A program made the position numbers and the translations under genes. The notes beneath the pieces were generated by a model, which had not been told where the DNA came from, searched no databases, and was given only the letters and a program-made list of their open reading frames with translations. Source: an uncultured Verrucomicrobiota bacterium (GTDB lineage Bacteria; Verrucomicrobiota; Kiritimatiellia; RFP12; UBA3636). Taken from it: a DNA stretch of 64,000 bases. Positions 1 through 64,000 of this stretch are shown here, piece by piece (positions within the stretch are counted from its first letter, which is position 1; every line of letters begins with the position of its first letter). Where the stretch lies: contig CAMVRE010000001.1 of the NCBI GenBank assembly GCA_947169825.1, positions 16,463-80,462 on the forward strand, written 5' to 3'.

Positions 1-1
1 G

Positions 2-1822
2 GTGCTCCGGGCGTCCGATGCGGACGGCATTCCGATCGGATTCAAGCGGCTGGCCTCCGACGTCCCCCGGAGGGAATCGCTCCAGTTCGTGCTCGGATTC
101 CTTTTCATCGACATGTCGGGCAACGGCCTGCTGCTGGCGGCGACCGAGTCGGCCGACGAAATCGCGTTCCCCGCCGGATATCTGTCCGGGATTCCAAGGC
201 TCCAGGAGTTCCTCGCCCCCGTTCCGGACGCCGCGCTGCGGGAATCGAACTCCGTCGGGATCCTCTTCCACCGCGCCGACCCCGATCGGAACGTCCTTTC
301 CGTCGCCATCTCCGACATCACCGCCTTGGCGAAGTCCGGAGACGGAACGAAGCCCGATTTCGCCCATTTCGTTTCCGGGAGGCTTCTTCGTCCCGGTTGG
401 TTCTGGAATCGTACGCCCCAGCCGGGACCGATGCAGTTCGCGTATTTCGATTTGCGCGCCGCGAACGCCGACATGGAACGAACCCTGCTGGTCGAGAAGA
501 CAGTCGGCGCGCTCGCCGCCGCCGCGGACGACCTCTCCGGCCGCGAGGCGTTCTCCGGCTGGCTCGCGCAATTCCTCGCGAGTCTCGGCGTTCCGGATTC
601 CGTCTGGGACAATCCGGCTTTTGCGCACGATGTCCTCGAGGCTCTGAAGAGCCGGAAGGACGGCCGGCTTTTCGCCCTTGCGAACCGGATTGCGGACGAT
701 TCCGGCCGTCGAAAGGAAGACGGCGGAAGGAGCGCCGAAATCCGGCCGGCCGGCCGGACATTCCTCTCCTCGTCCGACGAAACCTTCGGCCGGAAGGTCG
801 TGGACATGATCCGCAAAGCCGAAAAATCCGTCTTCGTGGTGTCCCCGGTCGTCGAGGAGGAAGAGGTTTTCGAAGCTCTCCGCGAAGCGTCGGCGAGAAA
901 CGTCGACGTCCGCGTGGTCACGCAGCTCGGAAACCACAGGACGGGCGAATTCAAGACATCCCCGGAATTCGCCGATTACGACATCCCCCGCCGAAAGTTA
1001 GCGGACTTCGGCGCGCGCGTCCGCGACTGGGACGTCACGGTCCACGCGAAGATGGTTCTCGCGGACGACCGGCGCTTCCTGTTCACGACGGCCAACTTGA
1101 ACGGAAACAGTCTCGGAACGGGCGAACGGAACGCGGTCGAAGCGGCCTTTCTCTTCGAAGACGGCCCCGAAGTCGCCGCCGGCCGGAAATTCTTCGACGC
1201 CATCTGGGAGGGCTGCCCGACCCGGCAGGAGAAACGGGACGACTCGATCGTCATCGCGCGGGTCGCCTCGAAAGTCCGGGCGCCGGCAGCGGCCGACTGC
1301 TCGGTCCGCGCGGGCGCGGCGGAGTTTCTCCTGTCCACGCCGGCGAATCTCCTGTTGTCCCGCCGCATCGCGGTTTTGCTGGATTCCGCGAAGAAGAACG
1401 TCCTTCTTCTGGCGATGACGCTCTACGACCTGGAAAAAGTCCCGGCGCTGTTCAATGCGTTCGTCCGGACCTTGAAGAGGAACGTGAAGGTCACGGTCCT
1501 CGTCCGACCCGGCGCGGAACAGAATTTCAAGCCGTCCGAGTGGCCAGATCCATCCACGAAGAAATTGATGGCGCTCGGCCTGAAGGTCGTCGAGATCCCG
1601 CGTCTCCACGCCAAAGGCGTCTTCATCGACGACCGCATCGGCCTGATGACGAGCGCCAACCTGAATCCCTATTCGCTTGGGGATCTCGAGACCTCCCACG
1701 TCGAGGTCGCCGTTCAGGCGCCGTGCGTGGAGCCTTTCATGGCCGGATTCCAACAGTTTGCCGCATCCTTGGAAAAAGGCGGCATACATCAACGAGGAGA
1801 AAGAAAACATGCAAAATCTTGA
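2..1822 (+). CDS. Phospholipase D-like (two HKD motif) domain protein; 5' end probably outside window
   Basis: Two HxK(x4)D motifs are visible: VHAKMVLADD...TTANLNGNS and LHAKGVFIDD...TSANLNPYS. The long ORF runs from the window edge to TGA at 1820-1822. Confidence 0.75.
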   Translation: MLRASDADGIPIGFKRLASDVPRRESLQFVLGFLFIDMSGNGLLLAATESADEIAFPAGYLSGIPRLQEFLAPVPDAALRESNSVGILFHRADPDRNVLSVAISDITALAKSGDGTKPDFAHFVSGRLLRPGWFWNRTPQPGPMQFAYFDLRAANADMERTLLVEKTVGALAAAADDLSGREAFSGWLAQFLASLGVPDSVWDNPAFAHDVLEALKSRKDGRLFALANRIADDSGRRKEDGGRSAEIRPAGRTFLSSSDETFGRKVVDMIRKAEKSVFVVSPVVEEEEVFEALREASARNVDVRVVTQLGNHRTGEFKTSPEFADYDIPRRKLADFGARVRDWDVTVHAKMVLADDRRFLFTTANLNGNSLGTGERNAVEAAFLFEDGPEVAAGRKFFDAIWEGCPTRQEKRDDSIVIARVASKVRAPAAADCSVRAGAAEFLLSTPANLLLSRRIAVLLDSAKKNVLLLAMTLYDLEKVPALFNAFVRTLKRNVKVTVLVRPGAEQNFKPSEWPDPSTKKLMALGLKVVEIPRLHAKGVFIDDRIGLMTSANLNPYSLGDLETSHVEVAVQAPCVEPFMAGFQQFAASLEKGGIHQRGERKHAKS

Positions 1823-2222
1823 GCAAGAACGCCAATCCTTGATGGCACTGGTCAATGCCTTCAACGAAAGGACCCGTCTAGCGGGAGTCCCTCCTTTTTC
1901 CATGTCGTGCGAAGATGCGGCAACGAGCAAGGAGGCAGAAATCGATTATCTGAACGAGTCTTCCTGCAACTTGCCGCCACTCGCCGCCGCCACTCTTGCG
2001 GAGCGACGTGGATGGGCTTATTTGCCCGGTGACGATTCCTTTCCCATCGGGAATGGTAACGGAGCACTTCCGAGTTCTCTCGTGGAAGCGCTCCGCATAG
2101 CCATGGCGGGCGAATCAAACGATGGTTTTTTCCATTTTTTCCTTATGAAGGGCGACTGGATAATTAGAATGGATGTTTATGACAATGGTTATGGCAGTCC
2201 CGCTCATTTTGTCTCCATTTGA
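1809..2222 (+). CDS. Hypothetical protein (138 aa)
   Basis: ATG at 1809 is preceded by aggagaaagaaaac. It overlaps the PLD gene stop by 14 nt in another frame. GC is lower here. No recognisable domain. Confidence 0.5.
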   Translation: MQNLEQERQSLMALVNAFNERTRLAGVPPFSMSCEDAATSKEAEIDYLNESSCNLPPLAAATLAERRGWAYLPGDDSFPIGNGNGALPSSLVEALRIAMAGESNDGFFHFFLMKGDWIIRMDVYDNGYGSPAHFVSI

Positions 2223-2288
2223 CATTGTTTTCAGATTGAACAAGAGGGGTTCCTCGCTTCAAGCGACAACACAATTGAACAAAGAACA

Positions 2289-2510
2289 ATGAGCAGAAGA
2301 GTCCGCCACGTCCACGCCCGTCCCGGCGAGCACATCTACGTCCACCGCCACGACCATCCGCGCTACCGCCCGACCCCGGTGTATACGCCGGCGAGCCCGA
2401 CTTTCGGCGACATGGTGCGTTCGTTTTTCCGGTTTCTCAAGATACTGTTCTACTGGGTTCTGGCATTGTTCATTCTTTTTCTCATCATCGGAATTCTCCG
2501 TTCGAAATAA
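2289..2510 (+). CDS. Small hydrophobic protein (73 aa), hypothetical
   Basis: A/C-rich leader ...caattgaacaaagaacaATG. The C-terminal FLKILFYWVLALFILFLIIGIL is a likely TM helix. Lower-GC patch. Confidence 0.4.
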   Translation: MSRRVRHVHARPGEHIYVHRHDHPRYRPTPVYTPASPTFGDMVRSFFRFLKILFYWVLALFILFLIIGILRSK

Positions 2511-2712
2511 CACAATCCTCGGACAGGTAGGGTGTGCGGACGCATCGTGCCGAAGAGTTCGGCGCGCTCGTCGAGCGCACCCCGTCGTCGTTGCCCGCCT
2601 TCTTTTCCGGCAGGGCGCGGCGGTCCCTCGTGCCGTCGCCGGAAATCGGCCGCCCTTGTCCCTTATCGGTGGTGTACGGGAACGATTCCCGATCCGACAA
2701 GGGAGCAAAGAC

Positions 2713-3129
2713 ATGAACCGGACAACAGCGCATTCCATGAAAGACGGGACGATTGAATTTCATGCCGGACGGGAAAACCTGTCCAATTGCTACAACTGCG
2801 GAAGAGCCGTGTACGGAGATCCCGACGCCAAAGCGGGAGGGCATGTGTTCTGCAGCCGCAAATGCCGTGCGGACTGGGAGCGAAGCCAAGCGCGTCGCAG
2901 AGCGGCGAAGGAAGCGGCCAAGCGCCGTGCGGAAGAAGCCAGGCGCCGTGCGGAGGAAGCCAGGCGCATTCGCGAGGACAACGTCCGCATCGATGCCGAA
3001 AATGCACGACGTCGGCAAAAACAGGCGGCATTGAACCAACAGGCCGAGGCGCGCGAGAAGCGCTATCGCGGCTGGGCATGGGCGGCGGGAATCCCGCTTG
3101 TTCTCTGGGCCATATTCAAATGGATTTAA
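2713..3129 (+). CDS. Hypothetical Zn-ribbon / Arg-Ala-Glu-rich coiled-coil protein with C-terminal TM anchor
   Basis: GGGAG sits 7 nt upstream of ATG 2713. Motif CYNCGRAVYG...CSRKCRADWE, an RRAEEARRRAEEARR repeat, and a C-terminal WAAGIPLVLWAIFKWI. Confidence 0.55.
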   Translation: MNRTTAHSMKDGTIEFHAGRENLSNCYNCGRAVYGDPDAKAGGHVFCSRKCRADWERSQARRRAAKEAAKRRAEEARRRAEEARRIREDNVRIDAENARRRQKQAALNQQAEAREKRYRGWAWAAGIPLVLWAIFKWI

Positions 3130-3193
3130 GACGAAACATCTCCGGACGCCATCCGAGCAAGGAACAAACAACCATCAAGAAAGGAATCGCACA

Positions 3194-3448
3194 ATGACCA
3201 ATCGCCGTCGCCACAACTCCCGAAAGGACATGCCGTTTACGCCCCGTTTCCATCGTCCTTGCCCGCAGCATCCCATGCCGACGCGCCATCCGCTCGACAA
3301 TGTGCCAAGCGATCCGGGGACAAGCTATTCCTGGCTCTTTGTGTTTCTCGGCTGCGCCGCTCTTGCCCTTGTCGTTGCCTATCCCGAGATCTTCATCGCT
3401 CTCGTTGGGCTTGGAGTAGGCGCGGTCGTGATCGCAGCGATGGATTGA
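3194..3448 (+). CDS. Small membrane protein, hypothetical (84 aa)
   Basis: aaggaa lies upstream of ATG 3194. The C-terminal WLFVFLGCAALALVVAYPEIFIALVGLGVGAVVIAA gives two predicted TM helices. Confidence 0.45.
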   Translation: MTNRRRHNSRKDMPFTPRFHRPCPQHPMPTRHPLDNVPSDPGTSYSWLFVFLGCAALALVVAYPEIFIALVGLGVGAVVIAAMD

Positions 3449-3491
3449 TGATCGCATCGCGACGTTTCAAATGTCTCTCGGCGGGCGCGCA

Positions 3492-4148
3492 CTATCGCCG
3501 CATGAGAGAGAGAACCATTTCCCCGATCTTGCCCTTGAGCGCATGGTAGTCCCCGGGGCCGACGCGGATGACGTCATCGAAGTCGAAGGGGAGGACGGGG
3601 GTGTCGAGACGGACGAGGGAGAGGGTCTCCTCGTCCCAGCGGTAGTTCGCGTGGCGGGCGGGATCGGGAACGGCGCCGGGACGGAGGAGGTCGTCGTAGG
3701 CGAGGAAGTCCGCGATGTGTTCGCGGAGGGAGTCCTCCGGGACCTGGTGGGCGTCGGGCTTCTCGGGCGTCACTTGCTGCGCGGCGAGATGCGCCTCGAG
3801 CGCGCGGGGCTGGAAGTTCAGAAAGAGGATGCGGTAGCCGGCCGCGCGGGCGGCGTCGGTGTAGGGCCGCGTCTCCCACGGATGCTCGTCGGTGTTGTCG
3901 AGGACGACGAGCCCGATCCCCTCCGCGAGCGACGCCTTGAACGCCTCCAGGTTCCGGCGGTGGTATTCGCCCAGCTTGCGGATGTCGAAGACGTAGCGGC
4001 CGTCGACCATGAAGTAGTCGTCGGTCGAATGGACGCGCACGGAGACGCCTTCGCGGTCCATCGTCTCGCGGATGTTCCGCGCGAACGAGCTCTTCCCCGA
4101 GCCGGGGACGGCGCGGTTCACGAGGACGGTCGGACGGATTTCTTTCAC
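3492..4148 (-). CDS. P-loop NTPase, AAA_33/zeta-toxin/polynucleotide-kinase-like
   Basis: Walker A LVNRAVPGSGKSSFARN and a Walker B-like GLVVLDNTD. GTG start. 218 aa. Confidence 0.65.
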   Translation of the reverse strand: MKEIRPTVLVNRAVPGSGKSSFARNIRETMDREGVSVRVHSTDDYFMVDGRYVFDIRKLGEYHRRNLEAFKASLAEGIGLVVLDNTDEHPWETRPYTDAARAAGYRILFLNFQPRALEAHLAAQQVTPEKPDAHQVPEDSLREHIADFLAYDDLLRPGAVPDPARHANYRWDEETLSLVRLDTPVLPFDFDDVIRVGPGDYHALKGKIGEMVLSLMRR

Positions 4149-4190
4149 GCCGCAAAGTCTACCACAGGGGCGGCTCGCCCGACAAGGGCG

Positions 4191-5474
4191 CTATCCGTTG
4201 AACAGCGCTTCGCGCAGCTTCTCCGGATCGGCCTTGCAGTCGTTCGGGAGGATCAGGGCGAGTGTGCAGGTTTCAGGGCGAATAATGTCTGCGGCCAGGG
4301 TTTGGATCTGTTCGCGCGTGATGGAACGGAGCCCCTTCACCCATTGTTCGGGAGGCATCACGAAACCGCGGTTCCGCAGGCTCCCTTGGAGAACCAGTCG
4401 CTGTTCTTCGGACGTCTCGCCGAAGAACATGTTCCAGCCAGTCAGGAGACCCTTCGTGTCCGCAAGCTCCCGGTTGCTTACGGGTCGTTCGGCCATTGCG
4501 CGGATTTCCTGTCCGATCAGCGCGACGGCCTTCTCGACTCGCGTGGGGTCCAGTCCGGCCTTCACGTAGAACATGCCCGTTCCCTTGTAGTGATGAGATG
4601 CCGCATGGATCGAATAGGCCATGCCATTCTGGTCCCGGATTCGGCGGAAGAGCCGCGAATCCATGCCGCCACCGAGGATGTTGGCCAGAAGGGCGAGCCT
4701 GTCCCGGTTTTCGTTGTCGAGTTCGGGAATCCGGAAGGCGACGATTGCGTTGACCTGCTTGACGTCGCGGCGTTCGGCGACCAGCGGCCGGACTGGACGG
4801 AAGCGGCTTTTCGGCTTCCGACGTACGGGGTTGTTGGCGAGGTTTTCGAGATGAGGCCGGACCATCTCGACGATCCTTTCGTGGTCCAAAGCGCCTGCGG
4901 CGGACACGAGAACCTCGGGCGCCGCATAGTTCCGATGATGGAAGTCGAGAAGCGCGTCCGCGTCCGCCTGCTCGAGAGCGGTGGGGTTCCCCGAAATCGG
5001 GCGTCCGAGACTATGACCGGGCCAGATGGCGGCTCGGGCGGCGCGAAAGATCCGCCCGTCGGGGGAGTCCTCGGACCTCTTAATCTCTTCCAGAACGACC
5101 TTCCTCTCCCGTTCGATCTCCGAGGACGGGCAGAGCGGGTGCGAGAACATGTCTCCGAGGATGCCGACGGCCAGCGCCGTTTTGGATGCCGGAACCCGTG
5201 CGTGGAAGCTGGTTTCCTCGTGTCCCGTTTCGGCATTGTATTCGGCGCCGATCCTTTCGAGCGGGCGGACGATCTCCGTGCGCGTCGGATGCCTGCGGGA
5301 TCCTTTGAAAATCATGTGTTCGAGGAAGTGGCTCCATCCCGCCTCTGAGCTCCGTTCGAACCGGCTGCCCATGCCGACGGAGAAGCAGACGGAAAAGCTG
5401 TTCACGCCGGGCATGGCGGACGTGGCGATCTTGGCGCCGTTGGGAAGAGTGGTGATTCTGACGTGTTCGAACAT
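4191..5474 (-). CDS. M16 (pitrilysin/insulinase) family zinc peptidase
   Basis: Inverted zincin motif HFLEHMIFKG, then ...E...AETGHEETSF. Start chosen at MFEHVRITTLPNG, which has aagga 9 nt upstream. Confidence 0.85.
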   Translation of the reverse strand: MFEHVRITTLPNGAKIATSAMPGVNSFSVCFSVGMGSRFERSSEAGWSHFLEHMIFKGSRRHPTRTEIVRPLERIGAEYNAETGHEETSFHARVPASKTALAVGILGDMFSHPLCPSSEIERERKVVLEEIKRSEDSPDGRIFRAARAAIWPGHSLGRPISGNPTALEQADADALLDFHHRNYAAPEVLVSAAGALDHERIVEMVRPHLENLANNPVRRKPKSRFRPVRPLVAERRDVKQVNAIVAFRIPELDNENRDRLALLANILGGGMDSRLFRRIRDQNGMAYSIHAASHHYKGTGMFYVKAGLDPTRVEKAVALIGQEIRAMAERPVSNRELADTKGLLTGWNMFFGETSEEQRLVLQGSLRNRGFVMPPEQWVKGLRSITREQIQTLAADIIRPETCTLALILPNDCKADPEKLREALFNG

Positions 5475-5591
5475 GGTGTGTCCTTGGCTGGTGTTGTCGC
5501 GGGCGATTTGCCCGACACCATCCATAATCCGCCGGCGCGGATTCTTTCCACGTGGCGTCGGCGAATAGGACCGGATTCCGTCCTTCGTCCG

Positions 5592-7163
5592 TCAGTTTAC
5601 CGCGGGACCGGGCTCAGTCGCGCGGGCGTTCCGCATCGTCACCGCGAGGGGAATCATGTTGTTTCCGACCGGGAAATAGCCAAACATGAATTCCTTTTTC
5701 GGGATATCGGAGCAGGTTCGGTAGTGGGCGTCGACGGCGTCGGAAACTTCGCAGACGGGGTTCGAAAGATCGAGATCCTGCGTCCGCGGATCGTAGAGGA
5801 AGACGGCCTTCGCCCAATAGACGGAATTTCCCGACGCGTCCTTCTTGCGCCCGTGCCACGTGATGGCCAGATCGTCGTAACCGTCATTGTTCAGATCGAC
5901 CGTTTCGATGCCGATTCCCCTTCTCAGGCCCCTGTCCAGATCGTCGTAGACGAAGATCTGCTGAACGCGGAACGGCGCGTCCTCCAGGGAATCGGCCCAC
6001 CGGAGGTGGACTTCGTAGCAGTAGCGCCATCTCGACTTCACGTTCTTGTTCTCCGTCACGATGCGCCACAGCTCGACGTCGAGCTCGCGCCCGTTCAACC
6101 GGACGGTCGCATCAAGCCGGAGGGAGTTGAGGGGGGCGAGCCGGTGGCGGAGATAATACCCGAGGGCGCTCAAAGCGACTAGCCCGGAGACGATCGCGAA
6201 AATGAGACAACGCCAATAGTTTTCCGCTTCAGGGGTTCTTGCGGGGCCGATGATGACCACAATCAGAAGGAGAAGAACCAAAATTATGCCGACTTCTTCA
6301 AAATGGCGCGACCACCGATGGACACGCCGCCCGTCGATGCGAAACAGGAGATTGGTCGCGACCTTGGAGAAATCCGGTTTGTTCTTTTCCCTTTCGGAAT
6401 AGTACGCACCGACGTCTTTCCATTCTTTCCGGGCGGTGTCGGGTTTGCGCGGGTCACGGTGGAAAAGCAGTTCCTTCTGGGTTTCGCGCAGGATCCCGAT
6501 TTCGTATCCGAGCACCTTTTTCCTTTCGCGGATGACAACCGACGAGACGGGAATCAGCTCGTTCATCGGTCCGATATGGGAGACGAGGATGGCGAGAACG
6601 GGGCCCTTGAGCCGAACGCTGTGGCAGAGATGGAAGGAAACGTGGGTCCGGAGCCTATCGAGGGCTTCTTTTCCAAGTTCGTAACGTTGCGCGTCCGAAA
6701 CCTCGAACGCGAGCCGTTCTTCGTCTTTGGTGCCCAACAACTCTTTTTGGACGTAGGCGCAGAAATCCCGGTCTTCGCGTTTCGGATCTTCTTCGCAAAA
6801 CGTCTTGTAGCCGATATCGACGAGATAGAGCTCCTTTTTTTTCTTGTCCTCGCCGACGCCGAGCAGGATGCACCCGCCCCAGGCGTTGGCCATGGAAACC
6901 ATCGCCTCGACCACGTTCCACTTGCACGCATCGCCCGTCGAGTTGTCCCCCTGCTTGGGAAGATAGTGCGCCTTGAACTCGAGGAAGTTCGTTTCCCGGG
7001 TTCCGTTCTCACGGGAGCCGGAAAGCCCCCGAAGCAGCTTGTCGACGTCAGGTACCGGAGGAGGGTCGACGCCCAGGACGGAGCTGGACAGGGAGCCAAA
7101 ATCATCGCACTTGGCGATTGTCTTTCGGGAGAAAAGGCGAAGGAGTAGCTGTTTCATGGCCAT
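5592..7163 (-). CDS. Schlafen-type AlbA_2 domain protein with central TM helices and a C-terminal FG-GAP/VCBS-like segment
   Basis: AlbA_2 signature NFLEFKAHY...ANAWGGCILLGVGEDKK. Hydrophobic stretches IILVLLLLIVVIIG and LIFAIVSGLVALSALGYY. DLNNDGYDDLAITWHG near the C-terminus. GC and codon use are markedly lower than the neighbours. The listed 1130-aa ORF is cut at MAMKQLL because the remainder is antisense to the 7362-8465 gene. Confidence 0.7.
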   Translation of the reverse strand: MAMKQLLLRLFSRKTIAKCDDFGSLSSSVLGVDPPPVPDVDKLLRGLSGSRENGTRETNFLEFKAHYLPKQGDNSTGDACKWNVVEAMVSMANAWGGCILLGVGEDKKKKELYLVDIGYKTFCEEDPKREDRDFCAYVQKELLGTKDEERLAFEVSDAQRYELGKEALDRLRTHVSFHLCHSVRLKGPVLAILVSHIGPMNELIPVSSVVIRERKKVLGYEIGILRETQKELLFHRDPRKPDTARKEWKDVGAYYSEREKNKPDFSKVATNLLFRIDGRRVHRWSRHFEEVGIILVLLLLIVVIIGPARTPEAENYWRCLIFAIVSGLVALSALGYYLRHRLAPLNSLRLDATVRLNGRELDVELWRIVTENKNVKSRWRYCYEVHLRWADSLEDAPFRVQQIFVYDDLDRGLRRGIGIETVDLNNDGYDDLAITWHGRKKDASGNSVYWAKAVFLYDPRTQDLDLSNPVCEVSDAVDAHYRTCSDIPKKEFMFGYFPVGNNMIPLAVTMRNARATEPGPAVN

Positions 7164-7361
7164 TCGTTGGTTGCGTAAACACGCGATACATTCTATCAAA
7201 TTGTCCTGCCGCGAGCAAGCGAGCGCGCTTGCCATAGTATTGGTGTTCGTGCGACTGCAATCGTTCCATGCCAGTTCTCCTGTGGAAAGGGATTGGAGTC
7301 GCCGCTTATGGATGGTGAACGACCGAACGTTCACGAACGACGACATCAAAGGACCAGAGAC

Positions 7362-8465
7362 ATGACCGACAACAACACCAAGAAGACCAACGCCATGGAA
7401 CACAACCCCGTCCATACCGCCATGAAGAACGTGTCCCCGAAGATTCTGCTGCCCATCCTCGTGTCCGTTTTCGCGCTCTGCGCGCTCCCGTTCCTGACGG
7501 GCGCGTCCACCGCGGACGCGTCGGCGGAACCGACGCTTTCGCCCCTCGACGACCTCAGCCGGGAAACCGGGCGCGACGCGGACGCGACGGAAGTCCGAAC
7601 GAAGCAGGCGGACGCCTACCGCGCCCAGGGGGAGTACGACCTGTGCTACCGGATCTACCGGGGATGCGTCGAGAGCGGGCGGATCGACGGCCGCGCGTTC
7701 TACAAGGTCCTGCGCGGCGACGCGAAGGACCTTGCTGCGGCACATCCCGAAAAGAGGATGACGGTGCTCGTCGAAGACGGGAAGAAGAAGCCGGAGGAGT
7801 GGCAGGTTGCCCGGATGCGTCCCGAAGACAAGGCCTTGATTTGGAAAAAGAAGGGCGTGACGCCGAAGAAGGATTGGTTGACGGAAAAGGAACGGACGGC
7901 CCTCGTGGAGGCCGGCACCGCGAAGGGACTCGAGTTCCTGGACGGAAAACCGTCCCTCACGTTGGAGAAATGCCGCCGGATCCTCGCGTGCTACGACCTG
8001 CTGCGCGACCACGTCCAGAATCTGCTCGACGGAACGGAAGAGCGTCTGGTCCGCGAAGCGCCCGGCGACGAAGCGCTCGAATCCCTGCGCCGCGACCTGC
8101 TGGCCCTCAAGAAGGAAATCCGGGTCGCGCGCACGCGGTTCGTCTCCTACACGCTCGTGAGCCCGTTCCTCGCGGAGACGGTCCGGCTGCGCAGGATCGC
8201 CAAGGACAGCTTCCTCCAGATGCTGTTCAACCACCGGGCGAACGCGGGGAAGCGGCTGGACGCCATCTCGATGCTCGCGTTGGCGTGCCACAACGAGATT
8301 CTCATGAGCTGCACGGAGGACGTCCGCATCCAGTTCTGCGACGTCGTGTCCGGCCTGAAGCGGATCTCGCGTCCTGCGGAATGGGAGCACTTCAAGACCG
8401 TGACGACGATGCTCGACAGCTACGACCCCTCGAAGAAGCGCGGGGCCGACGCCTGGTGGGAGTAG
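7362..8465 (+). CDS. Hypothetical secreted/membrane-anchored protein
   Basis: Internal signal-like MKNVSPKILLPILVSVFALCALPFLTGASTADA. The start could be 7362, 7395 or 7422. No known domain. Confidence 0.5.
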   Translation: MTDNNTKKTNAMEHNPVHTAMKNVSPKILLPILVSVFALCALPFLTGASTADASAEPTLSPLDDLSRETGRDADATEVRTKQADAYRAQGEYDLCYRIYRGCVESGRIDGRAFYKVLRGDAKDLAAAHPEKRMTVLVEDGKKKPEEWQVARMRPEDKALIWKKKGVTPKKDWLTEKERTALVEAGTAKGLEFLDGKPSLTLEKCRRILACYDLLRDHVQNLLDGTEERLVREAPGDEALESLRRDLLALKKEIRVARTRFVSYTLVSPFLAETVRLRRIAKDSFLQMLFNHRANAGKRLDAISMLALACHNEILMSCTEDVRIQFCDVVSGLKRISRPAEWEHFKTVTTMLDSYDPSKKRGADAWWE

Positions 8466-8489
8466 CAGGAAGGAAAGGAGAGACAGACG

Positions 8490-9839
8490 ATGAAGAACAA
8501 CGCCATTCGTCCGTTCCGCCTTGCGGCGGCGATCCTTCTTGCGGCGATCGCGCCCGCCGCGATGGCCCATCCTTCGGCCGCGGAACACGCCCGGGATCTG
8601 CGGGCGGTCTTCGCGGGGCTGGAGGAGGGGCCCTTCCGCGAGATCTTCGAAACGGTGAGCGCCGACGTCGACAACGCGCTGGCCAGATCGTTCGAGGCGG
8701 AGATCGGACCGATTCCGGGCGGGCCCGGCAACCATCGCATCCTCGGTCATTCGTGGGCGCTCGGAGATCGCATCCCGAAGGACAAGCTCCGTCTGCTGGA
8801 AAGCGCCCATCCGGGCCGGCGGGCGGACATCGTCCGCTGGTGGAACCGGTTCTCCGAGGCGGAGATCTCGAAGATCGCGGAAAAGACGGGGCTCGCCAGA
8901 CCGCAGGCGAAGGCGCTCGGAAACATCATCTGGCGAATCCATCTGTTCGGCGACCGGACGGTCGACAACCGGGCGGTTGACCACGTCATCCCGACCCGCG
9001 AAAACGCGGAACGGCTGATCCGGGACCTGAACGACCTGTTCCGCCGATCCTGCCCCGACGCCCTGGGCAAGGCCGTGCAGACGATTCGGGACGCGATGCG
9101 TTCCGGGTCAACGGAGGCGGCCCGGGCGACGGCCGCACTCGACGCCTGCGCGAAGGCCCGAATCCCGACCATGCTGGAACAGGGATACGGCAGGCAGCTC
9201 GCCTCGAAGGGCATCGGACGTTCCGCGCAGGCGGCAGCCGCGCTTCCCCGGACGGCCGTCGCCGGCTCCGTTCCGTCCTCCGCCGCGAAACTGATGGCGA
9301 AGGGGAAAGCCTTCGCCGCCAATTCCCCGGAAGGCGCCAAGGCGTGGTCCGCGGCCAAGGAGGGCTTCCGGTCGAAGGGAACCGTACAGGTGCGGCCGGG
9401 ACTCCTGGCGCCGTCCGGACGGCTGCTTACGTCCGTGAAGTCCGGCGCCGCCGCGGGCGCGCTCGTGTTCGCCGCGGACGCCGGCATGGCCTGCTACCGG
9501 TTCTGGCAGGGGGACATCCTCGACGCCGAGTTTGCGGACGGCATCGCGGACGCGGCCCTGAAGGGGGCTGTCGTCGGCGCGGCCGTCGGCGTCGCGGTCC
9601 TGCTGGGCGCGACGCCCCAGGGCTGGGTCGTTCTCGCCGTGGCCACCGCGACGTACATCGTCGTCGACGTCGGAATCCGGATCTGGCGGGAGATCGACGA
9701 ACGGCGGTTCCTCTCCGCGGAAGACCTCGCCGCCTTCGGCATCCGGCCGGATGCGTTTCCGGAGCCGCGCGATACCATTCTTTCGCCGATGGACGACGGG
9801 TTTCTGGAGCCGCGGGACAGTACGCTCGTCTTACCGTGA
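8490..9839 (+). CDS. Hypothetical secreted protein with C-terminal hydrophobic region
   Basis: aggaaggaaaggag lies upstream. Signal peptide MKNNAIRPFRLAAAILLAAIAPAAMA. C-terminal GAVVGAAVGVAVLLGA...VVLAVATATYIVV. Confidence 0.6.
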   Translation: MKNNAIRPFRLAAAILLAAIAPAAMAHPSAAEHARDLRAVFAGLEEGPFREIFETVSADVDNALARSFEAEIGPIPGGPGNHRILGHSWALGDRIPKDKLRLLESAHPGRRADIVRWWNRFSEAEISKIAEKTGLARPQAKALGNIIWRIHLFGDRTVDNRAVDHVIPTRENAERLIRDLNDLFRRSCPDALGKAVQTIRDAMRSGSTEAARATAALDACAKARIPTMLEQGYGRQLASKGIGRSAQAAAALPRTAVAGSVPSSAAKLMAKGKAFAANSPEGAKAWSAAKEGFRSKGTVQVRPGLLAPSGRLLTSVKSGAAAGALVFAADAGMACYRFWQGDILDAEFADGIADAALKGAVVGAAVGVAVLLGATPQGWVVLAVATATYIVVDVGIRIWREIDERRFLSAEDLAAFGIRPDAFPEPRDTILSPMDDGFLEPRDSTLVLP

Positions 9840-9860
9840 CGGGGAGAAGCCGACAATGAC

Positions 9861-10148
9861 ATGAGGAAGCTTCTGGACCATCTCAAGGCGCACGAGGGCA
9901 CGGCGGATCCGTGGATCCTCGTCTGGGACAACCGCGGAACGTTTCCGCGGAAGGTTGGCGAACTCATACGCATCTGCAATCTTGCGACGGGCGCCTCGCA
10001 GCTCTTCGGCATCCCCGTCCGCACGTCGACCTACGTCGACTACCGCGGCGAGGTCGTCCTCGAAACCCGCGTCGAGCGCGCCGAGCTTCCGGAGCTCGTC
10101 GCCCGCCTCGAGTCCCGCCTCCGCCGCCCGCTCCGCCGCGTTTCGTGA
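9861..10148 (+). CDS. Small conserved protein (95 aa); partner gene of the AlbA_2 module, paralog of 14852-15142
   Basis: ggggagaag lies upstream. It is about 80% identical at both protein and DNA level to 14852-15142 (DPWILVWDNRxTFPRKVGxxIRICNLATGAS..FGIPVRTSTxVDYRGEVVLETRVERAELPEL). It ends 38 nt before the AlbA_2 gene. Confidence 0.65.
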   Translation: MRKLLDHLKAHEGTADPWILVWDNRGTFPRKVGELIRICNLATGASQLFGIPVRTSTYVDYRGEVVLETRVERAELPELVARLESRLRRPLRRVS

Positions 10149-10185
10149 TTTCCTTTCGGCTGCGGTTGTGGTATCATCCCGACCC

Positions 10186-12039
10186 ATGCCGACCGCGACA
10201 CGCAAGACCAGGCGCGTCTATCCCGTCAGCGGATACGATTTTGCACGGACCGTCCTCAACCAGAAGGGGGACGGAGCCGTGGAAACCCTGCTGGAAGTCG
10301 CGCACGGCGGGGAAACGGACTGGCTGGAGAAGAAGGCCGGCATCTATCCCTCCGTGGAACACGATCGGGCATTTCGGGCGAAGCTCGAGAAATGTCCCCC
10401 GGAGAAGATCGCCGAAGAGTCGAAATACTACGAGACGGAAATTCTCCGATCAATCGCCTGTTCGCTCGTTGCGCTTCACAATTCGCGCGGCGGCGTGCTG
10501 TTCATCGGCATCGACGACGCCAACGCCCCGGTTCCCTTCGAAACGTGCGATGCCGACGGTGTCCTGGCCACGAAGGGCCTCGAGGCGTACGTTCGGGAAT
10601 CGGTACTGGGAAGACTTCTTCCGAAAGGCGGACTCTTTTCCTGCAAGAAGGAAACCTGGGCGGTCCCCGCCGACCAGCTCGACATCGAGGCGAGAGTGTG
10701 TTCATATCGGGGGGCGAAGGTTCTTGCTCTTCTCGTTCCCCCCTTGGAACCGGGATGTCCCCCCTCACTCGTCACGCGGACGGAAAACAACCGGCCCCGG
10801 AAACTGCTCCTGCAACGCAATCCCGGCGATGTCGGCGCCGTCCGAAGAACCGAAGCGGAATCCTCTTGGGACGACTCGGCCGCGGCCCTTGCCGACTTCC
10901 ACGCCTCCCGCGGACGGACGTTCGGTTCCAACACGGATCTATTCGGAAAACTCCGAGAAATCGGAATCGAGCCCCCGCCGCAAAAGACAAGGTTCTGGGC
11001 AACCGGGCGGCAACGCCGACACCTTCTATCCACAGCAGGCATATTGATAGGCCTCGCGTCCGTCATCGGCCTGACGGTCTTGGGCACCCTTCAGATTCGC
11101 GTCCAAGGCGCACTGACGCGCAAGGAAAAGATTGAAAAGCTGCTGCATGAAAAGGCCCTCGTCCTCTCCCGCACGGCCTTCGCGACCTCCCTTGGCGAAA
11201 CGATGGTCGAGAAGGTCGATCCCACGGTCGTGGACAAGGCCGTGAACGGATTCTGGAAGGATTCGACGCTTTACACCGAGGCGCTTGTCGACATCGCCTT
11301 TGCCCTTCAGGCGCCTGAGGGAACCGATCTCGTCGGCGAAGCCGAGAAGATCCTTCAGGTTCGTCTGGGGGCCGGACTGGAAGCCGCCATCCGCGAGGAG
11401 GCGCGCCGCGTTTGCCGCTACCGCATTGCATTCACCCAGGACGCCATTGAAACCTTCGATCTGTCGGGCAAGGAAGACTCCGGTGCGCGCGAGATGCTCG
11501 CCGTGATTTTGGTCGATGCCGTCCACAACGAAGACTTCAACCGCTGCTGTCTCGACATGGAGGCGGCGCGCTTCCTTGTGGACGAGACGCTGGGGAAGGG
11601 ATCCGCGGGCGGACGGAAGACGCTCCGCATGAACGCGGAAGACGTCCGCGAATACCGCCGCCGGTGCCGCGCGGTTCAGAAAGCCGTTGTCGAAGAGCGC
11701 ATGAACGTGGCCGTGATCCTGACCATTCGCGGGGCGTATGCCGACATTGGCGCCCCGGACTTCGCCGACCGTTTGACCGAAGCGATCTCGCGCGCCACCG
11801 ACATTCCGCGCGACGAGTTCGGAGAACACTTTGCCAAGTTGCTTGACGAGGGCCGTCTTCTGCTTTCCACGAATCTTGCTCAGAGATACGCGCAGATGCT
11901 AAAAGTCCGTGGAGAGTCTGGTCAGATCGATTGGCCGCTTTCCGAGGAAACCGTCGATCTCGTCGTCGAAACCATTGCGCATCGGACCGGCATCGGCGAG
12001 GGGCAGATCCGACTGGCCTTCGACAATGCCTGCCGCTAG
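10186..12039 (+). CDS. AlbA_2 (Schlafen-like) N-terminal domain protein with TM segment and helical C-terminal domain
   Basis: SGYDFARTV...GGETDWLEKKAG...ALHNSRGGVLFIGIDD. A TM segment at LLSTAGILIGLASVIGLTVLGTL. The first ~300 aa are homologous to 15180-19067; the rest is different. Confidence 0.75.
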   Translation: MPTATRKTRRVYPVSGYDFARTVLNQKGDGAVETLLEVAHGGETDWLEKKAGIYPSVEHDRAFRAKLEKCPPEKIAEESKYYETEILRSIACSLVALHNSRGGVLFIGIDDANAPVPFETCDADGVLATKGLEAYVRESVLGRLLPKGGLFSCKKETWAVPADQLDIEARVCSYRGAKVLALLVPPLEPGCPPSLVTRTENNRPRKLLLQRNPGDVGAVRRTEAESSWDDSAAALADFHASRGRTFGSNTDLFGKLREIGIEPPPQKTRFWATGRQRRHLLSTAGILIGLASVIGLTVLGTLQIRVQGALTRKEKIEKLLHEKALVLSRTAFATSLGETMVEKVDPTVVDKAVNGFWKDSTLYTEALVDIAFALQAPEGTDLVGEAEKILQVRLGAGLEAAIREEARRVCRYRIAFTQDAIETFDLSGKEDSGAREMLAVILVDAVHNEDFNRCCLDMEAARFLVDETLGKGSAGGRKTLRMNAEDVREYRRRCRAVQKAVVEERMNVAVILTIRGAYADIGAPDFADRLTEAISRATDIPRDEFGEHFAKLLDEGRLLLSTNLAQRYAQMLKVRGESGQIDWPLSEETVDLVVETIAHRTGIGEGQIRLAFDNACR

Positions 12040-12111
12040 AGCGGTTCTATATCGGACTTGGCGACAGAATTCGTTTGATGGCGAAAGGGGGGTGTGATAG
12101 TATTTATCCCC

Positions 12112-13476
12112 ATGAGAAGCAACCCAATTTCTGGCTACGATCTTGCCAAGTCGATCTTCCGCGAATGCGGAGGCAAGAATGTCGATGCTCTGGTCGATTT
12201 CGCCGGCGGCGAGACGGACTGGCTCGAGTTCAAGGCCGGTCTTTTCGCCCGCCCGGAGGACCTAAAGGACGGAGAACGCCAGGAGGACGCGCTCTGGCAC
12301 GTCGCCCGGGCGGTGTTCGGATTTCTCAATTCGTCTGGCGGCTTGATCATCCTGGGAATCGACGACAAGCGAAAGCCCGCCGATCTGAGGAAGTCCAAAG
12401 GAGGCGAGACGTTGGCCGACGAAGGCATGGAGGCATATTTGAGGAAAGTCGTGGAGCCCAACCTGCCCCCGAGCAAGAAAAAATGGGAAACCGGGCGCGC
12501 CGGCCGTCTTGCATGGGAAGGCCGGGAACGGACTCTCGTCAAGGACGCCATTGGCATTGAGCCGGCCAAATTCCGTGGAAAGGATATCATTCTCCTTTTC
12601 GTGGCTCCTCTCGCCAAGGGGCGGATGGAAATCGTCCGGGAAGGCGATTCGCAAGTTCTTCTGGTCCGACAGCCCGGCCATGTCGCGAAAGTCGAATCCA
12701 TTAAAGACGTCCAAGACATGGTTTCTTGGACAACCCGCCGCCGCAGGGTCGAAAGACGCGAGTTTGCGGAAACACTGGAACAGTTCAAGACAGAGAAAAA
12801 GGAAGATATCCGTGCGAAAGGTGTCGACGCGTTTTCCAAGCCGGGCAAACGGCCAGCCGTCACGAAGAAAGCCAAACCCGCGCCCGGCGTCTTGTTTCCC
12901 TGTCCGGAGTGCGGCTCATATGTTTCCGGCAACGGGAAAAACGGGAACCAGCGTTGCACCAAATGCGGCGAGACGTTCCATTGCGGCGTCTACGAGGAGA
13001 ACTTCGTCCCCCAGCCGGACGACGAGTCCAGCGGATGGGCGGTTGCGAAATGGCTGCTGCTCTCGTTCGGGCACCGGGTGTCCGATTCCGATCTGCGGCG
13101 ACAATTGAAAGTCGAGAAAACGCTTTTCAACGGCGTGACGGGCGATGATTTCGAGGACGTCCTTGATCGTTGCAAATTGGATGTCGAGACGATTACCCTA
13201 TCCAAGAAGGATTTGAACATCGGAGCCTCCGACCTTTGCGAAGCGTTCTCCAACGACGGGCTCGTCGCCGTGGAATACGCGACGGACCGGGCCCCCTTCC
13301 CCGAAACACGTGGCGCAACGAGATGGATCGGACTGGAACGAACGAACAAAGGCGTCGTTCGTGTCATGGATCCCTGGTTTGCCTTCGGATATTTGGAGTT
13401 CCGGGCTTGGAAGAAGGCCGCATTTGACGATGTCAGGGCCATCGTGAAAGCCTTCTCTGTTTTTGAAAAGGAATAG
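12112..13476 (+). CDS. AlbA_2 domain protein fused to Zn-ribbon and a degenerate papain-like (C39-like) domain
   Basis: SGYDLAKSI...GGETDWLEFKAG...FLNSSGGLIILGIDD. Zn-ribbon CPECGSYV...RCTKCGETFHC. The C-terminal GWAVAKWLL...WIGLERTNKGVVRVMDP is homologous to 30879-31574, but the catalytic Cys is replaced by Ser and the His by Arg. Confidence 0.75.
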   Translation: MRSNPISGYDLAKSIFRECGGKNVDALVDFAGGETDWLEFKAGLFARPEDLKDGERQEDALWHVARAVFGFLNSSGGLIILGIDDKRKPADLRKSKGGETLADEGMEAYLRKVVEPNLPPSKKKWETGRAGRLAWEGRERTLVKDAIGIEPAKFRGKDIILLFVAPLAKGRMEIVREGDSQVLLVRQPGHVAKVESIKDVQDMVSWTTRRRRVERREFAETLEQFKTEKKEDIRAKGVDAFSKPGKRPAVTKKAKPAPGVLFPCPECGSYVSGNGKNGNQRCTKCGETFHCGVYEENFVPQPDDESSGWAVAKWLLLSFGHRVSDSDLRRQLKVEKTLFNGVTGDDFEDVLDRCKLDVETITLSKKDLNIGASDLCEAFSNDGLVAVEYATDRAPFPETRGATRWIGLERTNKGVVRVMDPWFAFGYLEFRAWKKAAFDDVRAIVKAFSVFEKE

Positions 13477-13490
13477 ATCCATTCGGATCC

Positions 13491-13730
13491 GTGTTCAAAC
13501 GGTTCCAAAAAGAAAACATGGATTCGAAAACTCCCAAGTCGCAGTCCTCGGTGCCCAAAAAGAAGCCTAAATCGCCGCAGTGGCTGATGGGCATCATCTT
13601 TTTTCTTGGGCCATTTCGTGTTCGATTGGTTGCTGCTATGATCGTTCTGGTCAATCGGGCCCGTCGTGCGGCGATTGGGGCAAAATTGGAAAAACGGAAG
13701 CAATCAAGGCTCAAGAAACGAGTCGAATGA
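13491..13730 (+). CDS. Small basic hydrophobic protein, hypothetical (79 aa)
   Basis: Lies in a low-GC patch between two island genes. Contains WLMGIIFFLGPFRVRLVAAMIVLV. No domain. Confidence 0.3.
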   Translation: MFKRFQKENMDSKTPKSQSSVPKKKPKSPQWLMGIIFFLGPFRVRLVAAMIVLVNRARRAAIGAKLEKRKQSRLKKRVE

Positions 13731-13871
13731 GTCGCGAGGATCAAATCTGACTTGAGAAAAGGGCGGAAGAAACCGAACGAAAAGGCCAGGAAGATTCCGC
13801 TTGTCGGGGATGTCTCAAGATTTGTGGATACAGGGTGTTCCGTATGGGAAGCAGGGGGAGACAAGGTCCGT

Positions 13872-14741
13872 TCACGCGGCCTTGTATCGTCGTTCATAGG
13901 CCCGTCGGTCGAACGCAACCGACGGGAACACCTTCCCGAACGAATGGTCGAGCAGGGACGGCGTCTCGCGGTAGCGGCCGCCGGTGTTGTCCAACAGCCG
14001 ACCCATCGGGTTGACGACGATGTAGGCGTTAACGATGTCCGCCGTGTTCTCCACGACGGGGCGGCAGTCCGCGTGGCGCGCCGCAAAAGCCTCGAATTCC
14101 GCGCCGGAGACGAGCAGATCGTCCGCGTGGTCGTTCGTCCCTTCGATCCGGATCATCCGCAGCAGCTTCCACCGATCGGGACGGACTGCCGCCACCAAGG
14201 CGTGGAAGTCCTGGCGGCAGTTCACCCGGTTGACCACGGTGTTGATCTTCAGCCGGATTCCCGCGGCGTGGATCGCGCGCGCCAGCTCCCCTAGCCGCGA
14301 CATGGACAGGCTCTGGCCGGCGCCGTTGACACGCCCCAGCCGGCAGTTGTCCTCGTGGCGGAAGGCGTCGACGCTGATGCCGATCATGGACAGCTTGTTC
14401 CGGTTGGCGTCGATCCACGACGGCGTGAGCAGGCTGCCGTTCGTGATGACGGAGACGGGAATGCCCAATCCGTGGATGTGGTCGATCAGCCCTTGGGCGA
14501 ACGGCGCCGCCAGAGGCTCTCCTCCCGCCAGATTGAACCGGCGCACGTCCACGTCGCGAGTGATGTTGGAGACGATTCGCTTCCATTCTTCCAGCCCCAG
14601 CGGCGTCCTGCCGAAACGCGAATGGCAGAACCGGCACCGGTAGTTGCAGATGTCGGTGTAGTGGAGATTGACGACCAGGTCCTGGTATTCCTTCATGGCA
14701 CGGGTTCCTTGTTCGGGTTGGATGGCTTCCACATTTGGCAT
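13872..14741 (-). CDS. Prokaryotic viperin-like radical SAM enzyme (pVip)
   Basis: VVNLHYTDICNYRCRFCH carries the CxxxCxxC cluster. GGEPL and SVITNGSLL align with eukaryotic viperin (NYHFTRQCNYKCGFCFH...SGGEPF...VSNGSLI). GGAGGA lies 7 nt upstream of ATG 14741. Confidence 0.85.
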   Translation of the reverse strand: MPNVEAIQPEQGTRAMKEYQDLVVNLHYTDICNYRCRFCHSRFGRTPLGLEEWKRIVSNITRDVDVRRFNLAGGEPLAAPFAQGLIDHIHGLGIPVSVITNGSLLTPSWIDANRNKLSMIGISVDAFRHEDNCRLGRVNGAGQSLSMSRLGELARAIHAAGIRLKINTVVNRVNCRQDFHALVAAVRPDRWKLLRMIRIEGTNDHADDLLVSGAEFEAFAARHADCRPVVENTADIVNAYIVVNPMGRLLDNTGGRYRETPSLLDHSFGKVFPSVAFDRRAYERRYKAA

Positions 14742-14851
14742 AAGGGATTCCTCCGCCGGTTTTCCGATTTTGCGGTTTTACCGGTTTGCGATGGAAATGA
14801 CCGGAATCCGCCGCTTATGGGTGGTGTCGGCGGAATCCGTCAAAACGAGAC

Positions 14852-15142
14852 ATGCACAAACTCCTAGAACACCTCAAAGCGCATCTTTCGACGGCCGATC
14901 CGTGGATTCTCGTCTGGGACAATCGCGAGACGTTTCCGCGGAAGGTCGGGGACCGTATCCGCATCTGTAATCTGGCGACGGGCGCGTCGCTGTTCTTCGG
15001 CATCCCCGTTAGGACTTCGACCTGGGTCGACTACCGCGGCGAGGTCGTTCTCGAAACCCGTGTCGAGCGGGCCGAACTACCGGAACTGCTCGCGCGCCTC
15101 GAGGCGCGACTCCGACATTCGCCGGGCCGCCGCGTTTCATGA
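14852..15142 (+). CDS. Small conserved protein (96 aa); partner gene, paralog of 9861-10148
   Basis: See 9861-10148. The 3' flanking sequence tgatttcctttcggc is also duplicated. Confidence 0.65.
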   Translation: MHKLLEHLKAHLSTADPWILVWDNRETFPRKVGDRIRICNLATGASLFFGIPVRTSTWVDYRGEVVLETRVERAELPELLARLEARLRHSPGRRVS

Positions 15143-15179
15143 TTTCCTTTCGGCCGTCCTTCTGGTAGAATTCATCTCC

Positions 15180-18100
15180 ATGCAAGCCACTTCCACCGCA
15201 CGGTCTCCTCTGGTTCCCGTCAACGGATACGATTTTGCCCGATCGGTTCTCGACCAGGAACCGGATCGTGGCGTCGAGATACTTCTTCAGGCGGCAGGCG
15301 AAAACGAATCGGACTGGCTCGAAAAGAAAGCCGCGGTCTACCGGTCGGAAAGCAAGGACGAACGCTTCCGGAAAGCGTTGGAAAACTGCCCCCCCGAACA
15401 GAGGAAACGCAGGAAAGATCTCCTGAATCTCGAATTGCTCGCTGAAATCGCCAAGGCCATCGTCGCCATCCACAACTCCCGAGGTGGCGTTTTGTTCGTC
15501 GGCATCGACGACCAAACCAATGAACCCGTTTCCTTCGAAAACAACGACGGCGGAGAAATCTGGAGGACGAACGGAAAGGGCGACTATGCCCTCAAGGCGG
15601 TTTGGGGCCGGCTTGCCCGGGAGAACGGAGAGTTTCGTTTCGACCACGAGACATTGATCGTTCCGGTGGAAGCCGTCGGCGTGGTTCCAAAATGGTGTCG
15701 CTACAAGAACGCGGATGTCCTCGCCCTGCTCATCCCCCCGCTCGCACCCGAAAAGAATCCGCTTGAAGTCACGCACGTCGAAAACAATTCTCCGTGGAGA
15801 TCCATTCCGAAGAGAGCACCAGGAGATGTCGGTCAAGTCAAGAAGGAAATGCGAAACGATGCGTGGATCGGTTCCGCCGCACAATTGGCCGATTTCCACC
15901 ACGCCCGCCAAGAACGTTTTCTAAATCAAACCGATCTTGCTTCCAAACTCAAGATACTTGGTCTTTCCGTTCCCAGCTCCTTTGTTTCCCAAATTCCGAA
16001 GCCCCGGCAGGAAATCACCTCGACCGTCGACCGTCCGCGCGCAGCCAACTTCGTCGGACGCGAAAAGGAACTCGAAGAGTTGCACGAACTGCTCGCGGAC
16101 GGACGAATCCCCGTCGTGACCGGTCCAGGTGGGACGGGCAAGTCCGAGTTGGTCCTCCAGTACGCCGCACGGAACAAGGCCGACTACCCCGGAGGTTTGT
16201 TCCAGATTGACATGGAAGACGTCACCGATTGGAATCAGACCTTCCTATCAATGCTGGAGAAGCCCGGCGTTCGGGATGTTCTCGGACTTCCGGTGAACAA
16301 CGAAGCCGAGATAGAATGTGAAGCCGAAAAGGAACCAAGTGTCAATAGTGCGGAATTGGCAGCCGACGGAACTGGCATGCCATGCGACAATTGCTTGAGA
16401 GAGAGCATCGCCGGAGACAAGAAATCCGTTCCAGCGGCCTTGTCCGCCCGGGTCGGCAGGGCAGGTCCCATTTTGATGATCCTTGACAACGTCGATCCTC
16501 CAGCCTGCAAAACGCTTTTCAAGGAAACCGTCCTCTCCAAACTGGGTCTTCCGTCCGACGTGAAAATCGTCGCCACGGCACGGGCGTCAGATCTTACCTT
16601 TCCGGCCAGCGGCGTCTGCAAGGAATTCCGACTTTCCGACTTGTTGCCGGATGTAGCCGTCCGGTTTTTGCTGGCAAATCACCCGGAGGCTTCCGAAGAC
16701 GAACGGAAGGCGGCGGAAAACATCGCCCGGATGCTTGATTATCGCATCCTCTATCTGAAGGCCGTTCCCTCGCTGTTGGAGGATGACGATTCCGATTTTG
16801 CCGGGTCGTGGAGGGCACTCGAAGCGGGCCTGCGCGACAATCTCGCGGATGTCGTCGCCGCGGGAATGGAAGACGACAGGGGCCGGACGCCGTCCGCCCT
16901 TTGGCAACTGACGCAAAAGGCTTTTGCCGCCAATCGTCCAAAAGGAGACAGGTGGATTCTCCTGGCGCGGATCGCCTCGTTCTTTTCTCCTGACCTCGGC
17001 ATCCGGAAAGCCGCGCTTTCCGCATTGTGGAAAAGCATCTCGGCGCCAGATGGCGATCTGGACATCGCCTTTGATCAGGCGATCAACAAACTTCTCAAGC
17101 ATGGTATCCTCGAGGACCGAGACGGCGAATACTATATGCATCGTCTCACATGCGCGGCCATTCGAGCCGCTTCAAGAGAGGAAGCGCCGAACATCGAGGA
17201 ATCTGTCGGTTTGTCATTGGCGGGAACTGGTCGCTCGGAGAGTCGGGACTGGGTATCGCTCTCCGGCAGTATTCCGGCCCTGCGCCATGTCCCGGAGGCT
17301 CTGCTCGACGGAAAGACGTGCGTTGACATCCTGTGCGGCAACCGTCAATTCGCCGACCTTTGCCCGTGGACAAAACTCGACTATTCTGATTGGAGGAAAC
17401 TTCTTGCCTTTCATCCACAGTTTATCGATCAATTGCAACAATCCGCTGATAATGGCAGCGCTGGTGCACAAATCGCTCTTGGGATTTGTTACTATTACGG
17501 TCGCGGCGTGAACCAGAATTACGAAGAAGCCGTAAAATGGTTCCGCAAGGCTGCCGAGCAGGAAAACGCTGCTGCGTATTCGAATCTCGGCGTATGCTAC
17601 GAAAAGGGCCGCGGCGTGGAACGGAACGCCGAAGAGGCCGCGAAATGGTACCGCAAAGCCGCCAATCAGGAAAACGCTACTGCGCAGACCAATCTCGGCA
17701 ATTGCTACTACAACGGTTGCGGCGTGGAACAGAGTTCTGAGGAAGCCGTGAAGTGGTACCTCAAGGCCGCCGAGAAGGGAAACGCTGATGCGCAGTTCAA
17801 TCTCGGCGTATGCTATGGCAATGGCCACGGCGTGAAGCAGAACGCCGAGGAAGCTGTGAGGTGGTTCCGCCAGGCCGCCAATCAGGAAAACGCTACTGCG
17901 CAGTTCAATCTCGGTTGCTGCTACTACCACGGTCGTGGTGTGGAACAGAACTACGAAGAAGCCGTGAGGTGGTGGCGCAGGGCCGCCGATCAAGGAAAGG
18001 GTGCAGCGCAATTTAATCTTGGCGTGTGCTATGGCAAGGGCCACGGCGTGGATCGGAGCGCCGAGGAAGCCGTGAAGTGGTACCGTAAGGCTGCCGAGCA

Positions 18101-19067
18101 GGAAGACGCCGCTGCGCAGGCTAGGCTCGGCTTGTGCTACGAGGAGGGCGAAGGCGTGGAACGGAACGCCGAGGAAGCCGTAAAATGGTACCGCAAGGCC
18201 GCCGAGCAGGGCAACGCTTCTGCACAGACAAAACTCGGTTATTGCAAGAATGACGGCCGTGGCATAGAACGAAGCGTCGAAGATGCGGTGAAGTGGTGGC
18301 AAAAAGCGGCAGAACGGGGGTACGCCCCGGCTCAATGGGAACTCGGTAGTTGCTTTGCCCTCGGAAAAGGTGTCGCGCGGAATGAGGAAGAGGCCGTAAA
18401 CTGGTGGCGTAAGGCGGCGGACCAAGGAAACCCCTGGAGACAAATCCGTTTGGGCCGGGTTCTTTTGTTCGGGAACGGCGTTGAAAAGAACGAGGCGGAG
18501 GCGTTCCGTTGGTTCCAGCGCGCGGCGGAACAAAAAGACGATTATGCGTTCGCCTGGCTCGGCTACTGTTTCGCGTCAGGAACCGGGACGCCCAAGGATA
18601 CACAAAAATCTGAATCGCTCTTTTTGAAGATCAGTCAACCCGCTCTTGGATTCAACGAGATTGCATGGTGTTTGTTCAAAGCAGGACGGTTTTCGGATGC
18701 CTTGCCGTTCGCGGAAAGGGCAGTTGCCGCGTTGCGGACAATCGAAGACTTCCCGATGCAGAAACGAATTATAATCCTCGATACACTTGCTGCCATTTTT
18801 CACCATTTGAACCGGGAAGAGGAAACGAAAGACGTTTGCTCCGAAATCCTGTCTCTGTTCCCAGAAAACGACGATTCAAAACACCACGAGGAAGCTCTCG
18901 TCCGGCTCGGGCGGGCCTGTCAACGCCTTGGCGACAAATCTGGCGCGGTCGATGCGTTCCAGAAGGCACTAACCATTGTGGAACGGCATGACGGCAAGCA
19001 CGCCGAATACGGAGAGTCCGCAGATTCCTTGCGCGCGTTGCTGGCCGAATTGTCGGAACGCGGTTGA
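15180..19067 (+). CDS. AlbA_2 N-terminal domain fused to STAND (NB-ARC-like) NTPase and Sel1/TPR repeat array; Avs-like architecture
   Basis: NGYDFARSV...ESDWLEKKAA...AIHNSRGGVLFVGIDD. Walker A PVVTGPGGTGKSELV and Walker B ILMILDNVD. At least 12 Sel1-type repeats (AQxxLGxCYxxGxGVxxNxEEAVKWYRKAAEQ). C-terminal TPR-like segment. Confidence 0.85.
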   Translation: MQATSTARSPLVPVNGYDFARSVLDQEPDRGVEILLQAAGENESDWLEKKAAVYRSESKDERFRKALENCPPEQRKRRKDLLNLELLAEIAKAIVAIHNSRGGVLFVGIDDQTNEPVSFENNDGGEIWRTNGKGDYALKAVWGRLARENGEFRFDHETLIVPVEAVGVVPKWCRYKNADVLALLIPPLAPEKNPLEVTHVENNSPWRSIPKRAPGDVGQVKKEMRNDAWIGSAAQLADFHHARQERFLNQTDLASKLKILGLSVPSSFVSQIPKPRQEITSTVDRPRAANFVGREKELEELHELLADGRIPVVTGPGGTGKSELVLQYAARNKADYPGGLFQIDMEDVTDWNQTFLSMLEKPGVRDVLGLPVNNEAEIECEAEKEPSVNSAELAADGTGMPCDNCLRESIAGDKKSVPAALSARVGRAGPILMILDNVDPPACKTLFKETVLSKLGLPSDVKIVATARASDLTFPASGVCKEFRLSDLLPDVAVRFLLANHPEASEDERKAAENIARMLDYRILYLKAVPSLLEDDDSDFAGSWRALEAGLRDNLADVVAAGMEDDRGRTPSALWQLTQKAFAANRPKGDRWILLARIASFFSPDLGIRKAALSALWKSISAPDGDLDIAFDQAINKLLKHGILEDRDGEYYMHRLTCAAIRAASREEAPNIEESVGLSLAGTGRSESRDWVSLSGSIPALRHVPEALLDGKTCVDILCGNRQFADLCPWTKLDYSDWRKLLAFHPQFIDQLQQSADNGSAGAQIALGICYYYGRGVNQNYEEAVKWFRKAAEQENAAAYSNLGVCYEKGRGVERNAEEAAKWYRKAANQENATAQTNLGNCYYNGCGVEQSSEEAVKWYLKAAEKGNADAQFNLGVCYGNGHGVKQNAEEAVRWFRQAANQENATAQFNLGCCYYHGRGVEQNYEEAVRWWRRAADQGKGAAQFNLGVCYGKGHGVDRSAEEAVKWYRKAAEQEDAAAQARLGLCYEEGEGVERNAEEAVKWYRKAAEQGNASAQTKLGYCKNDGRGIERSVEDAVKWWQKAAERGYAPAQWELGSCFALGKGVARNEEEAVNWWRKAADQGNPWRQIRLGRVLLFGNGVEKNEAEAFRWFQRAAEQKDDYAFAWLGYCFASGTGTPKDTQKSESLFLKISQPALGFNEIAWCLFKAGRFSDALPFAERAVAALRTIEDFPMQKRIIILDTLAAIFHHLNREEETKDVCSEILSLFPENDDSKHHEEALVRLGRACQRLGDKSGAVDAFQKALTIVERHDGKHAEYGESADSLRALLAELSERG

Positions 19068-19328
19068 ATTTAACGGGTTTCTTTCACAGAAGGCCTCCGC
19101 CTATGTCTGGGCGGAACAACTCCGATGTTTCGCGCGAAACAGGAAAAGAGTTTGCTGGGAATAATCGCCGAAGAGTTGCTTTGATCCCTTTTTCCGGTGC
19201 GCTCGGCGAGCGCATCCTACCGAGATGGCGGTGCAAAAACCGACGGATCGGGTTCGCATTGGTGGAAAACCGGTCAGACCGGACCTTATCGGGATTGATG
19301 GCAATCAACTCCGACAAGGAAACCGACG

Positions 19329-20561
19329 ATGCAGGCGGACGATCTTGAATCAGCACAGACCGTGCTGCAGGACAAAGTATTCCGGCGCGCAGGCGAACTC
19401 GGATACGACGCCGACAAGATTGAGCCGATCTATGACGGCGTGGCCGATGCAGTGGCATATCTTGACGCGAAGCCGCGGTTGATGTGGATCCTCAAGGAGC
19501 CCTACGACGACTGGGACGACGATGAAAGTCCCTGCGGCGGCGGATGGACGTTCTTCCGGGATGTCGCGAAGGGAAAGACCCTCGCGCAGGTCGCGAACGC
19601 GAACCCGGCCCTTCGCAACGTGGCGTACGCAAGCCGAGCCATTCTGGGCGGCATCGGTTCCTACGCAGAGCTGCCGTGGATTGTGGATGCGCCGGCGGAC
19701 TACGAGCGCTCGCTGCGGAGCATCGCGTTCGTAAACGTGGGCAAGATGCCGGCGGGTCGGACCACGAGCGAGGAACGCCTCGCCGCCTGTTATGCGCAAT
19801 GGAAGGACGTTCTCTTCGAGCAGATCGATCTCTATGATCCGGACATCCTCGTCTTCGGCAACACGCTGCAATGCTTCGAGCCGGACATGGGACTTGATCT
19901 TTCCAAGCCGGTCCGGACCGTGAAGAACGGAGGATCGACGGTGGATATCCACGTTTGGCGCGGCAAGCGCATCCTCTGGGCGCCGCATCCCGCCGCTCAC
20001 ATTCAACCCGAAGAATGGGTGGATTCCGTCATCGAGGCGGCACGGGGCCCGTTAATCCAGGCGGCGCGCTCGGCGAGCGCGCCCTACCGGGAGGAATCCG
20101 CCAGTCCGGTAGGGCGCGATGGCCCCATCGCGCCGGATTCCGAAATCGCGGTACGACCGTCGCAGAAAGTCGCACCGGAAGAAAAAAGCGGGCAGGCCCG
20201 GAAAACAGCGGCGGCTACCGCTTATACAAGGCAGAACAACCCCACGAACACACAACAAAACGAATCCAAAACCAGGAGCAGCACCATGTCCCAAGTCCAC
20301 GCCAATCCCGACGAAATCCGCGACTTCGCCGCCCGGCTCCAGGCCTGCGACGAGAACATCTCGGACGAACTTTCCGCCACGGCCGCCGCGTTCGCGGCGC
20401 TCGGCGACACCTGGAACGACGCCAAGCGCGCGGAGTTCGAGGAATCCTTCGAGGAGCTGAAGGACTGCATCGGCCGCTTCTCGGCCTCCTGCGCGGAGCA
20501 GGTTCCCCACCTGATCCGGCTCGCCGACCACCTCGACGAATTCAACGCCACCTTCTGCTGA
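19329..20561 (+). CDS. Hypothetical protein; N-terminal ~240-aa unknown domain and C-terminal 91-aa helical WXG100-like segment (possibly two genes, see findings)
   Basis: AAGGAA 7 nt upstream of ATG 19329. The ORF is continuous, but residues 241-319 are the translation of a GC-rich palindromic repeat. An A/C-rich canonical leader precedes internal ATG 20286 (MSQVHANPDEIRDFAARLQA...LGDTWNDAKRAEFEE...). Confidence 0.5.
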   Translation: MQADDLESAQTVLQDKVFRRAGELGYDADKIEPIYDGVADAVAYLDAKPRLMWILKEPYDDWDDDESPCGGGWTFFRDVAKGKTLAQVANANPALRNVAYASRAILGGIGSYAELPWIVDAPADYERSLRSIAFVNVGKMPAGRTTSEERLAACYAQWKDVLFEQIDLYDPDILVFGNTLQCFEPDMGLDLSKPVRTVKNGGSTVDIHVWRGKRILWAPHPAAHIQPEEWVDSVIEAARGPLIQAARSASAPYREESASPVGRDGPIAPDSEIAVRPSQKVAPEEKSGQARKTAAATAYTRQNNPTNTQQNESKTRSSTMSQVHANPDEIRDFAARLQACDENISDELSATAAAFAALGDTWNDAKRAEFEESFEELKDCIGRFSASCAEQVPHLIRLADHLDEFNATFC

Positions 20562-20566
20562 ACGAA

Positions 20567-21769
20567 ATGGAAACCGTCGCCTCCGTCGAAAACATGGAAG
20601 ATGTCTCGTCGGCCCTCTCCTCCGGGGTCGAGAACGCGGCGGAGTCCGTCCGCGAGACGGGCTCCTCGCTCGACGGCCTCTCGGAGGCGGCCGACGCCGC
20701 CCTCGCCGATGCGGAGCGCGCGGTCGAGGAGGCCCGGGCAGAAGTCGTCCGGCTCGAATCGCTGGTTTCGTCCCTCGAATCGCAAATCTCCTCCCAAGAC
20801 GACGGCGAGAAGGATTCCGGCGGAAACGATTCCGCCGCGGCCGAACTCGCGTCCGCGCAGGCGGATCTCGGAGAAGCGAAGGAAGAGCTTCGCAATTGCG
20901 AGGACCGTCGCGAGAAGGCGGCGGCGACGGCGCGCCGGGCGACGGCGCTGCGCGAACGCTTCCTGGACGCGAGCCGAGCTTCGCTGAAGCGGATGGAGGA
21001 TCTCGGAACCCTGTGCGCCTCCCGCGTCCGGCATGCCTGCGAGGCGCTGGAGAAGTACATCGCCGAACATCCCGGACACGCGGCGGCCGGATTCGCCGGA
21101 TGGATCCGGTGGACTCCGCCGGCGAACGCGCCCGTGACGCCCGATGCGCTCGCCGCCCGGATCAAGGGCGCGAATCTCCGGGAATCCATCGCCTACGAGG
21201 CGGAGCGCGATCCGCGGTTCCGGTCCAAGATCGAGGACTACGGACGCCGCTGGGAGTCCGCGGCCACGCTCTCGGAGAAGACGGCCGTCATCCGCCAGGC
21301 GCGCCGGAACGCCAGCGGCGAACTGGCGGAACGCGTCGTGACGGCGGCGTTCCGCCCGATCGGAGACGTCTCCACGCAGAACCGGACCGTCTTCGACGAC
21401 GGGCGCTACACGAAGACGGATCTCGTCGTCCGCAACCTGCGCGCGCCGGTGATCCTCGGGCGCGGCGACCGCGCCTTCGCCCCGAAAGGAGGGACGATCG
21501 CGTTCGAGGTCAAGGCGGGACAGGCGTCCTACCTGCGGTCGCAGGAGGACCATCTCGCGTTCCAGGCCGGCGGGCACCGGACGGCGAACGCCTCGGCGAC
21601 GATCTGCACGGCGGACATCCACGATCTGCCGGAAGCGGAGGAGCGCGAACTGAGGGACAGGCTCCGCGCCGCGGGTTCGCCGATCCTCGGCATGCTGCCG
21701 CGGAAGCGGGATATCGACCGGGCTCTCTACGAAGCCATCGTCTACGGAATCGGGAAGACCAGACCATGA
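20567..21769 (+). CDS. Coiled-coil N-terminal / putative PD-(D/E)xK nuclease C-terminal protein (polymorphic-toxin-like)
   Basis: Ala/Glu-rich helical N-terminus (AERAVEEARAEVVRLESLVSSLESQ). C-terminal YTKTDLVVRN...GGTIAFEVKAGQ fits the D...(D/E)xK restriction-endonuclease-fold motif. Translationally coupled to the upstream stop. Confidence 0.55.
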   Translation: METVASVENMEDVSSALSSGVENAAESVRETGSSLDGLSEAADAALADAERAVEEARAEVVRLESLVSSLESQISSQDDGEKDSGGNDSAAAELASAQADLGEAKEELRNCEDRREKAAATARRATALRERFLDASRASLKRMEDLGTLCASRVRHACEALEKYIAEHPGHAAAGFAGWIRWTPPANAPVTPDALAARIKGANLRESIAYEAERDPRFRSKIEDYGRRWESAATLSEKTAVIRQARRNASGELAERVVTAAFRPIGDVSTQNRTVFDDGRYTKTDLVVRNLRAPVILGRGDRAFAPKGGTIAFEVKAGQASYLRSQEDHLAFQAGGHRTANASATICTADIHDLPEAEERELRDRLRAAGSPILGMLPRKRDIDRALYEAIVYGIGKTRP

Positions 21770-21966
21770 ACGACAATCTCGCGACCTCCTTCAAGCGCGC
21801 TCTTGAACTCTTCCGGGAACAGACCCGCGGCGAGTTCGCGACGAATCTGATGGAGAAGGTCCTCGAACCAATGGCGAACGAACTGGACGCCCTGTCGTCC
21901 GAAATCGAAAGCGCGAACCGGGAACTCTCCGATCTCGAAACCGAACTCGAAGGAAACAACGAATGA
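21766..21966 (+). CDS. Small helical protein (66 aa), hypothetical
   Basis: ATG overlaps the upstream stop (ATGA). Coiled-coil ELDALSSEIESANRELSDLETELE. Ends 4 nt into the next start. Confidence 0.5.
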   Translation: MNDNLATSFKRALELFREQTRGEFATNLMEKVLEPMANELDALSSEIESANRELSDLETELEGNNE

Positions 21967-24900
21967 AGAACGACATCCGCGAAACCAACGACGAAATCCG
22001 CCGCCTCGTCGGCGCGCTCGACGCGAGCCTCGACGGCATCCCCGCCGGGGAGGTCGCGCGAGAAGCGGCGCTGAAGGCCCGGGCCGGGAAACTCGACGGC
22101 GAGATCGTGGGCCTGCTCGCGAAGGCGGGCTTCACCCGGGAAACGGCTGGCGCGGGCGCTTTCGACTCCCTGCGCCGAGAGGCGTCCGAACGCGCAGCCG
22201 AACGCGCGGGACGCGAAGGGGAAGCGTCGGACGCCGCGACCCGCGCGGCCGCGGTCCGCGCGGAAATCGCGGGGCTGGACGCCGACATCGAGTCGGCCAA
22301 GGCGCGGCAAAAGGCCCTCACGGACCGGATCGACGCGCTGACCGCCGAAATCCGGAACCGGTGGATCGTCGAGGACATCTGGCATTGGATCTTCGGGGAC
22401 GAGGCGAAGGCCGAGAAAGCGAGGGCCGAAGGCGCGAGGGCCGCCGTCCGGAACGAACTGGACGTGCTCCTCGGAAGCCTCCACGAGAAGGAGGAGCGCC
22501 GGAACGCTCTCGCCGCCGAAGAGTCGGACCTGCGCCGCCAGGAGGCCGAACTCGACGCCCGGATCGGGGAGAACGCCGCGCGGCAGAACGCCTTCCGAAA
22601 CGCCGTCGCGACGGCGCGGGAACACGGGAAGGTCCTCGCGGAACTGTCCGATCTGAAAGGCCGGCAGGAGAAGCGGGCCGCCGAACGCGCGCAGGCGGGA
22701 CGCGACGCAGCAAGGGAGCTCGGGGAGCGCGTCGCGGACATCCTCGGCGCGCAGCCCCGGCTCGCGGACCTCGGACCGGACGGATACGGGCGCGCGGAGA
22801 CGTTCCCGAAGGCGTTTTCGTTCGGGCGCTACCGCTTCTCCGCGGACGGCCACGACTGGTGCGTTCCGCGGATCCTGCCGTTCCCCATGCCGAAGTCGCT
22901 CGTCTTTCCCGCGACGGAAGCGGGGACGGCGGCCGTCCGCGAATTCCTCCTGCGCGCGTTCCAGTGCCTTCCGCCGGAATCCCTCGAGATCACCGTGTGC
23001 GATCCCGTCCGGATGGGCGCCTCGCTGAACGGGTTCCAGGGACTCCTCGACAACCGGAAGCCCGTCGCCGGCGGGAAGTTTCCGACCGTCGCGCCCGAAA
23101 TTGAGGAGGCGCTGTCGCGGCTTCACGGCGCGATCGAGACGTTCCTGCAGGAGGAGTGCACGGGCGAGATCCGCGACTGGGCGTCCTACAACGCCGCCCA
23201 TCCCGACCGGCCGAAGACCTACCGGATCCTCGCGATGTTCGACCTGCCGGACCAGCTCACGGACGCCGCCGCGGGCTACCTGGCGAAGATTCTCGAGAAC
23301 GGCCCGAAGTGCGGCATTCTGCCCCTTCTGGCCCTCGATCCGGCGAAGCTCGACCCCCGGAGGCATGCCGCGCTGAAGGCCGCTCTCGGAGCCTTCGCGT
23401 GGGACGCCGGACGGATGCAGGGGATTTTCGGCGGCTTTCCGGTTCTCCGGAACGCGCGTCTCGCCGCGGAGGAACCGTGCGCCCTTCCGGACGACGCGGG
23501 CGTCTCGGCGGCCCTTTCCGGGCTGTGCGCCGGCTACGCGGAGCGCGACCGCTTCGCCGGATCGCTGGAGTCGGTCTTGCGGGACGAGGCGTTCTGGGGA
23601 GCCACGTCCGAGAACGGCCTGGAGGCGACGATCGGATGGGAGGAGGAGAGCCGGGCCCCCGTCCGGTTCTCGCTGAGCGACCAGCCGCCCGTCCATGCGC
23701 TGCTCGGCGGATCGACCGGCTCGGGCAAGACGAACCTGCTCCACGTGCTGATCCACTCCCTCTGCCACCGGTATTCGCCGCGCGAGCTGAACCTCTACCT
23801 GCTCGACTACAAGGAGGCGACGGAGTTCAACGCCTATGCGCGCCCGCTCCTGCCTCACGCCGCGGGCATCGCAACGGAGAGCGACGTGGAATACGGCATC
23901 TCGGTCCTGCGCCATCTGGAGCGGGAGCGCATCCGCCGTTCCGAGCTCTTCAAGGAGGCGGGAACCGTCGATATCCGCGGATACCGGCGCAAGACCGGGG
24001 AGGCGCTGCCGCGCATCCTCCTCGTCGTCGACGAATTCCAGCGGCTGTTCGAGGGCGCGAAGGCGGGCGCCGAGGCGGAGACCCTGTTCCGGAACCTCCT
24101 CAAGCTCGGTCGGTCGGCCGGCATCCATCTGCTGATGGCGACGCAGACGGTGAACGGGCTCCAGAACATCGTTTCGATCCGGACGTTCCTCGGGCAGATG
24201 GCCTGCCGTCTCGCGCTGAAGTGCACGCCGGAGGATTCGGCCACGCTGCTCGCGATGGACAACCTGGCGGCGTCGACGCTGCCGGGACCGCCGCACGGCA
24301 TCCTCAACAACGACCTTGGAAAGAAGTCGGCGAACGTCCGCCTCTGCATCCCGCTGGCGGATCCGGACGGCTGCAAGGCCCACCTCGAGGAGCTGTCCGC
24401 AGCGGCGGCCGAACGTGGCGAGGGCGTGTCGGACTGCCGCGTGTTCCGCGGCACGGCGCTTCCGGAGCCGCCCGCGGACGGCGGGCTCGTTTCGCCGGAG
24501 GAGATCCGCGGCCCTCGGATCGCCGTCGGCCGGACGGCGGACTTCGAGGAGGAGCCGGTCTTCGCGGACCTGGACGGAAAGAACCTGCTCGTGGTCGCCC
24601 GGCGATCCGACATCGCCGGCGGGCTCCGCCGCGCGATCGCGCGGGGGATCGCCGCCGGGGCGGGAACGAAGGAGGTCCTTCTCTATTCGGAGAATCCGGA
24701 GGACTGGAACGCCCTCGACGGGGCCGCGAACATCGTCCGCGTCGACGACGAATGGAGCGGCGAGAACCTCGACGAGTTTGCGGCAAGGGACGCGGCCCGC
24801 AAGGTCGTCGTCCTCGACGGGTTCGAAAATCTCCGCGGGCTCCGCTCGGCGGGATACGTCCCCTCGCGGAGCGGCCCTTCCGCGGCGGAACGCCTCCGCG

Positions 24901-25181
24901 CGCTGGTCGAGCGACCGAAGAAAAGCGGCGTGCAGCTCGTGCTGCTCTTCCGCGACTACGGACGGGCGTGCCAGGACGCCAAGGGCCTGCTCTCGGTCTG
25001 CGACCTGCGCATCGGAGACATGACGCTCTCCGAACCGGCGAAGTTCCTCGGCTTCGAGGGAATCGGGCCGAGGGAGGTTCCGGCGCTCTCCCCGACCAAG
25101 GCCGTGCTGATCGACCGCGACGCCGACGGACCGGCCGTGTTCCGGCCGTTCGCGCAATCGAAAGGGGGCGCGCAATGGTAG
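21963..25181 (+). CDS. FtsK/SpoIIIE-family ATPase (single ATPase domain) with N-terminal coiled-coil region
   Basis: Walker A LLGGSTGSGKTNLLHVLI, Walker B RILLVVDEFQRLF, and GRSAGIHLLMATQTVNGL. GAAGGA RBS. No TM segment apparent. Confidence 0.85.
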   Translation: MKNDIRETNDEIRRLVGALDASLDGIPAGEVAREAALKARAGKLDGEIVGLLAKAGFTRETAGAGAFDSLRREASERAAERAGREGEASDAATRAAAVRAEIAGLDADIESAKARQKALTDRIDALTAEIRNRWIVEDIWHWIFGDEAKAEKARAEGARAAVRNELDVLLGSLHEKEERRNALAAEESDLRRQEAELDARIGENAARQNAFRNAVATAREHGKVLAELSDLKGRQEKRAAERAQAGRDAARELGERVADILGAQPRLADLGPDGYGRAETFPKAFSFGRYRFSADGHDWCVPRILPFPMPKSLVFPATEAGTAAVREFLLRAFQCLPPESLEITVCDPVRMGASLNGFQGLLDNRKPVAGGKFPTVAPEIEEALSRLHGAIETFLQEECTGEIRDWASYNAAHPDRPKTYRILAMFDLPDQLTDAAAGYLAKILENGPKCGILPLLALDPAKLDPRRHAALKAALGAFAWDAGRMQGIFGGFPVLRNARLAAEEPCALPDDAGVSAALSGLCAGYAERDRFAGSLESVLRDEAFWGATSENGLEATIGWEEESRAPVRFSLSDQPPVHALLGGSTGSGKTNLLHVLIHSLCHRYSPRELNLYLLDYKEATEFNAYARPLLPHAAGIATESDVEYGISVLRHLERERIRRSELFKEAGTVDIRGYRRKTGEALPRILLVVDEFQRLFEGAKAGAEAETLFRNLLKLGRSAGIHLLMATQTVNGLQNIVSIRTFLGQMACRLALKCTPEDSATLLAMDNLAASTLPGPPHGILNNDLGKKSANVRLCIPLADPDGCKAHLEELSAAAAERGEGVSDCRVFRGTALPEPPADGGLVSPEEIRGPRIAVGRTADFEEEPVFADLDGKNLLVVARRSDIAGGLRRAIARGIAAGAGTKEVLLYSENPEDWNALDGAANIVRVDDEWSGENLDEFAARDAARKVVVLDGFENLRGLRSAGYVPSRSGPSAAERLRALVERPKKSGVQLVLLFRDYGRACQDAKGLLSVCDLRIGDMTLSEPAKFLGFEGIGPREVPALSPTKAVLIDRDADGPAVFRPFAQSKGGAQW

Positions 25182-25344
25182 GGCGCGACGGCCCGTCGCG
25201 CCGGGCGCCGCGGCGCGTTCGGCGAACGCGCCCTACCGGGATCGGAATCCTCCTTGTGTTTCGGTGGAAAACCCGGAGCGTTGGGATTTATAGAAAGTGA
25301 AAGGACGACGGCCGTCCCGCGAAACCAACCGAAACGATAGCGAC

Positions 25345-26562
25345 ATGAACGAAGAGAACCTCCCCGCCCTCCCGATTCCGCACTGCCCCGTGATGATCGT
25401 CCTCGACACGTCCCACAGCATGTGGGGCCGCGGGATGCAGGACCAGCAGGACGCGCTCAAGGCCTTCCACAAGACCCTGGGCGCGCTCGAATTCGCCGAC
25501 TCGCGGATCGAGATCGCGGCGGTCGGGATGGGCGAGAACCTGAAGGTGCTGCAGCCCTTCGCGCCGCTCGCGGAGTCGAACGTCGCGAATCTGGCGATCC
25601 GTCCGAAGGGCGACACACCCGTTGGCGGCGCGCTCCGGCTCGCGCTCGGCGAACTGCGCCGGAGGACGGACGAGCTCCGCCGCGCCGGCGAGGGCGTCGC
25701 CACGCCGCAGCTGCTGGTTCTCTCGGACGGGAAGTCCTCGGACGACTTTTCCGCCGAAGCCGCCGAGATCCGCCGGGAAGCGGCGGCGGGCCGGCTCGTC
25801 TGCCGGGCCGTCGCGACCGGCGGGAGTCCAGACCTCGGCGCGCTCGCGCGCATCGCGGGGGAGAAGGTCGACCGTCCCGACTACGGAGGCCTCCGCGAGA
25901 CCTTCGCGAGGATCGGCGAAAAAGTGTCGCAGACCTACGAGGACGCCGTTCCCGACCTTCTGATGGCCGAGACCCGGCCGACGCCGAGCGGAACCTACGT
26001 CGAGGAGAAGCCCCGCCCCCTCGGCAACTCCGGTCGCCTGTCCGGCCGCACGGTGCTCGTGGACGGAACGAACGTCTGCTTCTGGGGACGGAACGGAACG
26101 ACAGCGAGCCTTGCGCCCGTCCTTGCGCTCGCCCGGGCGCTCGACGCGGAGGGAGCGGACTGGCAGGCGTGCTTTGACGCCTCCACGCGCCATCATCTGG
26201 CCCGGGGAGGAACCGGCGACGAGGCGGCCTACGAGAGACTTCTCCGCAGCCGTCCCGAGCGCTTTTCGGAGGCGCCGGGTGGAACCTGCGCCGACGTGTT
26301 TCTGCTCCAGGCCGCCGCCGCCGACCCGAAGACCGTCGTCGTCTCGAACGACTTCTACCGGGACCACGTGGCGGAGTATCCGTTCGTCAAGGACAAGAGC
26401 CGGTTCTTCCGCGGCGGCGTGTTCCGCGACCAGCTCTGCATCCCGAATCTCGGGATTCGCTGCGCGCTGATCCGGACGAGCGCGGCGTCTGACGCCGAAA
26501 TCCGTGAAACGGAGAAAAAGAGAACCTCCTGTGGAATCTTAGACGAGGGATTCCTTATCTAG
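25345..26562 (+). CDS. von Willebrand factor A domain fused to Zc3h12a-like NYN ribonuclease domain
   Basis: MIDAS VMIVLDTSHSMWG...GDTPVGGAL...LLVLSDGKS. C-terminal VLVDGTNVCFWGR...KTVVVSNDFYRDHVAEYPFVKDKSRFF aligns with MCPIP1 (DGSNVAMSHG...IVVSNDTYRDL...SFVNDKF). The start may be GTG 25297 instead. Confidence 0.8.
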   Translation: MNEENLPALPIPHCPVMIVLDTSHSMWGRGMQDQQDALKAFHKTLGALEFADSRIEIAAVGMGENLKVLQPFAPLAESNVANLAIRPKGDTPVGGALRLALGELRRRTDELRRAGEGVATPQLLVLSDGKSSDDFSAEAAEIRREAAAGRLVCRAVATGGSPDLGALARIAGEKVDRPDYGGLRETFARIGEKVSQTYEDAVPDLLMAETRPTPSGTYVEEKPRPLGNSGRLSGRTVLVDGTNVCFWGRNGTTASLAPVLALARALDAEGADWQACFDASTRHHLARGGTGDEAAYERLLRSRPERFSEAPGGTCADVFLLQAAAADPKTVVVSNDFYRDHVAEYPFVKDKSRFFRGGVFRDQLCIPNLGIRCALIRTSAASDAEIRETEKKRTSCGILDEGFLI

Positions 26563-26620
26563 GACAGAAGGACGCATCAAACCAACCCGAATTCGAACAA
26601 CAACAAGAAGGAACAAAACC

Positions 26621-27883
26621 ATGTCTCTCCTCCTCCTCGGCGGTCTCGCCATTGCCGGAATTGCGGCCTGGAACGCGCTCTCGGACAGTTCGTCCGGCTC
26701 GACGCCGGCCGCGCCGCCCCCGGCTCCCGTTCGCCGTCCCCGTCCGTCTCGTTCAGCGGGTTCCTCCCGTCCTTGCAAGGCGACGCCGACGCGCCCCCGG
26801 ACGCCGAAGGCGCTTCCTCCGACGGGCGGCGGATGGCTCGCCCAGTGCGGAGCGAGCGCCGTCCCGACCGGCGGGCCGACGACGGTCTACGACCCCAGCG
26901 GAAACCCGCTCCAGCTCTCCGCCGCCGACGAACTCGCCAGCGGCGGCGAGGGGACCGTCTACCGCTGCCCCGGGCACGACGGGTTCGTCATCAAGCTCTA
27001 CAAGCGCGACATCGTGGACAACCCGGAGAAACAGAAGGCCGTCGTGGGGAGACTCCGCGACATGCTCGTCATCGAGGCGCTCCGCAAGGATCGCGACATC
27101 GCCTGGCCGCAGATGCCCGTCTATGACGCGAACAAGCGCGTGGCGGGGTTCGTCATGCGCGCCGTTGACGGAGCGTCCTTCCGTTCCCTTCAGGGCGCGG
27201 CCCAGATCCAGCGTCTGTTCCCCGAATGGGATCGGAAGGACCTGGCCCTCGTGGCGCGCAACTTCCTCGACAAGATGCAGCTTCTTGCGGACCACGGCGT
27301 ACTCGTGAACGACTTCAACCCGGCGAACTTCATCGTCGGAAGGGACCACAGGGTCCGCCTCATCGACTGCGACAGCTTCCAGATTCCCTCCGCGAACGGA
27401 GGCTCTCCGCATGTCACGACGACCTACTTCGCCTCTCACTCCGCGCCGGAGCTCCTTCGCGATCCCTCGCTTCTCAAGCGGTCCCGCGGGCCGGAGCAGG
27501 CTCGGTTCGGTGCAGCCATCATCGTGTTCCAGCTCCTCATGTGCGGACTGCATCCCTACAGCCACAAGAACGGAGGAACTCCCGAGGGAAACCTCAAGGC
27601 CGGGCAATGCCCGCTGGGAATCGGTTCGGGATGCTCGATTCCGACTGGCTGGTACAATCTCCTTAGCTACCTTCCCTACACGATGATGGAGAAATTCATC
27701 CGGATGTTCCGTGACGGGCACGGCGACCTCTCGGTTCGACCGACTCTGGCGGAACTGAGAGCGGAAGTGGAGAAGTTCCTCTTCGTCATGAAGAAAGATC
27801 CGCTCCGCAGGGAACTTGCCCCGGCGACGCCCAAGGTGAAATCGGACTCGAACCAAGGTCCTTGGAAAAAACCGGCGGCCTAG
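26621..27883 (+). CDS. Membrane-anchored Ser/Thr protein kinase-like protein
   Basis: N-terminal TM LLLLGGLAIAGIAAW. Gly-rich loop LASGGEGTVYRC, then VIKLYK, HGVLVNDFNPANFIV (catalytic loop) and LIDCDSF (DFG-like). Confidence 0.75.
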   Translation: MSLLLLGGLAIAGIAAWNALSDSSSGSTPAAPPPAPVRRPRPSRSAGSSRPCKATPTRPRTPKALPPTGGGWLAQCGASAVPTGGPTTVYDPSGNPLQLSAADELASGGEGTVYRCPGHDGFVIKLYKRDIVDNPEKQKAVVGRLRDMLVIEALRKDRDIAWPQMPVYDANKRVAGFVMRAVDGASFRSLQGAAQIQRLFPEWDRKDLALVARNFLDKMQLLADHGVLVNDFNPANFIVGRDHRVRLIDCDSFQIPSANGGSPHVTTTYFASHSAPELLRDPSLLKRSRGPEQARFGAAIIVFQLLMCGLHPYSHKNGGTPEGNLKAGQCPLGIGSGCSIPTGWYNLLSYLPYTMMEKFIRMFRDGHGDLSVRPTLAELRAEVEKFLFVMKKDPLRRELAPATPKVKSDSNQGPWKKPAA

Positions 27884-27967
27884 TGGAAAACCCGGAGGCC
27901 CAGAACTTAATCTAGGTAAAGGAACGAACAACCAAGCTTCAACAAACCCACAAACCCCGAACAGACC

Positions 27968-28663
27968 ATGAAAGACTACGCCAACAACAACACCCTCGAC
28001 GTCACCAACCCCGCGCCGCGCTGCCCGGTGATTCTTCTCCTCGACACGTCCGGAAGCATGGACGGCTCGCCGATCCACGAGCTCAACCAGGGCGTCCGGC
28101 AGTTTCTGGAGGAGACGAGGAGCGACGAGGCGGCCGGTATGAGCGTCGAACTGGAGGTCATCACTTTCGACGACCGCGCCTCGCGCGTCATTCCCTTCCG
28201 GTCCATCGCGGGCGTGAACGGCCTGCCTTCGTTCGGAGCCGGCGGAATGACGAGCATGGGCGCCGCGCTGCGGATGGCGACGGCCGATCTCAAGGCCCGC
28301 CGCCACCTCTACCGCCAGACCGGCGTCTCGAGCTACCGTCCGTGGGTGGTGCTGATGACGGACGGCGGTCCCAACGACGAGTGGCGGAACGCCGCCCGTG
28401 AGATGCGCGAGATGGGGGAGCGAGGGCGCATCCAGTACATCGGCATCGAGATCGGCCATCAGGTGGACCATCGGACGATGTGCCAGATCCTGCCGGCGAA
28501 TCCGGGGCCCGTTCGTCTGCAGGGGCTGAAGTTCAAGCAGTTCTTCCGCTGGCTCACGGACTCCCTGCGCAGCGTCTCCCGCAGCACGCCGGAGCAGGAG
28601 AGCCAGGTGCGGTTCGGCGACATCCGGTCATGGGCCGACCTGGCGAGCCTCGAGAACCTCTAG
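27968..28663 (+). CDS. vWA domain protein (TerY-like)
   Basis: PVILLLDTSGSMDG (MIDAS DxSxS), then SMGAAL...VVLMTDGGPND. Confidence 0.8.
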   Translation: MKDYANNNTLDVTNPAPRCPVILLLDTSGSMDGSPIHELNQGVRQFLEETRSDEAAGMSVELEVITFDDRASRVIPFRSIAGVNGLPSFGAGGMTSMGAALRMATADLKARRHLYRQTGVSSYRPWVVLMTDGGPNDEWRNAAREMREMGERGRIQYIGIEIGHQVDHRTMCQILPANPGPVRLQGLKFKQFFRWLTDSLRSVSRSTPEQESQVRFGDIRSWADLASLENL

Positions 28664-28685
28664 GCCGATGGAAGGAACGAAGAAA

Positions 28686-29792
28686 ATGACCGACAGGAAC
28701 CACCCGATTTCGCGCGGCTTCGCTGCCTCCGTCCCCGGCGCGGGGCACATCCGGTACGCCACGCCGTGCCAGGACGCCTCCGGTGCGATCCTTGCGCCGC
28801 GTCCGGCGGCCATCGTCTGCGACGGCCGCGGCAGCGCGAGGCTCTCGCACTTCGGAGCGCAGGGCGCGGTTCGCGCGTTCTTCAGCCAGCTGAGCGTCCT
28901 CGAGCCGTTCCTCGCCGGCGTGCTCGACCGGGAGGCGCCCCAGGAGAAGTGGGACGGCCTCTGCCGACTCCTCTACCGGACGCTCCTTCAGGTCAAGCTC
29001 GACCTCGCGGCGGAGCGCGGCGGCGAGGAGAAGGACTTCGACTTCACCGTGGCGTTCGCCGTGGCGGGGACCGTCTCGATCGGCTGCTTCCAGGTCGGCG
29101 ACGGGGCCATCGTCCTGCGGAACGGAGGCGTCTGCAGGACCGCGTTCGAGCCCGACAAGGGCGAGTTCGCGAATCAGACTCAGTTCCTCCGTCCGGGCGG
29201 CGATGCCGCGGGAAAGTTCCACGCCAGGCTCTTCCCCGCCGAAGAGAACGAGGGCGTGGCGATCACCTCGGACGGCCCCGAGCACCTCATGTTCCGCCAG
29301 CCCGCGATGGAGCCCGGCCCCATCTTCGGACAGCTTTTCGACGATCTTGCCGCGGGCGAACTCTGCGAGCAGGACCTCCGCGACTATCTCACGAGGGCCG
29401 TCTGGTCGTCCGATCCGCGCGGTTCGGACGACCGGTCCATCGCGGTGCTCCTTCCGAACGCCGCGCAAACTGCAGTCCATCCGACGAAAGCGAAAACGCC
29501 CGACCGGGGCCGTCCGGAACCGCCGCCCGAGCCGATCGGGAACGAAGACGACGATGGACCGGAGGACGATTCAATGGAACCGAACGAAATCCGGAACGAG
29601 GCGGCGCCGTCCGCCGAACGCGCCACGTGCGCTCCGCCGCGTCGACCCGTCTCCCCCTGGATCGCCGCCGCCATCCTCGCCGCCTGCATTCTCGTCGCCG
29701 TGGACACGATCCGCTCCTGGTGGAAGCCGTGCCTCGAATGGAGCGCCGCCCCGACCGCCGCGTACGCCCAGCCGGAGAACGACAACCTCTAG
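28686..29792 (+). CDS. PP2C-family Ser/Thr protein phosphatase-like protein with C-terminal TM anchor
   Basis: SVPGAGHIRYATPCQDAS...IVCDGRGSARLSHFGAQ...FAVAG...GDGAIV. GGAAGGAA sits upstream of ATG 28686; an alternative ATG at 28668 lacks an RBS. C-terminal WIAAAILAACILVAV. Confidence 0.7.
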   Translation: MTDRNHPISRGFAASVPGAGHIRYATPCQDASGAILAPRPAAIVCDGRGSARLSHFGAQGAVRAFFSQLSVLEPFLAGVLDREAPQEKWDGLCRLLYRTLLQVKLDLAAERGGEEKDFDFTVAFAVAGTVSIGCFQVGDGAIVLRNGGVCRTAFEPDKGEFANQTQFLRPGGDAAGKFHARLFPAEENEGVAITSDGPEHLMFRQPAMEPGPIFGQLFDDLAAGELCEQDLRDYLTRAVWSSDPRGSDDRSIAVLLPNAAQTAVHPTKAKTPDRGRPEPPPEPIGNEDDDGPEDDSMEPNEIRNEAAPSAERATCAPPRRPVSPWIAAAILAACILVAVDTIRSWWKPCLEWSAAPTAAYAQPENDNL

Positions 29793-29810
29793 CCAGAAAG
29801 GACCATCGCC

Positions 29811-30401
29811 ATGCCGCGCACCACATTCCTCTCCAAATTCCATGTTTCGCAAACGGAGGCCTTCCGGGCCTTCGACGCCGTCTGCAGGGAGCTGCGCGAC
29901 GTCGGGCTGATGAAGGGCGGCGGAGAGCTGGAGGGGGTCGAATGCGAATGGCATCCCGAGGGAATCGGTTCGTTCGGCGTCTCGGGGTGCGGACTCTCGG
30001 ACTTCGCGACCGAGGGCTACTACTGGAACCGGACGATCCATCTGCCCGCCTGGGGGTTCTGGTTCGGCAGCGCCGACGGCATCCGCAACGTCGTGCGCCA
30101 CGAGTTCGGACACGCGCTCGCGGACATCCGTCCGAAGCCGTTCAAGGGGGCCGTCTTCCGCAGGGCGTTCGGCGCTCCGTACGGCCGACGCAAGGTCGCC
30201 CGGTTCCGCTCCGACTGGGAGGAGTCCTGCGTCTCGAAGTACGCTTCGTCCTGCACCCAGGAGGACTGGGCCGAGACGTTCATGCTCTTCCTGCGGAACA
30301 AGGGGCGGATGCCCGCCCGCTTCCGCGGTCTGCCCGACATCGAGGCCAAGTGGGACGCGACGCATTCGATTCTTTCGAAGATGGGGTGGAACCGAGGTTG
30401 A
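29811..30401 (+). CDS. Putative Zn-metallopeptidase (HExxH)
   Basis: NVVRHEFGHALADI. Confidence 0.55.
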   Translation: MPRTTFLSKFHVSQTEAFRAFDAVCRELRDVGLMKGGGELEGVECEWHPEGIGSFGVSGCGLSDFATEGYYWNRTIHLPAWGFWFGSADGIRNVVRHEFGHALADIRPKPFKGAVFRRAFGAPYGRRKVARFRSDWEESCVSKYASSCTQEDWAETFMLFLRNKGRMPARFRGLPDIEAKWDATHSILSKMGWNRG

Positions 30402-30435
30402 GCCATTTCTTATTCCAAGAAGAAAGACAAAAATC

Positions 30436-30867
30436 ATGAACCACAAATCAGCAAAGGAAAACAACATGAGCAAAGAAAACAACATTGAGAAAATCGTCGA
30501 GAACGGAGCTCTTGTCGCTGGAACTGGCGCGTGCGCGGCCGGTGTGACCGCCGCCGCGGCTGCGACCGCCGGAGTCAGCGCGACCGCCGTTTCGGCTATC
30601 GGAGGCGTGACGGGCGGCGCCATCGGCGCCGCCATCGGAACGGGCCTGGGGATTGCCGGCGGCGGAACCGCCATTCCCGCAACTATCCCGTTCGCCGTCT
30701 CCGGAGCCGCGCACGGGGCCGCCATGGCCACGACAGTAGCCGGCTGGCTTGGCATTCCGATTGCCGCCGCGGCGCCAGCTTGGGCGGTTCCCGTGGCAGT
30801 GGCGGGTGGTGCCGCCGCGCTCGGCGCCGTTGGCTGGAAGGTCTACAAGAAGTGGCTCCGCATGTAA
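30436..30867 (+). CDS. Gly/Ala-rich (glycine-zipper-like) membrane protein
   Basis: GAIGAAIGTGLGIAGGGTAIPATIPFAVSGAAHGAAMATTVAGWLGIPIAAAAPAWAVPVAVAGGAAALGAVGW. Alternative start at 30466. Confidence 0.5.
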   Translation: MNHKSAKENNMSKENNIEKIVENGALVAGTGACAAGVTAAAAATAGVSATAVSAIGGVTGGAIGAAIGTGLGIAGGGTAIPATIPFAVSGAAHGAAMATTVAGWLGIPIAAAAPAWAVPVAVAGGAAALGAVGWKVYKKWLRM

Positions 30868-30878
30868 GAGGCGACGAC

Positions 30879-31574
30879 ATGTCCACGAGAAAGACCCCCG
30901 TCAGCAAGACCAGGACCTTCGAATCTCGCGATGCGGAATGTACGCATTGCGGGCAGGAATGCACGGTCCGCGAGGGCAACGGCGTCTACGAGTGCCCCGA
31001 ATGCGGGGAGACATTCGAGGTCGACCTCTGGGAAGCGAAGCACGTCCATCAGCCCGACGGCATCACATGCGGCTGGGCGACGGCGAAGTGGTTGCTCTCG
31101 GCATTCGGCTGCAAGGTTCCATCCGACCGAAAGCTCGAACGCGAACTGCACGTCCGAATGGCCCAGGACGGCATCACCGGCGCGTTCACGAAGGGAATCA
31201 ACTGGGTCATCCGCGGAATCGGCAGTCGCTGGGACTGGGAAGGCATTCCGGAGGACGAGGGCGGAACGCTACCGACGAACCTCGTGGCCACGCTCTGGAA
31301 GCACGGGCTCCGTCCCGTGTTCCCGGGGTTCGGCGGGCTCTGGAACTACTCCGACTACAAGGACTACATGGCGGAAGTCTTTGCCCGCCACGGCCGGTTC
31401 GCGATGTTCTACAAAACGCCGGAGTACTGGCACTGGATCGGCATCGAGAGGTTCGGACGGACCGTCCGCGCGATGGATCCGGGAGACTGGGGCTACACGC
31501 CGTTCTCCCGCCACGAGGTCATCCGCAGCAGGAGGGTCTCCGTGGCGTGCATGATCGGATTCGTGCGGGCGTAG
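30879..31574 (+). CDS. Zn-ribbon + C39-like (papain-fold) peptidase domain protein
   Basis: CTHCGQEC...YECPECGETFE. Then HQPDGITCGWATAKWLLSAFG (Q...CG.A motif of the C39 family) and ...YWHWIGIERFGRTVRAMDPGDWG (His motif). Paralogous to the C-terminus of 12112-13476. Confidence 0.7.
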   Translation: MSTRKTPVSKTRTFESRDAECTHCGQECTVREGNGVYECPECGETFEVDLWEAKHVHQPDGITCGWATAKWLLSAFGCKVPSDRKLERELHVRMAQDGITGAFTKGINWVIRGIGSRWDWEGIPEDEGGTLPTNLVATLWKHGLRPVFPGFGGLWNYSDYKDYMAEVFARHGRFAMFYKTPEYWHWIGIERFGRTVRAMDPGDWGYTPFSRHEVIRSRRVSVACMIGFVRA

Positions 31575-31660
31575 CCAGTTTCGACCATCGTGGAAAAACG
31601 GACGACCGCGCGCTTATGAAGGATAGAACGACACATCAAAACCCCATGGAAACCAAACGC

Positions 31661-32341
31661 ATGAAAACAACCATCGCCATTCTTCTCTCCCTCTTCCTTT
31701 CCTCTCACGCGCAGGCGGGCGTGCTCTCGCCGGTCTTCAAGATCGCGGAGAAGGCCGCCAGTCGCGGCGCCGCCAAGGCCGCCGCGAAGACGGCCCTGCA
31801 CGAGGCGGACGATGTCGCGAAGTTCGTTCTGCACGAATCGGACGACGTCACGAAGGTCACGCTGCACGAATCGGACGACCTCATGAAGGCCGGCGCGCGC
31901 GCCGGAGGGAAGGCCGCCGCGGAGGCGACCGCCCGCACGGGCGGAATGGTCGAACGTTCCATCGCGGCCGAGCGCGCGGCGGCCCGAGCGGCGGCGCCCA
32001 TCGTCCCCGAGATCCACCGCCCGGTGATCGTTCCGCCCAAGACCGTCCTCGCCGGCGGCGCCGCCGTGGCGGGAACCGTCGCCGCGCACAACCTCACGAT
32101 CGGCGAGAGAAAGAAGGACGAGGCGGTCGCAGACGGCATCCGCAACGACCCCGAAGCGGCGGAGCGGATTGCTTCCGGAGGTCTTCTCCACATGCTGGGA
32201 GCGGGAGGCGGTCGCGCGCTCGTGATCCTCGCCTGGCTCCTCGGCGGCGGAATCGGGCTGGCCGCGGTCTTCCGTTCGCTCCCCGCCCGCCGCCCGCGTC
32301 CCGCGACGATCGACGTCACCGCCGAATCGACGATCCGCTGA
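31661..32341 (+). CDS. Secreted Ala-rich hypothetical protein
   Basis: Signal peptide MKTTIAILLSLFLSSHAQA. Repeats HEADDVAKFVLHESDDVTKVTLHESDD. C-terminal hydrophobic LVILAWLLGGGIGLAAVF. Confidence 0.55.
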   Translation: MKTTIAILLSLFLSSHAQAGVLSPVFKIAEKAASRGAAKAAAKTALHEADDVAKFVLHESDDVTKVTLHESDDLMKAGARAGGKAAAEATARTGGMVERSIAAERAAARAAAPIVPEIHRPVIVPPKTVLAGGAAVAGTVAAHNLTIGERKKDEAVADGIRNDPEAAERIASGGLLHMLGAGGGRALVILAWLLGGGIGLAAVFRSLPARRPRPATIDVTAESTIR

Positions 32342-32402
32342 TTCCCCGCATTCCGAAACAAACCTAAAACAAACCAAAAACAACAAACACCACAAACACG
32401 CC

Positions 32403-33422
32403 ATGAAAACGATCAAAACCATCTTCTTCCTCGTCCTCTTCGCCGTCCTCTTCGCCTCGACGCGAACCTCCTGTTCGATCGAGCGTTCGTCGCGCGAGGC
32501 CGTCCGCGCCGCCGCCGAGCCGCCCGCCGCCAAGGCCCCGTCCGCGCCGCCGGCCGGACTTTCCGCGGACGAGATCGCCTGGGCCCGCTACCGCGCCGCG
32601 GTCGACGCCGCCGGCAAGGCGCATCTCGCCCGTCTCGACCGGATCTACGGCGACTTCCTCCGCGGTCTCTCGGAAAAGGGCCCCTCCCGCTTCGCGTCCG
32701 TCCGAAACGCCGTCCCCGCGATCCGGCGCTCGGTCTCCGGATTCAAGACGGCGGGCAAGATGGTCAAGGACATCACGCTCGACCAGGCAAAGGGTGGCGA
32801 CCGGTTCGAACGCCGGCTCGAAAGCCTCCTCGAGACTCCGTTCGTCCGTCCGCTCGCCCGCGCCCGCGAGGGCATCTTCGCCGACTGCGACACCTGCGCC
32901 GCCCGGCTCGCCGCCGAAGCCCGGGCGTACCGCGAGGAGATCGGCCGTGCGCAGGCCGAGCTTCCGCGCCCCCTCCAGATTCGGGCGAACAACAAAGGAT
33001 TCCAGGCGCTGGTCGAACGGGACAAGGCCACGATGCGGGAGTTCGCGTCCAAGGCCCGCGAAACCGCGGTCGGCGTCGCGCTCGAGGCCGCGTTCGCGCG
33101 GTCGACCTACGCGGCGGTCCGCAAGCTGGTGACGATCCTCGGCGGAAAGGCCGTCGGCAAGGGCGCGATCACCGTCGCGCTGCCGTTCGTGGACGGCCCG
33201 ATTCCGGTCGGCGACATCCTCGCCGTCGGCGGCGCCGCCTGGACCGCATGGGACGTGCACAAGCTCGCCCGCGTCCTTCCCGACGCGATCGAGAACCAAC
33301 TCCGGGCGACCGTCGACCAGACGCAGCGCGACACGCTCGCCGAAGCCGCCCGCTTCGCGAGGGAAGCCCATGACGCCTGCGTCGCCTCCGCGGTCGAACT
33401 CGGCCGCGCTGCAGCGAAGTAG
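32403..33422 (+). CDS. Secreted hypothetical protein
   Basis: Signal peptide MKTIKTIFFLVLFAVLFAST. A/C-rich leader. No domain recognised. Confidence 0.6.
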   Translation: MKTIKTIFFLVLFAVLFASTRTSCSIERSSREAVRAAAEPPAAKAPSAPPAGLSADEIAWARYRAAVDAAGKAHLARLDRIYGDFLRGLSEKGPSRFASVRNAVPAIRRSVSGFKTAGKMVKDITLDQAKGGDRFERRLESLLETPFVRPLARAREGIFADCDTCAARLAAEARAYREEIGRAQAELPRPLQIRANNKGFQALVERDKATMREFASKARETAVGVALEAAFARSTYAAVRKLVTILGGKAVGKGAITVALPFVDGPIPVGDILAVGGAAWTAWDVHKLARVLPDAIENQLRATVDQTQRDTLAEAARFAREAHDACVASAVELGRAAAK

Positions 33423-33592
33423 CGTTTTGCTCCGCACGTCCGCATGGGAAAAGACGGCGTTTCAACCGATTCCCCAAGCTTCCCAAAAAGGAGAAAACGA
33501 CTGATGGCGCGTCAGATTTCCGACGGACGGAACGTATGAATGGATGGAGACTGGGACGGACAATCCTTTCGAACTTCCAAGCGGAGAACACC

Positions 33593-33928
33593 ATGTACTC
33601 GACCGGAATGGACGGCTTCGACGGCGGCAAATGGATCCTGGCCCTGGAATGGCTGGCGGTCGTCGGCGTGTTCGTCCTGCTGGCGACGGGGCCGGCGAAG
33701 GAAGGGTCCGACGAAGATACGGAGTACGAGAAGGAGATCGTCGGGAGGACGATTCGCGGCCCCGTCGCGAGGACGGAACTGGATCCGGGACAACGGTCCT
33801 GGCTCGCGAATGCGATCGCGGTCGGGGACGAGGCCGGCGGCGAGTTCGTCCGCTGGGCGAACGACCTCGCCGAAGCGGAAGAAATCCAGCGGGCGATCGC
33901 GCTCGCGAGCAAACAGGGAGCCAAATGA
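33593..33928 (+). CDS. Small membrane protein, hypothetical
   Basis: TM WILALEWLAVVGVFVLLATG. The stop overlaps the next start (ATGATG). Confidence 0.45.
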   Translation: MYSTGMDGFDGGKWILALEWLAVVGVFVLLATGPAKEGSDEDTEYEKEIVGRTIRGPVARTELDPGQRSWLANAIAVGDEAGGEFVRWANDLAEAEEIQRAIALASKQGAK

Positions 33929-34974
33929 TGAAATCGACGAAAGCAATCCTGTTCTGCGCGGCGGCGGCCGTCGCGGGCGCGACGGCGCAAGCCGCCGGGA
34001 CGAACGAAACGGAGGCTGTCGCCTCGACGAATTCCGCGGCGCGATCGATTGCGCCGGTCGCCACGGCGCCGACGAACGCCGCCGCGGCGTTTTCCATCCC
34101 GAAGTCGATTGTGCTCCGGATGTACGAGGCGGCGGACGCTGCGCGGGACCGCGCCCTGGCGGGCCCGGACGGAAAGCCCCCGTTCAACGACATGCTGGAG
34201 TTCGGCGGATTGTGCGCGGGCGGCGACGCCGATCTCGCGTTCGCCGCCCAGAACCGGCCGCGCGGGGAAATGTCGCTCGTCGACGACGGCAACGCCGACC
34301 GGGAGCGCCGCGAACTGTGGCCGTTCGACGTCGAAGGATTCGAAGGAAGGCTCGAGGCGCGGATGGTCCGGGGAGAAGACGGAGGCTTCCGGCGGCGGGA
34401 GGAGGACGGAACGGAACTGCCGGTCAATCCGACCATCCGCTGGGCGAACGCCGAAATCGCGGCGTGGACCGTCCGGGAACTGGACGGAAGGTATCCGCGG
34501 ATGTCGGCGGACGACTGGCTCGGCATGACCGGAACGGCGGCGATTCCGGAAGGAACGGCGGCCTGGCGGCTCGATCCCGCATACTGTTTCGTCCTGGAAA
34601 CCGGGGAAGGTGCATGGAATCCAAGAACGTATTCGTTCGTTCTCTGGAAGGGAACGGGATCGCCGCTCTTGACCGCTTCGTTCGATTCCTTTCCCAACGA
34701 CAGGGAGGCGACGGCCGCCCTTTGCCTGCATTGCGACGCCGCGTCCGCGAACAATCTGGCCGTTCTCGAATGGAGGCACCAGAGCATGCGCGATTCGATG
34801 GATCCCGGACGCATCCGGCAATTCCTCGAACTCGCCCGGAACGCCGGCGTTCCGACCGCGGAAGCGAACCTGGGGGTCCTCCGCGCCCATCTGCCGGAAG
34901 TCTTCGCCGAGCCCAATCCGCCGGACGCCGCCGGAACGGCGGAGAAAACCGATGCAATCCCCACCCCCCGATAA
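33925..34974 (+). CDS. Secreted hypothetical protein
   Basis: Signal peptide MMKSTKAILFCAAAAVAGATAQA, similar to the signal peptide of 35369. Confidence 0.6.
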   Translation: MMKSTKAILFCAAAAVAGATAQAAGTNETEAVASTNSAARSIAPVATAPTNAAAAFSIPKSIVLRMYEAADAARDRALAGPDGKPPFNDMLEFGGLCAGGDADLAFAAQNRPRGEMSLVDDGNADRERRELWPFDVEGFEGRLEARMVRGEDGGFRRREEDGTELPVNPTIRWANAEIAAWTVRELDGRYPRMSADDWLGMTGTAAIPEGTAAWRLDPAYCFVLETGEGAWNPRTYSFVLWKGTGSPLLTASFDSFPNDREATAALCLHCDAASANNLAVLEWRHQSMRDSMDPGRIRQFLELARNAGVPTAEANLGVLRAHLPEVFAEPNPPDAAGTAEKTDAIPTPR

Positions 34975-34984
34975 CACCACCGCC

Positions 34985-35302
34985 ATGCCGACACCGCCAC
35001 GAACCTACTCTTCCGCCGCCGCGGAAAAGCTTCGACTCGCCCTCCTCGCCCTCGCCGCAACCGCCATGACGGGCTGCGGTTTGACGGACGACTCGTACTA
35101 CGGGACCACCGGCGGCGTTCCGCCGATGATACCCGACTCCGATGGCGACGGAATGGATGACGATTTCGAGCTATCCCACGGCACCGATCCGCACAACTGG
35201 GATACGGACGGCGATGGATTCTCCGACGGCGACGAGGTGCAAATCCACAAGACCGATCCGCGCGACCCGAAGTCCATTCCCGCCATCGCAACGCGAATTT
35301 GA
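34985..35302 (+). CDS. Lipoprotein with thrombospondin-type-3-like Ca-binding Asp repeats
   Basis: Lipobox LAATAMTGC. DSDGDGMDDDFE and DTDGDGFSDGDE. Confidence 0.55.
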   Translation: MPTPPRTYSSAAAEKLRLALLALAATAMTGCGLTDDSYYGTTGGVPPMIPDSDGDGMDDDFELSHGTDPHNWDTDGDGFSDGDEVQIHKTDPRDPKSIPAIATRI

Positions 35303-35368
35303 CAAACGGCGGAAAACGGACGGACTCCGCGCCGTTGCGCCCCCGAACCCGAACACGGAAGTACGACC

Positions 35369-36916
35369 ATGAACACGATGAAAACGATTCTCTTCTGCGC
35401 GGCGGCGTGCGCCGCGCTGTTCTCCGCCGCGGCGGAACCGGAAGGCGCCGCGGCGGACGCGGAATTCCCGCCGGAGTCCGTAGCGGAGGCGGACGGCGCG
35501 GAGGACGCGCCGAGGAACGACCCGCTCAACGCGGTGGTGAAGCTCGAGGTGTCCACGGCGGAGGCGGACGTCTTCCAGCCGTGGCGGACGGACAAGCGAG
35601 GCGGCGACGGCTCGGGGGTCGTGATCGGCGACGGACGCATCCTCACGTGCGCGCACTGCGTCTCGGACGCCACGTTCATCCGCGTCCGGAAGCCGAACGA
35701 GGACGCCATCTACCACGCGACGGTCGAATTCATCGGAAACGAGTCCGACCTGGCCCTGGTGCGCGTGGACGACCCGGCGTTCATGGCGGACGTGGCGCCG
35801 ATGGAGATCGGCGAGACGCCCCGCGTCCAGGCGGAGGTCGTCGCGGTCGGCTATCCGAAGGGAGGACGACTCATCTCCTTCACGCGCGGAATCGTCTCGC
35901 GCATCGAGGACCAGCGCTACGCCCACTCCTTCAAGTACCTGCTGGCCGTCCAGGTGGACGCCGCCATCAACCCCGGCAACAGCGGAGGCCCCGTCCTCGA
36001 CCTGGAGTCCGGGAAGATCGCCGGCGTCGCGTTCCAGGGCGACAAGGACGGCGAGGCGCTCGGCTACATGATTCCGCCGGACGTGATCCGCCAGTTCCTC
36101 GCGGATATCGCGGACGGCCGCGTCGACGGCGTGGGGGAGCAGCGCTTCACGTTCCTCTCGATGGAAAGCGAGAGCAAGCGCCGCGCCTACGGGATGAAGC
36201 CCGGACAGACGGGCGTCTCCGTGACGCACGTGGACCCCACGCTCGGCGACGGGTCGCTGCGCGCCGGGGACGTGCTGCTGGAGATCGGCGGCTACAAAGT
36301 CGCCAACAACGGGAACATCCGGATCGAGGGCAACGAGATTCGTTCGGTCAACTGGCCCGTCTACGTCCGCCAGCTGGGCGAAACGGTGCCCGCCAGGGTC
36401 CTGCGGGACGGCGTCGAGGCCGACGTGTCGATCCCCGTCTCCAAGCGGAGCTGGCGGATCCGCCCGTTCCTCCACGACCGGAAGGCGGACTGGTTCCTCG
36501 TCGGCGGGCTCGCCTTCTCGACCGTCTCGTTCGACTGGCTCGGCCAGGGGCGTTCGCGGTACCGCGAGGATCCGGGCGACGAGCGGAAGACGCCCGGGGA
36601 GGAGCTGGTCGTGCTCTGCTCCACGTTCCCGGACTCCTCCATCGAGGGGTACCTGGGCTGGGCCGGATGCCGCGTCGACACCGTGAACGGCGTCAAGGTC
36701 CTCAACCTGCGGCATCTGGCGGAGCTGGTCGACGGCTGCACGGACGAGTTCATCCGGTTCGGCATGGACGACAACGACGAATGGAACGACGATCTGGTCG
36801 TCGACGCCGCTCAGATGCGCGAGGCGACCCCGCGCGTGATGGAGCGCTACGCCATTCCCGCCGATCGAAGCTCCGACCTGAAGGAAGAATCCGCCCCGGT
36901 GGAAGAGGCCGAGTGA
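35369..36916 (+). CDS. Secreted trypsin-like (S1/HtrA-like) serine protease
   Basis: Signal peptide MNTMKTILFCAAACAALFSAAA. Catalytic-triad contexts ILTCAHCV, DLALVRV, GNSGGPVLD. Confidence 0.8.
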   Translation: MNTMKTILFCAAACAALFSAAAEPEGAAADAEFPPESVAEADGAEDAPRNDPLNAVVKLEVSTAEADVFQPWRTDKRGGDGSGVVIGDGRILTCAHCVSDATFIRVRKPNEDAIYHATVEFIGNESDLALVRVDDPAFMADVAPMEIGETPRVQAEVVAVGYPKGGRLISFTRGIVSRIEDQRYAHSFKYLLAVQVDAAINPGNSGGPVLDLESGKIAGVAFQGDKDGEALGYMIPPDVIRQFLADIADGRVDGVGEQRFTFLSMESESKRRAYGMKPGQTGVSVTHVDPTLGDGSLRAGDVLLEIGGYKVANNGNIRIEGNEIRSVNWPVYVRQLGETVPARVLRDGVEADVSIPVSKRSWRIRPFLHDRKADWFLVGGLAFSTVSFDWLGQGRSRYREDPGDERKTPGEELVVLCSTFPDSSIEGYLGWAGCRVDTVNGVKVLNLRHLAELVDGCTDEFIRFGMDDNDEWNDDLVVDAAQMREATPRVMERYAIPADRSSDLKEESAPVEEAE

Positions 36917-36926
36917 TGTCCGCGCC

Positions 36927-39830
36927 CTACTTCCCGACGGGAGCGACGGCGATTGCAGAGAGGACGCCGGGGCGGGAGGCGTCGTAGGAGACGCGGAAGG
37001 AGACGGGCGAGGTGCCGTCGTAGGCGAAGTCGGCGGTCGCGCCGTCGGCAGAGATCGAGAGACCCTCGACGCCGTCGGCGCCCGCGAGGCGAAACGGCGA
37101 GGGCGCGGCGGGGGAGGGCGAGGGGGAGCCGAGCGGGTCGGAGAGGATGGCGGCGGCGATGTCGGGCTTCTCCTCCAGGATCGTCGCGCGGTAGCGTCCG
37201 GCGGGGAGCGCAAGCGGGAGCCACGGGCCCTCGACGGCGGTGCACGGCGGGTGCGGCCCGGGCGCGAAGGCGAGATCGTCCGGGGCGGGGACGAAGCCGC
37301 CGGTCTTCTCGTCGGGGATGCGCGCAAGCGTTGTCGAACCGAACTCGTGGTAGAGGTCGACGGCGGGAAGGCGGAGCGCGCCGTCGGAGTCCGGAGCGGG
37401 CAGGCCACCGTGCGCGGGATCGCGCGCGTAGGCGACGTAGGAGATGCGCGCGTCGCCCGGGGTGGAGAGGTGCGTCCAGAGGTTGGAGGAGGGGTCGAGG
37501 GCGGGGAGGAAGGCGAGGCGCCAGTCCGGGGCCGGGGCCCCGGGCGCGGAACCGGCTTCGCGGCTTGCGCGGAAGAGGTTGGTGGAGGAGTGGAGCGAGC
37601 CGTCGGCGTCCGTGAAGGAGGAGACGAGGACGAGGTCCTTGCCGGCCTCGGCGCGGACGAGCCAGCCATAGCCCTCGCGGTGGATTTCGGCGAAGGAGCG
37701 GACCTTCGTGGCGGCGTTCGCCTGGGGCGGGCGCACGCCCCAGTGGCGGGTGGGCGGCTCAAGCATCGAATGCTGAATGCTGAATGCTGAATGCTGAATG
37801 GAGGAAGCTTGTTCTGTCGTCGTGCATTCTGCATTCTGCATTCTGCATTCAGCATTGCCTTCGCGGTCGCAGACCGCGAAGGCCCAGGCGCCGTCGGCGC
37901 GGGCGAGGAGACGGAGCCTCGGGTTGGCGAGGTGGCGGCGGAGGGTGGCGCCGAAGGGGAAGAGGGAGACCTTGGCGGGGAAGGCGTCCTCGTGGAGGAT
38001 CACGTGCGTGACGCCCGTCTTGCGGAGGGCGGCGTATTGGTCGTCGGTGAAGTCGCCCTCGGTCATCGTCTCGAAGCGACGGAAGACGCGCTCGACGTAG
38101 GCGGGCTCCGTGACGGCGGCGTAGCCGTTGAGCATCCGCAGCCCGGCGCGCATGGCGTGGTATTCGTAGATCGAGCTGTAGGAGGAGTCGCCGGGCCAGA
38201 TCGGCAGGACGAGCGCGCGCGGCACGAGCCCGCGCGCCTCGGCGTCGGAAACGGCGGCCGCGTAGGCGGCGTTGGGGCCGGGAAGGAGGCATACGCCCGC
38301 GCGCATGCCGCGCGAGGCGGAGAGGAGGACGGCGAGCACCAGCGCCGCGGCGGGAAGCGCGCGGAGGAGGGGACGGCGGCGCGGCGCCCGGCGGAGCGCC
38401 TCCGCCGCGGAGGCCGAGGCGCGTTCGCGCTGGCCGGAGGCGAGGCGCGAGAGCGCGAGCGGCGCGGCGGCGCGGCGCAGGAGCGGCGCGAGGGAGGCGA
38501 GGGAAGCCCACGCGAGCGCGAGGAACGCCGCGTAGAGCGTCGGGAGGAGGCAGAGGACCTTGAGCGGCTGGCGCACCAGGCGGAAGGGCGGGACGAGCCG
38601 GCGGAGGGCGCGCAGGAGGAGGGCGTCCCCGGGGCCGTTCGTCCCGAGCGCGAGGAAGAAGGCGGCGACGATCGCCGCGCCGAGGAGGAGCCCGGCGAGC
38701 GCGGCGCGGAGCGCGGCGGTGTCGCGCGGGGCGGCGGACTCGGCGCGGGTCGAGAAGCGCGGGTCGAAGACGATCGCCGGCGAGCGGAACGGCGCGGTGC
38801 GGCGCCGGCGCAGGAGGCGCCAGGCCAGGACCAGGGCGGCCGCGAGCAGCGCGAGGCCGGCGAGCGAGAGCAGCGCCGCGATCGCCCAGCCCTGGTGGAG
38901 CTGCTCGGGCGAGTGGCTGAAGTAGGCCGGGTCGAAGAAGGCGTGCCAGTCGGGCGAATGGCGCGCGAGATCCTGCATCGAACGGCCGCCGGCGGCGTCG
39001 GTCGAGGCGTAGGCGCGCTTGGCGGCCCGGCCGAGCGCGGCGCAGACCGCGCCGCCGAGCAGGATCGGCGAGAGGGCGCGGACGAGCCGAAGGAAGCGGC
39101 GGCGCGAGGCGAAGGGGTTCGCGGGCGAGCGCAGGAGCGCGACGAGGCCCCAGAGCGGGAGGGCGAGCACGGCGAAGAGGAAGCAGTGCAGGTCGGCCGC
39201 GTAGCAGCAGAGCACGAGCGCGCCCGCGAGGACGCCGCCGCGGAGGCGCCGGTCGCGCACGGCGATGTCGACGCCGAGCGCGACGCCCGGGACGAGCCCC
39301 ATGCCGAATCCGGTGGGGGAGCCGCCGGCCAGGACGACCCAGCGGTAGGGGACGCACGTCGCGAGCGCGGCGCAGGCGAGCGCCGCGCCGGGGCCGGCGC
39401 CGCAGCGGCGGGCGAGGGCGTGGCAGAACGCGAGCCCGAGGAGGATCGAGAGCCACTGGGCGAGGTTCCAGGCGAAGGCGTCGGACGCCCCGGCGGCGCG
39501 CGCGAGGGAGTAAGGGAGGGCGAACGGAAAGTAGCACAGGTCCGGGCGCGGCGGGCGGGCCTCGTCGGACGTATTGAACTCCCAGAGGTTGCGGAACCAG
39601 GGGAGGCGGCCGCGGAGGTAGGAGTCGAAGAGGTCGAAATGGTAGAGCAGCTGCAGGTGGTCCCCCTGCACGAGCGTGCGCGCGGGGGCGTCCCCGGCGT
39701 AGCAGGTGTAGGCGATGCCGCGGGCGACGTGCGCGGGGAGCGGCCGGAGGAACGCGGCCCAGAGCGAGAGCGCGAGCGCGGCGAGCGCCAGGGCGGCGCG
39801 GAGGCGGGGATGTCGGCGCAGGGGCGTCAT
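36927..39830 (-). CDS. Large polytopic membrane protein with C-terminal soluble domain; carries an in-frame palindromic (GAATGCT)n element
   Basis: At least 12 hydrophobic helices in the first ~640 aa. ATG at 39830 (MTPLRRHP). The ORF has no stop across the 37764-37859 hairpin, which encodes ...[30 protein letters not shown]... The C-terminal ~270 aa look like genuine coding sequence. Confidence 0.5.
37764..37859. repeat. Imperfect palindrome: (GAATGCT)x4.7, 22-nt spacer, (TGCATTC)x4.7
   Basis: Read directly: gaatgctgaatgctgaatgctgaatgctgaatgg...tgcattctgcattctgcattctgcattcagcatt. Confidence 0.9.
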
Positions 39831-39875
39831 GGCGGCGGATGATACCACGGCGTCCCCGCGGCGGGCAAGGGGCGC

Positions 39876-39904
39876 TTGCAGCGCGGCGGCGTTCGTGGTA
39901 TTCT
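39876..39904 (+). promoter_or_regulatory. Sigma70-like promoter candidate upstream of metK (TTGCAG-17-TATTCT)
   Basis: ttgcag cgcggcggcgttcgtgg tattct. About 115-nt leader to ATG 40019. Confidence 0.4.
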
Positions 39905-40018
39905 CCGCGCCCTCAGCACATCAAGAGCCGGGGTTCTTCCGCCCCGCCCCAACCGAGCGATCGCGCCACGGTGGATCCGGACAAGCCGGGATGCGCCCTG
40001 AACCGAAAGGGAAAAACC

Positions 40019-41203
40019 ATGCAACGCTACGTATTCACCTCCGAGGCCGTCTCGGAGGGCCACCCTGACAAGGTCGCCGACCAGATCAGCGACGCCATCC
40101 TCGACGCCGCGCTGGCGGTCGACCCCGCCGCGCACGTCGCGGCCGAGACGTTCGTCGGGCCGCGCTTCTGCGCGAACCTCGGCGAGGTCTCGGAGCACAT
40201 TCTGCCGAGGCTCGATCCCGAGACGATCGCGCGCGGCGTCGTCCGCGACATCGGCTACGACCGCCCCGAGGAGGGCTTCGACTGGAGGACCTTCGACTAC
40301 CAGAACCGCCTTGGCGCGCAGTCGCCCGACATCGCGCAGGGCGTCGACCGCGGCTCCGCCGACGAGCAGGGCGCGGGCGACCAGGGGATGATGTTCGGCT
40401 ACGCCGTGCGCGAGACGCCGGAGCTCATGCCCGCGCCGATCGCCTGGGCGCACCGCCTGATGCGCCGCTTCACGGACGAGCGCAGGTCCGGCCGCATCCC
40501 GTGGCTGCGCCCCGACGCGAAGAGCCAGGTGAGCGTCGTCTACGAGGACGGCCGCCCGGTCCGGATCGACGCGATCGTGCTCTCGCACCAGACGACGGAC
40601 GAACCGGACATCGACCGCGACATCCGCCCGGCGATCGAGGCCGTGGTGCGCGACGAGCTCGCCGGCACCGGGATGCTGGTTCCCGCCACGCGGTTCCACG
40701 TCAACCCGACCGGGCGCTTCGTGACGGGCGGGCCCGCCGGCGACTCCGGCCTCACCGGGCGCAAGATCGTCGTGGACACCTACGGCGGCGCGTGCCCGCA
40801 CGGCGGCGGCGCCTTCTCGGGCAAGGACCCGAGCAAGGTCGACCGCTCCGCGGCCTACTACGCGCGCTACGCGGCGAAGAACCTCGTCGCCGCCGGCGCG
40901 GCGGATCGCTGCGAGATCCAGGTGAGCTACGCGATCGGCGTGGCGGCGCCGACGAGCGTTCGCGTGCAGTTCTTCGGCACGGAGAAGGGCGGCGCCACGG
41001 AGGCGAAGGCCGTCGCGATGCTCGAGAGCGGCGAGGTCTTCGACTTCCGTCCCGGCCGTCTCGTCGCCGCGCTCGGGCTCCTCGCGCCGAGCGGCTGGAC
41101 CTACCGCGACACCGCGAGCGGCGGGCACTTCGGCCGCGCGGCGTTCCCGTGGGAGCGCCTCGACCGGGTCGACGCCGTCCGCGCCGCCCTCGGCCTGCGC
41201 TAG
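40019..41203 (+). CDS. metK: S-adenosylmethionine synthetase
   Basis: [73 protein letters not shown]. Confidence 0.92.
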
Positions 41204-41229
41204 CCGCGGCACGAGTCGCGAAACGCCCC

Positions 41230-41258
41230 TTGCGCGCGCGGCGGACTTCTGCTACAAT
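41230..41258 (+). promoter_or_regulatory. Sigma70-like promoter candidate (TTGCGC-17-TACAAT) upstream of TPR protein gene
   Basis: ttgcgc gcgcggcggacttctgc tacaat. aaggag RBS before ATG 41331. Confidence 0.45.
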
Positions 41259-41330
41259 CGCCCCGTTTTCGGGTTCCCCGCGGCGTGCCGCCGGGGGCCC
41301 CGGCGCAACAGCCCCTTTCAAGGAGTCCGC

Positions 41331-44300
41331 ATGCCCACCACATTCCGTTCCTCCCTCCGTCCGCTTCTCGCCGCGGCCGCGCTCGCCGCGCTCGTTCCCG
41401 TCGGCGCCCGCGCCCAGGCCGCCGTCTCCGACCAGGACGCGAAGATCCTCTCCCAGGAGATGAAGTACGTCGACGCCCTGAACCGCGCCGGCTTCCCCGA
41501 CTACGCGGACCTCGTCCTGCGCGACATCCAGGCCAAGTATCCCGCCGCCAAGGCCAAGCTCAAGGTCAAGATGCTCGAGCAGGTCCTGCAGCTGGGCAAG
41601 TTCGACGAGGCGCAGGCGATCATCGACAAGGAGCCGAACCAGGACGCCCCCGAGACGTGGGCGATGAAGCTCACGATGGCGGACTACCTCTTCGCCCGCG
41701 GCCGCTACGACGAGGCGTTCGCCACCTACAACGCCCTCTTCAAGAAATACGGCAGCGCGCCGCCCAAGGAGATCGTCGAGTTCTACGTGAACTCCTACTA
41801 CAAGTTCGCGCAGATGCTCAAGTTCCAGAAGAAGGACAAGGAGGCGGCCGACGCGCTGGAGAAGCTCCTCGCGGTGGCGGGCCTCCCGGCGGACATGAAG
41901 CGCCCCGTCCTCTTCGACCACGCGCAGACGCTCGTCAAGGTCGCCAGCGAGGCCGGCAAGGGCGGCGCCGGCGGCTACATCACCCGCGCCAACAAGTCCA
42001 TCGAGGCCCTGCTCTGGACGCAGGACGTGTGGTTCGGCCGCTCCGTCGCGCTCATGGCCCACATCAAGGTCATCGAGGGCAAGGTCGACGAGGCGCAGAA
42101 GCTCGTCGAGGACTACATGCCGATGCTCGTCCAGCTCGAGGAGGCCCTGATCGAGGCCGGCAAGGAGGACGGCGAGGACTACCTCGGCCTCTCCCCGATC
42201 CCCGAGGTGCGCTACCTCATGGGCGTCATGTACCAGGAGGAGGCCGACAAGCTCGTGACGCAGTCCAAGTCCGAGGCCGGCAAGAAGAAGACGGACCTCG
42301 AGGACAAGGCCGGCGAGCTCTACGGCCTCGCGCTGCGCGAGCTCGTGAACGTCTACATCAAGTATCCGTCCTACGCCTGGGCCATCGAGGCGATGAGCCG
42401 CCACGAGCAGATCAACAAGGCGCTCGACGAGCTCGGCTTCGAGGTGGCGGACTCCACCACGCCCGCGCAGAGGGCGCAGGTCGCGAAGAAGCAGTTCGAG
42501 TCCGCCCACATGTTCTACCACCAGAACCGCTTCGAGGAGGCGATCAAGCAGTTCGAGACCGTCCTCAAGAGCTTCCCCGAGGTGGTCCCCGAGTCGATCA
42601 AGGCGCTCGTCGTCCTCGCCCAGGCCGCCGTCGAATACGGCGAATCCCAGGAGGAAGAGGAGGCGCAGCAGTACTGGCAGCTCTACTCCGGCGCCGTCGC
42701 GGGCTACATCGCCGACCGCTTCGCGCGCTCGACGAAGGAGGGCATGACCCTCGCGGGCGACCAGCTCCGCTCGCTCCAGTCGTTCTACGCGACGCACAAC
42801 CTGCCCGAGCTCTCCCAGCAGGCGCGCTCGGACTTCTTCCGCCTCTATCCGGAGCACCCCGCCGCCGCGAACACGGTCATGCAGGAGGCCGAGCGCCTCT
42901 ACAAGGACGGCAGCTACGAGGAGGCGATGCCGCTCTACCGGCTCCTCATGGAGAACTACACGAAGAACGCCGTCTCCTGGCCCGCCCAGCGCCGCCTCGC
43001 CGACTGCTACGGCAAGACCGGCCGTCCCGAGGAGGAGCTCAACATCCGCTCCAACTACCTCGCGCGCGTGGAGCACAAGAGGAACCCCGGCAACGACCTC
43101 ATCACCGCGCAGTACTCCTACCTCAAGGCGCTCCGCACGCTCCGCGCCAACGCGCTGCGCGAGGCGACGCTCGCCTACGACGAGGCGCGCCGCGGCGAGG
43201 CCAAGCCCGCCGAGGAGGGCAAGGATCCCGTCGAGGAGGCCGTCGTCGCCCTCAAGGCGGCCAACGACGGCGTCCGCGGCATGCTCAACGAATACACGAA
43301 GCTCATCCGCCGCCTCACCGACAAGGAGCAGCGCGCCAAGTTCGAGGTGAGCGCCAAGCAGAAGGACCTCAACGACCAGATCCTCCAGAGCGCCCTCTTC
43401 GACCACGCCTTCTGCCTTTCCTCCCTGAACCAGCCCGAGGCGCAGCTGCCGAAGTACAAGCAGCTCGCGATCAAGGACTACGAGCGGATCCTCGAGCTCT
43501 TCCCGAAGGCGCAGGGCGTCCCGATCGTCCTCCTGCAGCTCGGCACGCTCTACTCCACGATCCGGACGGACGACGAGGCGGAGGCCGAGGCCAACACCAA
43601 GAAGGCGAGCGAGTACTTCGACCGGCTCTCCGCGGACTACCCCGAGTCGGAGCAGGCCAAGAACGCCCTCTACCTCCAGGCCAAGGCCCTCATGGAGCTG
43701 GGCTACCGCCCCGAGGCCATCAAGAAGTACGGCGAGATGATCTCCACGCCCGGCGGCAAGTACACGCCGCTGCAGCTCGCGAAGGCCGCCGAGGAGCTCG
43801 TCGCCGCCAAGGCGTGGGAGACCGCCGAGAAGGGCTTCCAGGCCGCGCTCGCCGGCGCGAAGCCGGACGACGCCGCGCTGCGCAACATGATCGAGATGGG
43901 CCTCATGCAGATCCTCGTTGCGCAGAAGAAGTACACGGAGGCCGTCCCGCGCCTCAAGAAGTTCCTCGAGGACACGCCCCGCTTCCATCGCACGGCCGAT
44001 GTCCTGGAGCTGCTTCGCACCGCGTGCGTCGAGGCCGCCGTCGCCGAGCCCGACAAGAAGAAGCGCTCCCTTCTCTTCAAGGACGCCAACGACGCCTCCG
44101 CCAAGCTCAAGGCCTACCGTCGCGGCGATCGCGCGGCGCTCGAGCTCCAGCTCCAGCACGGCGACATCATGGAGAAGCAGTACAAGGCGGCCGTCGACTT
44201 CAAGGCCGACGACGCCGAGGACATCCTCCGCTCCTCCGCCAACTACTACCAGCGCATCATCACGACCTTCGGCGCCAACCCCAAGAACGCCGAGATCCTC

Positions 44301-44756
44301 GAGCCGCTCGCCCAGGTCTACCAGCGCAGCATCCAGACGCTGATGCAGATGAAGACCTACTCCGACGGCTCGTCGGTCTGGCCCGACGTCCAGTACGAGT
44401 GCGGCCACTACCTCAAGCTCTTCAAGGACATCGCCGACCCGAAGGAGGTCCTCAAGGTTCGCAGCGCCCTCAACGAGGCCACGCGCGAGATCAACGCCGC
44501 CGGCGAGGAAATGCCGCCCTCCGCCCTGATCGAGCTCATGGGCGACGCGCCCGACGTCGAGGCCATCCTTGCCACGCTCCCGGAGGACGCCTACCTCCCC
44601 AAGGAGGAGTCCGAGGAGGCCCCCGCGGAGGAGTCCTCCGAAGAGGTCGCCGACCCCGCCGAAGCGCCGGCCGAAGCGACCGAGGCCGCCGAGGCGGCCC
44701 CCGCCGAAGAGGCGGCGGAGGAAGCCCCCGCGGACGAGCCCGCCGCCGAGGAGTGA
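41331..44756 (+). CDS. Large secreted TPR-like repeat protein with acidic C-terminal tail
   Basis: Signal peptide MPTTFRSSLRPLLAAAALAALVPVGARA. Many TPR-like helical pairs. C-terminal EEAPAEESSEEVADPAEAPAEATEAAEAAPAEEAAEEAPADEPAAEE. Confidence 0.7.
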   Translation: MPTTFRSSLRPLLAAAALAALVPVGARAQAAVSDQDAKILSQEMKYVDALNRAGFPDYADLVLRDIQAKYPAAKAKLKVKMLEQVLQLGKFDEAQAIIDKEPNQDAPETWAMKLTMADYLFARGRYDEAFATYNALFKKYGSAPPKEIVEFYVNSYYKFAQMLKFQKKDKEAADALEKLLAVAGLPADMKRPVLFDHAQTLVKVASEAGKGGAGGYITRANKSIEALLWTQDVWFGRSVALMAHIKVIEGKVDEAQKLVEDYMPMLVQLEEALIEAGKEDGEDYLGLSPIPEVRYLMGVMYQEEADKLVTQSKSEAGKKKTDLEDKAGELYGLALRELVNVYIKYPSYAWAIEAMSRHEQINKALDELGFEVADSTTPAQRAQVAKKQFESAHMFYHQNRFEEAIKQFETVLKSFPEVVPESIKALVVLAQAAVEYGESQEEEEAQQYWQLYSGAVAGYIADRFARSTKEGMTLAGDQLRSLQSFYATHNLPELSQQARSDFFRLYPEHPAAANTVMQEAERLYKDGSYEEAMPLYRLLMENYTKNAVSWPAQRRLADCYGKTGRPEEELNIRSNYLARVEHKRNPGNDLITAQYSYLKALRTLRANALREATLAYDEARRGEAKPAEEGKDPVEEAVVALKAANDGVRGMLNEYTKLIRRLTDKEQRAKFEVSAKQKDLNDQILQSALFDHAFCLSSLNQPEAQLPKYKQLAIKDYERILELFPKAQGVPIVLLQLGTLYSTIRTDDEAEAEANTKKASEYFDRLSADYPESEQAKNALYLQAKALMELGYRPEAIKKYGEMISTPGGKYTPLQLAKAAEELVAAKAWETAEKGFQAALAGAKPDDAALRNMIEMGLMQILVAQKKYTEAVPRLKKFLEDTPRFHRTADVLELLRTACVEAAVAEPDKKKRSLLFKDANDASAKLKAYRRGDRAALELQLQHGDIMEKQYKAAVDFKADDAEDILRSSANYYQRIITTFGANPKNAEILEPLAQVYQRSIQTLMQMKTYSDGSSVWPDVQYECGHYLKLFKDIADPKEVLKVRSALNEATREINAAGEEMPPSALIELMGDAPDVEAILATLPEDAYLPKEESEEAPAEESSEEVADPAEAPAEATEAAEAAPAEEAAEEAPADEPAAEE

Positions 44757-44789
44757 ATGCCGAATGCTGAATGCTGAATGCTGAATTCC
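44755..44789. repeat. (GAATGCY)x5 heptamer array overlapping stop codon of 41331-44756
   Basis: gaatgccgaatgctgaatgctgaatgctgaattcc. Confidence 0.9.
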
Positions 44790-44866
44790 TACGCACAAAA
44801 CTCCAACCGCCCATCTCCAATCTCGCTCCCGTAACCCTTCAACCTTTCAACCCAAACTCCCCACCC

Positions 44867-45676
44867 ATGAAAAAGACACCACTCGTCCTCCTCGCCGCGC
44901 TGCTTCTCGGCTGCGCCACGTCCGTCCGGGCCGCCGACGTCAAGGCCAAGGTCCAGCTCTCCAACGGCGAGACGCACCAGGGCACGATCCGCTGGCTTCC
45001 CGCCGACAAGAAGTACATGTTCGGCATGAAGCAGCCGAACGGCACGGTCGCCGAACGCGCCCTTCCGGCCGACGCCGTCGTCAGGCTCCAGGTCGAGACC
45101 CCGCAGGAGTGGGGCAGGCTCCGCCAGCAGGCGCAGCAGTCGCCCGACGCCGCGATCTCCGGCCTCCAGGCCCTCGCCGAGCGCTACCGCCGCCTCCAGT
45201 GGGACGGCGAGGCCGGCGCCCTGATCGCCCAGATCTACCTCAAGAAGAACAACGCCAAGGGTGCCGTCGACGCCTGCCGCAAGATCGTCCAGGGCAACGA
45301 CCGCGCCGCGTGGGACTCCGCGATGGCCCCGTGGTACTGGAAGGCGCTCATCGAGTCCAACCAGACCGGCTCCCTGCCCGGTCTGCTGGAGAAGGGCGCC
45401 ACCTCCGCCGACCGCAACGTCGCCGCCCAGGCCTGCCTCAAGCGCGGCGACATGCTCGACTCCCAGAACGACGCCAAGAACGCCCTGAAGGACGGCTACC
45501 TGCGCGTCGTGCTCCTCTTCCAGGACGTCGCCGAGGCCCGCGCCGAGGCCATCTACAAGGCCGCTCAGATGTTCGACAAGCTCCACCAGTCCGCCTACGC
45601 CGAGAAGATGCGCAAGCTCCTCCTCGACCAGTATCGCAACTCCCCCTGGACCAAGCGGCTCTCCTCCGGCGACTAG
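44867..45676 (+). CDS. Lipoprotein, hypothetical
   Basis: MKKTPLVLLAALLLGCATS (lipobox LLGC). Its leader is shared with the exbB leader (cccttcaacctttcaacc). Confidence 0.65.
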   Translation: MKKTPLVLLAALLLGCATSVRAADVKAKVQLSNGETHQGTIRWLPADKKYMFGMKQPNGTVAERALPADAVVRLQVETPQEWGRLRQQAQQSPDAAISGLQALAERYRRLQWDGEAGALIAQIYLKKNNAKGAVDACRKIVQGNDRAAWDSAMAPWYWKALIESNQTGSLPGLLEKGATSADRNVAAQACLKRGDMLDSQNDAKNALKDGYLRVVLLFQDVAEARAEAIYKAAQMFDKLHQSAYAEKMRKLLLDQYRNSPWTKRLSSGD

Positions 45677-45678
45677 GT

Positions 45679-45759
45679 CAATGCTGAATGCTGAATGCCG
45701 AATGCCGAATGACAGACCGACTTTAAACTTTAAACTTTAAACCCTTCAACCTTTCAACC
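45679..45759. repeat. Composite repeat: (GAATGCY)x5 + (ACTTTAA)x3 + cccttcaacctttcaacc leader box
   Basis: caatgctgaatgctgaatgccgaatgccgaatgac...actttaaactttaaactttaa acccttcaacctttcaacc. The leader box is also present at 44834-44852. Confidence 0.85.
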
Positions 45760-45776
45760 AAACACCCCCCAAAACC

Positions 45777-46541
45777 ATGAAAAAGTCCCTCCTCGCCACC
45801 CTCGCCGCCGCCGCCCTGCTGGTCGCGGCCGCTCCGGTCACCACCTACGCCCAGGACGATTTCGCGCCCGCGCCGCAGGCCCAGCAGGCGCCCGCGCAGC
45901 CCAAGCACTCCACGTTCTACGACGTGCTCTTCGGCTCGGGCTGGCTCGGCACGCTCCTCTGGCTCGCGCTGTTCGGGTGCCTCGGCTACTACATCTACCT
46001 GGCGATCGACTGCGGCATCCTCGTGCGCCCCTCCAAGATCATGCCGGACGCGCTCGTCAACAACGTCAAGGAGGCCATGAAGGAGGGCGACGTCGTGAAG
46101 GCGCTGCAGTTCTGCGAGAACGAGCCCACCCCGATGTCCAACATCCTCTCCGCCGGCTTCATCCACGTGGAGGAGGGCTTCGACGTCATCTCCTCCGCCG
46201 TCGACGCCGCGGCCGACCTCGAGATCGAGCGCATCATGCAGCACCTGGCGTGGATCTCCGTCTGCGCCAACATCGCCCCGCAGCTCGGCCTGCTCGGAAC
46301 GGTCCAAGGCATGATCATGGCGTTCGGCAACTTGGGCACCGGCTCGCCGAACGTCGGCCTCCTCGCGACGAACATCTCGCAGGCGCTCTACACGACGGCC
46401 GGCGGTCTGACGACCTCCATCCCCGCCGTGTGCACCTACTACTTCTACCGCAACCGCGCCAACCGCATCATCCTCCAGATGACCGCCACCACGATGGAGC
46501 TCATCAAGGACCTGCGCAACGTCGAGGTCGTCGCCGAATAA
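45777..46541 (+). CDS. exbB: MotA/TolQ/ExbB proton-channel family protein
   Basis: Three TM helices. ...APQLGLLGTVQGMIMAFGNLG...ALYTTAGGLTTSIPAV. Confidence 0.85.
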   Translation: MKKSLLATLAAAALLVAAAPVTTYAQDDFAPAPQAQQAPAQPKHSTFYDVLFGSGWLGTLLWLALFGCLGYYIYLAIDCGILVRPSKIMPDALVNNVKEAMKEGDVVKALQFCENEPTPMSNILSAGFIHVEEGFDVISSAVDAAADLEIERIMQHLAWISVCANIAPQLGLLGTVQGMIMAFGNLGTGSPNVGLLATNISQALYTTAGGLTTSIPAVCTYYFYRNRANRIILQMTATTMELIKDLRNVEVVAE

Positions 46542-46574
46542 GCGGGCGCCCCCGGAATTTCGGGAGGTTTCCCC

Positions 46575-47078
46575 ATGAGCAAGAAACGAGACAACGAAGG
46601 GTGCGACCTGAACATGACGCCGATGATCGACGTCGTGTTCCAGCTCATCATCTTCTTCATCGTCACGATCAACATCGCCGACACGAAGGACGAGAACATC
46701 CAGCTCGAGTTCGGCTACCACGGCCAGGAGGTGAAGACCTCCGAGCAGTCCGACACGTCGGCCGTGACGATCGACGTCGCGATGCCCCGCGCCGGGTTCC
46801 CGGAGGGACGCATCTCCGTCGGCAACATCACGATCCACAAGGAGAACCTGCGGACCATCGTCCGCTCCGGGCGCGCCCGGTTCGGCGACGGCTTCCAGGT
46901 GTGGGTCCGCGGCGACTGGCGCGCCACGCACGGCCTCGTGCGCAAGGTCATGGACCTCTGCGCCGAGGAGGGCATCGGGCGCGTCACCTTCATCGCGATC
47001 AGCGAGGCGGTCACGGAGCCGTCGCGCCGGCACGAGAAGGAGTACAAGGAGCTCTCCACCATCCGCCCGAGGAACTAG
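46575..47078 (+). CDS. exbD: ExbD/TolR biopolymer transport protein
   Basis: NMTPMIDVVFQLIIFFIVT. Confidence 0.85.
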   Translation: MSKKRDNEGCDLNMTPMIDVVFQLIIFFIVTINIADTKDENIQLEFGYHGQEVKTSEQSDTSAVTIDVAMPRAGFPEGRISVGNITIHKENLRTIVRSGRARFGDGFQVWVRGDWRATHGLVRKVMDLCAEEGIGRVTFIAISEAVTEPSRRHEKEYKELSTIRPRN

Positions 47079-47081
47079 CAA

Positions 47082-47552
47082 ATGGCCGACCAGAAGAAGA
47101 AGAAGAAGAAGAAGAACAAGGGCGACGAGGCGACGCTGGAGATGACGCCGATGATCGACGTCGTCTTCCAGCTGCTGATCTTCTTCATCGTCACCCTGAA
47201 CCAGCCGGACATCCTCTCGCAGCTGGAGGCGCTCCGCCCGGCCCCGAACCCGTCGCCGACGGAGGTGGTGGACCCGCCCACGTCGATCACGATCAAGGGC
47301 TTCGCGAAGCACCCGGGCCTCGGCGCCTACATGTTCGGCAACGACCAGAACCGCCGCACCGTGACGCTCGAGCAGCTCCGCGGGTTCGTCGGGCAGATGG
47401 CGAAGGCGAACAAGAAGCAGACGGTCATCGTGAACTGCACGGACGACGCGCCGCACGGCTGCCTCATCCGCGTGCTGGACATGCTGGCCGAGGTCGGCCT
47501 CCATTCCGTGTCCATCTTCTCGCTGGACAACGGGACGGAACGGCCCTGGTAG
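47082..47552 (+). CDS. exbD: ExbD/TolR biopolymer transport protein (second copy) with poly-Lys N-terminus
   Basis: MADQKKKKKKKNKGDEATLEMTPMIDVVFQLLIFFIVT. Confidence 0.85.
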   Translation: MADQKKKKKKKNKGDEATLEMTPMIDVVFQLLIFFIVTLNQPDILSQLEALRPAPNPSPTEVVDPPTSITIKGFAKHPGLGAYMFGNDQNRRTVTLEQLRGFVGQMAKANKKQTVIVNCTDDAPHGCLIRVLDMLAEVGLHSVSIFSLDNGTERPW

Positions 47553-47944
47553 CGCCGCGCGCAGCAGAGCGGTGCGCACGGAGCGGGCCCCGGCGGGTGG
47601 CGAAGCCCCCGCCGGGGTTCGGCCGTTGATCTGGTCGTCTCCGCCGAGCGGCCCTGGATGGGGCCGGCGGCTGCCGAGGGGCCGCAAGCCGGGGGGCCGA
47701 AGGCCCCCCGGCAAGGCCCCGAGGAGGAACGAAGGAAGCAACCTCGATCCAAGGGCGAAGGTTGCCTTCTCCTTTCCTTTCCGGGGCCTTGCCGCTCGCC
47801 TTTCAGGCCCGCGGCTTGCGGCCCCTGGGACGCCGCCGCGCTCCGCGCGGCTGGAGGGGAGACGAACAGATCGACGGAGCAATCCACCGCCCTTCGGCCG
47901 GCGGGCCCGCGGGAGGACGGCGCCGCGCGGGGCGGCTTCTTCGC

Positions 47945-48910
47945 CTATCCGAACCGGTTCAGATGGCTTTCCACGTAGTCCTTCACCGCCTCCTCGAGGG
48001 GGCGGAAGGGGACGTCGCAGCCCGCGGCGCGGAGCTTGGCCATCTCCGCCTCGGTGTGATACTGGTATTTGCCCCGGAGCTTCTCCGGCATGTCGACGAA
48101 ATCGATGTGCGGCTCCTTCCCGACCGCCGCGAAGAGGGCGTTCGCGAGGTCGAGCCACGTGCGGGCATGGCCGGTGCCGCAGTTGTAGATGCCGTTTGCC
48201 TCGGGGTGGTCGCCGAGCCAGACCGTCACCGCCGCGGCGTCCTTCACGTAGACGAAGTCGCGGTCCTGGCAACCGTCGGCGTAGTCCGGGCGGTCGCTCC
48301 GGAAGAGCGCGATCCGGCCTTCGTCGCGCACCGTCGCGTATTGCTTTGCGACGACGGACCGCATCTCGCCCTTGTGGTCCTCGCCGGGCCCGAAGACGTT
48401 GAAGTACTTGAGGCCGGCGATCTTCTTCGACGCGCCGGTCGAGAGCGCCCAGAGGTCGAACTTCTGCTTGCTCCAGCCGTAGAGATTGAGCGGCCTCAGG
48501 TCCGGGATTCGCGCCTCGTCGTCCGAGTAGCCGAGCGAGCCGTCGCCGTAGGTGGCGGCGGACGAGGCGTAGACGAACCGCGTCCCGTTCGCGAGGCACC
48601 ACTCGCACATCTCGCGCGTGTAGCCGGTGTTGTTGTCGTCGAGGAACGACTCGTCCGTCTCCGTCGTCGAGGAGCACGCGCCGAGGTGGAAGAAGCGCTC
48701 CGGCGGTGCGATTTCCCCCGCGCGCACGGCCGCGCGGAACTCGTCGCGCTCCAGGTAGCGCGCGAAGCGGAGCGAATCGAGGTTGCGCCGCTTGAGCGGG
48801 TCGCCGCGGAGGTGGTCGACGACGAGGACGTCCTCCTCGCCACGCGCGTTCAGGAGCTTCACGATGTTGGAGCCGATGAGACCGGCCCCGCCGGTGACGA
48901 TGCATTTCAT
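47945..48910 (-). CDS. hldD: ADP-L-glycero-D-manno-heptose-6-epimerase
   Basis: Aligns along its length with E. coli HldD: IVTGGAGLIGSNIVKLLN, HLGACSSTTE, YASSAATYG, LNLYGWSKQKFD, KYFNVFGPGEDHKG, RDFVYV, NCGTG, LRAAG. Confidence 0.88.
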   Translation of the reverse strand: MKCIVTGGAGLIGSNIVKLLNARGEEDVLVVDHLRGDPLKRRNLDSLRFARYLERDEFRAAVRAGEIAPPERFFHLGACSSTTETDESFLDDNNTGYTREMCEWCLANGTRFVYASSAATYGDGSLGYSDDEARIPDLRPLNLYGWSKQKFDLWALSTGASKKIAGLKYFNVFGPGEDHKGEMRSVVAKQYATVRDEGRIALFRSDRPDYADGCQDRDFVYVKDAAAVTVWLGDHPEANGIYNCGTGHARTWLDLANALFAAVGKEPHIDFVDMPEKLRGKYQYHTEAEMAKLRAAGCDVPFRPLEEAVKDYVESHLNRFG

Positions 48911-48942
48911 GGCGCGCGATTCTAGCATGCCCCCTCCGCACC

Positions 48943-48971
48943 CGCAAGCGCGTTGCGCGGCTCGGCGGGGT
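48943..48971 (+). promoter_or_regulatory. Sigma70 consensus-like promoter (TTGCGC-17-TATAAT) upstream of hom
   Basis: ttgcgc ggctcggcggggtgcgc tataat. gggagaagaagc RBS before ATG 49017. Confidence 0.5.
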
Positions 48972-49016
48972 GCGCTATAATCCGCGCCCTTCCACGCACG
49001 AAACGGGAGAAGAAGC

Positions 49017-50309
49017 ATGAAAACGATCGGAGTCGCCATCCTGGGATTCGGAACCGTCGGCGCAGGCGTCGCCAAGGGCCTGCTCGAGAACCGCGCGGTC
49101 CTGCGCGAGCGCACCGGGCTCGACATCGAGCTGCGGCGCGTCGCCGACCTCGATACGACGACCGACCGCGGCGTGGCGCTCCCGGAGGGCGTCCTCGGCC
49201 CCGACGCCGGCGCCGCGATCCGCGACCCGGCGGTCGACGTCGTCGTCGAGCTCATCGGCGGCACCGGCGTCGCCAAGAAGTTCGTGCGGGAGGCGCTCGA
49301 GGCGGGCAAGCCCGTCGTGACCGCCAACAAGAAGCTCCTCGCCGAGGCCGGCGCGGAGCTCTTCGCGCTCGCCGCGGAGAAGGGCGTCGACCTCTTCTTC
49401 GGCGCGTCCGTCGGCGGCGGCATCCCGATCATCCGCTCGGTGCGCGACGGACTCGTCGGCACCCGGATCGAGACGATCTACGGCATCCTCAACGGCACCT
49501 GCAACTACATCCTCACCGCGATGGAGAGGGAGGGGCGCTCGTTCGACGAGGTCCTCGCCGACGCGCAGCGGCTCGGCTTCGCCGAGGCGGACCCGACGCT
49601 CGACGTCGACGGCTTCGACACGCTCCACAAGGCCGCGATCCTCGCGGCGCTCGCGCACGGCTTCGCGCCGGACGTGCATTCGCTCCCGGTCCAGGGCATC
49701 CGCGGCGTCGTCTCGGCCGAGGACATCGCCCAGGCGCGCGAGCTCGGCTACCGAATCAAGCTGCTCGCCATCGTCAAGGACGCGCCCGACGGCCTCGAGC
49801 TGCGGGTGGCGCCGACGCTCGTCCCGGCCGACGGCATGCTCGGCTCCGTCTCGGGCGTCTTCAACGCCGCGATGGTGAAGAGCGATCTCGATGACTGGAC
49901 GCTCTACTACGGCCGCGGCGCCGGCCGCCTCCCGACGGCCGCGACCGTGATCGGCGACGTGGCCGAGGCCGCGCGCAACCTCGCCGCCGGCACGCACCGC
50001 GCGGTGGCGGTCCCGAAGGCCTCGCGCGAGATCCGCGTGAAGCCGCTCGGCGAGTGCGTCTCGCGCTTCTACGCGCGCCTTTCGCTCAAGGACGCCCCCG
50101 GCTCGCTCGCGACCGCGACGGGCGCCTTCTCGAAGCACGGCGTCTCGATTTCCGCGGCCGTGCAGCGCGGCGCGTCGGCGGACGGCTTCGCGCGCGTCAT
50201 CGTCCTCACGCACGAGGCGAAGCGCGCGGACATGGACGCCGCGCTCGCCGAGATCGCCGCGTCGCCCGTCTCGGGCGCCGCGCCGGTCTGCCTCGGAATC
50301 GAGGGGTAG
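49017..50309 (+). CDS. hom: Homoserine dehydrogenase with C-terminal ACT domain
   Basis: IGVAILGFGTVGAGVAKGL, VVTANKKLLAE, ILNGTCNYILTAM, LGFAEADPTLDVDGFDTLHKAAILAALA. Confidence 0.88.
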   Translation: MKTIGVAILGFGTVGAGVAKGLLENRAVLRERTGLDIELRRVADLDTTTDRGVALPEGVLGPDAGAAIRDPAVDVVVELIGGTGVAKKFVREALEAGKPVVTANKKLLAEAGAELFALAAEKGVDLFFGASVGGGIPIIRSVRDGLVGTRIETIYGILNGTCNYILTAMEREGRSFDEVLADAQRLGFAEADPTLDVDGFDTLHKAAILAALAHGFAPDVHSLPVQGIRGVVSAEDIAQARELGYRIKLLAIVKDAPDGLELRVAPTLVPADGMLGSVSGVFNAAMVKSDLDDWTLYYGRGAGRLPTAATVIGDVAEAARNLAAGTHRAVAVPKASREIRVKPLGECVSRFYARLSLKDAPGSLATATGAFSKHGVSISAAVQRGASADGFARVIVLTHEAKRADMDAALAEIAASPVSGAAPVCLGIEG

Positions 50310-50385
50310 GACTACCTCCGAGGGTTGACTCCCCCGCCCGGCTTCGCCGGGAGCCCCCTCCGGGAGGGGGCGGGCGCTCCGCGCC

Positions 50386-50426
50386 GTTGAAAAAGAACAG
50401 GGGCCGGCGCCCATCGGCGCCGGCCC
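50386..50426 (-). terminator. Rho-independent terminator for secG (12-bp GC stem, CATC loop, U-tract on minus strand)
   Basis: Minus-strand RNA: GGGGCCGGCGCC gaug GGCGCCGGCCCC UGUUCUUUUUC. Lies 24 nt past the secG stop. Confidence 0.55.
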
Positions 50427-50449
50427 CTGGAGGATTCGTCCGCGTTTGC

Positions 50450-50992
50450 CTATTCGGCGGCGGGCGCGGGTTCCGCGGCGGGAGCCTCGGCGGGCGGTTC
50501 CGCGGGCGCGGCCTCGGGAGCCGGGGCTTCCGGAGCAGGAGCGGCCTCGGGAGCCGGGGCTTCCGGAGCGGGAGCGGGTTCCGCGGCGGGAGCTTCGGCG
50601 GGGGCCTCGGGCGCGGGGAGGTCGGCGAGGGCGTCGGCGAGGGCGGCCTGCATCTCCTCGTCGGTCGCGGCCGGAGCCGCGTCGGCGGCCGCGGCGGCGG
50701 GGGCCGCGGCCTCGGCCGTCTCGGCGAAGCGCTCCGTCACGTCGGCGGAGACGGTGCCCTGCGGCTTGAGGATCGCCAGGAGCGTCGTGTTCACGAGGAA
50801 GGCGATCGCGAGGATGACGGTCGTGCGCGTGAGGACGTTGCCCATCTGGCCGCCGAAGACGGACTCGGCGGCGCCGCTTCCGAAGGAGAGCCCGAGGCCC
50901 TGGCCCTTGGACTTCTGGATGAGGATGATGCCGATCAGCATCAGGCACACGACGGCCTCGACCGCCAGCAGGAAGTGGATGAGGATGTTCAT
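50450..50992 (-). CDS. secG: Preprotein translocase subunit SecG with long Ala/Pro/Glu-rich C-terminal extension
   Basis: N-terminal LIGIILIQKSKGQGLGLSFGSGAAESVFGG plus a second TM. The last ~90 aa are (PAPEA/APEAP)-type repeats. Confidence 0.8.
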   Translation of the reverse strand: MNILIHFLLAVEAVVCLMLIGIILIQKSKGQGLGLSFGSGAAESVFGGQMGNVLTRTTVILAIAFLVNTTLLAILKPQGTVSADVTERFAETAEAAAPAAAAADAAPAATDEEMQAALADALADLPAPEAPAEAPAAEPAPAPEAPAPEAAPAPEAPAPEAAPAEPPAEAPAAEPAPAAE

Positions 50993-51026
50993 GGTGCTTC
51001 GGTGGCCCGTGGGTCGTGGAGGGAAA

Positions 51027-51785
51027 CTAGGCGTTGGCGCCGGCCGCGACGAGCGCGAGGAAGTCGGGCGCCTTGAGCGACGCGCCGCCGATGAGGCCGC
51101 CGTCGATGTCCTTCTTGGCGAGGAGCTCGGGCGCGTTGGCCGGCTTCATCGAGCCGCCGTAGAGGATGCGGACGGTCTCGGCCGCGTCGGCGCCGTAGAG
51201 GTCGGCGAGGATCGCGCGGATCTGCGCGTGGACCTCCTGCGCCATGTCGGGCGTCGCGGTCTTGCCGGTGCCGATGGCCCAGACGGGCTCGTAGGCGATG
51301 ACGACCTTCGCGAGGTCCGAGATGCCCTCGAGCGCCTTGCGGGTCTGGCGGTCGATCACGGCGGCCGTCTCGCCCGCCTCGCGCTCGGCGAGCGTCTCGC
51401 CCACGCAGATGACGGCGACGAGGCCCGCCTCGACCGCGGCCTTGGCGCGCTGGTTCACGGTCTCGTCCGTCTCGCCGAAATACTGGCGGCGCTCGGAGTG
51501 GCCCACGATGACGTGCGTCACGCCCGCGTCGAGCAGCATGGCGGTGGAGACCTCGCCGGTGTAGGCGCCGCTCGCGGCCCAGTGGACGTTCTCGGCGCCG
51601 ACCTCGAGCGCGGAGCCCTTCGCGGCCTCGACGACCGCGGGGATGGTGAGGTAGGGCGGGCAGACGAGGATCTCCGGGAGGTTCCCGGCGGGGAGTCCGG
51701 CGGCGATCTCCTTCACGAGGGCGGCGCCCTCGGCGGAGGTCTTGTTCATTTTCCAGTTGCCGGCGATGAGGATGCGACGAGACAT
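51027..51785 (-). CDS. tpiA: Triosephosphate isomerase
   Basis: ILIAGNWKMN, VGHSERR, AYEPVWAIGTGKTAT, GGSMKP, GGLIGGASL. Confidence 0.92.
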   Translation of the reverse strand: MSRRILIAGNWKMNKTSAEGAALVKEIAAGLPAGNLPEILVCPPYLTIPAVVEAAKGSALEVGAENVHWAASGAYTGEVSTAMLLDAGVTHVIVGHSERRQYFGETDETVNQRAKAAVEAGLVAVICVGETLAEREAGETAAVIDRQTRKALEGISDLAKVVIAYEPVWAIGTGKTATPDMAQEVHAQIRAILADLYGADAAETVRILYGGSMKPANAPELLAKKDIDGGLIGGASLKAPDFLALVAAGANA

Positions 51786-51879
51786 GTGTGGTCCTTTTTC
51801 GTTTGAAACGTCCGTCCGGGCCGCTTTCCGGTTCCGTGCGGAGCACGGGCCGGGAGTATGCGGGAAACCCCCGGAAAAG

Positions 51880-52818
51880 TCAAGGATGATCCGCGATTTC
51901 GCGCGGCGGGAGCCCGGCGGCGCGGCGGACGAGGGACGTGATCCGGTCGGAGACGGCGTCGTCCGGCGCGCGGAAATGCAGGACGCGCGCGTTGCCGTCC
52001 GGGTCGGGCGCAAAGGGCGTGGCGCCGTCGGGCGCGACGCGGACGCGCCCCGCCGGCCCGAGTTCGTAGAGCTCGTTCTCGCCGTGGACCGCCAGATCGA
52101 CGGTGATCGGGTCCCAGCTGCTGCGGATGCGGCACGGCCCGCAGAAGTGGCGGAACGCCTCGACGAGCGGGTGGCCGTCGCATTCCGGCGGCAGGCCCGA
52201 GAGGTCGGTCATGATCGACTCGCCGCATTCGGAGCCGACGAAGACGATCGGGCCGTCCCAGCCGCGAAGGAAGCTCCGCGTGTCTCCGATGTATTCCTTC
52301 ACGTTGAACTCGACGTAGCCGTCCTTCTTCCCGAATCCGCCCGCCATCGCCCAGATGCAGCGGACCTTGCGGCGGAAGAGGGCCGGGTCGTCCGCGAGCG
52401 CGGCGGCGAGATTGTTGAAGAAGCCGATCGAGACCACCGAGACGGAGCCGTCCGGCGCGTCGGCGAGAACGCGGCGCCAGAGGTCGAGCGGATCGGTCCG
52501 CGGCGGCTCCGGGCCGCGCCAGCGCGCCGCGAGGCCGGCCAGATACGCCGAGCGGTTGCCGCTGTTGGGGAGCGGGTCGCGCGTGACGGCGACCGGGACG
52601 TCCTCCCGGCCCCATGCCGAGAGGACGACCTTCACGGCGGCGGCCACGAAGGGGCTCTGGACGTTGCACGAGACGGCGCCGAGGCGGAACGCGCCGGGGT
52701 GGCGCCGCTCCTCGCCGCAGAGCAGCGAGAGCGCCGCGACGTCGTCCACGTCGCAGCAGAAGTCGGTCTCGAGGACGACGGTTTCGCCCGTGCGGGCGGA
52801 GAGGGGCTGGATGTCCAT
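51880..52818 (-). CDS. Inosine-uridine preferring nucleoside hydrolase family protein
   Basis: N-terminal VVLETDFCCDVDDVAAL (DxDxxxDD aspartate cluster). Confidence 0.75.
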   Translation of the reverse strand: MDIQPLSARTGETVVLETDFCCDVDDVAALSLLCGEERRHPGAFRLGAVSCNVQSPFVAAAVKVVLSAWGREDVPVAVTRDPLPNSGNRSAYLAGLAARWRGPEPPRTDPLDLWRRVLADAPDGSVSVVSIGFFNNLAAALADDPALFRRKVRCIWAMAGGFGKKDGYVEFNVKEYIGDTRSFLRGWDGPIVFVGSECGESIMTDLSGLPPECDGHPLVEAFRHFCGPCRIRSSWDPITVDLAVHGENELYELGPAGRVRVAPDGATPFAPDPDGNARVLHFRAPDDAVSDRITSLVRRAAGLPPREIADHP

Positions 52819-52867
52819 GGTTCGAAGGGAATGGGTTGCCGGGAACGCCGCGCCGCGCGCGGTCGCG

Positions 52868-55800
52868 TTATTTCAGGATCATCAGGGTCGCGCGGGCGGA
52901 GCGCGGGGGCGCCGGGACGTCGACCTCGACGATCGTCGAAAGCGTCGCGCCGGTGGCGTCGCGGACCGTGACCTCCGCGTAGTTCGCGCGCGGCTCGGTG
53001 AGGTCTTCCTTCTTGTTAGCCGGGTTCACGCCGAGCACCTTGCCCGGCCGCGGCTTCGCGACCGTGCAGGCCTGCACGAGCCCGACGTTCTTCGCGGCCG
53101 GGCCCCAGCCCGCCAGCCACTGCGGTGTCGAGAAGCCCTCGCCCTCGATCACGACCGTGCCCACGCCCACGCCGCCGCCAACCTTCGTGTAGCGCCAGAC
53201 CACGCGCCGGACCGCCTCCCCTTCTGGTACGGGGAACCGGAAGTCGGATCCGGCCGCCACGCTTCCGAGATCGGAGACCGTTCCGAGAACCGTCTCCGTG
53301 TCGTCGGCCGCAATTCCGACGACGGTGAGCGTCGAGCCGCCGGTCATGGAGTGCCCGACGGCGTGGAACGAGACCGCCGTAACGGTCCCGCCGAGATCGT
53401 AGGTCGCCATCCAGTCGCCGTCCTTATCGAACTTCACCGGCGCGGCATCGCTCTTGTAGGATTCCTTCGCCACGTCGAACGTCCAGCCGTAGGGCCGGTT
53501 GGTCGGCCAGAGGGTGAACGGCTCCTCGATCCGCGTCGCCGTGGCGTTCGGGTTCGGGCAGTCGGTCCACGCGCGCACCGCGTATCCGGAGGCGCGATAC
53601 TGCGTGTCCCACGAGAGGTCGATCGCGTCCCAGGCGACGGGCTCCGCGACCGCGACGGCCGGCGGATGGAGCCCGGGGAGGGAAAGAACCTTGAAGGAGA
53701 CGTTGGTCTCGTAGACGACGCCTGCGGCGGGGGTCATCGCGAAGGTCAGCGTAAAGGTCGTGCCCTCGTCCGACTCGGCGGGCGTCCAGGAGAGCGTGCC
53801 GTCCGCGAGCGCCGGAGACCGGGACGGCGCCGGGGCGATGTCCGCGAGCACGACGTCGACGGGCGTGTGGTCGTCGAGCTCGGCGGAGACGGCCGCCGTG
53901 TTCCGGATCACGCCGTAGAGCCTGTCCTCGCCTGCCGCGTTCGACCAGGGGCCGACCGTGAGCGTCGGGTTCAGCGCCGAGCGCAGCGTGCGCGCGGAGA
54001 CGCTCGCCCAGGGCGAGTAGTTGTAGCGCTCCGTGTCGCCCTCGGCGCGGACGCGGACCGTGTAGTCCGTGTCGTCGGAAAGGCCGGCGAGCACGGCCGG
54101 CGGCGCCGCGAAATCCATCGTCGCGACCGCGACGGTCTCGCCGGTCACGTAGACCTCGACCGCGTAGTTCGTCGCGTTCGCCACCGGGCTCCACGCGACC
54201 GAGAACGAGTTCGTCGAGAGCGTCCCCCCGACCACCGCGAGGTCCGCCGGCGCGCCGAGGTCCTCAAGCGATGTCGAGACCTGCTGTGTGACCTTCACCG
54301 AATCAAGGAAGAGGCAGCTGTCGGTCTGCGCGGGCTCGAAGAACAGGCGGAAGGGGGACGGAACGGAGAGGGTCGCCGACAGCGGATTGCCCGACGCGTC
54401 GACCGAATAGGCGTCGTCGTCCAGGTTCGAGGCGGTCGTATCCACCGTGGCGAGCGCGAACGTCCGGCTCTCGACGACGGCGCCCTCCCCGTCGAGAACC
54501 GACATCGAAAGGCTCCGGTTCGCGTTCTTCGTCGCGGCGTGGAAGGAGATCGTCGCCGAGCCCGACGACACGCCGTTGCGAAGGAAGACGGCGGGCGAGG
54601 TCGCCGATCCCTTCGCCGACGTCGCCGTCCCGAAGAGAATCGCGGAGGGCGCCTTCCGGAGACCCGTCGTTCCCGTCCAACCGGCGTTCGTGGCGATGTT
54701 CGCGATGAACGCGCCGTTCTCGATGATCTGGGCGGTCGAGGCCCAGCTTGCCGTATTGTTCGCCGAACCGGAGAACGGCTCGAAGAAGAGCACCGCCGCC
54801 TCCGTCGATCCGCGCACGCGAAACTCGACGTTGGTCGCGTAGGTCCCGCCCTGGTTGACGACCGAGAAGGCGGCCGCGTAGGATCCGGCCGCGCCTTCGC
54901 CAGGGGTCCAGGAGAAGACGCCGTCCGCGAACGTTGGCTGGGCGCCGGTCGGAACGGGCGTCAGACCGTTGAAGGTCACGGTCTGCGGCGTGCCGTTCGC
55001 GAGCGCCGCGGAGACGCCGAAGGAGAACGCCCGGCCGATGGTTGGAACGGGGTCCGGCGTCCCGATTGTCCAGACGGGCTGCCAGTTGTCGGCTGTGGTC
55101 GAGATCTGCTCCTCGTACCATTCGGAGGATGCATACGTGACGCCGTCGCCGACCGCGCGCAGGCGGACCGTGTAGGTGGTGCCGTCCTCGAGGTCGGTCA
55201 CCATGAATCCAAGTCCCGGGTATAGCTGCTGCGTGCCGGCCTCCCGCCCTTCCGGATCCAGGACCTCCAGCTCGAAGCCCGTGGCGTGTTCGTCCACCGA
55301 CGAGAAGAAGAGCAGCAGATGGTGGACGTCCGGACTTACGGACACGACCGGCGTGGCGAGCTGAATCCGGCCGTCGTCGTAGGTCTGCAAGACGACCACT
55401 TCACTCAGGAAGGAATACCTCCCCTGGAACCGGACTTTGAACGACAACGGCGCGTCCGCGAACGTGGCGACGAGCGGAACGCCGTTCGTGTCGGTCGTCC
55501 GGGCGTCGATGTCGCGGTCGTTCGCTTCGGCCAGCCGCTGCAGGCCGAACGTCTGTTCCGTTCCGGCGATTGTCGCGTCCGACGAATCCAGGAGGGACAC
55601 CGCGAGCGCGTTAGTCCCGCTGGACGGATGTACCGCGGCGCGGAAGGAGACCGTCACGGGACCCGCCGTCGCGTCATCGAGCCGCGCGATGGCGCGCGTC
55701 CGCGCCCAACCGTCGTTGGATGCGTTGCCGAACCGAATGGCGTGGGGACCGATGCAAACGCTTTTTCCGTGCCAGCCGGGTTCTTCGCCGGCCGTTGAAA

Positions 55801-55972
55801 AGTCCCCCTCCGAAGTTGCACCCCCCGTGAGATAGGTTCTTCCTTCGAGAGATGAATCTGACTTGCCGATGGTCGAAAAACCCTCCACGAACAGATTGGT
55901 GGTGACGGTCATCGCGCGCGCGGAGACGGCGAGAAGCAGGGCGAGCGGCAGAAGAAGGCGGCGTGCTTTCAT
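52868..55972 (-). CDS. Large secreted beta-sandwich/Fn3-like repeat protein
   Basis: Signal peptide MKARRLLLPLALLLAVSARA. Ser/Thr/Asn-rich, repeated TVTxxT segments. Paralogous to 55992-57620. Confidence 0.6.
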   Translation of the reverse strand: MKARRLLLPLALLLAVSARAMTVTTNLFVEGFSTIGKSDSSLEGRTYLTGGATSEGDFSTAGEEPGWHGKSVCIGPHAIRFGNASNDGWARTRAIARLDDATAGPVTVSFRAAVHPSSGTNALAVSLLDSSDATIAGTEQTFGLQRLAEANDRDIDARTTDTNGVPLVATFADAPLSFKVRFQGRYSFLSEVVVLQTYDDGRIQLATPVVSVSPDVHHLLLFFSSVDEHATGFELEVLDPEGREAGTQQLYPGLGFMVTDLEDGTTYTVRLRAVGDGVTYASSEWYEEQISTTADNWQPVWTIGTPDPVPTIGRAFSFGVSAALANGTPQTVTFNGLTPVPTGAQPTFADGVFSWTPGEGAAGSYAAAFSVVNQGGTYATNVEFRVRGSTEAAVLFFEPFSGSANNTASWASTAQIIENGAFIANIATNAGWTGTTGLRKAPSAILFGTATSAKGSATSPAVFLRNGVSSGSATISFHAATKNANRSLSMSVLDGEGAVVESRTFALATVDTTASNLDDDAYSVDASGNPLSATLSVPSPFRLFFEPAQTDSCLFLDSVKVTQQVSTSLEDLGAPADLAVVGGTLSTNSFSVAWSPVANATNYAVEVYVTGETVAVATMDFAAPPAVLAGLSDDTDYTVRVRAEGDTERYNYSPWASVSARTLRSALNPTLTVGPWSNAAGEDRLYGVIRNTAAVSAELDDHTPVDVVLADIAPAPSRSPALADGTLSWTPAESDEGTTFTLTFAMTPAAGVVYETNVSFKVLSLPGLHPPAVAVAEPVAWDAIDLSWDTQYRASGYAVRAWTDCPNPNATATRIEEPFTLWPTNRPYGWTFDVAKESYKSDAAPVKFDKDGDWMATYDLGGTVTAVSFHAVGHSMTGGSTLTVVGIAADDTETVLGTVSDLGSVAAGSDFRFPVPEGEAVRRVVWRYTKVGGGVGVGTVVIEGEGFSTPQWLAGWGPAAKNVGLVQACTVAKPRPGKVLGVNPANKKEDLTEPRANYAEVTVRDATGATLSTIVEVDVPAPPRSARATLMILK

Positions 55973-55991
55973 GGCGGACCTCGTGGGGTTT

Positions 55992-57620
55992 CTACTTCAC
56001 CGAGATCACGGCGGGCTTCGGCGTGGCGGCTGCGGGAACGGCGACCGGACGGGTCGTTGAGGCGGTCTTCCCGCTCAGGCCCGTCGCCGTCACCTCGATA
56101 TAGTTCGTCTCGCCCGCGACAGGGTTCGAGATCGTGACGCTCGTTCCCGCGACGGCGGTCGCGTCGGGACCATAGCCCGTGAGATACGACGGCTGCTTCC
56201 CGACGCCGGTGCCAGCGACGGAGAACGTGCCGAAACCAAAGTTACCCGCGGTTTTTACGGTCTTGAAGAACAGTCGCGTGAATCCGGCCGAAGCGAGGGG
56301 ATCTCCGTTCGCCAGTTCGTCGATGGAATAATTGCCGGTCGCGATTTCGGTGTTCGTCCACGTCTTGATCTCGACCCAGTCGGACGAATCCGTCGAACCC
56401 GTCGAACCATAGACGGTGAACGTTCCGGTCACGGCCGAAACCCTCCTCAGATGGAACGAAACCGAGGCGATGGTGCCGCCAAAGGCCGGCGTACCGATCC
56501 AAAGGGTCGTGTTGCCCTTGAAGTCAACGGGCGCTTCCTCGTAGGTGTAGTGCTCATGGCTGTTTTCGAAAGTCCATCCCTCCGGAACCGTTCCGTCTGC
56601 TTTGTAGACGGAAAAGTCCTCCGTCGCGAAATCGGCCGGGACGAGCGTCCACGCGCGGACCGAGAAGGCCGCGTCGTTCTGCGCGGGCCACGAGACGGTG
56701 AACGCCGAAGAAGAAACCGCGGAGGTGGTCAAATCGGGAGCGGTCACGGCGGGTGCGGTCAGCGTCGTCACGCGCAACGTCGCGGCGGCCGAGTCGTCGT
56801 GCGTTGTTCCATCTCCTTTGGCCACAACACTAACGTCATAGGTTTCGCCTTCCGCGAGCCCCGTCACAATCGTAGTTGTCTCCGATGGTTCGCAGTTCGT
56901 CACGACCACGTCGTTGACGCTCACTTCGTAGGCCGTTACATCGGAAACGGCACCCCACGAAAGAGAGAATCCGGTATAGTTTGTGGAAGGCGCCAAAACG
57001 ACAGGCGTAGACAATTTCGGAAGCCCCGAGGAAAACGTTTCCGTCACCACGATTTGGTCGATGCAGATGCGGCCATCTGTGGATGTGGCGAATCGGAGTT
57101 GGAACGGATCGGGCAAAGACGAAACGTCGGAGATGGTCCAAATCCTCTTGAGATTGTCGTTGCTCGACAAAAGGTAGGACGTGTTTGAAGCGGGCTCCGA
57201 CGACGCCACCGTGTATCCGGACGAAACCAAATCGGTTCCTTCGACGGAAACGGTGAGCGTGGCCTTGTCAATGGCATTTGCGTTTTGCGCCGCAATGTAG
57301 AACGAAACGGCAAGAGATGTCGCTGTGCCGTTGTCGGAAAGAGAGATGGGTGGAGAAACGATATAGCCGTAGGAATTAGCTTGACCAAGGCGCATGCCTG
57401 ATTTGCCTTTGATGACCAAAGATCCTGTCCATCCGTTTGAATCAGCATTAAACAATTCCGCAGAAGATGTTCCTATTTTCGCCCCGTTTGCCGTAGAGCT
57501 CCAGACATAGTCAAAATTTCCAAATCCTTCTTCGAAGATTTGTTCGGTCGCTCCGTGTGCGGGCGCGGAGGAAAGAACCGAAAGCGCGGCGGCGGAGAGG
57601 AGGGAAAGGCGGGCTTTCAT
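55992..57620 (-). CDS. Secreted beta-sandwich repeat protein (paralog of upstream gene)
   Basis: Signal peptide MKARLSLLSAAALSVLSSAPAHG. N-terminal EGFGNF box shared with 52868-55972 (EGFSTIG). Confidence 0.6.
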   Translation of the reverse strand: MKARLSLLSAAALSVLSSAPAHGATEQIFEEGFGNFDYVWSSTANGAKIGTSSAELFNADSNGWTGSLVIKGKSGMRLGQANSYGYIVSPPISLSDNGTATSLAVSFYIAAQNANAIDKATLTVSVEGTDLVSSGYTVASSEPASNTSYLLSSNDNLKRIWTISDVSSLPDPFQLRFATSTDGRICIDQIVVTETFSSGLPKLSTPVVLAPSTNYTGFSLSWGAVSDVTAYEVSVNDVVVTNCEPSETTTIVTGLAEGETYDVSVVAKGDGTTHDDSAAATLRVTTLTAPAVTAPDLTTSAVSSSAFTVSWPAQNDAAFSVRAWTLVPADFATEDFSVYKADGTVPEGWTFENSHEHYTYEEAPVDFKGNTTLWIGTPAFGGTIASVSFHLRRVSAVTGTFTVYGSTGSTDSSDWVEIKTWTNTEIATGNYSIDELANGDPLASAGFTRLFFKTVKTAGNFGFGTFSVAGTGVGKQPSYLTGYGPDATAVAGTSVTISNPVAGETNYIEVTATGLSGKTASTTRPVAVPAAATPKPAVISVK

Positions 57621-57926
57621 GGCGGCGGGGAGGGGGAGAAAGGGGCGCGAGGGAAAGAATGCGGCGGACGGGGCGGGAGACTACCACAAAAGTTTCTCCA
57701 TTGGAACCGAAAAGAATTGACAGGAAACACCAGATAAGGTGTTTATAACCTGTCGATAACACTAAATATGCGAATTTGCATGGGATGGAGGGAGACTCAC
57801 CCACCCGGCTTTGCCGGGAGCCCCCTCAGGGAGGGGGCCGGCGCATGCGCCGAGGTCGCGCTGCGCGGCCGGCTCCTCCGCTGGGGGAGCTGGCGAGCGA
57901 AGCGAGCCTGAGGGGGTCGAGATCGG

Positions 57927-58331
57927 CTACCGAGCCGGGACGACGCGAATCGCGCGCACGACCGCGCGTGCAGGATCTCCTCCGAGGAACGCGAGGATCT
58001 TCGGCAGCAGCAGGCGCGGGGCCGATCGCTTCAGCTCGGCATACCACACGGACCCTCGCACCTGCACGACCAGTTCGCCGTTCTCGATGCCGCCCGGCGT
58101 CGCGCGCCGCGCGACGTCCGGCCCGACGATCTCCGCCCACGACTCGGCGATGCGCAGCGCGGCGGGATCCGCTTCGGGGACGCCCAGCGCCTTCACCACG
58201 CGCGTCGCGGCGTCTCCCGCCGGTTCCGCGTCCTTGAACGGCGGCGGCGGGAAGGCGTCCGGCACGCGCAGGAACTCGCGCCGCACGCGCCACGAGCCGG
58301 GCGTGTAGTCCTTCGGGAGGGTTCGTCTCAT
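57927..58331 (-). CDS. DUF721-like small protein, hypothetical
   Basis: GELVVQVRGSVWYAELKRSAPRLLLPKILAFLG resembles the DUF721 core. Tentative. Confidence 0.45.
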   Translation of the reverse strand: MRRTLPKDYTPGSWRVRREFLRVPDAFPPPPFKDAEPAGDAATRVVKALGVPEADPAALRIAESWAEIVGPDVARRATPGGIENGELVVQVRGSVWYAELKRSAPRLLLPKILAFLGGDPARAVVRAIRVVPAR

Positions 58332-58332
58332 G

Positions 58333-58490
58333 GTCGTGATGGTCGTGATGGTCGCGATGGTCTCGATAGTCGCGATGGTCTCGATAGTCGCGATGGTCTC
58401 GATAGTCGCGATGGTCTCGATAGTCGTGATGGTCGGACCATCCAGACCATCGGACCATCCAGACCATCAGACCATCAGACCAGATTCTCC
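58333..58490. repeat. Tandem repeats: (GATGGTCGTGAT)x2 + (GATGGTCTCGATAGTCGC)x4 + (GGACCATCNA)x4
   Basis: Read directly. Occupies the whole spacer between the DUF721-like start and the purM stop. Confidence 0.9.
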
Positions 58491-59521
58491 AATCGGGTTC
58501 TGCCCGTTCCCTTCGCGATCTGGCCGACGACGATCGGGGCGGCCTTGGCCTTGGCGAGGGCGGCCATCGTTTTCGCGAGGTCCTTCGGGCGCACGCACAG
58601 GACGTATCCGATGCCCATGTTGAAGACGCGATACATCTCCGCGGGGTCGACCTTGCCGACCTCCTGGAAGAACTTGAAGATCGGCGGGACCTCCCACGCG
58701 CGGCAGTCGAACACCGCGTCGACGCCCTTCGGGAGCATGCGCGGGACGTTGTCCACGAGCCCGCCGCCCGTGATGTGCGCCATGCCGTGGATCTTCACGC
58801 CGGCCTTGCGAACCGCGAGGACGGGCTTCAGGAACGAGCCGTGGACGGCGAGGAGGGCGTCCCGGAAGGTCGTCCTCGTCCCGGGGACGAAGTCGGAGAG
58901 CTTCTTCTTCGCGACCTCGAAGACGAGCTTGCGCGCGAGCGAATAGCCGTTCGTCTGCAGACCGGTCGAGGGGAGGCCGACGAGCATGTCGCCGGGGCGG
59001 ATCGTCTCGCCCGTGACGAGGTCCTTCCGCGAGACCTTGCCGACGATCGTGCCGCAGACGTCGTATTCGCCGTCGGCGGGGTAGAGGCCGGGCATCTCCG
59101 CCGTCTCGCCGCCGAGGAGCGCGAGTCCGTTGCGGCGGCACCCGCGGCAGAAGCCGGCGATGACCTTGGCGAAGACCTTCGCGTCGAGCTTGGCGGTGCC
59201 GAGGTAGTCGAGGAAGAAGAGCGGCGTGGCGCCCTGCGTGAGGATGTCGTTCACGCAGTGGTTCACGAGGTCCTCGCCCACGGTGTCGTGGACGCCGGCC
59301 ATGTGCGCGACCTTGAGCTTCGTGCCGACGCCGTCGGTGGAGGCGACGAGGATCTCGCCGGCGCCGGGCGAGCGGAAGAGGCCGCCGAAGCGGCCGATGT
59401 CGGAGAGGACGCCGGGCGTCTTGGTGCTCTTGACGTCGGCCTTGATCCTGGCGAGGCCGCGGTCCATTTCGTCGATGTCGACGCCGGCGGCGGCGTAGGC
59501 GGAGGGCTGCTTCTTCTTCAT
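58475..59521 (-). CDS. purM: Phosphoribosylformylglycinamidine cyclo-ligase (AIR synthetase)
   Basis: AYAAAGVDID, ASTDGVGTKL, DLVNHCVNDI, GGETAEMPG, MAHITGGGL. Confidence 0.9.
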   Translation of the reverse strand: MKKKQPSAYAAAGVDIDEMDRGLARIKADVKSTKTPGVLSDIGRFGGLFRSPGAGEILVASTDGVGTKLKVAHMAGVHDTVGEDLVNHCVNDILTQGATPLFFLDYLGTAKLDAKVFAKVIAGFCRGCRRNGLALLGGETAEMPGLYPADGEYDVCGTIVGKVSRKDLVTGETIRPGDMLVGLPSTGLQTNGYSLARKLVFEVAKKKLSDFVPGTRTTFRDALLAVHGSFLKPVLAVRKAGVKIHGMAHITGGGLVDNVPRMLPKGVDAVFDCRAWEVPPIFKFFQEVGKVDPAEMYRVFNMGIGYVLCVRPKDLAKTMAALAKAKAAPIVVGQIAKGTGRTRLENLV

Positions 59522-59590
59522 GGTCGGATGCAAAATGGAACGCGGGCGGCGGATCGCGCCGCCCGCGCGATGCGGAAACGGAGGCGGACG

Positions 59591-60055
59591 CTATTCGGGG
59601 CGGACGCGGGACTCGCTGCCGCTCACGATGAGGCGGACCGGCTGCCCGACGTAGAACGAGTCCTTGCCGGCGGTCTGGACGACGATGCGCTCGGAGCCGT
59701 CGGCGAGCTTGACCGTGAGCTCGAGGCCGTTGTTCGTCCCGGTGGCGCCCTTCTCGATCGCGGCGCCGGCGAGGGCGCCGGCGATGCCGCCGAGCGCGCC
59801 GCCGACGGTGTGGCCGCGGCCGCCGCCCATCGTGGAGCCGATCGCCGCGCCGGCGACCGCGCCGCCGATGCCGCCGAGCGTGCCGTCGGTGCCTTCGATC
59901 TTGACCTGCTCGACGCGGGTCAGGGTGCCGTGGTAGACGGCCTGCTGGGCGCGCGCGCCGTCGCGCGAATAGGTGGAGCCGGAGAGCTCGGAGGCGCAGC
60001 CGGCGGAGAGGAGGAGGGCGGCCAGGGCCGCGAGAAGGGGGGTGGTGCGTTTCAT
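59591..60055 (-). CDS. Glycine-zipper (SlyB/Pcp-like) outer-membrane lipoprotein
   Basis: Lipobox LLSAGC. GGIGGAVAGAAIGSTMGGGRGHTVGGALGGIAGALAGAAI. Confidence 0.7.
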   Translation of the reverse strand: MKRTTPLLAALAALLLSAGCASELSGSTYSRDGARAQQAVYHGTLTRVEQVKIEGTDGTLGGIGGAVAGAAIGSTMGGGRGHTVGGALGGIAGALAGAAIEKGATGTNNGLELTVKLADGSERIVVQTAGKDSFYVGQPVRLIVSGSESRVRPE

Positions 60056-60231
60056 GGGTGGGTATTCTAGACGATTGTCGCGGGCGTTTCAAGTGGCGCG
60101 CTGCGGCCCGCCGCGGCGCGCACGGTCCTTTGACGAATCTCCCGCTCCGTTTATTCACGGGCGCGCACGGCCGCCACCCGTTTTCCGGTCGAGTCCGCCG
60201 CCCCGGCGGCCACGCGGCTTGCGAAACCGCC

Positions 60232-61653
60232 CTAGTGCGCGTGGCGGGAGCCGCCGCCGGGGCCGCCGCCGGGCGGGGAGACGGTGCACTTCCACGAGTT
60301 GGTGGCGAGCCAGCGCCCGCCGCCCTCGCGGAACGCGGGAATCTCCCATCGCGCGAGCGCCGCGCACCAGGCGCAGCCCGGCGCGAGAGCGATCGGCCCG
60401 CGCTCGAGATAGGGCGGGAGGTGGTCGGTCCGGTGGCGGCGCCACCGCAGGTCGAAGCTCCCGCCCGCGGGCGCGGAGGAGGCGTCGAGCGGGATGAGCC
60501 GCACGTCGCGGAAGACGGGCAGCACGACGGGCGAGACGGTCGGCGGCGCGCGGCGGCCCTCGATCTCGAGGCATCCGAACGGCTTGGCCGCGCCGATCCA
60601 GAGCATCGGCCCGGAGGCGTCGCCGCCCTCGCCGAGCGCGCCGAGGCGCGCGAAGGGGTTCTCGACGCGCATCGCCGCGTCGGCGCCGGCGTAGTCGTAT
60701 TCCTCCCGCAGCTCGCCCTCGAGCGGCATCGAGGGGTCCTTCATCGCGTCCCAGCCGCCCCACGCGCCGGCGTCCCAGCCGATCCACGTGCCGAGGAGCT
60801 CGTTCGTGCCGGGTCCGGGGCGCGGCGCCTCGGCGGAGACGCCTCCGAACATCTTCTCGACGCCCGCCGCGGCGAGCATTCCGCCGAGCGTGAGAGGAAC
60901 CGGTCGCAGATGCAGCCCGAGCAGCTCGGAGCCCGGGGCCGGATCGTCGTCCGCCTCGGGGAGGGCCGGCCACCAGCGGAAGTCCGAGTAGCCCTCCAGG
61001 AGCCCCGGCGCGCGGCGGTAGAACCAGCACCAGTCGCGGCCGAGGACCGCGTCGTAGAACGCGGGGTCGAGCAGCCAGTGCGCGCCGGAGGGGTCGGTCA
61101 GGAACGCGGCGTTGTCGACGCCGGCCGCGACGCCGCCCTCGGCGATCGCCTCGAGCGCGTCGGCGTAGTCGTCCCACGCGCCGGGCCAGGGCTCGGGCAT
61201 CGCGGTGGAGCCGTCGCCGAGGCGCGCGCCGTATTCCTCGCGCGCGGTGCGGGCGCAGTCCAGGACGAACTCCTTGAAGTCCGGGTTCGACGGCGCGCCG
61301 TTGAGCATCGCGGCCTGCTGCGCGGCGGCGACGCCGGCGAGCGGCCCGGCGAAGAGCAGGCGGAGCTGCGCGTTGGTGACCGCCTCGACCGCGGCGTGGT
61401 CGAGCGAGGCGAGCGCGAGCGCGTGGAAGAGGTTGAGCTCGCCCTCGAGGTCGAGCGCGGTGGCCTGCCAGCGCGCGGCGGCGAGCGCGGCGGCGTCGCC
61501 CGCGTTCTGCGTCTTGTCCTTGGCGAGCACCGCGTGGTGGACGTCCGCGAGCCACAGCGCCGCGACGAGCAGCGCGACCGCCGCGAACAGCACGAGCAGG
61601 ATCACCTGCCCGCGCCGCCCGTCGCCGTCCGTCTGTAGTCTTGCGTCTGACAT
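60232..61653 (-). CDS. TadG-like / Tad pseudopilin-family protein (putative Flp pilus assembly)
   Basis: N-terminal TM RRGQVILLVLFAAVALLVAALWLA. Located in the flp-tadE context. Large Ala/Gly-rich extracytoplasmic region. Confidence 0.5.
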   Translation of the reverse strand: MSDARLQTDGDGRRGQVILLVLFAAVALLVAALWLADVHHAVLAKDKTQNAGDAAALAAARWQATALDLEGELNLFHALALASLDHAAVEAVTNAQLRLLFAGPLAGVAAAQQAAMLNGAPSNPDFKEFVLDCARTAREEYGARLGDGSTAMPEPWPGAWDDYADALEAIAEGGVAAGVDNAAFLTDPSGAHWLLDPAFYDAVLGRDWCWFYRRAPGLLEGYSDFRWWPALPEADDDPAPGSELLGLHLRPVPLTLGGMLAAAGVEKMFGGVSAEAPRPGPGTNELLGTWIGWDAGAWGGWDAMKDPSMPLEGELREEYDYAGADAAMRVENPFARLGALGEGGDASGPMLWIGAAKPFGCLEIEGRRAPPTVSPVVLPVFRDVRLIPLDASSAPAGGSFDLRWRRHRTDHLPPYLERGPIALAPGCAWCAALARWEIPAFREGGGRWLATNSWKCTVSPPGGGPGGGSRHAH

Positions 61654-61655
61654 AA

Positions 61656-61793
61656 GACCGTGTGACCGTGTAACCGTGTGACCGTGCGACCGTGTGACCG
61701 TGTAACCGTGTGACCGTGTAACCGTGTGACCGTGCGACCGTGTGACCGTGCGACCGTGCGACCGTGTGACCGTGCGACCGTGTGACCGTGCGA
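61656..61793. repeat. (GACCGTGY)x17 octamer tandem array forming the entire tadE-like/tadG-like intergenic spacer
   Basis: gaccgtgtgaccgtgtaaccgtgtgaccgtgcgaccgtg... abuts the tadE-like stop (61794) and ends 2 nt before the tadG-like ATG (61653). Confidence 0.9.
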
Positions 61794-62372
61794 CTATTCG
61801 AGATAGAGCCCCGCGTGCTCCCCCTGGGTCGCCGTCGCCTCCATCGCGACGCGCGGGACGCCCTCGCCATCGAGCGGCGCCCACGGGACGGCGAAGCGCG
61901 CGAACGGCATCCAGAGCGGCGCGTCGTGCCGGACCGTGAGGTCGAGCGTGCCGTTGCCGAAGAGCGAGCCGGATTCGCGGACGGAGAGCGTCCCCTTCTC
62001 CCATTCCTCGTAGTTCAGGACCCAGTCCGCGCGCTCGTGGTTCTCGGCGGAGAGGTAGTCGGGGATGCGGGCGCGCTCGAACGCGGCCGGCGAGCCGTCC
62101 GCCGGCGTCCAGCCGAGATCCTCCGCGAGGAGCTTCCCCGAGACGGGGATCGCCGCGACGCGCGCCGCCTTCGTCGCCATCCAGGAGTTGAATCCGACGG
62201 CGCGTGCGCGCGCGGCGCGCGACGCCGCGTGGTGCAGGATCTCGCGCCCGCCGAGCGCGAGCGCGGCCTGCAGGAATCCGAAGAGCAGGACGCAGAGCAC
62301 CAGGAGCGCGAGCAGCGTCTCGAGATAGGCCTGTCCGGCGCGGCGCGGCGGCGGGACGGCGCGGCGAATCAT
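61794..62372 (-). CDS. TadE-like pilus assembly protein
   Basis: N-terminal RRAGQAYLETLLALLVLCVLLFGFLQAALAL (TadE motif). Confidence 0.6.
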   Translation of the reverse strand: MIRRAVPPPRRAGQAYLETLLALLVLCVLLFGFLQAALALGGREILHHAASRAARARAVGFNSWMATKAARVAAIPVSGKLLAEDLGWTPADGSPAAFERARIPDYLSAENHERADWVLNYEEWEKGTLSVRESGSLFGNGTLDLTVRHDAPLWMPFARFAVPWAPLDGEGVPRVAMEATATQGEHAGLYLE

Positions 62373-62391
62373 GGCGGCGGCGGGGGAAGGG

Positions 62392-62637
62392 CTAGTCTTC
62401 CTTGACGCCGTCCTTTTCCATGCTCTTGAGCTTGTCGATGGAGCGGCCTTCCTCGGCGGCGTCCCGGGCCCTGTCGGCGTTCTTGGTCGTCGTGAGCGAG
62501 TTCACCGCGCCGGAGGTCTTCTCCGTGACGGTGTCGCCGAGGATGCCGAACACCGCGAGGGCGGCGATGGCGATGACGACGACGATGATGATGTATTCGA
62601 CCATGGTCTGGCCGGAGCGGCGGGTGTCGCGTTTCAT
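62392..62637 (-). CDS. Flp/Fap-family pilin
   Basis: Leader MKRDTRRSG, then QTMVEYIIIVVVIAIAALAVFGILG (G/XXXXEY Flp motif). Confidence 0.7.
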   Translation of the reverse strand: MKRDTRRSGQTMVEYIIIVVVIAIAALAVFGILGDTVTEKTSGAVNSLTTTKNADRARDAAEEGRSIDKLKSMEKDGVKED

Positions 62638-62660
62638 GGCGTGTGGCGGGGTGTTCGGGG

Positions 62661-62837
62661 TTACGGGTATTCGGACGAGGCGAGGGAGACCGAGCGGTCG
62701 CCGTTCTCGCGGAGCGCGCCGCCGAGGGCGGCGAGCGCGAAGGCGAGCCCGATCAGCACGGCGAACGCGAGGACGTATTCGACCATGGTCTGCCCGGAGC
62801 GAGAGCGGAGGGCGAACGGACTCGGGGTTGTCTTCAC
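62661..62837 (-). CDS. Flp/Fap-family pilin (second copy; GTG start, probably leaderless)
   Basis: VKTTPSPFALRSRSG / QTMVEYVLAFAVLIGLAFALAALGG. A TTGTCC-18-TACACT promoter-like box ends 7 nt before the GTG. The N-terminal part of the listed 133-aa ORF overlaps the tRNA and was discarded. Confidence 0.5.
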   Translation of the reverse strand: MKTTPSPFALRSRSGQTMVEYVLAFAVLIGLAFALAALGGALRENGDRSVSLASSEYP

Positions 62838-62938
62838 GGCGGCAAGTGTAGCACACCCGCCCCCGCGCGGACAAGACCCGATTTTGCGCGGGCGGGAGAA
62901 GAAGGACCCCCGGGCCGAGACGGTCCGGGGGTCCAAGT

Positions 62939-63013
62939 TGGCTCCGGTGGCTGGATTCGAACCAGCGACCAAGGGATTAACAGTCCCCTGCGCTACCGCT
63001 ACGCTACACCGGA
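62939..63013 (-). tRNA. tRNA-Asn (anticodon GTT), CCA encoded
   Basis: Reverse complement: TCCGGTG TA GCGT AGCGGTA GCGC A GGGGA CTGTTAA TCCCT TGGTC GCTGG TTCGAAT CCAGC CACCGGA G CCA. Cloverleaf with 7-bp acceptor stem, TPsiC loop TTCGAAT and anticodon loop C-U-GUU-A-A. Confidence 0.88.
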
Positions 63014-63143
63014 ATGCGGCCTTCCGCGCGCGCGGCGCGGAAAACGGGGCGGACGATACCAAAAGCCCCCTTGCGAGTCAAGCAAGAATTCACAAAAGAG
63101 AGAGGTTTGCACCGCGGCGGCGGGCGTGCTAGAATCGCATCCC

Positions 63144-64000
63144 CATGAAACCGATCCCCGAAATCCTCGCCGACAACGCCCGCCTCTATCCGGACGAGAC
63201 CGCCCTCGTCGAGATCAACCCCCAGGAGCTCGAGGCCCGCCATACGACCTGGAAGGAGTATTCGCTCGTCGAGACGGCCCCGGCCGACGACGCCTTCCGC
63301 TCCGAGATCACCTGGGCGCAGTTCGAGGAGAAGGCCAACCGCTTCGCCAACCTCCTGCTCACGCGCGGCGTGAAGAAGGGCGACAAGGTCGCGATCCTCC
63401 TCATGAACGGCCTCGAGTGGCTCCCGATCTACTTCGGCGTCCTCCGCACGGGCGCGCTCGCGGTGCCGCTCAACTTCCGCTACGCCGCCGACGAGATCAG
63501 GTACTGCGTCGACCTTGCGGACGCCTCCTTCCTCGTCTTCGGCCCCGAGTTCATCGGGCGCGTCGAGCAGATCTCCGACCAGCTCCCGAAGGTGAAGGCC
63601 CTCTTCTACGTCGGCGGCGACTGCCCGTCGTTCGCCGAGAGCTACCGCGACCTCGTCCCGCACTGCTCCTCGCGCCGCCCGGAGATCCCGCTCTCGCTCG
63701 ACGACGACGCGGCGATCTACTACTCCTCCGGCACGACCGGCTTCCCGAAGGCGATCGTCCTGCGGCACCGCGCGCTCGCCCAGAGCTGCGAGGTGGAGCA
63801 GGCCCACCACGGCCAGACGCACGACGACGTCTTCCTCTGCATCCCGCCGCTCTACCACACCGGCGCGAAGATGCACTGGTTCGGCAGCTTCCTCGTCGGC
63901 GGCCGGGCGGTCCTGCTGCGCGGCGTGAAGCCCGAGTGGATCGTACGCGCGGTCTCCGAGGAGAAGTGCTCCATCGTGTGGCTCCTCGTGCCGTGGGCGC
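63144..64000 (+). CDS. AMP-dependent synthetase/ligase (acyl-CoA synthetase family), 3' truncated by window end
   Basis: AMP-binding motif IYYSSGTTGFPKAIV. ATG 63144 is preceded by a TTGCAC-17-TAGAAT promoter-like box. Confidence 0.8.

Follow-up and report, generated by a model that had tools for sequence, protein, structure and literature searches.

The locus described here raises the question of why a gene for a protein of only 95 or 96 aa stands twice directly in front of a gene for a large Schlafen-like protein, and what the small protein does for its neighbour. The window, a stretch of 64,000 nucleotides from an uncultured Verrucomicrobiota bacterium, holds four Schlafen/AlbA_2 heads with four different arms. 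The relevant features are, in order:

5592 to 7163, minus strand: Schlafen/AlbA_2 gene, 523 aa (Pfam SLFN_AlbA_2, E=8.4e-5)
7293 to 9839, plus strand: two genes (390 and 449 aa) with no assigned function, directly 5' of small1
9861 to 10148, plus strand: small1, 95-aa partner protein, 84% identical to small2
10149 to 10185, plus strand: spacer with the putative promoter element of the Schlafen gene, extended -10 TGGTATCAT at 10169-10177, 8 nt 5' of the start codon
10186 to 12039, plus strand: Schlafen head, transmembrane helix and helical arm, 617 aa (Pfam, PDB profile, AlphaFold2)
12112 to 13476, plus strand: Schlafen head, zinc ribbon and papain-like domain (SLFN_AlbA_2 30.7 bits, cut-off 25.3)
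13872 to 14741, minus strand: prokaryotic viperin, pVip (PADLOC pVip, E=1.3e-72)
14852 to 15142, plus strand: small2, 96-aa partner protein, paralogue of small1
15143 to 15179, plus strand: spacer with extended -10 TGGTAGAAT at 15163-15171
15180 to 19067, plus strand: Schlafen head, STAND NTPase, Sel1 and TPR, 1295 aa (Pfam)
19329 to 29792, plus strand: WXG100/EssC-like/TerY-P-like cassette (Pfam)
29811 to 31574, plus strand: Peptidase_Mx-like gene, then zinc ribbon plus papain-like gene (Pfam)

The locus forms part of a ~28-kb defence island, and its host is a Kiritimatiellae-like (PVC) bacterium from the gut or rumen. This setting, in line with the immunity genes suggested in the first-pass annotation, is supported by the pVip among the Schlafen genes and the TerY-P-like cassette downstream of them, by a GC content of 0.56-0.63 in the island against 0.67-0.74 in its flanks, and by the housekeeping genes that border it on each side. 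The viperin placed between the modules was likewise supported by NCBIfam NF038283 (viperin_w_prok; 249 bits, cut-off 180); its gene is divergent from small2 and takes an equivalent position in loci L007 and L024. A defence role of the Schlafen modules themselves would fit these surroundings. For the 390- and 449-aa proteins Pfam, PADLOC and NCBIfam gave no confident family, the sole marginal match being of the 449-aa protein to hflK (E=0.005). The latter also has a holin-resembling hydrophobic C-terminal region with weak PHROGs holin matches (E about 1e-3). The order of these two genes, the small gene and the Schlafen gene recurs in locus L027 with 75% identity.

All open reading frames were found where the first-pass annotation had placed them, and its description of two paralogous modules with unrelated C-terminal arms held. 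The small proteins were 84% identical (E=2e-57), and the 617-aa and 1295-aa proteins were 47% identical over residues 13-265 (E=7e-66) and could not be aligned beyond residue 265. The similarity extended past the AlbA_2 domain, as the partner gene was duplicated together with the head. At the DNA level homology ran from the ATG through the stop codon and TGATTTCCTTTCGGC into the spacer, as described for the 3' flank; the high identity of the small genes was also correct, although it had been quoted as ~80% and measured about 84-85% over the aligned stretch.

The Schlafen head comprises the N-terminal ~265 aa. Pfam matched SLFN_AlbA_2 in all four window proteins, including the gene at 12112-13476, which had been named as a third AlbA_2 protein with a further distinct arm. 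A profile of ten heads found only Schlafens in the PDB (SLFN14 at E=1.8e-7, then SLFN8/13, 11, 12 and 5), and E43, E48 and K50 were invariant in the alignment of these heads. On these three grounds the shared head is a predicted Schlafen/AlbA_2 nuclease with an intact catalytic Ex4ExK motif. The three residues match the catalytic Ex4(E/D)xK, which consists of E17, D22 and K24 in CbCash (PMC13462974) and is catalytic in prokaryotic Schlafens generally (PMC13056530), and RNase activity of the heads would be expected. Two observations speak against the head assignment: the Pfam matches are weak to moderate in the three plus-strand proteins (22-31 bits, one under the gathering cut-off and two barely over it), and AlphaFold2 modelled the head of 10186-12039 with moderate confidence (pLDDT 58-81, residues 50-190).

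Each head carries a different arm. In the minus-strand protein (5592-7163), a fourth AlbA_2 protein in addition to the three of the first-pass annotation, a hydrophobic stretch (transmembrane helix) is followed by a C-terminal domain with weak matches to FG-GAP (Pfam) and XAC2610 (NCBIfam); the protein contains the motif ETNFLEFK and its gene has no small partner gene. The 617-aa protein consists of the head (aa 1-265, with E43, E48 and K50), a transmembrane helix (aa 279-297) and a ~320-aa arm that AlphaFold2 modelled confidently as mostly helical and that probably lies outside the cytoplasm. In this topology the protein would resemble receptor-type Ser/Thr kinases, its catalytic head lying in the cytoplasm and its C-terminal domain across the membrane, joined by one transmembrane helix. 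The arm is also 87% identical to that of 612-aa proteins headed by a Ser/Thr kinase. The likeness to eukaryotic IRE1 is a functional analogy only, without homology; the head here is a Schlafen nuclease. The protein at 12112-13476 (head residues E34, E39 and K41), encoded in tandem behind the 617-aa protein and without a small gene of its own, ends in a papain-like domain that is predicted to be inactivated, with the putative catalytic Cys replaced by Ser and His by Arg. A free-standing relative of this arm (aa 264-430; 33% identity, E=2e-17) is encoded at 30531-31574 by the zinc ribbon plus papain-like gene and retains the motifs CGW and HWIG; free-standing homologues also occur in locus L022.

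The 1295-aa protein combines the head (E43, E48 and K50; SLFN_AlbA_2 26 bits) with a Walker A motif (GPGGTGKS), AAA_16 (38.5 bits, cut-off 32.6), weak nSTAND1, ten Sel1 repeats (E=3.8e-117) and a C-terminal TPR_12, so that the STAND NTPase and Sel1 array noted earlier were both recovered. A full-length orthologue with 53% identity is present in locus L006. By its domain content this is an Avs-like sensor-effector architecture. Avs9, one of the SAMD9-like antiviral STAND proteins and defined as AlbA_2-SIR2-NTPase-TPR-OB (PMC12680541), is built alike, with AlbA_2 as effector at the N-terminus, a P-loop STAND NTPase in the middle and helical repeats towards the C-terminus; in contrast, the repeats here are Sel1, a small partner gene lies 5', and Pfam found no SIR2 or OB domain in 15180-19067.

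The arms are exchangeable modules, since a window head and the head of locus L007 are 62% identical up to residue 317 and unrelated beyond, one arm is shared with kinases and another has a free-standing homologue. The arms of loci L004 and L007 are 62% identical to each other. The first-pass annotation was therefore right about a constant head with swapped arms, but this pattern is less novel than it had supposed, as it was published for prokaryotic Schlafens in 2025-26 (PMC13056530, PMC13462974 and PMC12680541). The pSlfn sensor-effector nucleases of Perez Taboada et al. 2026 (PMC13056530) and Cash, Weickert et al. 2026 (PMC13462974) share the AlbA_2/Schlafen core with Ex4(E/D)xK, highly diverse putative sensors, the location in defence islands and tRNA cleavage as the expected output. 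As far as the available parts of these two papers go, those systems are single-gene or CRISPR-coupled effectors and a conserved small partner gene is not mentioned, whereas here a head subtype has a dedicated 95-aa protein and arms of the STAND-Sel1, transmembrane helix plus helical domain and dead peptidase types. A term search of PMC13056530 did not find the word 'transmembrane'.

The small ORF is a true gene under purifying selection, because dN/dS between small1 and small2 was 0.15, with 39 third-position, 8 first-position and 9 second-position differences; over 21 pairs of small genes dN/dS was 0.08-0.29. AlphaFold2 modelled small1 (pLDDT 89.7) as an alpha/beta fold of topology a-b-(a)-b-b-b-b-a. 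The model had no match in PDB or BFVD, the sequence had none in Pfam, NCBIfam, PADLOC or PHROGs, and only ~70 relatives were present among 5.8 billion protein clusters. The 95-aa protein is previously undescribed.

Synteny with AlbA_2 genes outside the window, which the first-pass annotation had left to be looked up, was seen in about 20 other loci. With any arm, the small gene lay directly 5' of one Schlafen head subtype, in some 20 independent loci and with identity as low as 35%. The placement was seen twice in the window and in L004, L006, L007, L009, L010-L019, L022-L033 and L035, and it was kept for small proteins 35-45% identical to the window copies. The small gene was never found 5' of the kinase-headed proteins with the same arm. 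Small proteins were 70-90% identical where heads were 42-70% identical; the two identities were uncorrelated within the clade (rho 0.35, p 0.2), and small-protein divergence was independent of head subtype and of arm. In L022, L023 and L011 a single small gene stood ahead of two Schlafen genes in tandem. Same-subtype genes without an adjacent small gene were the second L022 gene, L036 and the Schlafen-STAND gene of L001, which has a mere 34-codon remnant. The suggestion that the small protein is a specificity component was rejected, because this slowest-evolving part of the module changes far more slowly than the heads and pairing is not one-to-one. More likely it regulates the nuclease head as a constant subunit, and its copies appear interchangeable, so that one could serve several heads per cell.

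An antitoxin-like role, raised in the first-pass annotation, or a gating role is possible. Type II toxin-antitoxin systems share the placement of a small gene right in front of one for a nuclease that may be toxic, and members of a distant clade have only 14-19 nt between the two genes or an overlap. Unlike in those systems, the small protein has no recognisable DNA-binding fold, pairing is not one-to-one, and a promoter-like element precedes the nuclease gene itself. The small protein also changes less rapidly than the head, whereas an antitoxin usually outpaces its toxin, and this speaks against antitoxin-like gating. STAND-type sensors are normally self-inhibited and encoded by a single gene, so an inhibitor is not obviously needed. 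A search of 1.84 billion representative proteins gave no natural small-Schlafen fusion that would point to contact with the head, and some same-subtype Schlafen genes have no adjacent small gene, which also speaks against gating.

Synteny and constancy also fit with the small protein being a positive cofactor that the head requires for nuclease activity with any arm, as an assembly or dimerisation partner or a substrate (tRNA) adaptor, and we regard this as a less probable alternative. Strong conservation would suit a protein that touches some conserved component of the cell, tRNA for example, STAND sensors need no antitoxin, and the window small proteins, read from their sequence, are basic (net charge about +5) with an Arg-rich tail, although this charge is not conserved in distant members, e.g. 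P0037. Schlafen nucleases need oligomeric interfaces for activity (PMC13462974; a hexamer in PMC13056530), but characterised prokaryotic Schlafens act as single polypeptides, and the same-subtype genes without an adjacent small gene count against a cofactor as well.

The junction between the two genes suggests a reading in which the small protein is functionally untied to the head, perhaps regulating something else or having a role of its own, and adjacency is kept by its DNA, either a promoter-bearing 3' end or a recombination handle through which downstream cassettes are swapped. TGnTAnnAT began 16-18 nt before the ATG in 10/10 Schlafen genes of the Kiritimatiellae clade. The gene at 12112-13476 has an extended -10 TGATAGTAT at 12095, and the gene at 5592-7163 has one, TGATAGAAT, starting at 7198 on the minus strand. 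The same layout stood ahead of other window genes, so the element would be the ordinary leaderless-type promoter of the organism. The conserved 3' flank of the small gene, whose stop codon overlaps the -35 side of the element in spacer 10149-10185, most plausibly represents the -35 part of a putative promoter of the downstream gene. With its own promoter-like element, each Kiritimatiellae-clade Schlafen gene need not share a transcript with the small gene. A tie through DNA would also agree with dS of 0.73 between the small copies against 2.3 between the adjacent heads, with a small-gene tree uncoupled from head subtype, and with an insertion in L025 exactly at the junction, bordered by a repeated copy of the 3' end of the small gene. 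However, adjacency persists in the distant clade, which lacks such a promoter and has Shine-Dalgarno-type spacing or overlapping genes instead, and the small protein itself is under strong purifying selection. In L036 and ahead of the second Schlafen gene of L022 the element stands without a small gene, and the promoter thus does not require the latter. We therefore consider this reading improbable.

Small-plus-Schlafen modules border the downstream cassette at either end in related genomes. The cassette starts with a WXG100 fusion (410 aa), a coiled-coil protein (400 aa) and a 66-aa protein, followed by an EssC-like FtsK/SpoIIIE ATPase, vWA-NYN, a Ser/Thr kinase, a second vWA and PP2C; the vWA, kinase and PP2C genes are a TerY-P-like triad, and gene order is kept in L001, L004, L007 and L022. 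This cassette type is described in PMC11090510 (Bell et al. 2024, citing Anantharaman et al. 2012), which likewise has WXG100, a coiled-coil protein, a small protein, an EssC-like ATPase with an N-terminal coiled coil, two vWA proteins, a Ser/Thr kinase and PP2C. The available part of this paper does not mention recurrent small-plus-Schlafen modules beside the cassette, and the window differs in having no McrBC/CoCoNuT core up to about 47.5 kb (its annotated part).

The Schlafens might instead be exported polymorphic toxins of this WXG100/EssC-like machinery, with the small protein as chaperone, targeting partner or immunity protein. The modules flank the cassette in the window, L001, L004/L022 and L007, in L001 the small gene immediately precedes that for the WXG100 fusion, and a parallel is offered by type VIIb secretion, where small partner genes stand ahead of those for LXG toxins. 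But polymorphic toxins have a constant N-terminal trafficking domain and a variable C-terminal toxin, and here the nuclease is the constant part; STAND NTPase with Sel1/TPR is a cytoplasmic sensor architecture, while further members have a membrane anchor; the alpha/beta fold of the small protein differs from a WXG-like helical hairpin; and L006, L009 and L010-L019 carry the pair without a cassette within 10 kb. EssC-like ATPases of this cassette type also have no transmembrane segments (PMC11090510). Export is thus very improbable.

We favour, as reasonably probable, Schlafen RNase sensor-effector fusions with swappable arms, in which the 95-aa protein is a constant subunit that gates the head. 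What is new here is only the small partner and the membrane-receptor-like Schlafen versions. The arm would be an exchangeable sensor and the N-terminal head the RNA-cutting effector. The small protein may contact the head physically, with an inhibiting or activating effect; our best guess is that it binds an invariant part of the head and keeps the nuclease off until the arm signals, and a cell could use one copy for several heads. If they work like characterised Schlafens, the heads would assemble once the arm senses its cue and would cleave tRNA or other RNA, and translation would then stop in the infected cell.

The first-pass annotation had reported a duplicated two-gene module in this stretch, in which a small gene (9861-10148, 95 aa; 14852-15142, 96 aa) precedes a large AlbA_2 gene (10186-12039, 617 aa; 15180-19067, 1295 aa), with similar N-termini and exchanged C-terminal arms, on either side of a viperin. 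All four open reading frames lie where they had been placed, and the observation was confirmed as a whole. The two small proteins were 84% identical (E=2e-57), and the two large proteins aligned at residues 13-265 only (47% identity, E=7e-66), showing paralogous N-terminal heads and unrelated arms. The Pfam domain SLFN_AlbA_2 was found in both large proteins as well as in the protein encoded at 12112-13476. For the 1295-aa protein the proposed STAND NTPase and Sel1 array were recovered as Pfam matches to AAA_16 (38.5 bits against 32.6) and, weakly, nSTAND1, with a Walker A motif GPGGTGKS, ten Sel1 repeats and TPR repeats (TPR_12). The viperin encoded at 13872-14741 on the minus strand was recognized as pVip by NF038283 (249 bits, cut-off 180) and by PADLOC (E=1.3e-72). 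One further gene of this kind was detected:

5592-7163, minus strand: fourth AlbA_2 gene, missed by the first-pass annotation, with a hydrophobic segment and an FG-GAP/XAC2610-like C-terminal arm

Relatives of this fourth protein in L001 and L017, two of the loci from other genomes and metagenomes (L001-L036) in which relatives were found, bear different arms, e.g. FGE-sulfatase.

The heads of these proteins resemble Schlafen nucleases. With Pfam PF04326 the four window proteins scored 22, 30.7, 26 and 23.5 bits against a cut-off of 25.3, and a profile of ten heads matched only Schlafen chains in the PDB, led by SLFN14 (E=1.8e-7) and followed by SLFN8/13, 11, 12 and 5. The catalytic motif Ex4(E/D)xK was present in four of four window proteins (ETDWLEKK, ESDWLEKK, ETDWLEFK and ETNFLEFK), and residues E43, E48 and K50 were invariant in all ten aligned heads. 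This motif was shown experimentally in CbCash (E17, D22, K24) (PMC13462974) and occurs throughout prokaryotic Schlafens (PMC13056530). Because it matches that of known Schlafens in all four window proteins, the heads are predicted to be active RNases.

The exchange of arms is genuine and has occurred at two depths. Heads fell into a transmembrane-type group (the window protein encoded at 10186-12039, L004, L007 and the 619-aa gene of L022) and a STAND-type group (the window protein encoded at 15180-19067, L006, L009 and the 1259-aa gene of L022). Within the former, the 617-aa window protein matched its L007 relative at 62% identity up to and including the membrane helix (aa 279-297), beyond which the two are unrelated, and the L004 and L007 arms were 62% identical to each other. 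At 87% identity, the arm of the 617-aa protein (aa 293-617; 11062-12039) recurs as the C-terminal half of a set of 612-aa proteins (P0083-P0095; L020, L021) with a Ser/Thr protein kinase as their N-terminal half, so that one presumed sensor module drives two different catalytic heads. AlphaFold2 predicted this arm to be mostly helical, confidently so over residues 340-617 (pLDDT 75-92). The protein has one membrane helix and no signal peptide; on these grounds, and by analogy to receptor kinases, we infer that the arm would be located outside the cytoplasm.

Another arm seems to have a source within the island itself. The arm of the protein encoded at 12112-13476 (12901-13401) consists of a zinc ribbon and a papain-like domain, and shared 33% identity (E=2e-17) with a free-standing protein encoded at 30531-31574. 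Since CGW and HWIG of the free-standing protein read SGW and RWIG in the arm, the latter looks like an inactivated peptidase and was probably turned from an enzyme into a binding module. The free-standing zinc ribbon/papain-like gene adjoins a Peptidase_Mx gene in the window, and does so twice in L022.

The small open reading frame is a true gene. Between the two window copies, codon differences numbered 39 at the third position compared with 8 at the first and 9 at the second (dS 0.73, dN 0.11, dN/dS 0.15), and dN/dS ranged from 0.08 to 0.29 over 21 pairs of relatives. An AlphaFold2 model based on 28 homologues was confident (pLDDT 89.7) and showed a five-stranded sheet, accompanied by one short helix, between N- and C-terminal helices. 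No match to the small protein was found in Pfam, PADLOC, PHROGs or NCBIfam, nor by tblastn in phage and plasmid collections, and Foldseek returned nothing at E<=0.001 from PDB and BFVD (best E=0.11 and 0.05), so that membership in a known family had no significant sequence or fold support in the databases searched. The sole PDB sequence-profile match, to IspD, was marginal (E=0.0066) and was judged to be due to chance.

The family is small. Among 5.8 billion protein clusters we found 32 close relatives with identities of 73% or more, and a profile search of the same set raised the number to 69. Among 1.84 billion representatives there were about eight clusters at 50% identity, repeat-protein artefacts set aside; the large multi-stretch HMM matches in this search were CUB-domain and RTX-like repeat proteins and were rejected upon inspection of the sequences. 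Apart from a few fragments and one 140-aa outlier, members measure roughly 80-110 aa, and all of them are free-standing; where a source was named, it was a genome assembly from the rumen or gut, labelled Kiritimatiellae or 'Verrucomicrobia'.

The association of the small gene with the head, for which the first-pass annotation had proposed a synteny search, was borne out in many other loci. A small gene was located immediately 5' of a head of the same type in L004/L005, L006, L007, L009, L022 and L035, in eleven JGI metagenome loci (L023-L033), and also in a distant clade of members 35-45% identical (L010-L019), where small and Schlafen genes are separated by 14-19 nt or overlap. L022, L023 and L011 each possess a single small gene 5' of two tandem Schlafen genes. 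The second tandem Schlafen-like gene of L011 (9494-11056) reads HWCDWLETYD at the catalytic ExxxxExK position, and its head is probably inactive. In L025 (3318-4417) the pair is split by an insertion of about 1.05 kb, exactly between the small-gene stop codon and the Schlafen promoter, with a direct repeat of the last bases of the small gene (CCGCGTTTCGTGA) on its flanks and an apparent opposite-strand ORF inside. L001 is an exception, as an intact small gene stands 5' of a WXG100 gene and a 34-codon remnant (9218-9414; TTG start, central part deleted) stands 5' of the Schlafen-STAND-Sel1 gene, which is apparently intact and has kept its extended -10 element. The metagenome-assembled genome of L001 has an intact small-Schlafen pair on another contig (L009). 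No small gene was found within 1.1 kb upstream of the Schlafen gene of L036. Kinase-headed 612-aa genes sharing the arm of the 617-aa protein also have no small gene 5', which ties the small gene to the head and not to the arm.

DNA similarity between the two window small genes starts exactly at the ATG and continues past the stop codon and TGATTTCCTTTCGGC into the spacer, with no similarity 5' of the ATG. The conserved 3' flank noted in the first-pass annotation is thus real, and we read it as the -35 side of a promoter-like element of the downstream gene. The spacer contains an extended -10 element, TGnTAnnAT, which starts 16-18 nt 5' of the ATG in ten of ten Schlafen genes of the Kiritimatiellae clade, including some that lack an adjacent small gene. 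A consensus promoter scan of 9700-15400 had found nothing for want of a good -35 hexamer, and the elements were revealed by a direct motif search. In the whole window, both strands counted, there are only 20 copies of the motif, among them the following:

10169, 12095, 15163 and 63127, plus strand: TGnTAnnAT sites
7198, 39847, 48927 and 4164, minus strand: TGnTAnnAT sites

The motif is often found 7-9 nt before a start codon, also in front of unrelated genes (minus strand, 48927 and 39847). The idea of a Schlafen-specific element was therefore dropped, and the shared layout argues for an ordinary promoter of this organism, of a leaderless type. We infer that TGnTAnnAT acts as a promoter, and its distribution points to leaderless transcripts being widespread in this organism. 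A Shine-Dalgarno-like AGGAG was present in the spacer of L017 of the distant clade. As the frame of the head stays open upstream, a programmed frameshift fusing the small gene to the head was also considered; open frames are, however, expected at such GC content, and the promoter-like element between the genes speaks against it.

The first-pass annotation had interpreted the modules as fast-evolving immunity genes and the 95-aa partner as a potential specificity or antitoxin component. This interpretation was supported in part: the pattern of a head with swapped arms held, and the specificity role of the partner did not. Within the Kiritimatiellae clade, which comprises the close relatives of the window small protein, small proteins were 70-90% identical compared with 42-70% for the adjacent heads, and dS between the window small genes (0.73) was far below that of the adjacent heads (2.3). 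A mirror-tree test of small-protein against head distances within the clade showed no correlation (rho 0.35, p 0.2). Small-gene distances were also independent of head subtype, the first window copy and L006 differing by a dS of 0.32 although their heads belong to different groups. The low divergence fits either copy exchange or tighter sequence constraint, and in either case the partner is a constant element of the module and not its specificity determinant.

The module resembles type II toxin-antitoxin systems in that the small gene is adjacent to and co-oriented with a putative toxin gene. It differs from them in the absence of one-to-one pairing, as seen from the shared small genes of L022, L023 and L011 and the remnant of L001, and in the lack of a co-evolution signal, with the small protein being the slower partner. 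It thus fails the classical-antitoxin tests of one-to-one pairing and faster evolution. Our preferred reading is that the small partner would gate the Schlafen head. A more far-reaching reading, which we regard as rather improbable, is that of a receptor-like, PVC-specific two-component Schlafen immune module with an IRE1-like logic: an extracytoplasmic sensor swapped between Ser/Thr kinase and Schlafen heads would signal envelope-level phage attack to a cytoplasmic tRNase, and the 95-aa protein would have a new fold and be the universal gate or co-receptor subunit for membrane-bound and STAND-type members.

Prokaryotic Schlafens fused to dozens of different sensors are described as cutting tRNA in phage defence (PMC13056530, PMC13462974), and AlbA_2-headed STAND proteins (Avs9) as killing cells via the AlbA_2 active site (PMC12680541). 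The main pattern was established in 2025-26, and the window proteins add new members or variants to this published sensor-effector kind. The 15180-19067 protein shares with Avs-type STAND proteins an N-terminal effector, a central P-loop NTPase and a C-terminal repeat sensor. Its Pfam matches include neither SIR2 nor an OB fold, both specific to Avs9 as PMC12680541 defines it, which makes the protein Avs-like but not an Avs9. The available portions of PMC13056530, PMC13462974 and PMC12680541 contain no description of a conserved small partner gene or of membrane-anchored versions, and that of PMC13056530 does not mention 'operon', 'two-gene' or 'transmembrane'.

The modules are part of an island extending from about 5.6 to 34 kb, flanked by an M16 peptidase gene on one side and by HtrA, MetK and ExbBD genes on the other. 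Its GC content is below that of the flanks, which fits horizontal acquisition. Between about 5 and 20 kb GC was 0.56-0.63, compared with 0.67-0.76 elsewhere in the window. 3' of the second module lies a further gene set:

19329-29792, plus strand: cassette of a WXG100 fusion, a coiled-coil protein, a 66-aa protein, an EssC-like FtsK ATPase, a vWA-NYN protein, a Ser/Thr kinase, a second vWA protein and PP2C

Pfam matches in this cassette were VWA (twice), Pkinase (weak, 24.7 bits), PP2C_2, FtsK_SpoIIIE and WXG100. PADLOC models gave no TerY-P match, and it is by domain content and gene order alone that we class the cassette as a TerY-P triad with an EssC-like/WXG100 extension. The CoCoNuT paper (PMC11090510) describes such a cassette and credits it to Anantharaman et al. 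2012; no McrBC/CoCoNuT core was present in the annotated part of the window (to about 47.5 kb). The WXG100 domain is fused to an N-terminal region of about 320 aa in the window and occurs as a free 91-aa version in L022 and L036. Small-plus-Schlafen modules were found at either end of the cassette in the window, L001, L004/L022 and L007, and occurred without a flanking cassette in L006, L009 and the distant clade.

Two proteins encoded at 7293-9839, 5' of the first small gene, are kept in the same order in L027 with 75% identity, and the second has a glycine-/alanine-rich hydrophobic end with weak holin-like PHROG matches. Distant pairs (L010-L019, L009; e.g. L017 1494-6135) end a conserved operon of four proteins (143-159, 339-404, about 335 and 672-699 aa), which also encodes a tiny membrane peptide of 37-66 aa. 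These proteins had no match in Pfam, PADLOC or PDB. The four-gene operon was absent from the window by tblastn and is therefore not part of this locus; together with the pair, it may represent an undescribed larger system.

The small partner protein and the receptor-like architecture with a kinase-shared arm are new here, and the moderate interest of the locus rests on these two. To our knowledge, the control of nuclease activity is known for very few bacterial Schlafens. Bacterial Schlafens were only recently shown to be phage-defence effectors with many different sensors (PMC13056530, PMC13462974). General importance is limited unless the mechanism is new, because only about 70 of 5.8 billion clusters belong to this rare family, whose members are confined to uncultured PVC bacteria of the gut and rumen. 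Membrane-anchored Schlafens with an arm also used by kinases point to sensing at the cell envelope, and domain shuffling is unusually clear in this one island, where arms have been taken over from free-standing genes nearby and from proteins with kinase heads. The 95-aa protein, strongly conserved and of an unrecognised fold, is a candidate trans-acting partner of one head subtype whatever its sensor, and as such offers a concrete handle on how Schlafen nucleases are gated.

Follow-up and report, generated by a model that had tools for sequence, protein, structure and literature searches.

Two genes on the forward strand of the window (the whole stretch of DNA that was analysed, 64,000 nucleotides in length) encode a zinc ribbon followed by the same kind of domain. 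The first, gene A (12112..13476), specifies 454 aa in which an AlbA_2 domain and a linker precede a C4 zinc ribbon and a pseudo-C39-like domain. The second, gene B (30879..31574), specifies 231 aa made up of a zinc ribbon and an active-looking C39-like peptidase domain. Gene A is supported by its open reading frame, its translation and two orthologs, P0036 (68% identity) and P0051 (47% identity); an identical 454-aa gene call starting at 12112 is present in public collections, and the frame shows a coding-like GC pattern (0.61/0.42/0.69). Long open reading frames on the opposite strand over A are shadow ORFs of a genome with 66% GC. Gene B is supported by its translation and by its database homologs, 29 in addition to the self-match, the full-length ones of which lack any Pfam domain.

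The zinc ribbon of A (12901..12972, forward strand) contains C264, C267, C282 and C285 and is recognized from a CPxC...CxxC pattern, from weak matches to zinc-ribbon families in Pfam, and from four short strands modelled there by AF2. That of B (30939..31004, forward strand) contains C21, C24, C39 and C42, all four invariant in 22 sequences, and draws many weak zinc-ribbon matches in Pfam. Behind the ribbon lies the domain common to both proteins, about 160 aa long, which occupies 13000..13473 in A and 31041..31571 in B, again on the forward strand. In a single BLASTP comparison A and B are 33% identical over 200 columns (E 4e-18), and the alignment spans the zinc ribbon and the entire C-terminal domain. 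The initial annotation, which had reported a zinc ribbon plus C39-like domain present twice in this DNA, is borne out in its coordinates, its quoted translations and the significance of the similarity.

Some 20 clusters, out of 1.8 billion representatives, make up the family to which the two genes belong, and most of them come from rumen metagenomes. When the C-terminus of A was used in a word-indexed homolog search, one protein only was returned; orthologs of A were recovered by an exhaustive HMM search. A scan of GTDB genomes yielded a single Kiritimatiellae MAG.

The domain shared by A and B is a papain-fold domain whose nearest relatives are the peptidases of family C39, as had been claimed from the letters of the DNA. 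The AF2 model of the A C-terminus (pLDDT 86, pTM 0.80) gave 17 Foldseek matches in the PDB at E<=1e-3, the best being PCAT1 (8e-5), with others to ComA PEP (TMt 0.60-0.67), staphopain and papain-like toxins; weaker matches included LahT (E 4.8e-3, TMt 0.66) and the C39-like domain (CLD) of HlyB (3zua, E 8e-3). The B model is of moderate quality (pLDDT 70) and its Foldseek matches are weak (best E 9e-3), nearly all of them to papain-fold proteins. Profile alignment of the family to ComA with hhalign (E 3.4e-4, at a probability of 38% and with a C39 profile of two sequences only) placed the Gln, Cys, His and Asp columns onto ComA Q11, C17, H96 and D112.

Sequence matches to known families are marginal. 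A matches Pfam Peptidase_C39 (PF03412) at 14.1 bits and E 0.041, below the cut-off of 22. B has no Pfam C39 match, and none appeared among the 25 most frequent families over the alignment of B and 21 homologs at E<=10. One relative matches DUF3335, described in Pfam as 'Peptidase_C39 like family', at a sub-threshold E of 0.011. Across 24 family members scanned against Pfam at E<=10, only zinc ribbons occurred among the matches listed and C39-clan matches were marginal; the family profile likewise found zinc ribbons only when compared with PDB sequences. Since the domain reaches the threshold of no Pfam model, A and B are assigned to a small family that had not been described before, one that joins a zinc ribbon to a C39-like domain.

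The likeness to C39 leader peptidases (ComA PEP, PCAT1 and LahT; PF03412) extends beyond a papain-like fold and the best structural matches. In the models, the first long helix starts beside the nucleophile position, and the positions of the His and the Asp fall on or beside successive beta strands. The Gln is found 6 residues before the nucleophile position in both A and B, and the Asp 15 (B) or 16 (A) residues after the His position; in LahT these spacings are 6 and 16 (Gln21/Cys27, His101/Asp117) (PMC6363468). Unlike the leader peptidases, the family is not fused to an ABC transporter and has no transporter in its loci (none among the scanned neighbours), nor was a double-glycine substrate identified; it carries an N-terminal zinc ribbon, B has a helical insert of about 35 aa, and the setting is one of conflict loci with a zincin partner. 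A search of BFVD also matched the peptidase domains of LysA and endolysin, but a role as peptidoglycan peptidase is unlikely because A and B possess neither a signal peptide nor a transmembrane (TM) segment.

The two copies part company at the catalytic residues. B has Q58 (31050) and C64 (31068) within QPDGITCGW, H185 (31431) within HWIGIE, and D200 (31476) within MDP, a tetrad with C39 spacing that is invariant in 22 of 22 sequences (B and its 21 closest homologs); Cys, His and Asp are kept in all other active-type relatives. A has Q301 and S307 (QPDDESSGW), R404 (RWIGLE) and D420, so that Ser and Arg replace the Cys and His. These are exactly the motifs that the initial annotation had quoted in calling one copy active-looking and the other degenerate. 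The substitutions persist throughout the clade of A, where the residues are Q-S-R-D in A, P0031 and P0036 and Q-D-N-D in P0051; in P0067, which is truncated or frame-shifted, Asn is seen. The Cys is lost in all five of these proteins, and a further relative, P0042, has Ser together with His and Asp.

The last of these raises the question of whether Ser307 could take over as the nucleophile in A, which would then be a papain-fold enzyme of a serine type. Replacement of Cys by Ser is chemically conservative, and A keeps Gln301 and Asp420 as well. Such a hydrolase is nevertheless highly improbable: Arg occupies the general-base position in A, P0031 and P0036, and with Asp and Asn in P0051 and Asn in P0067 there is no consistent catalytic dyad in the clade. 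The core of the domain is still conserved in the same proteins (GWAxAKWLL/WIGxER/VMDP), and the varied substitutions around a conserved core therefore indicate that catalysis was lost and the fold retained.

A domain without catalytic residues might be expected to decay, and the degenerate part of A could in principle be an inert remnant of a failing fusion. The C-terminal domain of A does evolve faster than its AlbA_2 domain (dN/dS 0.26 and 0.16, respectively, against the L006 ortholog), and the truncated or frame-shifted P0067 would fit with decay. This reading is disfavoured and has very little chance of being correct, however, given a dN/dS that low, a confident AF2 model, intact full-length orthologs with conserved core motifs, and a module that, as described below, recently moved intact onto another N-terminus. 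Because the orthologs have S/R or D/N at the catalytic positions yet the domain is held at a dN/dS of about 0.26, A is best described as a maintained pseudo-peptidase, with its reading frame intact and purifying selection acting on it, much as the initial annotation had supposed in describing it as non-catalytic. A comparison with the sister contig L001 was uninformative for dN/dS, there being about 7 differences.

Loss of the Cys goes along with a change in architecture. Forms without it have an added N-terminal domain, be it AlbA_2, a TM anchor or a helical region (P0070 is the exception), and active forms have only zinc ribbons or basic tails beside the peptidase domain. In A the addition is an AlbA_2/Schlafen-type domain, whose Pfam core covers aa 34-119 (12211..12468, forward strand; PF04326, E 4.9e-7, 30.7 bits against a cut-off of 25.3) and which probably extends from aa 1 to about 205. 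The reported fusion of A to AlbA_2 therefore stands, and the orthologs P0036 and P0051 also match AlbA_2. The domain keeps the E..ExK and GxDD motifs; in the longer forms ETDWLEFK and GGxxxLGIDD they are common to A and the three other AlbA_2 paralogs in the window. The acidic residues of ETDWLEFK and LGIDD may correspond to the catalytic Glu/Glu/Asp of SLFN proteins, and a putative nuclease role for this AlbA_2 subfamily is presumed by analogy with eukaryotic Schlafens. What sets A apart from other Schlafen/AlbA_2 effectors is its fusion to a pseudo-peptidase.

The C-termini of the four AlbA_2 paralogs are variable. Where A has its module, the three other island paralogs carry a STAND-Sel1/TPR region or a TM-containing region, and a close AlbA_2 homolog has a coiled coil. 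Fusion of AlbA_2 to the pseudo-peptidase was seen in only four protein clusters (A, P0036, P0051 and P0067).

Exchange of these parts can be seen at the nucleotide level. The window and L001 have flanks that are 90% identical, but from 12840 to about 13540 (a block of about 700 nt) they are about 99.6% identical; upstream of a junction at 12840..12842 (forward strand), in the linker before the zinc ribbon, the sequences are unrelated and the L001 protein has a different N-terminus, a TM anchor. Downstream of A, at 13491..13730 (forward strand), lies the remnant N-terminus of a 437-aa membrane protein, 57% identical in amino acids to the start of the gene at 1121-2461 of L001, which there follows the A-like gene. 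The earlier suggestion of domain shuffling inside the island is not supported in that form. Shuffling did occur, at the linker before the zinc ribbon and between genomes; A and B sit in separate clades of the family, so they did not arise by local duplication within the island. The companion suggestion that A and B serve different sub-systems is likewise not supported as worded, as the A-like gene of L001 stands two genes upstream of the WXG100-like gene of the same WXG100/FtsK-like locus whose last gene in the window is B. The L001 contig stops before the ATPase gene. In the window, about 5.5 kb with pVip and an AlbA_2-STAND gene sit between A and the WXG100-like gene.

The locus that ends with B includes genes for a WXG100-like protein, a protein of unknown type, an FtsK/EssC-like ATPase, a VWA-NYN protein, a kinase, a second VWA protein and a PP2C phosphatase (19329..29792, forward strand, by Pfam), with a TerY-P-type triad among them. 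All components of a TerY-P/WXG100-FtsK locus are present (VWA, kinase, PP2C, FtsK-like and WXG100), the kinase with a sub-threshold match of 24.7 bits against 31.7. WXG100-like, FtsK-like, two VWA, kinase and PP2C genes follow the arrangement described for TerY-P triads with an embedded WXG100/FtsK(EssC)-like operon in the available text of Anantharaman et al. 2012 and Bell et al. 2024 (PMC11090510); that text does not mention a zinc ribbon-C39-like peptidase or Peptidase_Mx as terminal genes. B is the conserved terminal gene of this locus: L008 has the same gene order with a homolog of B in last place, and conservation at the 3' end is seen in two genomes.

Two further genes precede B. One (29811..30401, forward strand) encodes a zincin of the Peptidase_Mx family (HEFGH...EDWAE; PF15887, E 2e-7), which is a recurrent neighbour of the zinc ribbon-C39-like genes. 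It usually lies beside family members, whether active or inactive, and does so in six different kinds of locus: the B locus of the window, L002/3/5, L007 (with an A-type gene), L009, L010 (with a partial copy) and L004 (a remnant). It is absent beside A in the window and from L008 and L001, and a literature search on Peptidase_Mx found only an unrelated match. The other gene (30436..30867, forward strand) is known from its translation, has no Pfam match, and encodes a small Gly/Ala-rich, glycine-zipper-like protein. It was considered as a double-glycine-leader substrate and rejected: its 'ENG|A' lacks hydrophobic residues at -7/-12, inspection against the pattern of hydrophobic -4/-7/-12 positions plus GG (PMC6363468) found no such arrangement, and the gene is not conserved in the other loci.

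Family members are found at the ends of several types of NTPase-centred conflict or defence locus, namely WXG100/FtsK loci with VWA, kinase and PP2C genes, Hsp70/dynamin loci and TerB-DnaJ loci. At the L002 locus the Hsp70-like core protein contains a zinc ribbon of the same type (38 bits, E ~1e-11). In PADLOC-DB 2.0 the neighbouring pVip is matched (1e-72) and the FtsK-like ATPase matches SspH/HerA-type ATPase models; A, B, Peptidase_Mx, the kinase, VWA and PP2C had no relevant match. It is context (pVip, STAND and TerY-P) that points to a defence role for A and B, since PADLOC holds no model for A, B or Peptidase_Mx. The eLife 2020 paper on conflict systems does not mention Schlafen or AlbA, and its sole papain-like protein is an unrelated peptidoglycan peptidase.

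The proximity of A-like genes to WXG100 genes invites the idea that an FtsK/EssC-like WXG100 machine exports A as its cargo or toxin, the unchanging C-terminal module acting in trafficking or recognition and the N-terminus (AlbA_2, or the TM anchor in L001) being an exchangeable payload. The gene order in L001 and the near-identical module behind differing N-termini would both fit, and a published proposal treats WXG100/FtsK operons as mobile secretion modules (PMC11090510). Even so, we consider this distinctly improbable. Around the L007 ortholog of A, some 4 kb in each direction contain neither an FtsK nor a WXG100 gene; other family members belong to Hsp70/dynamin and TerB-DnaJ loci, which lack FtsK; no immunity-like gene was recognized; and the CoCoNuT-associated FtsK-like homologs are devoid of TM segments according to Bell et al. 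(PMC11090510). Papain-like interbacterial toxins are related in fold, as Cpe1-type (9l5u) and CdiA-CT/StbD (8ssm) structures match A at Foldseek E 1.4e-4 to 3e-4 and TMt ~0.6, and these are small C39-like papain-fold effectors in conflict systems (PMC12136450; bioRxiv 10.64898/2026.05.07.723447). They are, however, C-terminal parts of polymorphic toxins that are secreted and have their immunity genes next to them, whereas B is standalone, cytoplasmic-looking and equipped with a zinc ribbon, and no immunity gene was recognized for it.

The reading that we favour, at a probability of roughly 0.6, is that B would act as a catalytically competent cysteine peptidase through Q58, C64, H185 and D200, and that A carries a pseudo-peptidase serving as a binding or regulatory module. 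Most likely, B serves the WXG100/FtsK/TerY-P-type locus at whose end it lies, either as a processing protease or as an effector protease. The zinc ribbon-pseudo-C39 module of A would bind, without cleaving, a peptide or protein partner recognized by its active relatives, possibly Peptidase_Mx or its product, and binding would make AlbA_2, presumed to be a nuclease effector, answer to the same signal. The CLD of HlyB offers a reasonable, if analogical, precedent: in HlyB-type exporters a C39 fold without the catalytic Cys is used for non-catalytic substrate binding (PMC6363468), so that the substrate is tethered uncut. Like A, the CLD of these RTX exporters (3ZUA) retains the fold and is among the Foldseek matches of A. 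It differs in forming the N-terminal domain of a T1SS ABC transporter, where it tethers an RTX substrate in unfolded form; the A module has no transporter fusion, is C-terminal to AlbA_2, soluble, also devoid of the His, and preceded by a zinc ribbon.

Rather than sensing a ligand, the dead domain of A might heterodimerize with an active member such as B, or with Peptidase_Mx, as an inhibitor, scaffold or recruitment adaptor. Pairing of a pseudo-enzyme with its enzyme is familiar from cFLIP and caspase-8. Active and Cys-less copies co-occur here (A and B in the window, and an active-type copy in tandem with a Cys-to-Ser copy in L009), and both types adjoin Peptidase_Mx. The ribbon in the L002 Hsp70-like protein is as expected for shared adaptor modules, in line with the concept of homotypic 'effector-associated domains' (EADs) (PMC7159879). 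Set against this, A and B share just 33% identity and fall in different clades, and in L006 and L007 the sequenced stretches flanking the ortholog of A contain no active copy; we regard such pairing as unlikely.

In plants, NLR receptors carry integrated decoy domains, and A could be pictured as a prokaryotic counterpart. An inactive B-type copy would then be displayed on a Schlafen-like nuclease, where a phage inhibitor or modifier of B-type proteases or Peptidase_Mx might bind it and trigger AlbA_2-mediated abortive infection. We give this idea little credence; if it were true, the N-terminal swap between L001 and the window would represent effector diversification on a fixed bait.

The work defines an uncatalogued family, a zinc ribbon with a C39-like papain-fold domain, partnered with the Peptidase_Mx zincin, and in Kiritimatiellae-like bacteria of the rumen the pair recurs as the terminal module of several conflict loci centred on an NTPase. 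The family includes a natural series from active (QCHD) through partial (QSHD) to dead (QSRD, QDND) forms, in which an N-terminal domain is gained where the nucleophile is lost. The series and the coincident gain together make this a tractable case of exaptation from enzyme to binding module in a defence island. Should the pseudo-peptidase gate a Schlafen-like nuclease, it would be a second, independent example of the principle seen in the HlyB CLD, and would provide a handle on what the active proteases of these poorly understood loci recognize. The impact is moderate, since the family is very small, taxonomically narrow and follows known principles.

A scan of 9600-15300 for promoters and terminators gave nothing above shuffled sequence. 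The gene directly upstream of A (10186..12039, forward strand) is probably co-transcribed with it, the gap being 73 nt. Its product combines AlbA_2 with a TM segment and an unknown C-terminal part, as judged from a weak AlbA_2 match, a paralog alignment and the TM segment. In L007, too, an AlbA_2 gene precedes the ortholog of A.

Genes A and B (12112-13476 and 30879-31574, both on the + strand) encode proteins of 454 and 231 aa, respectively, in a window of 66% GC. Their translations agree exactly with those of the initial annotation, and the public gene call for A gives an identical 454-aa product. When A was aligned against B with BLASTP, residues 264-430 of A matched residues 21-209 of B at 33% identity (E 4e-18), and the alignment spans both the CPxC...CxxC zinc ribbon and the entire domain downstream of it. 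The earlier proposal that a Zn ribbon and a C39-like domain are present in both genes is therefore confirmed, far above chance, by a formal pairwise alignment. The N-terminus of A carries an AlbA_2/Schlafen-type domain (30.7 bits against a Pfam threshold of 25.3), which we take to be a Schlafen-like nuclease by reference to eukaryotic SLFNs.

A Pfam scan of the shared domain returned no families above threshold. There was a marginal, sub-threshold match to Peptidase_C39 in A (E 0.041) and another in one distant relative (E 0.011) to DUF3335, labelled a 'Peptidase_C39 like family' in Pfam; the other listed Pfam matches on the family are Zn-ribbon noise. By sequence thresholds the domain is thus a separate family. 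An AF2 model of the C-terminal 215 residues of A, built with a 31-sequence alignment, reached a pLDDT of 86 and a pTM of 0.80, and gave 17 matches at E<=1e-3 when compared to the PDB with Foldseek. PCAT1 (its C39 peptidase domain, 8e-5) and ComA PEP (TMt 0.60-0.67) ranked highest, ahead of papain-like toxins (CdiA-CT 8ssm, 9l5u), staphopain and phytochelatin synthase; among the weaker matches were LahT (E 4.8e-3, TMt 0.66), bacterial Josephins, 3erv (a 'putative C39-like peptidase') and the C39-like domain of HlyB, 3zua. The model of B is weaker (pLDDT 70), and its best Foldseek matches are weak (E >= 9e-3), though nearly all are papain-fold proteins and the best TM-score is again to PCAT1. 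Structure prediction settles the fold in favor of the C39-like papain fold originally claimed.

A profile of the family, compared with one of ComA peptidase domains (the ComA sequence being identical to PDB 8hf7), scored an E of 3.4e-4 at a probability of 38% on a thin template, and its four conserved columns lined up with ComA Q11, C17, H96 and D112. The spacing from Gln to Cys is 6, and that from His to Asp is 15 in B against 16 in A, in agreement with the catalytic residues of LahT, Gln21/Cys27 and His101/Asp117 (PMC6363468). Across 22 B-type sequences, Q58, C64, H185 and D200 are invariant, as are the four ribbon cysteines. Most active-type members read Q C H D in these columns; clusters P0058, P0072 and P0083 and the first copy in contig L009 retain C, H and D with a variable Gln column. 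A reads Q S R D, as do P0031 and P0036, while other departures are found in P0051 (Q D N D), P0042 (Q S H D), the truncated P0067 (N in place of Cys) and the unfused, distant P0070 (A S R D). The description of one active-looking copy, B, and one degenerate, fused copy, A, holds accordingly.

The orthologs of A bear directly on what has become of its domain. The full-length AlbA_2-fused proteins P0036 and P0051 are 68% and 47% identical to A, and Cys is lost in all AlbA_2-fused orthologs, with Ser in P0036, Asp in P0051 and Asn in P0067; both full-length ones lack the His as well. The replacements differ, yet the motifs GWAVAKWLL, WIG(L/I)ER and VMDP are retained. The Ser of A could in principle mark a serine-nucleophile variant, a disfavored reading, as the Arg, Asn and Asp replacements speak against it. 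Compared with the ortholog in contig L006, the pseudo-domain has a dN/dS of 0.26 and AlbA_2 one of 0.16 (dS is close to saturation), so the catalytic residues have been lost under purifying selection. Moreover, the AGA codon of Arg404 is at least two substitutions from any His codon, and therefore the loss is not recent. An inert remnant would also lack catalytic residues, but selection and conservation speak against that reading as well. Motif retention and dN/dS agree with the confident AF2 model in pointing to a functional but non-catalytic domain, a maintained pseudo-peptidase. We put the probability of this structural and evolutionary account of A and B at roughly 0.85-0.9.

The initial annotation also proposed domain shuffling inside the island. 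As far as A and B themselves are concerned, this does not stand. In a neighbor-joining tree of the domain, A, P0031, P0036 and P0051 form one clade, sister to P0042 and the active P0037 and P0044 and well apart from the B clade, and a helical insert of ~35 residues in B is missing from the A-side clades. Judged by these sequence features, A and B are old paralogs of different subfamilies and not an intra-island duplication.

Exchange at the linker before the Zn ribbon, on the other hand, is directly evident. The sister contig L001 aligns to window positions 12840-13778 and 19341-22214 (90%) with the intervening part unmatched. The match begins sharply at 12840, within the linker, and there is no similarity to L001 upstream of this point, where the L001 protein has a short TM-anchored N-terminus in place of AlbA_2. 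From 12840 to ~13540 (L001 470-1170), some 700 nt are ~99.6% identical, with four mismatches, whereas neighboring homologous DNA of the same two genomes is only ~90% identical. This is a recent cassette exchange at a domain boundary, one that leaves the Zn-ribbon-pseudo-C39 module constant; the sharp breakpoint and the contrast with the flanks suggest very recent lateral exchange of the ~700-nt module between genomes. In L001 the locus that B closes in the window has an A-like gene two genes before its WXG100-like gene (the contig stops short of the ATPase gene), so the assignment of A and B to different sub-systems needs revising. In the window, A is separated from this region by ~5.5 kb, missing from L001, that holds a prokaryotic viperin (pVip; 13872-14741, - strand; PADLOC pVip model E 1.3e-72, with a Radical_SAM Pfam match), a small ORF and an AlbA_2-STAND gene. 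A rival reading of the A module, as a trafficking module for the FtsK-like exporter, would belong with this arrangement.

The window contains four AlbA_2-N-terminal paralogs, the C-terminal regions of which are all different: two TM segments and a domain with a weak FG-GAP match (~5592-7160, - strand), one TM segment and an unknown domain (10186-12039, upstream of A), the Zn ribbon and pseudo-C39 of A, and a STAND ATPase with 10 Sel1 repeats and TPR (15180-19067). A close AlbA_2 homolog elsewhere has a coiled coil where A has its module, which thus sits at the C-terminal position that varies among AlbA_2 proteins. The four paralogs look like a single effector domain on interchangeable sensor modules. 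The Sel1 array is also visible in the DNA as internal tandem repeats (17443-18431, 70-76% identity). Upstream of the 10186-12039 gene is a small ORF of 95 aa (9861-10148) that has a GC pattern resembling that of coding sequence and matches no Pfam family, and a second copy encoding a highly similar protein lies beyond pVip (14852-15142). Each belongs to a duplicated cassette (9858-10339 and 14849-15333, 75% nucleotide identity) that extends into the beginning of the AlbA_2 gene downstream, and the encoded small protein may serve the AlbA_2 proteins as a partner or regulator. A remnant of a membrane-protein gene follows A (13491-13730).

The B locus begins with a WXG100-like gene (19329-20561, + strand), followed by an unknown gene, an FtsK/EssC-like ATPase (21963-25181, + strand; 1072 aa), a VWA-NYN fusion with a Zc3h12a-like NYN RNase, a kinase, a VWA protein and PP2C (all within 19329-29792). 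Between these genes and B lie, in this order, one for a zincin of the Peptidase_Mx family (HEFGH...EDWAE) and one for a glycine-zipper-like protein rich in Gly and Ala. The run from WXG100 to PP2C combines a TerY-P-type triad with a WXG100/FtsK operon embedded in it, as described by Anantharaman et al. 2012 and Bell et al. 2024 (PMC11090510), here in a genome that is probably Kiritimatiellae-like. In L008 the WXG100/FtsK/TerY-P-type order is as in the window, with the B homolog directly at its end. Peptidase_Mx is followed by the B homolog in L002, L003 and L005, where the two close a locus that encodes, upstream, a dynamin-like GTPase, two Hsp70-like proteins and a PrsW protease; one Hsp70-like protein (L002 1385-3535) itself combines a family-type Zn ribbon (38 bits) with Sel1 repeats and, at its C-terminus, a glycine zipper. 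Family members in L009 and L010 lie after a TerB-DnaJ gene and before Peptidase_Mx.

Peptidase_Mx recurs beside the family in six distinct locus types, with only a partial copy in L010 and a remnant in L004; none adjoins a family member in L008 or L001, or A in the window. In L007 an A ortholog precedes a Peptidase_Mx 60% identical to the window copy, so the adjacency applies to active and dead forms alike. The 184-aa P0049 joins a Zn-ribbon-C39-like N-terminal half, without the C39 His, to a Peptidase_Mx C-terminal part without the HExxH motif; a deletion spanning two adjacent genes probably created this chimera, consistent with the adjacency.

B would be an active cysteine peptidase, a processing or effector protease of its own locus, that probably acts together with or on Peptidase_Mx. 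The A module may bind a cognate peptide or protein without cleaving it and so couple the AlbA_2 domain to that signal. There is precedent in the C39-like domain of HlyB, which lacks the Cys and still tethers its substrate (PMC6363468). The specific binding or regulatory mechanism for A is a tentative proposal, somewhat short of an even chance. A competing view has the dead domain paired with B or Peptidase_Mx, as pseudo-enzyme to enzyme or as an adaptor. In L009 (2174-4307), between the TerB-DnaJ gene and Peptidase_Mx, an active-type gene (R C H D) stands in tandem with the Cys-to-Ser copy P0042, which bears an extra helical N-terminus. That A is an integrated-decoy sensor is improbable.

The family is absent from Pfam and PADLOC and was not found in the conflict-system literature searched, though the principles behind it are already known: C39-like peptidases, CLD-type pseudo-peptidases, modular effector-sensor fusions, and Zn ribbons in TerY-P-type systems. 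B has 29 database homologs besides its own cluster, the full-length ones free of Pfam annotation. Searched exhaustively with an HMM, 1.84 billion cluster representatives yielded 125 proteins at E<=1e-3, of which only ~20 have the peptidase-like domain, the remainder being Zn ribbon alone. Most of the related contigs retrieved belong to MGnify assemblies of rumen or ruminant metagenomes, the others to Logan assemblies, and the sole GTDB genome match is a Kiritimatiellae MAG from yak rumen. Self-BLAST of the window also revealed a long imperfect palindrome at 47623-47877, where ~255 bp match their own reverse complement at 72% identity.

Follow-up and report, generated by a model that had tools for sequence, protein, structure and literature searches.

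Is the large protein at 15180–19067, which joins a Schlafen/AlbA_2 head to a STAND NTPase and a helical-repeat tail, an antiviral sensor, and if so, of what kind? In the window (the whole stretch of DNA that was analysed, 64,000 nucleotides), a single + strand open reading frame spans 15060–19067, with its first ATG at 15180 and its stop at 19067; the original prediction had set the start at this same ATG. It had also described a tripartite protein, and a Pfam scan bore this out by placing AlbA_2/Schlafen, STAND NTPase and Sel1/TPR regions within one ORF. Public assemblies contain the identical 1,295-aa sequence, unnamed there. The gene and its parts are as follows.

15180–19067, + strand: focal coding sequence, 1,295 aa; Schlafen/AlbA_2 head, STAND NTPase, ten Sel1 repeats and TPR cap
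15180–15974, + strand: head domain, aa 1–265; AlbA_2/Schlafen fold with an N-terminal helical pair
15306–15329, + strand: Ex4ExK motif ESDWLEKK (E43, E48, K50), predicted nuclease active site
15474–15512, + strand: NSRGGVLFVGIDD motif; N99, G102, G103 and G108 invariant, D111 the third acidic residue
16041–17280, + strand: STAND nucleotide-binding oligomerisation module (NBD, helical domain, winged helix), aa ~288–700
16122–16148, + strand: Walker A GPGGTGKSE; G, G, K and E invariant (alignment A1)
16470–16496, + strand: Walker B ILMILDNVD; D-N invariant, acidic residue at +3 (alignment A1)
16569–16583, + strand: VATAR, a sensor-1 Arg motif resembling the NB-ARC 'TTR'; T187 and R189 of A1 invariant
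17130–17147, + strand: YYMHRL, with the invariant winged-helix His (H375 of A1), MHD-like
17448–18629, + strand: array of ten 36-aa Sel1 units (Pfam)
18774–18983, + strand: C-terminal TPR cap (TPR_12), aa 1199–1268, E 4.5e-10

The head shows the AlbA_2 fold that characterises Schlafen/AlbA_2 nuclease domains, together with their Ex4(E/D)xK motif and downstream acidic residue (E43, E48, K50; D111). Pfam SLFN_AlbA_2 matched it marginally at aa 43–119 (26.0 bits; cut-off 25.3), over profile positions 1–48 of 118 only, and no Foldseek match was found for the head at E ≤ 0.001. In an alignment of 31 diverse heads (A2), E43, W46, E48, K50, N99, G102, G103 and G108 were invariant and D111 was conserved in most members of the head family; ExxW[LF]ExK was present at 23 of the 25 genome loci, in several phyla. 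An insert of ~35 aa (aa ~55–88) is typical of the Kiritimatiellia subgroup. Ex4ExK was reported to be essential for tRNA cleavage by SLFN11 and catalytic also in bacterial Schlafens, whose fusions confer phage protection via tRNA cleavage (PMC13056530). We read the head as having the fold of a Schlafen nuclease, with predicted nuclease activity, and not as a domain that passively binds nucleic acids. The original prediction had seen an AlbA_2 head in place of a nuclease and had called it unusual. Neither description is supported: the fold is that of a Schlafen nuclease with an invariant E43-x4-E48-x-K50 and a conserved D111, and precedents exist in bNACHT34 (bioRxiv 10.1101/2022.07.19.500537) and Avs9 (PMC12680541).

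The family to which the head belongs is small and separate, with 118 clusters. The 45 long head-bearing proteins carry NACHT (18), AAA_16 (10), nSTAND3 (4), nSTAND1 (3) and NB-ARC (3) modules. Some relatives additionally carry a TIR domain (L002) or a helicase and restriction-endonuclease domain, so that the head need not be the sole effector and might serve in sensing or as an adaptor.

The predicted fold of the central module was closest to plant NB-ARC, MalT and Apaf-1, and its NBD-HD-WHD fold aligned over 326–359 residues with structures of the NB-ARC/AP-ATPase and MalT clades. It shows the features that define the STAND superfamily: Walker A of the form GxxxxGK[ST] with Walker B hhhhD, an NBD followed by helical and winged-helix domains (NOD) in an arrangement distinct from classical AAA+, and an N-terminal effector/adaptor (AlbA_2) with a C-terminal repeat region (ten Sel1 repeats and TPR_12). 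Among the profiles named in the original prediction, Sel1 was recovered, and SLFN_AlbA_2 marginally, but Pfam NB-ARC (PF00931) had no match to the focal protein at E ≤ 0.1; precomputed NB-ARC matches exist for two homologues (P0009 and P0015). Pfam AAA_16 matched at aa 290–439 (38.5 bits; cut-off 32.6), and ATPase_2 and nSTAND1 matched weakly. PDB sequence searches with aa 1–740 and with the NTPase family profile returned P-loop-level matches only, with weak E-values (UvrA, AfsR, a plant NLR, PH0952 and Avs4), and the NTPase was therefore classified from its predicted structure. Across 16 family members (alignment A1), Walker A and Walker B were invariant, as were 'ATAR' and 'MHR', which resemble NB-ARC signature motifs; GLPL was absent, no equivalent being recognisable. 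Because Walker B reads D-N instead of D-D/E, hydrolysis may be slow or absent. A disordered acidic insert lies within the module at aa ~374–413. A group of paralogous proteins (P0012–P0024) shares the NTPase core (39–45% identity, 62% of the query) and bears TIR_2 at the N-terminus, a swap of TIR for Schlafen head on a common core; proteins of this type are located among TIR/STING genes at L005.

The tail consists of tandem 36-aa Sel1 units, matched by Pfam as ten repeats (379 bits, E 3.8e-117) with a DNA period of 108 bp; the array is also a DNA tandem repeat (TRF period 108/216 at 17486–18238). An otherwise identical public sequence (P0001) lacks 72 aa, corresponding to two Sel1 units. As generic scaffolds for protein binding, Sel1 repeats by themselves give no indication of phage sensing. 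No transmembrane segments were predicted in the focal protein, which is thus presumably cytoplasmic. A secreted or periplasmic Sel1 protein was rejected, since there is no transmembrane segment and the N-terminus is unlike a signal peptide.

The surroundings of the gene comprise the following features.

9861–10148, + strand: small gene, second copy; precedes paralogue A
10186–12039, + strand: paralogue A, 617 aa; identical to P0026; its head shares 46% identity with that of the focal protein
12112–13476, + strand: paralogue B, 454 aa; head 30% identical to the focal head; zinc ribbon
13872–14741, − strand: prokaryotic viperin (pVip); NF038283 249 bits (cut-off 180), PADLOC pVip E 1.3e-72
14852–15142, + strand: small gene, 96 aa; ends 38 bp before the focal ATG
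19329–29792, + strand: conserved downstream module, WXG100/EssC-like/VWA-kinase-PP2C (TerY-P-like)

The viperin gene, a known antiviral radical-SAM gene, is divergent from the small gene. Behind its head, paralogue A has one transmembrane helix and a C-terminal region of ~310 aa of no recognised family, and the C-terminal domain of paralogue B gave a weak Peptidase_C39 hint only; searches of the C-terminal parts of both against PADLOC, NCBIfam and Pfam yielded nothing beyond weak zinc-ribbon/Peptidase_C39 hints. The downstream module begins with genes for a 410-aa WXG100-domain protein, a ~389–399-aa protein and a 65-aa protein, followed by an EssC/FtsK-like ATPase, a VWA-NYN protein, a Ser/Thr kinase, a VWA protein and PP2C. 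Modules of this kind have been described (PMC11090510), and a matching one adjoins head genes at L001, L002, L009 and L010–12; we treat it as context, and its membership in the head-gene system as putative. AbiE (L003) and Cas1/Cas2 (L009) are located close to homologues.

The lower GC content that had been noted at 16–19 kb is real, but its extent was drawn too narrowly: GC was 0.55–0.62 from ~10 to 19.5 kb versus 0.66–0.72 in the flanks. GC3 was 0.64 in the focal gene and above 0.85 in most neighbours, and we count this toward a foreign or variable character of the gene. Promoter and terminator scans around it did no better than on shuffled sequence. Compared with L010/L011, the flanks were 80–99% identical and the cassette ~60%, and a windowed identity profile placed the recombination breakpoint where the small gene ends. 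The head gene is thus a variable cassette in a conserved frame of pVip and the WXG100/EssC-like/VWA-kinase-PP2C module. Since this slot varies among related genomes, different sensor tails occur on the same head across strains; those seen behind the Kiritimatiellia head are STAND-Sel1, STAND with 23-aa repeats, transmembrane, zinc-ribbon and TIR.

The small protein (~95–96 aa) is represented by 32 clusters, all at least 70% identical, with 45 invariant columns and a pN/pS of ~0.2. It had no match in Pfam, NCBIfam, PADLOC or PDB, and a search of PDB with its profile gave no match at E ≤ 10. The small gene immediately precedes the head gene in all five Kiritimatiellia/Verrucomicrobia-type loci with this head subgroup and is absent from the remaining 20 of the 25 loci. 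It co-diverges with the head, and the 230 bp preceding the ATGs of the focal gene and paralogue A are 87% identical.

We consider it probable that the focal protein is a cytoplasmic single-chain NLR-like immune sensor, its predicted activity being probably abortive infection. What triggers the protein, how it oligomerises, which RNA it would cut and what the small protein does are inferred, as follows. The trigger would most likely be some phage protein, and its binding by the C-terminal Sel1/TPR solenoid would free the NB-ARC/MalT-type STAND module from an ADP-locked resting state. The module would then be ATP-bound and oligomerised, and the RNase of the clustered N-terminal Schlafen heads would be switched on, most likely against tRNA, so that translation would stop. 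The conserved small protein is proposed to act together with the head or to regulate it, perhaps as an inhibitor/antidote or as an assembly factor.

Several known systems resemble this arrangement in part. As in Avs1–5 (AVAST), one polypeptide combines an effector at the N-terminus, a STAND switch and a repeat sensor at the C-terminus. Avs1–5 are characterised by phage protection and by activation through a conserved protein of the phage, the terminase or portal. The Avs-like sensor/switch/effector layout of the original prediction stands. PADLOC assigned neither an Avs nor any other defence model to the focal protein, and no Avs HMM matched at E ≤ 0.1. Avs9 (2025) is an AlbA_2-SIR2-P-loop NTPase-TPR-OB protein, SAMD9/SAMD9L-like, that is found near defence genes and whose toxicity requires the AlbA_2 site (PMC12680541). 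The focal protein shares with it an N-terminal AlbA_2/Schlafen-type head whose active site is conserved, a central STAND-type NTPase and C-terminal helical repeats, but is set apart, by the domain composition described for Avs9, in having no SIR2 or OB domain by Pfam; there is no room for SIR2, because the head ends at ~aa 265 and the P-loop lies at aa 315. Its repeats are Sel1 and TPR, its NTPase is closest to NB-ARC/MalT and its head belongs to the separate 118-cluster family. The likeness to bNACHT34 (2022), which has an N-terminal Schlafen RNase (Kibby et al., bioRxiv 10.1101/2022.07.19.500537), lies in a Schlafen RNase-type head in the effector position of an NLR-related STAND protein; the NTPase module of the focal protein is not of the NACHT type, although 18 of the 45 proteins with the same head have NACHT. 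pSlfn1–55 (PMC13056530) and SLFN11/12/13/14 share the AlbA_2/Schlafen fold and Ex4ExK; by analogy, an output like theirs, tRNA cleavage and translation arrest, would be expected. NB-ARC/AP-ATPases and MalT share the three-domain fold, with 'ATAR' resembling TTR and 'MHR' resembling MHD, but the focal protein differs from NB-ARC in the missing Pfam match and GLPL and in its Walker B D-N. A Schlafen head on a bacterial STAND protein is thus already published. Although the focal protein fits neither Avs nor NACHT models, it most likely belongs to a known kind of antiviral sensor that works as one protein; it nevertheless has a conserved small gene as its predicted partner, and its slot in a defence island is swappable.

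A broader and rather doubtful reading holds that the locus in Kiritimatiellia is a multi-gene immune system in which the constant small gene and Schlafen 'handle' carry recombination-swapped tails, the small protein co-evolves as an inhibitor or licensing factor, an undescribed Schlafen regulator, and viperin and the WXG100-EssC-like-TerY-P genes without transmembrane segments supply the frame.

Many bacterial AlbA_2-HTH proteins, annotated as 'transcriptional regulator', offer a model for a different view, in which the protein would be a MalT/AfsR-type regulator: a non-cutting AlbA_2 head would bind DNA or RNA, and the STAND/Sel1 part would respond to a metabolite or a protein by controlling the expression of neighbouring genes. 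We regard this as improbable, because the full catalytic motif is invariant in all architectures, Pfam found no HTH or other DNA-binding output domain, sister proteins bear TIR heads on the same NTPase core, and a variable low-GC3 cassette amid defence genes is unlike housekeeping regulators.

The position of head genes directly upstream of the WXG100/EssC-like cluster, in the window and at L001, L002, L009 and L010–12, raises the further idea that head proteins are cargo or clients of that module, with the head serving in recognition or trafficking, the small protein as adaptor/chaperone and the C-termini as payloads. LXG toxin loci have a constant N-terminus, a variable C-terminus and a small conserved upstream gene; the head genes share this layout of type VII secretion polymorphic toxins, and cassette exchange between conserved flanks agrees with it. 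However, no transmembrane segments are predicted in the EssC-like ATPase or the WXG100 protein, an absence that argues against secretion (CoCoNuT paper, PMC11090510), and the variable C-termini are STAND NTPases and repeat sensors, not toxin domains. Small-gene/head-STAND pairs also occur without an EssC cluster within the available sequence (L003, L013), and the small gene is missing beside proteobacterial head-STAND proteins. We judge the idea very unlikely.

Just as little probability attaches to the head being a homotypic adaptor of the death-fold or 'effector-associated' type, through which the three paralogues would co-assemble and the STAND protein recruit paralogue A or B as the real effectors: the head is the sole common part of the three tandem genes, arrays of same-head proteins recur at L002 (AlbA_2) and L005 (TIR), and both homotypic effector-associated domains of STAND conflict systems (PMC7159879) and oligomeric Schlafen nuclease domains (the RorSlfn5 hexamer) are precedents, but the heads are only 30–46% identical within one genome, unexpected if co-assembly were obligate, in many genomes the head-STAND gene stands alone, no paralogue being nearby (L003, L013, proteobacterial loci), and all three paralogues keep the catalytic residues.

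Fusions of a Schlafen nuclease with an NLR-like switch are recognised as immune modules common to bacteria and animals (SAMD9/9L, SLFN11). To these the locus adds a lineage in which a Schlafen head, exchangeable with TIR, is combined with a Sel1 sensor and a switch of the NB-ARC/MalT type, in the company of a very highly conserved small protein. Distant head-STAND relatives, with heads 22–30% identical and no small gene, occur in cultured bacteria such as Sulfitobacter mediterraneus DSM 12244, Oceanicella actignis DSM 22673 and Marinobacterium marinum, so that the basic mechanism is testable in the laboratory. If the small protein controls the nuclease, it would open a new way into the silencing of Schlafen-type tRNases. 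The cassette variation, together with the change in Sel1 repeat number, forms a natural series for the diversification of sensor specificity.

The focal protein was encoded by a single long ORF at 15060-19067 (+) whose first ATG, at 15180, gives a product of 1,295 aa, and an identical 1,295-aa protein was present in public assemblies. The tripartite giant protein of the original prediction (15180-19067) thus proved to be real, with one ORF, the predicted start and Pfam matches to AlbA_2, AAA_16, Sel1 and TPR_12, as follows:

aa 43-119: SLFN_AlbA_2 (Pfam, 26.0 bits, cut-off 25.3; first 48 profile positions only)
aa 290-439: AAA_16 (Pfam, 38.5 bits, cut-off 32.6)
window 17448-18629: Sel1 repeats, n=10 (Pfam, 379 bits)
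aa 1199-1268: TPR_12 (Pfam)

Weak Pfam matches to ATPase_2 and nSTAND1 were also obtained. The NCBIfam matches were repeat-driven or at P-loop level only, neither an Avs model nor any other defense model of PADLOC matched the protein, and no transmembrane segment was predicted. GC content was 0.55-0.62 across ~10-19.5 kb, which includes the focal gene, and 0.66-0.72 in the genome, indicating that the GC drop noted at 16-19 kb was correct but extended over a wider region. The GC3 of the focal gene was 0.64; most neighbors exceeded 0.85.

An exhaustive phmmer search of 1.84 billion representatives with focal aa 1-285 detected only 118 clusters of the head family. The head was nearly always N-terminal, in host proteins of 83 to 2,155 aa. 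Among species-representative genomes it occurred in Kiritimatiellia/Verrucomicrobia, and most head proteins of the genome representatives were 1,070-1,380 aa long with a P-loop near aa 300-355; remoter heads (22-30% identity) were found in Gamma- and Alphaproteobacteria, Spirochaetaceae, Polyangiaceae and Lentisphaerota. In an alignment of 31 heads, E43, W46, E48, K50, N99, G102, G103 and G108 were invariant, and D111 was conserved in most. The focal E43-x4-E48-x-K50 exactly matches Ex4ExK, at which SLFN11 and bacterial Schlafen defense nucleases are reported to have their catalytic site (PMC13056530). Because this motif was invariant, we read the head as a divergent Schlafen-type nuclease domain with its predicted active site intact rather than as a passive nucleic acid binder; the earlier view that a nucleic-acid-binding module had replaced a nuclease was not borne out.

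In the central 466 residues of 16 aligned family members, the Walker A motif GxGGxGKSEL, the Walker B motif LDN with the acidic residue that follows it, an "ATAR" motif at the position of the NB-ARC "TTR" sensor-1, and the His of "MHRL" at the position of the MHD motif were all invariant. PDB sequence and profile searches found little beyond the P-loop. The AlphaFold2 model built from this alignment was confident (pLDDT 83.7), and its comparison with known structures gave 25.3 for the resting-state plant helper NLR NRC2 (326 residues aligned), 20.4 for MalT, 19.1 for ADP-bound Apaf-1, 17.6 for the NRC1 NB-ARC domain, 15.2 for the archaeal STAND protein PH0952, and about 9.5-11.7 for AAA+ Cdc6/ORC, the NLRP3/NOD2 NACHT domains, Avs3 and Avs5. 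Since the values for NRC2, MalT and Apaf-1 were higher than those for Cdc6/ORC, the predicted structure assigns the NTPase to STAND modules of NB-ARC/MalT type and not to classical AAA+ proteins, as had been anticipated, and the original prediction withstands the refutation check set for it, though the Pfam NB-ARC model did not match the focal protein. A rival reading, in which the protein is a regulator akin to MalT and its head does not cut, has the invariant Ex4ExK motif of the heads against it, and we consider it unlikely.

Homologs of focal aa 1-740 fell into four groups: closely related full-length proteins that end in Sel1 repeats and are annotated as Kiritimatiellae; full-length proteins (42-59% identity) whose tails consist of ~23-aa "CPWxKL..DW..LL..PQFA" repeats; proteins sharing the NTPase core (39-45% identity) with a TIR_2 head; and 600-700-aa proteins with the head alone in common. 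The TIR-headed members stand within TIR/STING gene arrays (locus L005). Because TIR, a known immune effector, fills the same position on the same NTPase core, this arrangement argues that the Schlafen head is likewise the effector. A role of the head as a homotypic adaptor is unlikely in our judgment, given that all three head paralogues of the window retain the catalytic residues. Among 45 long head-bearing proteins, the co-occurring domains were NACHT (18), AAA_16 (10), nSTAND3 (4), nSTAND1 (3), NB-ARC (3), TIR (3), and an SF1 helicase (AAA_11/AAA_12) with a restriction-endonuclease domain (4); the layout of the last four recalls the nuclease-helicase order of long eukaryotic Schlafens. The L001 MAG also encodes a protein longer than 2,133 aa that combines a Schlafen head with NACHT (L001 19763-23190, designated L018). 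In the non-Sel1 members (P0006-P0020, NTPase alignment columns ~500-589), ~23-aa tandem repeats of the form "CPWxKLxGxDWxxLLxxxPQFAxx" follow the NTPase, and about one such unit is retained at focal aa ~720-750, before the Sel1 array.

The genes surrounding the focal gene were as follows:

9861-10148 (+): second copy of the small gene, preceding paralogue A
10186-12039 (+): paralogue A, 617 aa; head 46% identical to the focal head, one transmembrane helix, ~310-aa tail of no recognized kind
12112-13476 (+): paralogue B, 454 aa; head 30% identical to the focal head, zinc ribbon, tail with a weak Peptidase_C39 hint
13872-14741 (-): prokaryotic viperin, pVip (NCBIfam NF038283, 249 bits, cut-off 180; PADLOC pVip, E 1.3e-72)
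14852-15142 (+): small gene, 96 aa, 38 bp before the focal ATG
19329-30401 (+): conserved downstream module

The catalytic residues of the head were intact in both paralogues. The pVip gene, on the minus strand in the interval from paralogue B to the focal gene, had a host-like GC3 of 0.85, unlike the head genes. The downstream module encodes three proteins of 410, 389 and 65 aa, the first with a WXG100 domain and the second a coiled-coil protein; an EssC/FtsK-like ATPase without transmembrane segments; and then a VWA-NYN RNase, a Ser/Thr kinase, VWA, PP2C and Peptidase_Mx. A comparable module, in which an EssC-like/WXG100 insertion accompanies a TerY-P triad, has been described in CoCoNuT type III-A loci (PMC11090510). 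Modules of this WXG100/EssC-like/TerY-P type adjoin head genes in L001, L002, L009 and L010-12, an association that would suit head proteins exported as cargo of the EssC-like module; with an ATPase lacking transmembrane segments, we give this reading little probability. The island is flanked by a PLD-like protein with two HKD motifs (2-1822, +) and a Peptidase_M16 pair (4191-5525, -), the M16 gene being a conserved left neighbor in L010 too. A SAM-I/IV riboswitch aptamer was detected at 39913-40026 (+) (Rfam RF01725, 45.4 bits, gathering score 41.1).

The 230-bp stretches before the focal and paralogue A ATGs were 87% identical. The small gene is a real one, because its pN/pS was ~0.2 across five copies and 45 of ~95 protein columns were invariant. 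Its family comprised just 32 clusters, with identities of 70% or higher throughout, and the protein had no match in Pfam, NCBIfam, PADLOC or PDB. The small gene lay ahead of head genes in L002, L003/4, L009, L010-12 and L013. Among genome representatives it preceded the head gene in 5/5 Kiritimatiellia/Verrucomicrobia-type loci with this head subgroup and was absent from the remaining 20 head loci, including L018, a Kiritimatiellae locus whose head is merely 24% identical. Furthermore, head identities of 36-38% went with small-protein identities of 48-51%, and head identities of 48-52% with 77-89%. This co-occurrence and co-divergence suggests that the small protein and the heads of this subgroup are physical partners. 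In L001, only codons 1-34 of a small gene (9250-9351) are left just before the focal homolog, and the WXG100 gene is preceded by an intact copy; the fragment looks like a rearrangement scar.

In the related genomes L010/L011, the order was pVip (-), small gene, a 702-aa head-transmembrane gene and a 410-aa WXG100 protein. Relative to the window, identity was 80-99% for pVip and the small gene and 84-88% for the WXG100-to-FtsK region. Identity was ~60% from roughly 15130-15180 and became high again at 19341, indicating that the head gene is the variable element within a conserved frame. A public sequence, P0001, lacks exactly two 36-aa Sel1 units (72 aa) and is otherwise identical to the focal protein. 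The Sel1 array is a 108/216-bp tandem repeat at the DNA level, and the two-unit difference may either reflect genuine variation in repeat number or have arisen because the repeat collapsed during assembly. In L002 (5295-9692), ~12 small ORFs separate the STAND homolog from a tandem of three Schlafen-head genes, one of which also has TIR_2; the recurring sizes (146/140/84/61/49/140/84 aa) suggest duplicated small-gene cassettes.

The best-supported model, which we regard as reasonably probable, is that the focal protein is an NLR-like abortive-infection sensor. The analysis shows the folds, motifs, gene context, head swap and variability, while the trigger, the oligomerization, the substrate and the role of the small protein are inferred. 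The Sel1/TPR tail would recognize the trigger, the STAND module would bind ATP and oligomerize, and the Schlafen heads, once clustered, would cut RNA, most likely tRNA. By analogy, the focal protein may share its working mode with bNACHT34, a bacterial NACHT protein on which a Schlafen RNase was noted in 2022 (bioRxiv 10.1101/2022.07.19.500537), with Avs9, the bacterial SAMD9 analogue of 2025 (AlbA_2-SIR2-NTPase-TPR-OB), whose toxicity needs the AlbA_2 site (PMC12680541), and with bacterial Schlafens, shown in 2026 to be tRNA-cleaving defense effectors (PMC13056530). It differs from Avs1-5 in having no HMM match, from Avs9 in lacking SIR2 and OB, and from bNACHT in lacking NACHT. The Avs-like architecture originally predicted holds as a likely working mode shared with Avs9 and bNACHT34, but not as membership of Avs1-5 or Avs9. 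Nor is an AlbA_2 head on a STAND protein unprecedented, bNACHT34 and Avs9 having already been described; overall, the observation was confirmed and its interpretation partly supported. Specialists will by now find little surprise in the Schlafen-STAND architecture. The small partner gene and the way the locus is organized as a cassette are more out of the ordinary; both were observed here, and their mechanism is hypothetical. A conserved, unclassifiable partner gene and a swappable-receptor locus lead to concrete, testable questions.
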